Program-made: the position numbers and the translations under genes
DNA from: Candidatus Zixiibacteriota bacterium
GTDB taxonomy: Bacteria; Zixibacteria; MSB-5A5; CAIYYT01
Length of the DNA: 27,707 nucleotides
Direction: 5' to 3'
Assembly: GCA_040235515.1 (NCBI GenBank)
Contig: JBECKX010000046.1
Location: forward strand, 1-27,707
Notes under the pieces: generated by a model
What the model was told of the DNA's origin: nothing
The model's input: only the letters and a program-made list of their open reading frames with translations
The model's database searches: none
In this document: positions 1 through 27,707 of the stretch, piece after piece
How the letters are laid out: every line of letters begins with the position of its first letter
Position numbering within the stretch: position 1 is the first letter of the stretch

Positions 1-476
1 ATGCGAGACCTCGCCGCCCGCTTCTCCCTGTTACGTCTCAGCTGTTTTTTGCCGTTGAGTTGACAGTCTTCGCCATGCTCCGACAGCTGCCCACTCAAAT
101 CCTTTGAATTGCGTCCTTTTTGAGTGCCAACTGCTGCAGCGCCTTACACCAAAAAAATCGGCTTGAGGTCGAGAACTAATGAGTCGATCTGTCGCGTCTG
201 CTCGATCTTTGCGCAGGGCAGATGGCCCCGATTTGAAACAGCCGCCGTCGATTCGCGGCTTCTACTTTTGACTTGCTGGAAAGATTGAACTTTCACAATT
301 TACCAGCGATTGCCGACCAATTCTGTTTTGAATGCTTTGCTGGTTGGATTCGGCAGATCCACACGGAATTAGATTGGAGTAATGATAACGCAACGGCGAC
401 CCGCTCTGAGTGCAGGCGCTGTGCGTTCTTGCGCGGCTATAACACCTGCTGGACAGGGAAAGTCGGGGAGGTTACG

Positions 477-1127
477 ATGGTATTCAATCTCATCGCTCTC
501 TTGTTCGTTTTGGGATTCATAGCGATTGGTTCGAAGAAGGGGTTCGTGCGCGAATTGATGGCGCTGGTGGGGCTGGCTGCGGCGCTGGTGATTACAACCG
601 GAAAGCTAGATTTCGTGGCAGTCGAGGTAGGGAATTCAATCAATGCCTCACCCCTGGCCCTCGCGATCATAGCCTACATACTGGTGTTGGGGTTGCTCTA
701 CGCGATCTTCAAGCTGGCGGCGAAAGCGCTGGTGAAAATGGTTTCTCCTCAGAAGATGGGGGAACGGGACAAATACGGCGGTGCGGTCGTTGGCGCGATT
801 CGCGGCTGGCTGGTTGTCGGCGCCGTGATTTTCGTCACGATCCTGATGCCGCTGCCGCGTTCCTACTACGACCTGCTGGATCAGTCCGTGCTGGCAACCT
901 CCGCTGCCAGATCGATTCAGGTCATCTACGACACGTCGAATCCGCTGCATAAGGAATGGCCCACATTTCTTGACCAGGTCGACAATACCCTGAATCTTCA
1001 GGAGACCAGCATCGACAACGAGAAGATGCGCAAGAAGCCAAAAGAGAAGCTGCTGCGGTATCACGTCTCGATTCAGGCTGCGCGTGATCGCCTTGCGTAT
1101 TTCTATGGAGATGCCGAGGAGTATTGA
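477..1127 (+). CDS. cvpA: CvpA (colicin V production) family membrane protein, 216 aa
   Basis: Start moved to ATG 477 behind GGAGG. Four hydrophobic segments, with G..KGFVREL..L.G and DKYGGAVVGAIRG motifs typical of CvpA. Confidence 0.85.
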   Translation: MVFNLIALLFVLGFIAIGSKKGFVRELMALVGLAAALVITTGKLDFVAVEVGNSINASPLALAIIAYILVLGLLYAIFKLAAKALVKMVSPQKMGERDKYGGAVVGAIRGWLVVGAVIFVTILMPLPRSYYDLLDQSVLATSAARSIQVIYDTSNPLHKEWPTFLDQVDNTLNLQETSIDNEKMRKKPKEKLLRYHVSIQAARDRLAYFYGDAEEY

Positions 1128-1169
1128 TCGCGGGCCAGTGAGACTCGGGAGGGGAGGGGGCCGTCGCCA

Positions 1170-1985
1170 CTAACCTCTGACGAAAATAGTCCCATAGCGC
1201 CGCCGCCAGTTGCGTCGCTTCCTCGAGAATGGCTCAAGACCCCAGTAGTGGTAGGGCCAGCCGTTGCAGCGTGAGCGGCGACCATCTTCATGAATCCCCT
1301 CGATCTCAAACTCCAGAGGCGTCAATCCGAACTTCTTTGTCAGGTGGATCCGCATATCGAGGTCCATCCCCTCACAGAATAGCACGGCGTGTTCGCGCAT
1401 CAATGAAACGATGTTGGCGAATGCTCTCTTCGCTGTCCTGCGATCGAGGTTGAAGAGGAGGTTCTGCGCGAAGACAACGTCACCGGCTCTGATTTGCTCA
1501 GTCACGTCCGGTGCCAGCAAGTCGGCGCGCTGAAACGTGGCAAATCGTTTGAGGTCGTTTCGCATCACGAATTCATCCTCACTCGCTCTCATAAAGGTCT
1601 CCCGCATTCCGAGGGGGATCGGCGATTTCATCACCGCAGCCGAATCGTAGTGGGCCACTTCAGCTTTCCGAATTACTTCTTCACTGATGTCATATGCATA
1701 GATGTGAAACGCCAGCCCCGGTCGGTGCGCCAGCAGACAGGTGATGATCGAGTAGACCTCCTCACCTGTTGAACAGCCGATTACGGTGATCTCAAGGGGG
1801 CGCGCATCGAGCGCAGGGAGGATTCGATCAAGCACAGGTCCGGCGAGGGCCTGATACTGGCCCGGAAGCCGGTAGAATTGGGTAATGGTCTGCCACGAGT
1901 CGCGTTTCTCGAAATGAAGCGCAACCTGGTAGCGCAGATGTTTGTAGCCCGTTTTTCTGGTCAGCCATCTTGGTAAAGCAACCAT
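1170..1985 (-). CDS. CheR-family SAM-dependent methyltransferase (divergent, catalytic domain only), 271 aa
   Basis: GCSTGEEVYSI, AYDIS..V..KA..A.Y, F..ADLL and DVVFAQNLL match the CheR C-terminal motifs. GGAGG RBS precedes ATG 1985. Confidence 0.75.
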   Translation of the reverse strand: MVALPRWLTRKTGYKHLRYQVALHFEKRDSWQTITQFYRLPGQYQALAGPVLDRILPALDARPLEITVIGCSTGEEVYSIITCLLAHRPGLAFHIYAYDISEEVIRKAEVAHYDSAAVMKSPIPLGMRETFMRASEDEFVMRNDLKRFATFQRADLLAPDVTEQIRAGDVVFAQNLLFNLDRRTAKRAFANIVSLMREHAVLFCEGMDLDMRIHLTKKFGLTPLEFEIEGIHEDGRRSRCNGWPYHYWGLEPFSRKRRNWRRRYGTIFVRG

Positions 1986-2209
1986 GGCGGTATCGCCTCC
2001 GCAATAGTAAACATGCGCGACTGCCGGGGCGTGACGACGCGACGGCGATCGCAAACTGCTGTACCTTCCGTTGGTTCAAGATGTCCGTGTACGTTAAACA
2101 TAATGATCGAAGTGGCACTGTCAATGGAGAAGTGAGATTGAGGAGTGGGCAAGCAGCAGAGTGATTGTTGAAGCGGTTTCTGTCGGGAAACCTGCGCTCC
2201 GGCTGTAAA

Positions 2210-2585
2210 TGGAGAAAACCGGAGATGGCGGGCGCCATCGCCGGTTTTCATCGAGCAACTTGCCGTTACTACTAACCCGGTAACTCAAGGTCTTATGGGT
2301 GGGCAAGTGTAAAGCGGTTGGAGGCTTTGTGGCTTTTCAGCTTTCAGGTCTTCAGTGAATTGGTCTTAACCCTCTACTCGCCTCCGGGCGCCGCTATATG
2401 GGGCATCCTTACCCTCCGACAGTCGCTGTCTCACTAACCAACTGCCGGAGACTTCCGTGTCGAGTTCTGCGTTATCTGCAGGGAGCGAATCTACTCACTC
2501 CCTGCTGATCGGTAATGCAAAACGCTTTAGTAAGTGAGTCAGCGTAAACCTTACGGTTCGATGACACGGTTAATAACTCACTTGG
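2210..2585 (-). ncRNA. Candidate ~375-nt multi-stem structured RNA of unknown family
   Basis: No credible ORF. Stems at 2575-2583/2532-2540, 2478-2505, 2414-2450 and 2258-2264/2302-2308; the first three need G-U pairs on the minus strand. Bounded by a sigma54-like promoter and a terminator. Confidence 0.5.
2214..2249 (-). terminator. Intrinsic terminator-like hairpin (possibly bidirectional)
   Basis: GAAAACCGG-a-GATGGC gggc GCCATC-g-CCGGTTTTC inverted repeat, giving a T4 tract on each strand. Confidence 0.6.
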
Positions 2586-2595
2586 CCTTATATAT

Positions 2596-2611
2596 AACAA
2601 CAGTTGTGCCA
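2596..2611 (-). promoter_or_regulatory. sigma54-like promoter (-24/-12)
   Basis: Minus strand reads TGGCAC-AACTG-TTGTT, one key mismatch to TTGCW. An IHF-like 25-bp element lies 29 bp upstream (2639-2663), the same geometry as the 6396-6462 promoter. Confidence 0.5.
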
Positions 2612-2808
2612 AACTCGGAGTTCGCACAAAGAGAGCTATAAGCCGTTGTCAAACTTTGATTTACACTTAGAGGCTTTGGGGTGCCCGCCGAGCGGATAGG
2701 CATATCCTGCGCCGGCAAAACATCAAACATTCAACGTAAAATCGTTAATCCACTGTCGGGTAATGAGTTAAAGGGACGCAAATTCTGCGGGTCGCAGGCA
2801 AAAAGAAA

Positions 2809-2898
2809 CGAGTGCTGTCTGTTGATTATTGCGGGGAACACAAGTTGGAGATCTTTGAATGCTTTTGGCTTGTGTTGGAACCAGACAAACAACACTCG
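2809..2898. repeat. Long imperfect inverted repeat
   Basis: Outer arms CGAGTGCTGTCTGT / ACAAACAACACTCG; inner arms AACACAAG (2837-2844) / CTTGTGTT (2869-2876). Confidence 0.7.
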
Positions 2899-3089
2899 CT
2901 TGCGATAGCTCTCCGAAACAAATGTCTCGTCAAGTATCGGCAGAGGATATATAGCACACCGACTCGCACTGCGCAAGTCGATTTTTCATCAAAAATTCGG
3001 ACTCTGATTTTGACCAGTAATTCTCGCTGATTTTGTAGTAAATCACACCAAGAAGCGGCAGAGGGGAATCGGTAGGAGGACATCAAATA

Positions 3090-4394
3090 GTGAACCTAAG
3101 ACGATTTCTACCTCTTGGCGGCGCAAAAGCAGCAAAGGGCAATGCGGTTGATTCCCGGGCGGAGTCGCTCGCGGCCCGCAAATCGGGAATCGCGCGTGGC
3201 CTGGCTGCGCCGCGACTAAAGCATTTCGACAGCAACTCTGAGAGTTTGCTCGCGCTCTCGATCGACCAACACTCACTGGGCCGGTCACGGCTCGAATTGT
3301 ACCGTTTTCTGCGGGATCAGGTACCGATACTCAACTCGGTCATCTGGACCTGGGTCAGACTTTGTGCTTCCCCCTACGAATATCAGATCGTCTCGACGGT
3401 CGATGAGGCAACGGAACGACGCATCTCAGATATCATCCATGCGCTCGATTGCCGCGTATACCGCAATGGCCTGATGCAGCTCGGTGGTTTCCGTGAATTG
3501 CTGCTTCAATGCTTCGAGTCGCTCTTCACCGATGGCTCTGTCTGTGGTGAGATTCAATTGACCCCTTCAAAACGACAGGTCGACCGCTTCCTGATCGCAG
3601 ACATGCGTACGATCGAAATCGAGTCGGAAGGGGAAGCGTACTCACTCTATCAACGACACGGCGAGCGACGGACCCGACTCAATCCGCGAACCATGTTCTA
3701 CTATGGCCTCAATTCGCAACCGGGCGATCCGCGCGGAATCTCATTGCTCAAGGCTATTCCATTCGTTGCCAGGGTTGAACAGGCTCTGGTCAGTGATATG
3801 CATCGAGCGATGCGGTCGGCCGGTTACCAGCGTATTCATGTGAAGATCACACCGCCGGAAAAGCTGCCCGGTGAGGCCGATAGCGACTACATCAATCGAG
3901 CCAATAACTACTTCGATAACACCGTGGGGATGATGCGCGATTTTGGGCCCGATGTAAACCCGGTTACCTGGGATGATGTCAAGATCGAGTATGTCGGACC
4001 CTCCGCGCGCAGTTCAAGCAACAACGCCTGGTACTTGAATCACAAGTCGATGATCGAGGATATCTGTGCCGGGACCCATCTGGCTCCGTTCATGCTTGGT
4101 TACGCTTACGGTACCACGCATAACTGGGCCGAGTTCAAGTATGAACTGGTGCAACGTCAGGTCCTGACCGTACAGAATGCCGCCGCGTCCTTGCTGAACT
4201 GGATCGCGAACATCGAGCTGGCGCTGCAGGGGATCAACGCCGAGGTGCGCTTCAGCTTCGAGAACCGCGCCCATGTCGGACTGACCGACCGAGCCGCTGC
4301 GCAGAAGACTCAAATCGAGAACATAATCAAGCTCCTCGACAACGAACTGATCACGCGTGAACAGGCGCAGCGTGAACTGGAGCGAATCCGTTGA
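3090..4394 (+). CDS. Phage portal protein, 434 aa
   Basis: AGGAGG RBS and GTG start. Size, the helical N-terminal LYRFLRDQVPILNSVI and the GDPRGISLLKAIPF clip-like motif fit a portal; it is adjacent to terminase and capsid genes. Confidence 0.75.
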   Translation: MNLRRFLPLGGAKAAKGNAVDSRAESLAARKSGIARGLAAPRLKHFDSNSESLLALSIDQHSLGRSRLELYRFLRDQVPILNSVIWTWVRLCASPYEYQIVSTVDEATERRISDIIHALDCRVYRNGLMQLGGFRELLLQCFESLFTDGSVCGEIQLTPSKRQVDRFLIADMRTIEIESEGEAYSLYQRHGERRTRLNPRTMFYYGLNSQPGDPRGISLLKAIPFVARVEQALVSDMHRAMRSAGYQRIHVKITPPEKLPGEADSDYINRANNYFDNTVGMMRDFGPDVNPVTWDDVKIEYVGPSARSSSNNAWYLNHKSMIEDICAGTHLAPFMLGYAYGTTHNWAEFKYELVQRQVLTVQNAAASLLNWIANIELALQGINAEVRFSFENRAHVGLTDRAAAQKTQIENIIKLLDNELITREQAQRELERIR

Positions 4395-4451
4395 GCAGGC
4401 GTTCTTTAGTGACAATGAAAACAGACCCGGCCCCTGCTTCACTTCCTGTCC

Positions 4452-4531
4452 TGCGCGCTGTGTAGTCGCTACTCGCTGTACAGACGCGCACCCCTCGGGC
4501 AGCCTGGTCGCCAGAACTCGGCCGGCTGCCC
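4452..4531 (+). promoter_or_regulatory. Two tandem GC-rich hairpins between portal and terminase
   Basis: TGCGCG-CTGTGTAG...CTGTACAG-a-CGCGCA (4452-4490) and GGGCAGCC...GGCTGCCC (4497-4531). Confidence 0.5.
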
Positions 4532-4570
4532 ACCATAAACCTTCCATTACTATTCAGAGAAAACTGCCCA

Positions 4571-5917
4571 ATGCACAAGGGACCTTCAATTGTTATCAGC
4601 AGAGGCAATCGCTGGCGTCGCAGCGTGACAGATCCTGTACTCTTCTGCCGCGAATTCCTTGAATTCGATCCGCATCCGGGGCAGGAGGCTTGGCTACGTG
4701 GTTCGAACCACTCGCAAAACCTGCTTGTCACGGGCAATCGCTGGGGAAAATCTCACATTCAGGCGGCAAAGATTCTCCATCGTGCCATCTTTCGTATCAG
4801 GGATCTGAAGTTTGATCGGGCAAGACATTACAACATTCTCAACCTCTCGATAACGCAGGACCAAGCCAACATCATCTTCCGCAAATGCCTCCAACTACTT
4901 GAGGGAAAGCCGCTGCTTGAGTTGCTGATCCAGAGAGTCGTCCATACGCCGTTCCCACGACTGGAGTTCAGCAACGGTGCTTCCGTGATGGCAAGGAGTT
5001 CGCAGAACCGCGGAGAGTACATACTCGGACACGATTTCGACTACATCAACTTCGATGAAGTCGCCTTTGAATTGCATCCTGACTATGTCGTTGACGAGGT
5101 GTTGACGATGCGTCTTGCAGATCGCAAGGGGAGGCTTGACCTGGTCTCGACCCCATGCGGCAAGAACTGGTTTTATCGCAAATTCCTCGAACTGCAGTCG
5201 CACACCGATGGTTTTGTGCATTCGGGGTCGTCGCGTGATAATCCGTTTATCGCGCAGGAGTATGTTGCATCTCGCTCGGAAGCGCTCTCCCCGAAGCGGG
5301 TGCAGCAGAACATCGATGGCGAATTCGTCGATGCGGAAGACCAGGTCATCTCGGAGGAGAGTCTGCAGCGAGCATTAACGCAAACCACCGGGCTTGCCGG
5401 CAGGAAGGAGCACCACCGCTATCTGACCGGGTGGGATTTAGCGCGCAAGTCGACGCATACCGTCGGGGTAACGCTGGATGTCACCACGCGACCGTACCAG
5501 GTGGTAGCCGTCGAACGATTCAACCGGATCGATTGGCCGATGGTTTATGCCCGTATCCGTAAACGAAAGCTCAAGTACGGAGGAGACACGGTGATCGATT
5601 CCACCGGGTTGGGGGATGTGGTGATCTCAGATGTGGGGGATATCAAGCCTATCGGCTTCGTCTTCACGAAGCGTTCCAAATCGGAGTTGCTGCTGAATTT
5701 GCAGATGACATTTGAACGCGGCGAGCTGGGATTACCATATATCGAGTTCGGACTGGGGAGCGACCAGTACTGGAACTTTACCGACGAACTGCGAGAATTG
5801 CGCTGGGAAGAGAACAATCATTGTGATGGTGCGATGGCGCTTGCCCTGGCCCTATGGGGAATGCGGCCGGATGTCGAGAGTCCGACACGGCCGCATTTCA
5901 AGCTTGGTCAAGTGTAA
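4571..5917 (+). CDS. Phage terminase large subunit, 448 aa
   Basis: Q motif (HPGQ), Walker A GNRWGKS, Walker B YINFDE, motif C STP, and RNase H-like nuclease acids GWD, IDSTG and HCD. Confidence 0.93.
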   Translation: MHKGPSIVISRGNRWRRSVTDPVLFCREFLEFDPHPGQEAWLRGSNHSQNLLVTGNRWGKSHIQAAKILHRAIFRIRDLKFDRARHYNILNLSITQDQANIIFRKCLQLLEGKPLLELLIQRVVHTPFPRLEFSNGASVMARSSQNRGEYILGHDFDYINFDEVAFELHPDYVVDEVLTMRLADRKGRLDLVSTPCGKNWFYRKFLELQSHTDGFVHSGSSRDNPFIAQEYVASRSEALSPKRVQQNIDGEFVDAEDQVISEESLQRALTQTTGLAGRKEHHRYLTGWDLARKSTHTVGVTLDVTTRPYQVVAVERFNRIDWPMVYARIRKRKLKYGGDTVIDSTGLGDVVISDVGDIKPIGFVFTKRSKSELLLNLQMTFERGELGLPYIEFGLGSDQYWNFTDELRELRWEENNHCDGAMALALALWGMRPDVESPTRPHFKLGQV

Positions 5918-5985
5918 GCTTACGGGCTTATGGGGAAAAGTACAGGAGGTCTCTCGGTGTGACCGAACGGGGGTGGGCTCGCAAT

Positions 5986-6366
5986 CTAGCGCGCGTGTCT
6001 GCGGCGATTTACGATCCCGGCTCCGGCAAGTCCCATTCCGAGTAGCAGGAGAGTCGTCGGCTCCGGAACACTGGTCGGTGGGTTAAACTCCTCACCGATG
6101 ATTTCACCACCATCCCACGGACGGTAATAGTCGTCGTGGTTGAAGTAGTTGGGATCCATAAAGCCGTTATTGAGCTGGATTGAGTGGAGCGTCGGGGTGA
6201 TGCTCGAAGTCGGCAACTGGTCCGTCAGCACCGGCTCGGTGAAATGGAAGCTGGCACTCGACATGCCGTCGGCGTTCTCAAAGCTCAAAGCCAGGATGAA
6301 CAGAACCGTTAGCAGCCCGATCAGCGTCAGTTTCATGCCATTCCAAATTGTGTCTACTCTATTCAT
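5986..6366 (-). CDS. PEP-CTERM exosortase-sorted protein, 126 aa
   Basis: N-terminal signal peptide; C-terminal VPEPTTLLLLGMGLAGAGIVNRRRHAR; GAGGAG RBS before ATG 6366. Confidence 0.92.
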   Translation of the reverse strand: MNRVDTIWNGMKLTLIGLLTVLFILALSFENADGMSSASFHFTEPVLTDQLPTSSITPTLHSIQLNNGFMDPNYFNHDDYYRPWDGGEIIGEEFNPPTSVPEPTTLLLLGMGLAGAGIVNRRRHAR

Positions 6367-6395
6367 AGAATACTCCTCATTCTGTCCTCGACTAA

Positions 6396-6523
6396 TGCAA
6401 CTGTCGTGCCGAGTTACAGAGGGTTCAAGAACGAGCATAAGCTGCAATTCAACAATATCTTACGCAACAACGAATTATGGCGGACTCGCAGGTGTGCAGA
6501 CAGCTTCTATGCAAAACTTTTCA
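6396..6523 (-). promoter_or_regulatory. sigma54 promoter with IHF-like site and PEP-CTERM-box-like enhancer
   Basis: CGGCAC-GACAG-TTGCA (6411-6396); TAAG-N17-CTTA at 6438-6462; TGCAAA-AC-TTTTCA at 6510-6523, resembling TGTAAA-N2-TTTACA. Confidence 0.8.
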
Positions 6524-6594
6524 GTTTAGTTGCTAACCGTCGGTTGGCGGCTTGTTGTGATTTTGAGGAAAACTCGGCCCCGGTGGGTAAGTGA

Positions 6595-7665
6595 ATGCAG
6601 TTTTCGACATGGAGGAAACAATTGTACTCGCTTACCGGACACCTTTCCGTAATTCCGAAGCTGGCGTCACTGTCGATCGACCGTGAATCGCTCCTGCTGG
6701 AGCTGAATCGCAGGATCGCTCCGAAACAGCCGCTGACAACTGAGAACATCAATCTCGGGGTACTTCATGCCGCATCGAATCAAGTGAACATCCAGGGAGG
6801 CTGTTTCGAGCAGGCGGAACTTGAGAGGCTGGCTGATCTGCTGATCGATGCGCCGGTGATGGTAGGACATCAGAAGCAGGAACTCCCGATCGGCAGGGTA
6901 TTCAAGGCAGATCTCATCACACGTGACGGCGCCCCCTGGCTTCGTGCCTTCTTCTACTGGTCGCAGCTCCACCCGCGTGCCGAGGAGTTGAGAAGCGGAA
7001 TCGATAGCGGAATCTATCGGGAGTGCTCGCTCGGCTTTCTCTATCACCGTCCCGAGTGCGCGATCTGCCGCGAGGATATGCGTCGCTGTCGTCACCGCGT
7101 GAATGAAGTGGTGCAGGTCGGTACCAGGAGCCTTCGCGCCTTCTACTACTACAAAGAGATTCAGAAGGTGCTGGAGATTTCGCTGGTCTACCGGGGGGCG
7201 GTGGAGGGCACTTCAGTCTCAACCCTGAAAATCGACTCCCGTGAGAGCCAATCAGCCGGTCAGGACATCTGCCGTGATAAGGGTGAATTCTCCCCAAAGC
7301 AGTTTGAGGCGTATCAGACGGATCAGGATCAACTCCACCTGCGACTGAAAGACAACCACGCGGGTCGCTGGTTGACGCTGACCCGGTTTGACCCGAAGCG
7401 CCTGAATGCAGGCTGCCGCTTCGAAATCAGTGCTCCAGCTCAATGGCCGCATTGCTGCCATCAATCTCTCCGGTTGACGGACAGGGGAAGCTGCCGCGTC
7501 CAGAGTGTTGAGGCCGATGGAGCGGTGATCCTGAGCTTCAACGGCAACTCCCTGAATGGGCTCTATCGGATCGCGGCCGAACCGAACATTGCCACCGGGG
7601 AGACTACACTCTTCTTCAAGCGCATAGCCGCTGCCGGAGACTTCGGCGGAGTTTTCAATGAGTAG
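6595..7665 (+). CDS. Prohead (capsid maturation) protease with Zn-finger insert and extra C-terminal domain, 356 aa
   Basis: PVMVGH...PIGRV (His), IDSGIYRECSLGF (Ser), a CAIC...CRH insert and EISLVY.GA fit the HK97/herpes-like protease fold. It lies between TerL and the capsid gene. Confidence 0.78.
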   Translation: MQFSTWRKQLYSLTGHLSVIPKLASLSIDRESLLLELNRRIAPKQPLTTENINLGVLHAASNQVNIQGGCFEQAELERLADLLIDAPVMVGHQKQELPIGRVFKADLITRDGAPWLRAFFYWSQLHPRAEELRSGIDSGIYRECSLGFLYHRPECAICREDMRRCRHRVNEVVQVGTRSLRAFYYYKEIQKVLEISLVYRGAVEGTSVSTLKIDSRESQSAGQDICRDKGEFSPKQFEAYQTDQDQLHLRLKDNHAGRWLTLTRFDPKRLNAGCRFEISAPAQWPHCCHQSLRLTDRGSCRVQSVEADGAVILSFNGNSLNGLYRIAAEPNIATGETTLFFKRIAAAGDFGGVFNE

Positions 7666-7969
7666 TCAGGGCTCAAGCAGTGATCAATTCAAGCTCTTGC
7701 AGCGAGGTCGTTTGGTTCGATTCATAGTCACCATCGTCATCGCCACCGCCGGCATCCTGACCACCTACCACACCACGATTTATGGACTCCGTGAGGAGTT
7801 GAACAGGAAAGCCGACCGTGAACTGGTGGCAGCAATCGACAGCCACCTGGTTCGGATAGAGACGATTTTGAACGAACGGATGGCAACCAAAGCTGAACTG
7901 CAACAAACCAGAGAAGCGCTGACCGAGAAACTCAATTCAATCGAACTACAGCTACGCTCGTTACCCTGA
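7658..7969 (+). CDS. Small single-TM coiled-coil protein, 103 aa
   Basis: Hydrophobic FIVTIVIATAGIL followed by a heptad-like helix; overlaps the protease stop. Confidence 0.65.
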   Translation: MSSQGSSSDQFKLLQRGRLVRFIVTIVIATAGILTTYHTTIYGLREELNRKADRELVAAIDSHLVRIETILNERMATKAELQQTREALTEKLNSIELQLRSLP

Positions 7970-8013
7970 TCAGCCAGATTGGAATCGATACAACCCTCAA
8001 GAAGAGAGGAACC

Positions 8014-8409
8014 ATGAATCTTACAGATCTGAGCGTGACTCTGCGCGAGAGTGCGCGCCTGTTGCAGGAAGGACTGTTGGGTGAACTCGACCCCTCCGAC
8101 CTCGCACGAAATCTTACCGCCGCCGCCGAGCTGCTTGTCGCCGCAAAAGATGATCGCAACATAGCGGGGCGCATGCTCGAACAATTTCGCGACGAACTGC
8201 GTCGCCGGGCACGCGCCGTCGCAAAGCTATCGGGAGGCGACTCCGCACTGATCGAAAGACTGATCGATGGCGCGGAAACGAGCTTCGATGACCTGGTCAA
8301 GCTTGGCAAGCAATTGAGCGCCGACTTTGACAGGGCGTTCTCGGCGTCCCTCGCAGAAGCTGACAAGCCGCCTCATCCCGACGAGCAACTCGCGGCTTTC
8401 AAGTCGTAA
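8014..8409 (+). CDS. Helical protein, putative capsid scaffold, 131 aa
   Basis: GAGGA RBS; charged, all-alpha composition; position before the decoration and capsid genes. Confidence 0.55.
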   Translation: MNLTDLSVTLRESARLLQEGLLGELDPSDLARNLTAAAELLVAAKDDRNIAGRMLEQFRDELRRRARAVAKLSGGDSALIERLIDGAETSFDDLVKLGKQLSADFDRAFSASLAEADKPPHPDEQLAAFKS

Positions 8410-8448
8410 ACAGGAACAATCCTCAAGCCAATAAAAGGAACTACTCGA

Positions 8449-8868
8449 ATGGGAATCAGAGAACAGAACCTCGAAACAGCAGGGGCGACTTATCTCACCT
8501 TTGCCGTCAACCAAACCACTGGCAGCGATGACCTGACCGATGCCGACATCGGCAAGGCTGTGTCGCTTGCCGGGGACTACAAAGTTACGCTTGCGTCCGA
8601 TGGCGCACAACTGCTCGGCAAGTTGATCAGTCTCACGCTGACTGATGCCGACAGCGGCAAACGGCAGGCGAATGTCCAGGTTGCCGGTGTGATGACATTG
8701 CCGATCGCTTCGACCTATCCCACACTTGGAAATCGAGTCGTAGGCGCAGCAGGTGGAGCGGTCAAACAGGCACCTGCCCTGGCGGGTGATGACCCGGCGG
8801 GTGGCAACATCGCGCGCGGCACCGTGATCGCCATGAACGGAACCGCGGACTGTACGCTTATTCTTTAG
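8449..8868 (+). CDS. Putative capsid decoration/cement protein, 139 aa
   Basis: Small Gly/Ala/Thr-rich beta protein (DIGKAVSL..D..VTL..DG..L.G, VQVAG) immediately upstream of the major capsid gene; AAGGA RBS. Confidence 0.65.
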   Translation: MGIREQNLETAGATYLTFAVNQTTGSDDLTDADIGKAVSLAGDYKVTLASDGAQLLGKLISLTLTDADSGKRQANVQVAGVMTLPIASTYPTLGNRVVGAAGGAVKQAPALAGDDPAGGNIARGTVIAMNGTADCTLIL

Positions 8869-8886
8869 TCATAGAAAGGGATACCA

Positions 8887-10005
8887 ATGAACAAACTGAT
8901 GGACACCAACCCCGAGACTACCCAGGTGCCGCCCACATTCTGGAAGGCGCTTGTCGCCGAGGATGACAAGCCGATCGCCGGCATCGACCTCACGCGCGCC
9001 CGGGCGATCGACGTCTCCCGGGACACCTACCTCGAAGCGCAGGCACGCGGGCTCAGCTTGTCGGAACTGCTCGAATCGAATGAGTATGATCCTTCTCCGC
9101 TCAACTCGCCCCTCGACGCATTCGAGCGCCAACTGGCTGCTTCCGGAGTTCAGGTAAGTGGCAAGAGCCCGCACAGCGTCGAACTCTTCTTCCGCAAAGC
9201 GCCCGCGCTGGTGCCTGAATTCGTCGCGCGGGAAATCCGCAAGGGGATGGCGATGCGCTCCATGTACAACGGGCTCACTGCTTCAAGCTCCGCTGTTGCC
9301 TCCAACCGCTACTCACCGCTCTACATCGACGTCTCAAGCAACGACACCCGTCTCTCCCTGCGCCCACTGGGTGAGGGTGCGGAAATCCCGCAGGTGGTCG
9401 TGACGGAGCAGCAAAACACGATCACGGTACCTGACTACGGTGTGGCTCTGAAGACTTCTTACAAGACACTGCGGCACAAGACTACCGCACAGTTCAAAGT
9501 GTTGCTGTGGTACATCGGGTTCAGACTGCAGGAGGACAAAGTCGCGATGCTCGCCGATGTCTTGATCAATGGTGACGGCAACGCAAACGCCGCGAGTGTG
9601 GTCACCACCGATGTCAGCGGGACACTCGACTATGATGATCTCGTAAAATTCTGGGCGGAGTTTATGCCGTTCGAGATGAATACCGTCATCTGCTCCAAGA
9701 CGAAATTGCGTGAACTGCTCAACCTGGGTGAGTTCAAAGATCCGCTGGCGGGATTCAAGTTCCAGTCCACCGGCGAGATGGTGTCACCACTCGGAGCAAA
9801 ACTGGTGCGCTGCGACAACGTCGCCGATGATCTGCTGATCGGGTTCGATTCCCGCTTTGCAGCTGAGGAGGTTATCGCTCAGCCGCTGATGGTTGAGTTT
9901 GACAAGATCATCGAACAGAAATTCGAGGAAGCCGTGATCTCCGAGTCTGTCGCGTTCGCCAAGGTTATTCCGGCTGCGACGCTGGTGCTCGACGACAACT
10001 TCTAG
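8887..10005 (+). CDS. Major capsid protein (HK97-fold), 372 aa
   Basis: LDAFERQL, LVPEFVAREI, GEGAEIP (E-loop), YGVALKTSY, backbone helix ending VLINGDGN, and a C-terminal P-domain pattern. Confidence 0.85.
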   Translation: MNKLMDTNPETTQVPPTFWKALVAEDDKPIAGIDLTRARAIDVSRDTYLEAQARGLSLSELLESNEYDPSPLNSPLDAFERQLAASGVQVSGKSPHSVELFFRKAPALVPEFVAREIRKGMAMRSMYNGLTASSSAVASNRYSPLYIDVSSNDTRLSLRPLGEGAEIPQVVVTEQQNTITVPDYGVALKTSYKTLRHKTTAQFKVLLWYIGFRLQEDKVAMLADVLINGDGNANAASVVTTDVSGTLDYDDLVKFWAEFMPFEMNTVICSKTKLRELLNLGEFKDPLAGFKFQSTGEMVSPLGAKLVRCDNVADDLLIGFDSRFAAEEVIAQPLMVEFDKIIEQKFEEAVISESVAFAKVIPAATLVLDDNF

Positions 10006-10030
10006 TCGCTCTGCTGAAAGAAGCAACCCG

Positions 10031-10065
10031 GCCTGCTCGCCCGTACTACCTGCGGGTGGGCAGGC
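10031..10065 (+). promoter_or_regulatory. 15-bp stem-loop after capsid gene without U-tract (mRNA stabiliser/attenuator)
   Basis: GCCTGCTCGCCCGTA ctacc TGCGGGTGGGCAGGC; the G-U pairs favour the plus strand. Confidence 0.6.
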
Positions 10066-10112
10066 ACCACTTCGGTGAGAATCCTCCAGCAACAAATGGG
10101 GAATAGTGATTT

Positions 10113-11534
10113 ATGCAAAACCTGATATCCACTTCCACTGCTTTCTACGGAGCGGGAAACTCCCTCGCTCGCAGGAGCTCCGTCGTTCGCAGCGGTCCGT
10201 ACAGCGGCCGAAAGGTCGTGCTGCTGCAGAGTGATGCAACCACGCTGCAGTTGCGTTACGCCGATCCACCCCACGCGAATTGGTCGGCACCGATCGAGAT
10301 TGCCGATGATCTGTCCGACTTCCCGGTGAGTGGTTGCTGCGACGATGAAGGCAACCTTTACTGCGTCTATACTCAGCAATCAACGTTAAACCTGATTTTC
10401 CGGAAACTGACCTTCGAACTCGGGGCCTGGAGCGTGGGCGATCCGGTCACTATCTATGACGGCGGCGACTGCTATTTTCCGGCAATCGCCCGCGACTCGT
10501 TGCAGCGTTTGCATGTCAGCTACACCTGGTTTAATTCAAGCAGTGGCAACTATCGCGTGCGTTACAAGCGCTCCACGACAGATGGCGCCGTCTGGGGAGG
10601 TGGTGCATCCGACCCCGGCACAGACCTCACCACAGGTTCCGCTGCAGCATACAGTCAACTACTCTATTCCGCCCCGACGCTTTACTGCGTCTACACCGAT
10701 GCCGGCGCAAAACTCGCTCTCCGTGAACTGAGAGATGGTGCGATCTTGTGGGAAGCTGAACAGATCGCACACAGTGGCATCTTCCTGAGTGACCGGTTCA
10801 GCGCCGCCCTCAACGATACCGGCACACTGCTCGGAATAGCATTCGAATCGACCGGAAGACTCTACTACATCGAATATGATGGCCAGAGCTGGAGCGGTCA
10901 GTTTGACATCGCGAGCACTCCCGCCACTCCACCATTGCTGCAATTTTCCGGGGGCGAGCCGAGTTTGTTCTACGGCGTGGCAATTGGTACCGGGCAGGTC
11001 GCAGTCGTATGTCGACGAAAGCAGGGGACCGGGTTCCTGGCGGAAGAGAACCTCGGCGGGGATGTCTCGATCTTTCGCGATGTTGTACTCTATGACGACA
11101 ATGGCACACCGCAGTTTATCTCGCGCCGTGACCAGGCTGGTGATACCGCTACTGCGGATATCGTGCACCCCTCCTCAGGTGCTCTGGTCGCAGACTCTCA
11201 GGACGCGATCTATTTCGGCTGCGACGACCCGTTCGGTTCCATCACGATACTGCTCTCTACCGCCGGCAGTGGAGGAAGCGTTGCGTGGGAGTACTTCAAT
11301 GGCAGCTCCTGGAACGCTTTCGAGCCTCTCTCGGGGGCATATCATTTCGATCAACTCACGCAGGTCGTTCGACTGTGGCAGGACTCGCGGAGAGCACCCT
11401 CCGATTGGCAGCCGTGCGAAATCCACTCCGTCTCGGCGCTGTGGGTCAGGGCACGCGTTACGGCTAGCTTCTCCACACCACCCGTGGGAACGCAAACAAC
11501 ACCGCTGACCGACATCAAGTACCTGAGTGCATAA
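10113..11534 (+). CDS. Putative virion protein: BNR/sialidase-like beta-propeller plus C-terminal jelly-roll domain, 473 aa
   Basis: Repeated blade-like units (LYCVY, LHVSY, YKRSTTDGAVW, YDGQSWS); C-terminal WEYFNGSSW...PSDW...WVRARV; no signal peptide. Confidence 0.55.
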   Translation: MQNLISTSTAFYGAGNSLARRSSVVRSGPYSGRKVVLLQSDATTLQLRYADPPHANWSAPIEIADDLSDFPVSGCCDDEGNLYCVYTQQSTLNLIFRKLTFELGAWSVGDPVTIYDGGDCYFPAIARDSLQRLHVSYTWFNSSSGNYRVRYKRSTTDGAVWGGGASDPGTDLTTGSAAAYSQLLYSAPTLYCVYTDAGAKLALRELRDGAILWEAEQIAHSGIFLSDRFSAALNDTGTLLGIAFESTGRLYYIEYDGQSWSGQFDIASTPATPPLLQFSGGEPSLFYGVAIGTGQVAVVCRRKQGTGFLAEENLGGDVSIFRDVVLYDDNGTPQFISRRDQAGDTATADIVHPSSGALVADSQDAIYFGCDDPFGSITILLSTAGSGGSVAWEYFNGSSWNAFEPLSGAYHFDQLTQVVRLWQDSRRAPSDWQPCEIHSVSALWVRARVTASFSTPPVGTQTTPLTDIKYLSA

Positions 11535-11544
11535 GGAGGATAAA

Positions 11545-12381
11545 GTGCCATTTACCAATATTGACAATATACGGAAGCACCTGGTTGATACCGATGTAAC
11601 CCGGGCCACCTTCAACGATATCCCCCTGCAACTGAGCGGCACCAACCCCGCTGCCTTGCTGCATCAAAACCTGGTGGGAGACTCGGTGGTAGTGAAGGGC
11701 AAGGAGCTCGCCGCCCCGCATTTCGTGAAGCAGGCTCTGGGAGATGAGCCGGCGTTCCTGGGGAAATCTCAACTGATTCCCGATAGCGTTGCAGTTGCGA
11801 GTGATACCTCTCTCGGCACGATATTCACGGAAAACGTTGACTACCAGATTAACCATGGCAGCGGCGAGATCAGCAGGCTTGCCGCCGGAAAGATCTCCGC
11901 AGGCGCAACAGTCGCTATCTGGTTCTATGCTTATTCCATCTATCAGCCCTCGAGTGACTATTTCGTCAACGCCGCCGCCGGAACCATTCGGCGAGCGTCC
12001 GATTCGAAGATCGAGGATGGACAGGTAGTTTTCGTAGACTACAAGACCACAACTTCAAACTTCTCCGACGCGCAGATCGAGGCCGCCATCGTGGAGGCCA
12101 ACGATCGCCTCAAACAGCTGATTGCCGCGGAGCATCATCACTCGGTTGATCAATCACTCATCAGCGCAGAGACCTGCATCGCACTGGCGATTCTGCTCAG
12201 AATTCGTGCTGCTGCGACACTGCAGGAGAACCTGACCGCTCAACCGGGCAGTACCGCACGGGAGTTGCTGGAGCTTGCCGGAGATTACGATCGCAAGGCA
12301 ATCGACATCGCAGCACCGTATGCCGCGCAGCGCTCGACTTTGTTGGGGCCCGTCGGAGTAACCGCAAGGAGTAAGGAATGA
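11545..12381 (+). CDS. Head-tail connector/adaptor-like protein with two inserted beta domains, 278 aa
   Basis: AAGGAGG RBS and GTG 11545. N-terminal MPFTNIDNIRKHL and C-terminal helices SDAQIEAAIVEANDRL resemble gp6/gp15/Mu gp36 connectors; internal duplicated DY..N...G.I.R....KI..G..V motif. Confidence 0.55.
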   Translation: MPFTNIDNIRKHLVDTDVTRATFNDIPLQLSGTNPAALLHQNLVGDSVVVKGKELAAPHFVKQALGDEPAFLGKSQLIPDSVAVASDTSLGTIFTENVDYQINHGSGEISRLAAGKISAGATVAIWFYAYSIYQPSSDYFVNAAAGTIRRASDSKIEDGQVVFVDYKTTTSNFSDAQIEAAIVEANDRLKQLIAAEHHHSVDQSLISAETCIALAILLRIRAAATLQENLTAQPGSTARELLELAGDYDRKAIDIAAPYAAQRSTLLGPVGVTARSKE

Positions 12382-12752
12382 ACCAGACACTCGGCTATCT
12401 GCTCGGAAAGAGGATGTGGTGGATTGGTGGACTCAATGTCTGGGGCGAGCTGGCCGCCACCACGCCGAAATTCTTGATCTCCGAGAGCGACGCGGGCGGG
12501 TTCAGGATTCTCCGGGCGTCGTATTCGCTTGGCGGAATGACCCAGGATGTCCGTTTCGGTGAACTGGTTGATGTCAAGGGCAACCTGCTGCCGTCGATTA
12601 TCAATCGACCTCGCGTTGTCCCAATCAGCAGGGGGGCGACATCTGCAGTGATTCAAGGCGAAGCTCAGGCTGATTCTTTCAGGATTGCAAAGGCGAATGC
12701 GACCAGCGCGCCGGTGCTGGTCGATTTGTTGATCATCGAAATGGGGGAATAA
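12378..12752 (+). CDS. Hypothetical beta-rich protein, 124 aa
   Basis: ATGA overlap with the upstream gene and AGGAG RBS. Confidence 0.65.
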   Translation: MNQTLGYLLGKRMWWIGGLNVWGELAATTPKFLISESDAGGFRILRASYSLGGMTQDVRFGELVDVKGNLLPSIINRPRVVPISRGATSAVIQGEAQADSFRIAKANATSAPVLVDLLIIEMGE

Positions 12753-12753
12753 C

Positions 12754-12915
12754 ATGCTCCACACCAAACTGGTCGGGCTGATCTGTCCATCATGCGGACT
12801 GCTCTTTTTCGCGCAGTCGGATGGCATCGACTACGACTGTCCCGCCTGTAACTGCAAATGCCGCTCCTCGAATCAAACTCTGATCCACGCAGAGTTGGGT
12901 GGGAGAGCTCAATGA
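12754..12915 (+). CDS. Small zinc-ribbon protein, 53 aa (absent from ORF track)
   Basis: MLHTKLVGLICPSCGLLFFAQSDGIDYDCPACNCKCRSSNQTLIHAELGGRAQ. GGGGGA RBS; starts 1 nt after the upstream stop and overlaps the next gene by ATGA. Confidence 0.7.
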   Translation: MLHTKLVGLICPSCGLLFFAQSDGIDYDCPACNCKCRSSNQTLIHAELGGRAQ

Positions 12916-13199
12916 CAAATGAGGAAAAGTTGCGGCGAAAACGCGCGAGCGATCTTGAGCAATTGCAGGAGTTGCAGGACCGCATGATCGAGGAGCTACG
13001 CTCCAAGGAAATGAACCCGAAAGTGGGGGACTTGCTCAAGACACTGGAGCTGAAATTGAAGCTGAAGCTGCCGGCGGATGAGAAAGCGAAGATATGGGAG
13101 TTGATCAACCAGCTAAGAGAGGAGGAGCTATCATCAAGCACGACCGCAGACAAGAAACGTGGCAGGAGTGCCTCGAAGCGACAAAAAAAGTCATCGTGA
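12912..13199 (+). CDS. Charged helical protein with basic tail, 95 aa (possible displaced small terminase)
   Basis: ATG 12912 is coupled to the zinc-ribbon stop, with GGGAG upstream. The function is inference only. Confidence 0.6.
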   Translation: MTNEEKLRRKRASDLEQLQELQDRMIEELRSKEMNPKVGDLLKTLELKLKLKLPADEKAKIWELINQLREEELSSSTTADKKRGRSASKRQKKSS

Positions 13200-14671
13200 C
13201 CGGCTTGTTGCTGTTGACGTTGTCAGCAGCGGCGGCGGCGCAACGGGCAGCGGTCGTCGTCGAGGATATCGCAAACCCCGGCATCGATACATTGCTCTTC
13301 AACTCACTGAGCTACGACCTGGACTACGCTACCCGCTGGCTGACTCCGGACTCAGTTGCCTTATACAACTCGGCCTACTTTGACACGGCATTCGAGGTCG
13401 TCGTATGGTGTGGAAATGAAGTGGCGGGGCCATATCCCTCGGCAGCCGCTGACATCGTGGCAAGCTCGACAACCGGATTCGTGAGTCTGCTGCCGGAGAA
13501 TTGGGACGAGATCAACCTGGGGGTCAATTCCGCCGGTACAGAAGGGCGAACTGCGGAAAACAGCGGCTTCGTCGTCACAATCGACCGTGAGCACTGGATC
13601 ACGCGGGTACTGCAGGACACGGTTTATCTCTGGCTCGGTACCTCGGTACAGATTTATGGCCTGGTTTTTCCCGACACGGCGCATGAGATTCGCCCACTGA
13701 TCATCGACAAAGATAATCTGGGCGATACCGCGAAGGTGCACCTCTGCGCCGCCGATAGTGGCGACATCATTATCAATACGGGCGATGGCAACAACATCGC
13801 CAGGGGACGACGGGTATTCCTCGGCCTCTTTTCGGTCACATCCACAGCGCGCGATTCGTGCCAGTTTTTTACGATCTTCAATCGGTCAATCGCCTGGGCT
13901 GCCGGTGATACACTCAATCCCGGTGTCGCGCAAACTGCCTGCTTTAGTGGCAGAATCGAAGTCGAAGATGCATGGGGGGAGAACTCCTCCGGCTCAGACT
14001 CTCTTGAGAGTTACGGCGGCTGGCCCAATCTCTACACCGGGTTTGATTTTGACCCCAAGATTACATTCATGAGGATCGCTAATGCTGCCCTTGCCCGCAA
14101 AATGCCTGTCGACGGCCTGCAGGTCGAGGATTTTACTATTCGTACCAGAGTCGATGAAGTCCTGAATGGTGATGCCGACTCGCTCTGGGAGTCAACCAAT
14201 GCGATTAAGCTCCTCAAGCGCCACTGGGTTTGTGGGGATGCCACCGGCTCCACGACAAGCAATTTCGTGAGCTGGAGCTATCGTTACATACAGCCGCCCG
14301 ATAGCTTTCCCTGGGCTGCCGGCGGTGCGATGGCGGCCAACGTTGATGTCGTGGACACGCTGCTTGATTCGATCGAACAGAATCGCAGCAACACCTACAG
14401 CGGCGCATTTCTGCATTGGAGTATTCCTGCTCACTTTGCAGAGAGGATGCTCGCAGACACGCTCAACAATCACGGCTGGGTCTGGCACAACATCTGGAAC
14501 AATCAGGTCGGCGAACTCAATGACGCCGAGATCATCTACTACTCGTCGGATGTCGGTTCGGTGCTGAACAGACCAGTAATCACGATCAGATGGTCACCCA
14601 CCCTGCAATCGGAACAAACGCGCCGCCGTCACCCGGTGATCGGAGTCGGCGCATTGGAGGTAAATCAGTGA
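13196..14671 (+). CDS. Exported protein with C-terminal DNRLRE-like domain (start uncertain)
   Basis: GTGA overlap; hydrophobic GLLLLTLSAAAAA; C-terminal NNHGWVW...IYYSSD...NRPVITIRW resembles the ends of DNRLRE domains. Confidence 0.6.
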   Translation: MTGLLLLTLSAAAAAQRAAVVVEDIANPGIDTLLFNSLSYDLDYATRWLTPDSVALYNSAYFDTAFEVVVWCGNEVAGPYPSAAADIVASSTTGFVSLLPENWDEINLGVNSAGTEGRTAENSGFVVTIDREHWITRVLQDTVYLWLGTSVQIYGLVFPDTAHEIRPLIIDKDNLGDTAKVHLCAADSGDIIINTGDGNNIARGRRVFLGLFSVTSTARDSCQFFTIFNRSIAWAAGDTLNPGVAQTACFSGRIEVEDAWGENSSGSDSLESYGGWPNLYTGFDFDPKITFMRIANAALARKMPVDGLQVEDFTIRTRVDEVLNGDADSLWESTNAIKLLKRHWVCGDATGSTTSNFVSWSYRYIQPPDSFPWAAGGAMAANVDVVDTLLDSIEQNRSNTYSGAFLHWSIPAHFAERMLADTLNNHGWVWHNIWNNQVGELNDAEIIYYSSDVGSVLNRPVITIRWSPTLQSEQTRRRHPVIGVGALEVNQ

Positions 14672-15723
14672 AGAAGATCATATTGGCGGCTTTGCTGCTG
14701 ACAAATTCCTGTCTCGCGGCAATTTGGGTATCACCAGCCTATGTGGGGGATGCAGAGCAGGATTCGGTAGTGATATCGTTTTGTGTATTCGACACAACGC
14801 TCTATCCGGTGATTGCCGATGCCGACAGCATAACGGCAATTCGGCTCGGTCCTGACAACACTCTTATTGATTCACTCGACACCAGCAGCTCTCAGTTGCT
14901 CCACCCCCGCACCGGGTGGTACGAAATCCACTATCGCGCTTCTGATCCCGGCGGATCCACCGGAACATATCGCGTGTACGTGCGGGTCAATGTCGGCGGG
15001 GATTGGCGCGGTGCCGCGACTGTTTCCTACACAGTTATCGGGGATGGGGTAGACAACTACCTGGCGCAGCTTGTGACTCAATCTGCAGAGATACGGGACT
15101 CGGTGGGGGTTATCCTGCAACAATTGCCTGACGGCGGGTCGGGTGCGTACCCTTGCACACTCACCACTTTTGACCAGACTAACCAGGTTGCGGTGCCGGG
15201 CGCTGCGGTTACGCTCTACAACTCCGACGAGTCCGCGCTGATCGCCTCCGGAGTCTCCGATAACAACGGTCGTCTCATCCTCGCGCTCGATGCCGACGAC
15301 TATTCGGCATACTCCCGAGCAATGAATTACAACCCGCTTCAACTACCAAAATCGATCAGCACGACATCGGGTGGGAGCAACGACACACTCTTCCTCTCCC
15401 CCTTCGCTCCCGGTGAACCGGCGGATCCCGGTCTGTGTCGCGTTTACGGCTACGTCTACAACTTGCATGGCGCACCCCTGGCTGAGGTAGTCGTCCGGGC
15501 GACACTTGAGACCAACTCTGTCGTTGCAGACGGCGCAGTTATCTCACCTTATGCGGCGAGCACGTCGACAGATACGCTGGGATATTGGTATCTTGATCTG
15601 ATTCCGACTTCACACATGCAACCTGAGCCAGCCACCTACGATTTTTCGATCTACTATCCTGCGGGAACGATTTTTCGGCGGGCAGTAGCGGTACCGGACA
15701 GCAGCAACTACTGGCTGAAGTGA
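14668..15723 (+). CDS. Secreted protein with Ig/carboxypeptidase-regulatory-like beta-sandwich domains, 351 aa
   Basis: GGAGG RBS and GTGA overlap; signal peptide MKKIILAALLLTNSCLA; VPGAAVTLY...SDNNGR and VYGYV...GAPL...TDTLGYW repeats. Confidence 0.7.
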   Translation: MKKIILAALLLTNSCLAAIWVSPAYVGDAEQDSVVISFCVFDTTLYPVIADADSITAIRLGPDNTLIDSLDTSSSQLLHPRTGWYEIHYRASDPGGSTGTYRVYVRVNVGGDWRGAATVSYTVIGDGVDNYLAQLVTQSAEIRDSVGVILQQLPDGGSGAYPCTLTTFDQTNQVAVPGAAVTLYNSDESALIASGVSDNNGRLILALDADDYSAYSRAMNYNPLQLPKSISTTSGGSNDTLFLSPFAPGEPADPGLCRVYGYVYNLHGAPLAEVVVRATLETNSVVADGAVISPYAASTSTDTLGYWYLDLIPTSHMQPEPATYDFSIYYPAGTIFRRAVAVPDSSNYWLK

Positions 15724-15728
15724 TACGA

Positions 15729-16274
15729 CTAGCGGGCGGCAGGCTTCCTGCGCTCGCGCACTACTTTGAGCACATACGAGGCGAACGACAAAGGGACCAT
15801 AGCGACGGCAACATAAAGGAGTATCTGTTGCACCAGGGTGAATGGCGTGACATAGCTCATCACGAGTAATGTCCACGCCAGCGCCGTCAGTTTGCCGAGC
15901 ATGTTTGAGGTTGGGGTGTAGGTGGTCGTTGAGACGAAGAGCACGCCGGCGATAAGGATGATGAGATCACGCCCGATGATGATCGCCGCCGCCCAGATCG
16001 GGAACTCTTTGTAGATAACCAGCGCGACCACCAGGATGGCGATACCGAGTTTGTCAGCGATCGGGTCGAGCAGCTTCCCCAGTTCAGAAATTTGATTGAG
16101 CTTGCGCGCGAGGAAACCATCCAGCACGTCGGTGATGATTCCGACGCAGAGAAGCAGGAAAGCCGCGAGATCGTGATTGTAAGCGATCATGATCGCCGGC
16201 AGCGGTAGCAGCAGCAGGCGAAAAGCGGTGAGCTGGTTCGGGATTAACTTAAGTTCGCGCCAGTCGATCTTCAT
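15729..16274 (-). CDS. pgsA: CDP-alcohol phosphatidyltransferase (PgsA-like)
   Basis: IPNQLTAFR and the signature DxxDGxxARxxxxxxxxGxxxDxxxD (TDVLDGFLARKLNQISELGKLLDPIADK). Confidence 0.88.
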   Translation of the reverse strand: MKIDWRELKLIPNQLTAFRLLLLPLPAIMIAYNHDLAAFLLLCVGIITDVLDGFLARKLNQISELGKLLDPIADKLGIAILVVALVIYKEFPIWAAAIIIGRDLIILIAGVLFVSTTTYTPTSNMLGKLTALAWTLLVMSYVTPFTLVQQILLYVAVAMVPLSFASYVLKVVRERRKPAAR

Positions 16275-16337
16275 AGCGCTGTTAAGAAAGCGCTAGTTCT
16301 ATAATTTGGTCAAGGAAACTCTTCGATTGGTAGTGGT

Positions 16338-18563
16338 TCACGAGCCGCACGGCGCGGCACCGGCAGCAAAGATGAAGTTGATCAGGAACACGGCATCTGA
16401 AACCGTCGTCATACCGTCGCAGTCGGCGTCTCCATGTTCAAGCGACGCCGGTGCCTGTCCTCCACCGAAGATGTAGTTGATGAGATAGACAGCATCCCCG
16501 ATGCTGTAGGCTCCGCTGTTGTCGGCATCACCACGCAGTACCTGCGGAAGGCAGCTATACTTCATGAAGAAGTAGTTATCCTCAACCTGATCGTTCCCAT
16601 CGAGGGCACGGGCGCGAATCAAGTAGAGCAAGCCCTCATGCAGAAAACCGCCGGACGGCACCACGGCGTGGAAACCGTTGAACCCGTCAAAGTCGGTGCC
16701 TATCTGGGTATAGCTGAGTGACTGCTGTGCCGGGTACATCCCCAGCGCGAGATCGACGCGGTAGGGAGTATTGTTCGGAAGGTAACCTACGACCAGAGAA
16801 TCACCACGGGTGAGGAGATACGAGGTACGCAGCAAACCACCGACCGGGTCGTACAGCGTGACAACGAGGCTGTCGGCGGTTGAGGCGGCGTAATCGATTT
16901 TCTTGAGGCCGAGCCAGTTTCCGAACGGCCCCGCAACCGCCAGAGCTGCGGTGCCTCCTCTACCGGCATAAACCTCCTTGAGCCAGGTCCAATCCGGTTT
17001 CTGCGGCGTGCTCAGCAGTACGCGCGATTCACGTGCTTTGAGGTAGTCACGCAACGCAACCACGAGGTTGTCATCCTGCGTTCCTAACATCTCGCGAGTC
17101 GAGAAGATCTCTGCAAGTTTCTCAACCTGTTGGTCGACGCTATAGAACTGCGAGCCATTCGCCATCACTTCGATGAATCCCCGATCGAACCAATACTTGA
17201 GCATCGAAGCAACGGCGCATGGCGCTACATAGTACTCCCCGAACTCACCATTATAATTATGATTGCCGTCAGCCGGATTTCCGTTGGCATCGCCATACGA
17301 AGCACGGTTGAGTTGCTGCAGCGAGCGTTCCTCGAAACTCGACAATGCGCGATAACCGAAGGTCACCGCCACGGGGTTCTCATCGCTGATTGTCACCTCT
17401 ATCGAGTCACCCGCACAGGCAGTGCTGAAATCGGGATTCTGATTGAATTGCGGTTCCAGCGGCAGCAGGTCCAGGTATGCCGAAATCGTGTCTGAGTAGT
17501 AGATCTGTTCGGGTGTGAAGATCGAGACCCGCATCAGGTAGTTTCCCTCAGAGATTCCAAATGTGGTCATCGGCGTCGACCAGCCATTGCTGTTAGCTGC
17601 GGCGCTGACGCCGTTGCGGAGCACCGGGGTTCCATTGAAGTCTTCGCCGATCTGCCACCATTGGTTCGATTTGTAGTATTCAAACAGCGCCGAATTGAAA
17701 GTGTACTTGTCGTTCAGTTCCGCCGCCCACAGCATCTGACCCGCCACGACACGGCCGGAATCTGCCGGGAAGATAAACTTCGGTTTGGGCAGGGCACCGT
17801 CGGTGGCGTAGCCGACGCTGAAGAGATGTATCGAACCGGGGAAGTTGTAATATTCGTTATCCGCGAGATCGGAGAGCCCGTAGCCCCACTCATTCCAGTT
17901 GATGCAGAGGTATGGCGTCGTGTCGAGGGCGATACCGGGATAGAATGCCGTCATGTCGGAGGCAAAATAGAGCCCCGCGAAATATGACCCTTCGACCGCA
18001 GTCGGTTGATCAAGCTGAACCATGAACGTATAAACGTTCGGTTCCGGGATACTGACCTGAAGCGGCTCGGTTAGTGCGAGGAAGTTCCCCGGGATCGGAC
18101 ACACCGGTGAAGAATAGAGCGAGTCGATGCCGGTAAGAAACGCCTGAACCTGAAATGTTCCGGCAGCGTTGAGGACCAGCGTCATGCCGACATGGGTTAC
18201 CACATAGGGATAGTTCTCTGCGCAGTCAACCAGCGGAAAATTGATATCCTGGTAAGCGTAGTAAATCTCATCACCCTCCATCCAGTCAAAGAGTGCTTGC
18301 ACGGGGTAGTCAACGAAGACGGTGCAATCGGAGATGATATCTTTGCTGCTGAGCAGAGGCCCATCCAGGGCCCCGCTATCAGGGAGTAATGACTGCCGGG
18401 CACCCAGGCGCTCGGAGATTGATCCCGTACGTACCGGATTGGGAGGCAGATCACGCCACACCGCTCTACCTGGAACCGGTTTTGTGATCGGGGCACTCTC
18501 GGCCATCAAGCCGGAGATCAGGCAGATCAGCAAACCGGCAACTGTGATTGTGAGAGATCTCAT
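16338..18563 (-). CDS. Secreted multidomain protein with C-terminal type I dockerin, 741 aa
   Basis: Signal peptide from ATG 18563 (MRSLTITVAGLLICLISGLMA); twin GDAD..G....DAV.LIN.IF repeats. Confidence 0.8.
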   Translation of the reverse strand: MRSLTITVAGLLICLISGLMAESAPITKPVPGRAVWRDLPPNPVRTGSISERLGARQSLLPDSGALDGPLLSSKDIISDCTVFVDYPVQALFDWMEGDEIYYAYQDINFPLVDCAENYPYVVTHVGMTLVLNAAGTFQVQAFLTGIDSLYSSPVCPIPGNFLALTEPLQVSIPEPNVYTFMVQLDQPTAVEGSYFAGLYFASDMTAFYPGIALDTTPYLCINWNEWGYGLSDLADNEYYNFPGSIHLFSVGYATDGALPKPKFIFPADSGRVVAGQMLWAAELNDKYTFNSALFEYYKSNQWWQIGEDFNGTPVLRNGVSAAANSNGWSTPMTTFGISEGNYLMRVSIFTPEQIYYSDTISAYLDLLPLEPQFNQNPDFSTACAGDSIEVTISDENPVAVTFGYRALSSFEERSLQQLNRASYGDANGNPADGNHNYNGEFGEYYVAPCAVASMLKYWFDRGFIEVMANGSQFYSVDQQVEKLAEIFSTREMLGTQDDNLVVALRDYLKARESRVLLSTPQKPDWTWLKEVYAGRGGTAALAVAGPFGNWLGLKKIDYAASTADSLVVTLYDPVGGLLRTSYLLTRGDSLVVGYLPNNTPYRVDLALGMYPAQQSLSYTQIGTDFDGFNGFHAVVPSGGFLHEGLLYLIRARALDGNDQVEDNYFFMKYSCLPQVLRGDADNSGAYSIGDAVYLINYIFGGGQAPASLEHGDADCDGMTTVSDAVFLINFIFAAGAAPCGS

Positions 18564-18875
18564 ACGCACGCTATCATTATCGGCAGAGATCAGCGCCGGG
18601 TAAATGGGGAGCAAGGGAACGAAAGTGCCGCCGGCTATCCTGCCCGGTTGGTCTGAACCGTAGTCGGTCTGAGAATGCCGGGCAGCCGGAATGGGGGATA
18701 GAGGCTTTGATCGCCGCTTTCAGAGATATTGCTCTACAATATCCGGCTGCGTCTATCTTGAATAATTCCAACGAGTTACAGACATAACCGCGAGGGGGCA
18801 TGGTCGTCGGAATCACGGCGAGTAGAGTTCGCTCTGCACTCAGAGAATAATTTTCATTCAAGCTTCACAAAGTTA

Positions 18876-18904
18876 TTGACGACTGCACAAATGTGCAGTA
18901 TACT
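18876..18904 (+). promoter_or_regulatory. sigma70 promoter with palindromic operator filling the spacer
   Basis: TTGACG-17 bp-TATACT, with a perfect ACTGCACA-AA-TGTGCAGT at 18882-18899. Confidence 0.8.
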
Positions 18905-18909
18905 GGACG

Positions 18910-19086
18910 CGTCACTGAATAGAGGTCTTCACCTGAACTCATTCAAGTGAACCGTTACATCGTCCAGCCGGGAGTCAGGTATCTCGCGAATCTGATTCCC
19001 GGTATTCGTCGGTGCCGGCGGTTATCACAAGATTCGCAACGCGACCCCAGCAGTTTCAACCGACCTGACGACACGCACGAGTGACG
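18910..19086 (+). ncRNA. Structured ~177-nt leader or small RNA (loosely 6S-like rod)
   Basis: Closing stem CGTCACT/AGTGACG; apical stem CCGGGAGTCAG/CTGATTCCCGG (18968-19002) extended by CATCG/CGGTG and AACCGTT/GGCGGTT. Begins at the expected TSS. Confidence 0.35.
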
Positions 19087-19135
19087 ATTAGTGAGAGCTA
19101 TCATACAAGAAAATCTCGAAGTGAGGAGAGCCTGA

Positions 19136-19363
19136 ATGGATTGGCAAAATGAGTATGACCCGGCGCAGGAGGCGGCGGTTGCCACAGCGGCCACCAGTTC
19201 CGCACTCGAATGCCGTTGTGGAGGAATTGTGCAGAGTTGGGGGGATGAGTTGCTTTGCGACGCCTGTGGACGGCGTTACTGCCCCGAATGTGGCGGTGAA
19301 GTCGTTATCGAAGGGCGTTGCGGTTATTGCGTGGCGTGTGCTGCGTCAAGTTGCGAAGGCTAG
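19136..19363 (+). CDS. Small Cys-rich double zinc-ribbon protein, 75 aa
   Basis: GAGGAG RBS; CRC, CDAC, CPEC and CGYCVAC motifs. Confidence 0.7.
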   Translation: MDWQNEYDPAQEAAVATAATSSALECRCGGIVQSWGDELLCDACGRRYCPECGGEVVIEGRCGYCVACAASSCEG

Positions 19364-19445
19364 CGGTGTCTGGCTATGACCGGAAGATCGAAGAGTGTCT
19401 TGATGAACCTTGGTGGGGCCAGGTCAGAAATTTTAAGAAAGGGAG

Positions 19446-22106
19446 ATGGAGAGAATGTTGGTTTCACACCTCGTGGACTATGGAGTACCTGCTGTGGTAG
19501 TTGAGAGTTGGCGCCGGCGAATGGGAGAGGAATTGCTCCCTCTGCAGGAGGAGGCTGTGATCAAAGGCCGTCTCCTGCAGGGAGAGAGTCTTCTGATCGA
19601 AGCTCCGACTTCTGCCGGCAAGACCTTTTGTGCAGAGATTGCCGCGGCGCAGGCGATTTTTCAGCGGCGCAAGGTGTTGATGCTGGTTCCACTCAAGGCG
19701 ATTGCGGCTGAACGGTTCGCTGATTTCCGACAGAAGTATGCTGCGCTCGGAATCAGAGTGGCGCTTGCGACAGGCGACTATCGTGGCGATGATCTCAGGA
19801 TCAAGCGAGGGGAGTTTGATCTTGCGATTCTAATCTATGAGAAACTCAACCAGCTAATGTTCGAGAATCGCAGCGTTTTCAAGTCGGTTGCGCTGGTTAT
19901 CGTTGATGAGTTGCAGATGCTTGCGGATCGTGATCGCGGTCCGCTGCTGGAACTGGCGCTGACCAAGCTATTGCTGTTGCCAGAGCGACCTCAGCTTCTG
20001 GCGTTGACAACATCAGCCTCAAACAGCGAAGAACTGGCGGCGTGGCTCGGTTGCAGCATTCTCACGGGAGCTTCACGGCCGGTCGATTTGAGGCTGGGGG
20101 TGCTCAGCGGTTGCAGTTACAAGTCATTGAGTTTCAATCAAAAACAGCAATCAGAGGAACAATTGCTCCAACAGGAGCCGTGCGAGCCGGAGGAGCGACT
20201 GCTTCAGGTTGTCGAGGCTATCACCGCCTCCGAGGAACAGATCCTGATCTTCGTCCGCAGCAAGCGCGCGGCTGAGAACCTCGCGGAGATGCTGGCGGAA
20301 CGGCGAGAATGGAGTGCGGCTGATGAGCTGATCAGGCGTCTCGACGATCAACTCCCATCTCTGCTCCGTGACAAGCTGGTGGCGACTTGCGGCGCCGGTG
20401 TGGCGTTTCATCATGCCGACCTTGCACCGGCATTGCGACAGACGGTCGAGGAATTCTTTCGCAAGGGCAGGATCAAGGTCGTCTTTGCCACCACCACGCT
20501 GGCATTCGGGGTGAATCTGCCGGCTGACAGCGTGATAGTGGACGCCTATAAATTCGAAGCGGGTGAGCAGCAGGGGGAGACTTCGGTTGTACCGCTCAAC
20601 TGGCGTGAGTATGAGGCGATGTCGGGTCGGGCGGGGCGCTTCGGACAGGGTAAAGATTTTGGTCGATCGTTGCTCCTGGCTGAGAGTGATCTCGAGGCGG
20701 AAAGCTTGTGGAAGCTCTATGTCAAGGGCGAGGCGACTCCGATTCAATCGCGTTTAGAGTCACTCGACCTGCGCGATATCCTGCTTGAATTCTTCGCTGC
20801 TAATTCGGCAGTGTCGGGTGAGTCGCTTGAAGTAATACTTGAGTCGACTCTGGCGGCAAGAGAAGGAGTCGCCTGGTCGGATGCGCAGGTAAACTCTGCA
20901 GTGGAGTCGCTTGATTCGCTCAGCTTGATTCGCTCAGAGGGAGACGAAGTTGCCGCCACTGCTCTTGGAAAGGGGTGCAAGCGGCAGGGGTTGAGTGTCG
21001 CTGGTTTGAGACTTCTCAGCCACTATCTCGACAGTGATGCGCCGAGTGATCGGTTGAGCTGGTTGGTGGCTGTGGCGTCGCTTCCGGAGGCCGCGCGGAT
21101 GCCACTCTATCTTACCTACCAGGAAGAGCGTGGCCGAATCTGGCGTGAAGCGCTGCTCGAGCACCTGCATAACTCCGGGGTGAATGGGAAAGACTCCGCG
21201 GGGGACTGGCTCACCGCCAGAGCTGATCGAGACTACATCCTCAGCCGCGAGGAACAACGCCAGTTGAAGTGCGGCTTGCTGCTGGAGGAGTGGTGCGCAG
21301 GCGTCGACACGCTGACACTGGAAGCTCGCTATTCCACTCATTTCGGAGCGATGCTGCAGCTTTCGGAGATGGCCAGTTGGCTGCTCAATGCCGCTGCTGA
21401 GGTGGCCCGCATTCGGAACTGTCCCGATCAAATCTGCCGGTTGCTGAGTCAGCTTGCCGCTGAGGTGGCACATGGACACAGCTACACCGATTCGATCGTG
21501 GCGCGGCTGCTACCGGCAGCGGAGGAACGCGGCTCTGCTATCGCCTTGATCGGGGCCGGACTGGAGCGCAGCGATGATTACACCGGGATCACATTCGAGC
21601 AGTTGTCCGAAATCGTTGGTTCAACTACTGCAAGGCGAATACAGCAGTCTCTTAAAGTAATACTTCAATCGAATGATAAGAAAGAATCAGGGGTCTCAAA
21701 GAAGAATGGAAAGGAGGCAAGCATGCCTTTACTCAGACTTCGCGGTTCAATGCAGGGGGATAGAGTACCGATTCGCTACAAAGAAGCAGAGATCGATCTG
21801 ACGCCGAAAAGCTTCAGTTATCTCTTCAAGCTCTCAGCCTGGCGCCTGCTCAGACCGGACGGCTGGGTGAGCAAGGATGAAATCGAGCCCGGTTTCAACC
21901 AGGCGAAGAACATCTATCGAGTCAAACAGGAATTGAAGCGTTTCGCGACCGGTCTTGAGAAGCTGATCGAGAACAACAAATCGGGTTGCTACCGGATCAA
22001 TCTCGACCCTGAGCAGATCCGCATCGATCACGACTCGATGGAGTCGTTTTGCGATATGGAGTTGCTGAATCTCTCCCGACGCCTGCAGCAACGCCTGGCG
22101 TCGTAG
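19446..22106 (+). CDS. Ski2/Hel308-like SF2 helicase with C-terminal winged-helix-like domain, 886 aa
   Basis: Q motif, APTSAGKT, PLKAIA, DELQ, FHHADL, TTTLAFGVNLPA and MSGRAGR. Confidence 0.9.
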   Translation: MERMLVSHLVDYGVPAVVVESWRRRMGEELLPLQEEAVIKGRLLQGESLLIEAPTSAGKTFCAEIAAAQAIFQRRKVLMLVPLKAIAAERFADFRQKYAALGIRVALATGDYRGDDLRIKRGEFDLAILIYEKLNQLMFENRSVFKSVALVIVDELQMLADRDRGPLLELALTKLLLLPERPQLLALTTSASNSEELAAWLGCSILTGASRPVDLRLGVLSGCSYKSLSFNQKQQSEEQLLQQEPCEPEERLLQVVEAITASEEQILIFVRSKRAAENLAEMLAERREWSAADELIRRLDDQLPSLLRDKLVATCGAGVAFHHADLAPALRQTVEEFFRKGRIKVVFATTTLAFGVNLPADSVIVDAYKFEAGEQQGETSVVPLNWREYEAMSGRAGRFGQGKDFGRSLLLAESDLEAESLWKLYVKGEATPIQSRLESLDLRDILLEFFAANSAVSGESLEVILESTLAAREGVAWSDAQVNSAVESLDSLSLIRSEGDEVAATALGKGCKRQGLSVAGLRLLSHYLDSDAPSDRLSWLVAVASLPEAARMPLYLTYQEERGRIWREALLEHLHNSGVNGKDSAGDWLTARADRDYILSREEQRQLKCGLLLEEWCAGVDTLTLEARYSTHFGAMLQLSEMASWLLNAAAEVARIRNCPDQICRLLSQLAAEVAHGHSYTDSIVARLLPAAEERGSAIALIGAGLERSDDYTGITFEQLSEIVGSTTARRIQQSLKVILQSNDKKESGVSKKNGKEASMPLLRLRGSMQGDRVPIRYKEAEIDLTPKSFSYLFKLSAWRLLRPDGWVSKDEIEPGFNQAKNIYRVKQELKRFATGLEKLIENNKSGCYRINLDPEQIRIDHDSMESFCDMELLNLSRRLQQRLAS

Positions 22107-22424
22107 GGATCACAAGGCGACCAAATATCGGAAATTCCAAGAGTAATCTGGTTGGACTATTGTCAGAATCCGCCGATAAGAACGTTATAGGTTTGTCAGG
22201 CAACCACTTCGCTGTTTGGCAAATCGCAGGCGGCAAACCGCTTCATCGGGTCACCGGCGACAACTGCGGAACGCCTGCGGGGCTGTATTCGTTCTAGTTA
22301 CTAGAACAAGTTATGAGCACCGGGTGATCTCACTTTTGGTGCAGTCAAATGGCTTCAACAACGTTATGATCTACCCGGGCAACTGGGGGTCGGCCAGAAT
22401 TCAACGCGTGCCATAGGCGGAGAA

Positions 22425-24944
22425 ATGAGCAAAAAAGAACGCAAACTTCCTATCCTGCCGATGCGGACCACAATCGTTTTCCCCAGTTGTGTGGAGACGA
22501 TGCAAATCAGCCGACCACGAAGTCTCCGGATGATGAAGGAACTGGAGAAGTCGCATGACCTGATCGCCATGGTTCCCCTGCAGCCGGGCGTGGAGGATAT
22601 TCGTTCGAGCGATGACCTCTGCCAAATCGGTGTGCTTGCTCGTCCGCTGGTGATCCAGCCTTCTCGTGATGAAACCTACAGCGTCACTTTCGAAGCGTCC
22701 CGCAGACTGGTTCTGAAATCGATTGTCTCCGAGCAACCGTTTTATGTTGGCATCTTCGAAGAAGTGGAAGTTGACGGCAGCGCCACCGGCCTCGAAAAGA
22801 CAGTCCAGAAAGTTTACAACTATGCCGTTCGGCTGCTTAATTCCGACTCTCACTACTCGCCGGAAATTTATGAAATCCTCAAATCGAACCGCGACGAGGT
22901 GGTCCGATTTGTTGATGTCGTATCGCATCACCTGCATTTTTCATTTGAAGCCAAGCGTGAGCTGCTGATCGCTAAGACATTGAAAGAGAGGATCTTCCAC
23001 CTTCTCGATTTCTTGAGCGAGGAATGTCAGCGTTTGGAGATCGAAGATGAACTGAAGATCAAGGTCGAGGATGCCATCAATCGGTCGCAGCGGGAGTTCT
23101 TCCTGCGAGCCAAGCTCAAAGAGATTCGACGCGAACTCGGCGAGGACTTCGAAGAGGATAACGCGGCTGCCTCCTACCGAAAGCGCATTGCGCTGCTCAA
23201 GGATCTGCCGGTGGAGGTCAAGGAGCAGCTGTTTCTCGAGACTGAGCGACTGAAGATTCTCTCCACGGCTTCCGCCGAGTATGGCTCGATCAAACGCTAC
23301 CTCGACTGGTTGCTGGCGATTCCGTGGAACAATATTCGTTCCGACAAGAAGAACCTCGTTGATGTGGAGAATATCATCGAGAAGAATTTCTTCGGCGGTG
23401 ATGACATCAAAGAGGGGATCACAGAGTATCTTGCCACCCGCCAACTCTCCGAGGAGGTCTCAGCTCCGGTCTTATGCCTGAGTGGGCCGTCGGGAACCGG
23501 CAAGGCGTCGCTGGCGAGTTCGATCGCCACCGCGCTCGACCGCGAACTGGTACGATTCTCCGTGGCGGGATTCAGCTCTGTTGCCGAGTTGCGCGGCGAA
23601 CCGCATACGCTCGAAGGGGCGATGCCGGGCAAGATCATCCGCTCGTTGATCGACACCGGCTGCATGAATCCGGTGTTCCTGATCGAGGACCTTGATAAGC
23701 TGGCCAACGACGAGAGCCGCGTGGCGATCGCGCTGGCGTTTCTCGACTTGATCGATCCACGCCAGAATCGCCGCTACATCGATGATTATATCTCGCTACC
23801 GATAGACCTGTCACGAGTGATTTTCATCTTCAGCATGCACAGCACCGAGATGATCCCTGACTCGCTACTGGAGCGGATGGAGGTGATCGAGTTCTCCGGT
23901 TACGTCGATCGTGAGAAGATCGCGATCGCCGAAAAGCACCTGGTGCCGTCGCTGCTCGCCAAGCACGGCATCGAGCCGAATGAACTCAAGGTGACAGCCG
24001 GGGCGCTGCGGAATCTGATCCGAAACTACACGATGGAAGCCGGGCTCAGCCAGGTGAAGTCACGGATCGAGAGCCTGTGCCGCAAGTATTCGAAGGCGAA
24101 GGCCACGGCCTCGAAGAGCGTCAAGTGGGTGGTGACGGAGGATAACCTCGAAAAGTATTTTGGTCCGCCAATCTTCATTCCTGAGACCGCGGAGAGCCAG
24201 CCGGAGATCGGCGTGGCGGCCGGAGTTGCCTGGACCGGCGCCGGTGGGGATATCATGATGATCGAGGGTCTGAAGATGCGCGGTTCCGGCGGGGTCGTCT
24301 GTACCGGGTCGCTCGGTGACGTGATGCGCGAATCGGTTCAGGCGGCGCATAGTTTCGTCAGATCAAAGGCCGACCTGCTGCAGATTCCGTATGATGATTT
24401 CGCGAACTACGATATCCATATTCATTTCCCGCAGGGGGCAATTCCGAAAGATGGCCCTTCGGCCGGAGTGACGATTTCGCTGGTGATGGCATCCGTCATG
24501 AGTGATCGTCCGATCAGGAATGATATCGCGATGACCGGTGAAGTCTCTTTGCGTGGCAAGGTCCTGGCAGTCTCCGGGATCAAGGAGAAGGTCGCTGCGG
24601 CGCATCGCGCCGGCATCTTCAAGTTTGTCCTGCCCGCCCAGAACAAGAAGGATATCAAGCATCTGCCGAAGGATCTGCGTGACCAGATGGAGTTCATCTA
24701 TATCGAGCGCACCGACGAGCTGTTCGAAGCGGCCCTGCTCGATTACCAGCCGGGGTCGGAAACGCTCCAGGATCTGATGATGATGGAACTGCGCAGGCAG
24801 GCGTCCGAGGAAGAGCAGAACGAGTCAAAGCAGAAGGTCAAGAAGTCGGCGAAGCGACGCCGGACCGGCACCGACGAAGAGCCGGCGCGGCCGAAGCGGA
24901 GCAAGAAGACTCCCGGGACGCAGAAGCGGAAGCGGAACAAGTAG
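22425..24944 (+). CDS. lon: Lon (LonA) protease with degenerate AAA+ motifs, 839 aa
   Basis: N-domain LPILPMR...FP, QREFFLR, YLDWLLAIPW, IHIHFPQGAIPKDGPSAG (Ser) and GIKEK (Lys). Confidence 0.92.
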   Translation: MSKKERKLPILPMRTTIVFPSCVETMQISRPRSLRMMKELEKSHDLIAMVPLQPGVEDIRSSDDLCQIGVLARPLVIQPSRDETYSVTFEASRRLVLKSIVSEQPFYVGIFEEVEVDGSATGLEKTVQKVYNYAVRLLNSDSHYSPEIYEILKSNRDEVVRFVDVVSHHLHFSFEAKRELLIAKTLKERIFHLLDFLSEECQRLEIEDELKIKVEDAINRSQREFFLRAKLKEIRRELGEDFEEDNAAASYRKRIALLKDLPVEVKEQLFLETERLKILSTASAEYGSIKRYLDWLLAIPWNNIRSDKKNLVDVENIIEKNFFGGDDIKEGITEYLATRQLSEEVSAPVLCLSGPSGTGKASLASSIATALDRELVRFSVAGFSSVAELRGEPHTLEGAMPGKIIRSLIDTGCMNPVFLIEDLDKLANDESRVAIALAFLDLIDPRQNRRYIDDYISLPIDLSRVIFIFSMHSTEMIPDSLLERMEVIEFSGYVDREKIAIAEKHLVPSLLAKHGIEPNELKVTAGALRNLIRNYTMEAGLSQVKSRIESLCRKYSKAKATASKSVKWVVTEDNLEKYFGPPIFIPETAESQPEIGVAAGVAWTGAGGDIMMIEGLKMRGSGGVVCTGSLGDVMRESVQAAHSFVRSKADLLQIPYDDFANYDIHIHFPQGAIPKDGPSAGVTISLVMASVMSDRPIRNDIAMTGEVSLRGKVLAVSGIKEKVAAAHRAGIFKFVLPAQNKKDIKHLPKDLRDQMEFIYIERTDELFEAALLDYQPGSETLQDLMMMELRRQASEEEQNESKQKVKKSAKRRRTGTDEEPARPKRSKKTPGTQKRKRNK

Positions 24945-25271
24945 GCGGTCATCCCGTGACCTGCTGTACCGCCCGGTTTGCCCGTTTGAGCTCGTAGAAG
25001 CTCTCATAAATATCTCCAGAAACTCCCCGATCTAACTCAATCCTAACTATTTGCGTCTCTTTCGGATCAATTTGATCTTGACATACGTCGGGATCAGTAG
25101 TTGATTACTAAATAGGTGGTTGGGGTACTTTTCGTACAATCCAGTTGTACTGACGAATTCTCACACACTAGTTCGAAGTAACTAAATTTCAAGAATCGTT
25201 TACGAAGTGAATCTGTAATTGCACGGACGGAAATGCGTGCGCTTACCTTATAGGAAGAGGGAGGTTCTTTG

Positions 25272-27551
25272 ATGAAGAAAGCGCGAGTGATCCTGATCGG
25301 GCTTCTCATGCTAGTGTCGATCGCCGGCACGGCGGTGGCGCAGGATGCAGGAGCGGCAGACACCGTGAGGGCGGGACAGGTGGATACCGACGCCGGGATG
25401 TCGGTGGGGGTTCCAGTTACTGCCTTCAATGACGCCAATATCGGCGGCTATAGCCTGGGATTCCACTGGAACTCAGGCGACATTACTTACGACTCAATTT
25501 CATACGTTGGAACACGGCTTCCGAGCGGTGGCACCAAACTGTTTCTTTCTGATGTAGCCAATAACCGGGTACTCATCGGATACGTCGACTTCTCCGCTTC
25601 TTTCCCGATCACCAGTGGCGACGGCTTACTCTTCACCCTCTGGTTTACTGTCGCCGGTGGCGCACCTGACCAGTTTGTGGCAATCGATTCGGCCTTCGTG
25701 CCGCCGAGTGGCTCGTTCGAGTTCTCCCCGGCGGCTGGAGTCAAGTTTACTCCACAGTATGTTCCGGGCGAGATCAAGATTGGCGATCCGCAGCCACCGC
25801 CTGTCATCGTGCTCAGTCAAAATACTTACAACTTCGCCGGTCTCGTCGGCATGTCGAACCCGCCAACCCAGTCGTTGAACATTACCAATGGCGGTGGACA
25901 GACTCTCAGTTGGTCGACCACACAACAATCGAGTTGGCTGGGGATTAGTCCCGGAGCTGGGACAGCGCCCAGCAATGTCGTGTTGTCGGTCAATACTTCC
26001 GGTTTGATGGCCGGGATTTATACCGACAGCGTGCTTGTCTCTGCGGCCGGCGCAACAAATTCGCCGCAGCTCGTTGTAGTCAACTTGGAGATGACTATTC
26101 CTCCCCCGTTGATCGTGCTCAGCACCGATAGTCTCTACTTCCAGGGACTGCAGAATGATGCGAATCCTCCCGACCAGAGTTTCAATATCACCAACGGCGC
26201 CGTCGGCACCGTGCTGAACTGGACTGCGACCGAGACCGAAACCTGGCTCGATCTTGATGCAACCTCCGGCACGGCGCCATCCACCGTGACCGTGAGTATC
26301 GATAATACAGGTCTGACCGCCGGAGTTTACTCCACTGATATTGAAATCAGTGATCCGACCGCTTCGAACGATCCACAGTTCGTTACTGTGGTATTCGAGG
26401 TCTTTTCGGCGTTTCCGGTGATTGACCCGATTCCCGACAGCATCTACGTAATCGGTTCCGGAACTATCGACCCTGTCTCCCGAATGCTGACCATCGAAAA
26501 TGATGGTGGTGGCGTATTGAGCTGGTCGTTGACCAAGAAGAAGTCATGGTTAACGGTTTCCGCCGATACCGGTTCGGCGGTGCAGGGCTCTCCGAGTACC
26601 ATCACACTTTCGTTCAATCGCAATCTGGTCAATTTCGGACTTAACTTCGACACCCTCGTGATATCGGCCGGAAGCGCGATCAACTCGCCGGTGCGCGTGC
26701 CGGTAACATTCTGGAAGATGGAGAACCCTCAGATTCTCTATGCGAATCCTATGTCACTCTCGTTCGTAGAGACCGAGTGTGGCAGTTATCCCGGCGTGCA
26801 GCCGAAGAACATCTCGATCTCGACCGCCTATACGAGCCCGCAGGTTCCCTGGACAATCAGCTTCAACGAACCGTGGCTCGAAGTCAGCGCAACATCAGGC
26901 ATCAACGCGGCTCTAGTATCCGTCTCGGTGGATGTCTCCGGATTGAGCGCCGGAGTCTACCTGGATACGCTGACGATTGCGACCGACGTCTCCCTTTATC
27001 CGGTCCGCAAGATACCGGTGACCTTTACGGTCAATCCGACCCCGGCGGTCAAGCAACTCAAACTCTCGGTTGACTCGCTGCTGTATCTGTTCAAGTACAC
27101 GCAGCTTGGCACCTCGAACCAGACCATCACCGCTTACAACCAGGGTGGTGGCTGCCTTGACTTTACGGCGACCGCTTCCGTGCCGTGGCTGACACCTTCG
27201 CCGAACAACTCGACGACCACGCAGCAGGTTGGCATACTCGCGAACTCGGTCGGACTGCCATTGGGTCCGAATCATGCTGAGGTCGTGTTTACCGCGCCGG
27301 ATGCGATCAACTCGCCGGTCACGCTGCCGGTCACAGTCTGGGTGTGGACGTTTGGTGATGCCAATGGCAACGGCTACATTTCGGTAGCGGATTGCGTTTA
27401 CATCATCAACTACATATTCGGCGGTGGTCCGGCGCCGATCCCGATCTTCATTGCCGGGGACGTCAACTGCGATCGCCAGATTTCGATTGCAGATTGTGTC
27501 TACCTGCTGAACTACATCTTCGGTGGTGGCCCGGCGCCATGCCTTTACTAG
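25272..27551 (+). CDS. Secreted cohesin-like + 5x BACON-like + dockerin protein
   Basis: GGAGG 7 nt before ATG 25272; signal peptide; N-terminal V.VPV...N......SL...W...GDGLLFTLWF; five ITNGGG.L.W...WL...P..G repeats; GDANGNG/GDVNCD dockerin pair. Confidence 0.8.
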   Translation: MKKARVILIGLLMLVSIAGTAVAQDAGAADTVRAGQVDTDAGMSVGVPVTAFNDANIGGYSLGFHWNSGDITYDSISYVGTRLPSGGTKLFLSDVANNRVLIGYVDFSASFPITSGDGLLFTLWFTVAGGAPDQFVAIDSAFVPPSGSFEFSPAAGVKFTPQYVPGEIKIGDPQPPPVIVLSQNTYNFAGLVGMSNPPTQSLNITNGGGQTLSWSTTQQSSWLGISPGAGTAPSNVVLSVNTSGLMAGIYTDSVLVSAAGATNSPQLVVVNLEMTIPPPLIVLSTDSLYFQGLQNDANPPDQSFNITNGAVGTVLNWTATETETWLDLDATSGTAPSTVTVSIDNTGLTAGVYSTDIEISDPTASNDPQFVTVVFEVFSAFPVIDPIPDSIYVIGSGTIDPVSRMLTIENDGGGVLSWSLTKKKSWLTVSADTGSAVQGSPSTITLSFNRNLVNFGLNFDTLVISAGSAINSPVRVPVTFWKMENPQILYANPMSLSFVETECGSYPGVQPKNISISTAYTSPQVPWTISFNEPWLEVSATSGINAALVSVSVDVSGLSAGVYLDTLTIATDVSLYPVRKIPVTFTVNPTPAVKQLKLSVDSLLYLFKYTQLGTSNQTITAYNQGGGCLDFTATASVPWLTPSPNNSTTTQQVGILANSVGLPLGPNHAEVVFTAPDAINSPVTLPVTVWVWTFGDANGNGYISVADCVYIINYIFGGGPAPIPIFIAGDVNCDRQISIADCVYLLNYIFGGGPAPCLY

Positions 27552-27621
27552 GCCGGCTCTTGCCGGGTTGGCCCGGTAGGACAGGATTGCGGCTCCGGAT
27601 CGGGGCCTCAATGAAATCGAC

Positions 27622-27659
27622 ACGGAGACAGGTTCTTGAGCCTGTCTCCGTTTTATTTT
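27622..27659 (+). terminator. Rho-independent terminator
   Basis: ACGGAGACAGG...CCTGTCTCCGT followed by TTTATTTT. Confidence 0.85.
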
Positions 27660-27707
27660 GGTGGGGGCGGTTTCAGCGGATTGTCTTTGATTGGTGCAGA
27701 AATAACT

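Follow-up and report, generated by a model that had tools for sequence, protein, structure and literature searches.

A vertically inherited phage-type head and DNA-packaging cluster without recognisable tail genes in Zixibacteria, a candidate gene transfer agent-like system

Encapsulins are host-encoded shells of the HK97 fold that are kept vertically, load proteins and lack a portal, terminase, protease, scaffold and adaptor, and cf-PICI satellites are mobile elements with integrase and replication genes that package themselves and borrow tails. Virus-derived entities that a host has exapted to serve an important function in its life cycle are termed viriforms (ICTV, as given in PMC9953437). 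The RcGTA-type gene transfer agents (GTAs) of the Alphaproteobacteria (PMC9953437, PMC6854486) are passed on vertically and consist of genes for an HK97 head and for packaging, with none for replication or integration; in some lineages the genes lie at more than one locus, and the small terminase (TerS) lacks a DNA-binding domain, a loss proposed as a GTA marker (PMC6854486). RcGTA also has an adaptor of gp6-like fold. The GTA hallmarks that we used were vertical inheritance, no replication or integration of its own, an intact motor and capsid, and a TerS without DNA-binding domain; further ones are tailed-phage-like particles, mostly random host DNA (too little for the agent's own genes), transfer, and induction with lysis in a subpopulation. 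Here we describe a cluster in Zixibacteria, a system of which we found no description in the open literature, that resembles RcGTA in the respects listed for it above. Unlike RcGTA, it has no tube, tape measure or baseplate and has a protease–ligase fusion, signal-peptide fibre-like genes and a near-universal presence in its phylum. Its portal, large terminase (TerL) and capsid families also differ from those of RcGTA, which argues for a separate domestication, and RcGTA NCBIfam models matched none of 14 window proteins beyond one coiled coil (E 0.09). This cluster and cf-PICIs both combine head, packaging and adaptor genes and both lack tail genes, but the cluster has no integrase or replication genes and follows the host tree; unlike an encapsulin, it has co-conserved portal, TerL, protease and adaptor genes, and no encapsulin Pfam match was found among the window ORFs.

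The window, by which we mean the whole stretch of 27,707 nucleotides analysed, carries the cluster at positions 3090–15723 (Table 1), with all named phage-type genes on the plus strand and free of internal stops. The original prediction, made from the letters alone, had named intact portal, TerL, protease, scaffold-like, decoration, capsid and connector-like genes between host genes of a Zixibacteria-like lineage, and all of this is borne out: CvpA and CheR lie to the left, and CDP-alcohol phosphatidyltransferase, a dockerin protein, an SF2 helicase and Lon to the right. Two of its terms have to be given up, as the module is neither uninterrupted, since an antisense PEP-CTERM gene separates TerL from the protease, nor head-only, since a TerS remnant, a propeller and two signal-peptide proteins (E and F) belong to it as well. 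The PEP-CTERM gene is a recurrent passenger at this position, found in many loci of families f1, f5, f7, f9 and f10. Ribosome-binding sites had been called mostly good, and before 10 of the 13 genes a Shine-Dalgarno-like site can indeed be clearly made out by eye, given revised starts (protease 6622, adaptor 11545, TerS 12912, last gene 14668); overlapping stop and start codons, said to be frequent, occur at 4 of 12 junctions. The cluster ends 3 kb and 12 kb inside the contig ends, and there is therefore no assembly break. Third-position GC content (GC3) is 0.61–0.75, as against 0.66 ± 0.05 for the genome (1370 long ORFs). The sequencing runs listed as containing the stretch are three low-depth DNA runs and no RNA runs; the contigs of these DNA runs show no joint at the cluster ends and no clear depth difference, and are uninformative.

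Table 1. Features of the cluster and its upstream region (positions in the window).
Feature	Position	Strand	Evidence and remarks
Conserved non-coding element	2795..2904	+	About 190 nt 5' of the portal start; may serve as a leader or regulatory site
Portal, 434 aa	3090..4394	+	phrog_3753 E 1e-23; phrog_30703 E 2e-18
TerL (terminase large subunit)	4571..5917	+	phrog_2 E 4e-38; ATPase and nuclease motifs intact
Small PEP-CTERM protein, antisense	5986..6447	-	PF07589 E 2e-7
Prohead protease	6622..7665	+	phrog_16951 E 1e-10; TIGR01543 weak, E 0.03
Single-TM and coiled-coil protein	7658..7969	+	Sequence; homologues in 65/76 loci
Scaffold-like helical protein	8014..8409	+	Homologues in 67/76 loci
Head decoration protein	8449..8868	+	phrog_4588 E 1e-8; 40/40 loci
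HK97-type major capsid protein	8887..10005	+	phrog_3922 E 9e-65; PF25209 E 4e-5; TIGR01554 E 4e-5
Beta-propeller and beta-sandwich protein	10113..11534	+	AlphaFold pLDDT 95; lectin/sialidase-like folds
Predicted gp6-fold head-completion adaptor with inserted tandem beta domains	11545..12381	+	AlphaFold pLDDT 92
124-aa beta-rich protein	12378..12752	+	Always adjoins adaptor; 39/40 loci
Putative TerS (small terminase) remnant	12912..13199	+	Profile matches to virus G285/G286 genes directly before TerL
Gene E, signal-peptide beta protein, basic C-terminal tail	13094..14671	+	Start uncertain: 13094 or 13196
Gene F, signal peptide, C-terminal tandem prealbumin-like domains	14668..15723	+	PF13620 E 3e-6

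The element upstream of the portal is 93–97% identical in genomes of the same family and is present in 8 of 73 sources, all from the training set and from families f1 and f9 only. We considered it as a structured or packaging RNA, which its folding does not bear out (single-fold z −0.87; consensus −2.4 kcal/mol), and it matched no Rfam family at the gathering score; confined to two families and with its structure unsupported, it was rejected as a core part of the system.

Among the window ORFs (22 and 18 in two scans) there was no integrase, repressor or replication family and no tube, tape-measure, baseplate or endolysin family, and the window contains no tRNA, in agreement with what had been read from the letters. 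Three tyrosine-recombinase matches lie on other contigs of the genome. A genome-wide search with five tail families, which a divergent short tail could escape, found neither tape-measure TIGR01760 nor baseplate PF04865 in this genome, both being sporadic elsewhere (8/121 and 10/101, respectively), and PF04984, PF11134 and PF05521 were likewise absent from it. That no conserved long or contractile tail is co-inherited with the cluster thus appears to hold, and in its lack of a tail the cluster departs from the GTA pattern. The cluster also lacks an endolysin, and a search of this genome did not find the holin-shaped MEM109 gene of other families. The lack of an endolysin is still compatible with a GTA, because the Caulobacter GTA lyses cells without a holin–endolysin system (PMC13236601).

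The capsid, TerL and adaptor genes are each present in 189–190 of 198 near-complete Zixibacteria genomes, nearly always in single copy. Specifically, the capsid gene was found in 256 of 285 genomes and 18 of 20 families (two matches in 12 of the 256), with 58–100% identity and no stops among the 150 matches listed; TerL was found in 261 of 285 genomes, stop-free in 148 of the 150 listed, and the adaptor in 200 of 208. The scan of a genome collection that reached outside Zixibacteria used a single-protein query. Decoration, capsid, propeller and adaptor genes occur together in 40 of 40 loci, and several families have the cluster split across places, with portal–TerL 110 kb from the capsid gene in one single-contig genome (G207). 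A prophage, whether ordinary or in decay, or a piece of one left by the assembly, would account for the phage-type genes, and an IMG/VR record (L106) labels a Zixibacteria cluster as a virus. This explanation is scarcely credible and is refuted by single-copy presence across the phylum (about 95% of good genomes) with a congruent tree; intact frames, host-like GC3 and host genes on both sides also speak against it. Patchy presence with pseudogenes and closely matching complete phages were not encountered. The cluster is almost certainly a domesticated virus module.

Vertical descent was assessed in 47 genomes of 17 families, the trees leaving aside G001 (fragmentary markers) and G024 and G202–G204 (markers or cluster lacking). 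Of 44 splits, 41 are common to the head-gene tree and a host tree built from 10 genes, and none of 35 strong splits is in conflict; for comparison, the two halves of the host marker set agree on 40 of 44, and shuffled labels share 0.35 (maximum 4 in 1000). For portal plus TerL (38 genomes), 27 of 35 splits are shared with 0 of 21 strong conflicts. Across five genome pairs dN/dS was 0.03–0.13 for the capsid, 0.02–0.16 for the portal and 0.02–0.07 for rpoB, and 0.05–0.09 for TerL (four pairs), with dS at 0.5–4, near saturation, and undefined for several genes. Values mostly near 0.1 point to purifying selection on the cluster, and the morphogenesis module has been inherited vertically with the host, in keeping with the host-maintained system that had been predicted. 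Together, vertical descent and purifying selection imply a likely benefit to the host, with losses in some lineages.

The motor is intact in its residues: the TerL Walker A (T54–S61), Walker B (D162/E163) and nuclease residues D289, D343 and D419 show no variation across all 27 aligned homologues, so the motifs had rightly been called intact. We assign 12912..13199 as a probable TerS remnant from gene position and weak profile matches, namely to the gene that immediately precedes TerL in viruses G285 (E 2e-5) and G286 (E 8e-6); a homologue lies between portal and TerL in three loci (L064, L065 and L155). It keeps the oligomerisation helices and lacks the N-terminal CxxC/helix-turn-helix (HTH) domain, as do most homologues. 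That domain is kept in both of these viruses and, among 98 distinct Zixibacteria homologues, in three by pattern and one more by eye, all at the portal–TerL position; these four copies are of the f16/f17 type. As in RcGTA, the DNA-binding domain of TerS has thus probably been lost in most Zixibacteria lineages; because the HTH survives in f16/f17, random packaging is not universal by this measure.

Intact motor and capsid are the rule, with one exception: in G028 (a single contig, 99% complete) capsid, portal and adaptor are present and a host gene follows the portal, but TerL was not found. In four genomes the capsid was lost and portal–TerL retained. A clean deletion in G085 spans the protease to gene F; G069, G072 and G075 keep portal–TerL without a capsid match; and G030, G121 and G202 gave no match to capsid, TerL or adaptor. 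G018 was not counted as a capsid loss, its adaptor having been found elsewhere in the genome. A domesticated particle with another job, in which packaging is secondary to a fibre-bearing shell (for adhesin display, as a phage or predator decoy, as a DNA store or as a source of extracellular DNA), would fit the G028 loss and the capsid being the most conserved part (1.18 times the rate of host markers, as against about 2.4 times for portal plus TerL), as well as the lectin-like propeller, the variable exported E and F genes and the lack of a tail. We consider it unlikely, though deserving of weight, as TerL is as widespread as the capsid and its catalytic residues are invariant, and as it too leaves the retention of portal–TerL after capsid loss unexplained.

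The protease retains His92 and Ser145 (numbered from the ATG at 6595), as originally noted, and a CxxC..CxH motif. Its C-terminus is a LigD-phosphoesterase-like remnant, and this copy has lost the fused ligase-like middle, being 356 aa long against 598 aa in a same-genus orthologue (about 250 residues shorter); relatives carry PF01068 (E 1e-28 to 1e-30) and PF13298. Among 114 proteases the His motif is present in 110, the Ser motif in 108 and the ligase active-site motif in 7, which suggests that most lineages lost the ligase activity. The single-TM protein may be a membrane anchor or lysis helper; a gene of similar shape, without a sequence match to it, precedes TerS in G286. The same virus has a scaffold homologue directly before decoration and capsid (E 1e-5). 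A capsid alignment found no match among PDB sequences.

The adaptor model superimposes on the Mu neck subunit (Z 9.5, rmsd 2.9, 92 aligned), HK97 gp6 (Z 8.6), T4 gp13 (Z 8.4) and an RcGTA chain (6tba, Z 7.1), and besides the first row 7 of the 8 top rows of the fold search are phage neck or portal–tail chains; the model thus supports a gp6-fold head-completion adaptor. The best folds for the propeller are lectins and sialidase-like propellers (Z 23–25, rmsd 2.5–3.2 Å over about 290–310 residues), its sequence relatives are modules within large proteins, and it is a candidate receptor-binding protein or portal-vertex plug. A nozzle of the P22 gp10/T7 type was suggested by the top Foldseek row, a phage portal–tail chain (TM 0.27), and was not adopted: a wide fold search returned lectins and generic propellers, BFVD returned unspecific propellers, and PF11134 was not found. 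A predicted adaptor–propeller complex scored 0.54 against 0.00 for the best control, with one of three runs at 0.00, contacts agreeing by at least 31% and partner pLDDT of at least 88; the mark on this score is attained by 116 of the 157 solved pairs and by 2 of the 215 mismatched ones, and scores that reach it yet stay at or below 0.60 come from 18 of the solved pairs and both mismatched ones. The modelling lends weak support to such a complex.

The 124-aa protein matched no PDB sequence and not the 159-aa protein of G285; its 100 homologues are unnamed or from Zixibacteria, and its Atlas matches are unnamed (score below 0.9). Gene E has variable positional equivalents of 190–1204 aa, some with DNRLRE/CBM96 or BNR domains, resembles a gene in the fibre region of a tailed G010 prophage (E 1e-8), and is a candidate fibre or adhesin. 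Gene F, with a variable middle, conserved C-terminal domains and a hydrophobic N-terminus in 42 of 46 loci, has viral best Atlas clusters (0.92–0.93) and a phage_tail_N lead (0.88) and is a candidate fibre anchor; its C-terminal domain did not match the F-like protein of the G010 prophage (probability 0.2). Signal peptides on E and F are unusual for virion parts. A head-only system that uses the tails of infecting or resident phages, as cf-PICIs do, and transduces host DNA with such help would draw on the conserved adaptor and on the tailed prophage modules in about a tenth of genomes, one of which has E/F-like genes. It is improbable, however, given that no head-closure family was found in this genome, that G286 shares the adaptor but shows no recognisable tail, and that tail compatibility fixed across a phylum is unlikely.

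G285 (IMGVR_UViG_3300031920_000406; 55 kb, linear) and G286 (IMGVR_UViG_3300014309_000087; 31.5 kb, circular, with a terminal repeat) are free viruses whose capsids group with those of Zixibacteria (support 100/98, with long branches a caution); these sister viruses and the PHROG matches mark the cluster as virus-derived. They share with it homologous scaffold, decoration, capsid, TerS, TerL, portal, adaptor and protease–ligase genes and the lack of a recognisable long tail, and differ in having replication or recombination genes, the TerS HTH, glycan-modifying enzymes, a lipase and, in G285, an endolysin. They are only 30–36% identical to it, and homologues of the propeller, the 124-aa protein, E and F were not detected in them. 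G286 encodes DnaB and an initiator, and no tube, tape measure, baseplate or sheath was found among its 41 scanned ORFs; it is a single record, with a CheckV completeness of 21% despite the terminal repeat. Because the closest free relatives include this virus, with replication genes and no recognisable tail, tail-lessness may be inherited, and the donor lineage appears to have been tail-less already or nearly so. A single capsid query of IMG/VR gave no match, whereas alignment queries did find relatives, and INPHARED yielded 5 unannotated contigs (32–36% identity). The existence of related viruses, and the dispensability of the module in some lineages, could also fit an anti-phage role in which head proteins or TerL would act on the assembly of such viruses, by poisoning or diverting it, or would kill infected cells. 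This we regard as very improbable: defence genes usually turn over and move, whereas the phylogeny of this module tracks that of the host; identity to the nearest viruses found is just 30–36%; and a complete assembly pathway has been retained.

Taken together, the genes favour, with modest confidence, a domesticated, tail-less, GTA-like DNA-packaging particle, and gene transfer is, on balance, its probable function. An ancient dsDNA virus morphogenesis module would have been captured before the radiation of living Zixibacteria and then passed down vertically. Upon induction, scaffold, capsid and portal would build a prohead that the protease matures; TerL and the truncated TerS would cut host DNA and pump it by a near-random headful mechanism that needs no sequence-specific pac site; and the adaptor would close the portal vertex, bearing the propeller, the 124-aa protein and exported E/F fibres instead of a tail. 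Release would be by cell lysis or through a leaky envelope, and the particle would then bring DNA to related cells in GTA fashion, a step left unexplained, as we know of no precedent for a tail-less HK97 particle that injects DNA. More tentatively, and with clearly less confidence, we propose a phylum-wide tail-less HK97 gene transfer particle that dates from the last common ancestor and derives from undescribed extant tail-less portal–terminase viruses, with lectin propeller and exported fibres recognising cells and DNA delivered tail-free.

Some 'viral' database contigs of Zixibacteria are host DNA (as in L106). The described GTAs come from few cultured lineages and look like tailed phages, and a near-universal, tree-congruent module in an uncultured phylum would mean an independent and very old domestication, whose living viral relatives reveal what was dropped: replication, TerS DNA binding and ligase activity. 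It opens two questions to test, namely how frequent GTA-like systems are beyond cultured groups, and how an HK97 head may be closed and its DNA delivered without a tail.

Capsid matches occur in 256 of the 285 genomes of the phylum Zixibacteria (189 of the 198 near-complete ones, and 18 of its 20 families), so that the search of related genomes proposed with the original prediction finds the cluster throughout most of the phylum. TerL matches are present in 261 of 285 genomes (190 of 198 near-complete ones) and adaptor matches in 200 of 208, and among the 150 matches listed per search nearly all for capsid, TerL and adaptor are single-copy and stop-free. Synteny was likewise borne out: the decoration, capsid, propeller and adaptor genes occur together in 40 of 40 loci from 17 families, 39 of which have the 124-aa gene and 38 the protease gene. 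The portal-TerL pair adjoins this capsid half in most families and is located elsewhere in families f13, f17, f19 and f20 (in the single-contig genome G207 it is 110 kb distant). Metagenome loci of at least 9 kb have the identical layout, and one IMG/VR record (IMGVR_UViG_3300027896_005586, L106) consists of nothing but the host cluster, with a capsid 67% identical and the same gene order and leader element.

Comparison of a tree of five head genes with a tree of ten host genes, both built with FastTree, revealed 41 of 44 splits in common (47 genomes, 17 families); the reference values are 40 of 44 for two halves of the host gene set and 0.35 for shuffles. No strongly supported splits are in conflict, and a tree of portal and TerL shares 27 of 35 splits with the host tree (38 genomes). 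The value of dN/dS is 0.03–0.13 for the capsid and mostly below 0.25 for the other genes (five pairs, with dS near saturation). Congruence with the species tree and constraint on the proteins thus came out as anticipated, and the shared splits and low dN/dS indicate that the cluster is vertically inherited and under purifying selection.

The window is an entire contig (C41) of a 100%-complete genome of 218 contigs, with 13 plus-strand genes between 3090 and 15723. The phage module described there stands, with portal, TerL, decoration and capsid named by PHROGs, although the run is not uninterrupted: an antisense PEP-CTERM gene lies between TerL and the protease. The claimed catalytic residues are in place, namely His92 and Ser145 of the protease and, in TerL, Walker A, Walker B and three acidic nuclease residues, none of which varies among the 27 homologues compared. 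As had been stated, the window has no tRNA, and none of its scanned ORFs belongs to an integrase, repressor, replication, tail or lysin family. Host genes flank the cluster left and right, and its codon usage is host-like. That the cluster is a prophage is highly improbable.

We favor, at somewhat better than even odds, the idea that the cluster makes a particle resembling a gene transfer agent (GTA). The motor would package host DNA by the headful without pac specificity, and adhesins carried on the adaptor would stand in for the tail; we infer each step, from particle assembly and cargo to release and delivery. Among sequencing runs that contain the stretch, no RNA run was found. In three families a 113-aa gene separates portal from TerL; it matches the gene preceding TerL in two viruses and, on this comparison, is a TerS remnant. 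A pattern search finds an N-terminal CxxC/HTH in 3 of 98 Zixibacteria TerS homologues; inspection by eye adds a fourth, and both viruses have the domain as well. According to PMC6854486, the TerS of the alphaproteobacterial RcGTA is without that DNA-binding domain, an absence proposed to explain random packaging; most Zixibacteria homologues resemble it in this respect. The cluster is not related to RcGTA. In relatives the protease is part of a fusion with an ATP-dependent ligase and with a phosphoesterase domain of the LigD type; the ligase motif is retained in 7 of 114 protease copies, and the ligase domain is gone from the window copy. Intact fusions resembling the free-virus versions occur in f14/f15, and ligase decay is stepwise in other families.

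The 284-aa adaptor is predicted to have a gp6-type fold (pLDDT 92), matching best the Mu neck subunit (Z 9.5), then HK97 gp6 (Z 8.6) and T4 gp13 (Z 8.4); these Z values are middling, yet neck proteins dominate the highest-ranked matches. The product of the 473-aa gene is predicted to combine a propeller with a sandwich, lectins being the closest folds, and modeling lends weak support to an adaptor-propeller complex (0.54 vs 0.00, with one run at 0.00). The tape measure family was found in 8 of 121 genomes and Baseplate_J in 10 of 101. In the window's genome, the whole-genome search that had been called for found neither of these, nor sheath, P22 gp10 or head-closure (five families), and 1949 ORFs of related viral loci matched only head genes and generic enzymes there. 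Tail borrowing by the head is quite unlikely.

Genes E and F have hydrophobic, signal-like N-termini as judged by hydropathy (F in 42 of 46 loci). E is variable, with a basic run at its end in 31 of 38 (an uncontrolled count), and F ends in conserved prealbumin-like domains also seen in viral proteins. A similar E/F pair lies in the fibre region of a separate tailed prophage (G010:C16; L318, L319), where the genes have signal-peptide-like N-termini; this prophage has tape measure and Baseplate_J matches, and similar ones occur in half (4 of 8) of the genomes from the genus of G010. MEM109, which reads as holin-shaped, has no Pfam or PHROG match and was not found in the window's genome.

IMG/VR contains distant relatives of the cluster. 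Two free viruses, G285 (IMGVR_UViG_3300031920_000406) and G286 (IMGVR_UViG_3300014309_000087), have scaffold, decoration, capsid, TerS, TerL, portal, adaptor and protease-ligase in common with it at 30–36% identity. They group with Zixibacteria at 100/98 in the capsid tree, in which support for a monophyletic Zixibacteria is 80/83; the analysis came with a long-branch warning. The 31,492-bp sequence of G286 has a terminal repeat of 123 bp, and its protease-ligase gene continues across this repeat. Among its 41 scanned ORFs are DnaB, an initiator, ligase and lipase; neither a tube nor a tape measure, baseplate or sheath turned up, and tail-labeled domain matches were limited to two weak ones. 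It is a single uncertain genome because CheckV estimates its completeness at 21%. The 35 scanned ORFs of G285 include RecE/T, endolysin and a spike, and no long-tail gene. With no recognizable long tail in either virus, tail-lessness may be older than domestication. G286 (L329/L330) also has an HK97 head, propeller repeats and sugar-modifying enzymes, no integrase was found in it, and ~20 adaptor relatives exist at 43–100%; its lineage may be a separate family of tail-less portal-terminase viruses.

Features of the window and of related loci
Feature	Location	Strand	Remarks
Second conserved non-coding stretch	window 2210-2615		76-87% identical within f1; hairpin 2214-2249
Dockerin-tailed exported proteins	window 16338-18614; 25269-27551	-; +	DUF7451; BACON repeats
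75-aa Cys-rich gene and 886-aa SF2 helicase	window 19136-22106	+	helicase C-terminal domain distinct, winged-helix-like by eye
MEM109	L038:1637-1942 and equivalents	-	~105-aa single-TM gene after F in 33/76 loci (some duplicates)
Intact protease-nucleotidyltransferase-ligase-phosphoesterase fusion	L059:12111-14441	-
Intact protease-nucleotidyltransferase-ligase-phosphoesterase fusion	L061:5883-8084	+
Protease joined to 3' part of gene F (G085)	L312:8480-10791		clean deletion

The C-terminal domain of the SF2 helicase is present in 98 of 101 genomes, at most ~35 kb from capsid or portal genes in f1, f3, f4, f14, f16, f17, f19 and f20; examples from f5 and f8 show no such linkage, and the capsid-less G069, G085 and G121 retain the domain. 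The helicase is a candidate regulator or DNA-processing partner, or reflects old synteny. The conserved non-coding stretch is possibly a small RNA, with only a sub-threshold CsrC match in Rfam, and near window 2605 on the minus strand lies a sigma-54-like site. A relative of the first dockerin protein also lies downstream of the cluster in many f5–f8 loci.

In inheritance and gene content the cluster is like GTAs, whereas its apparent lack of a tail sets it apart from their tailed particles; in its viral origin it is like viriforms, which PMC9953437 describes as virus-derived elements exapted by the host. Searches of mainly open-access literature gave no paper that links Zixibacteria or Zixiibacteriota to a gene transfer agent, terminase or capsid, and related searches led to papers on other subjects; the excerpted text of PMC13626063 does not mention Zixibacteria, and that of bioRxiv 2025.02.15.638363 concerns non-HK97 tailless viruses.

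Some genomes have lost parts of the cluster. G069, G072 and G075 keep portal-TerL with no capsid match, G028 keeps the head with no TerL found, and G030, G121 and G202 gave no match in the capsid, TerL or adaptor searches. A domesticated shell with another role is a rather unlikely account of the cluster, and a defence role a very unlikely one; we continue to favor the GTA-like particle. In G085 the entire capsid half has been deleted. Given the purifying selection on the cluster, these losses mean that the system is useful to its host but not essential, and the G085 deletion is a natural knock-out usable for comparative work.
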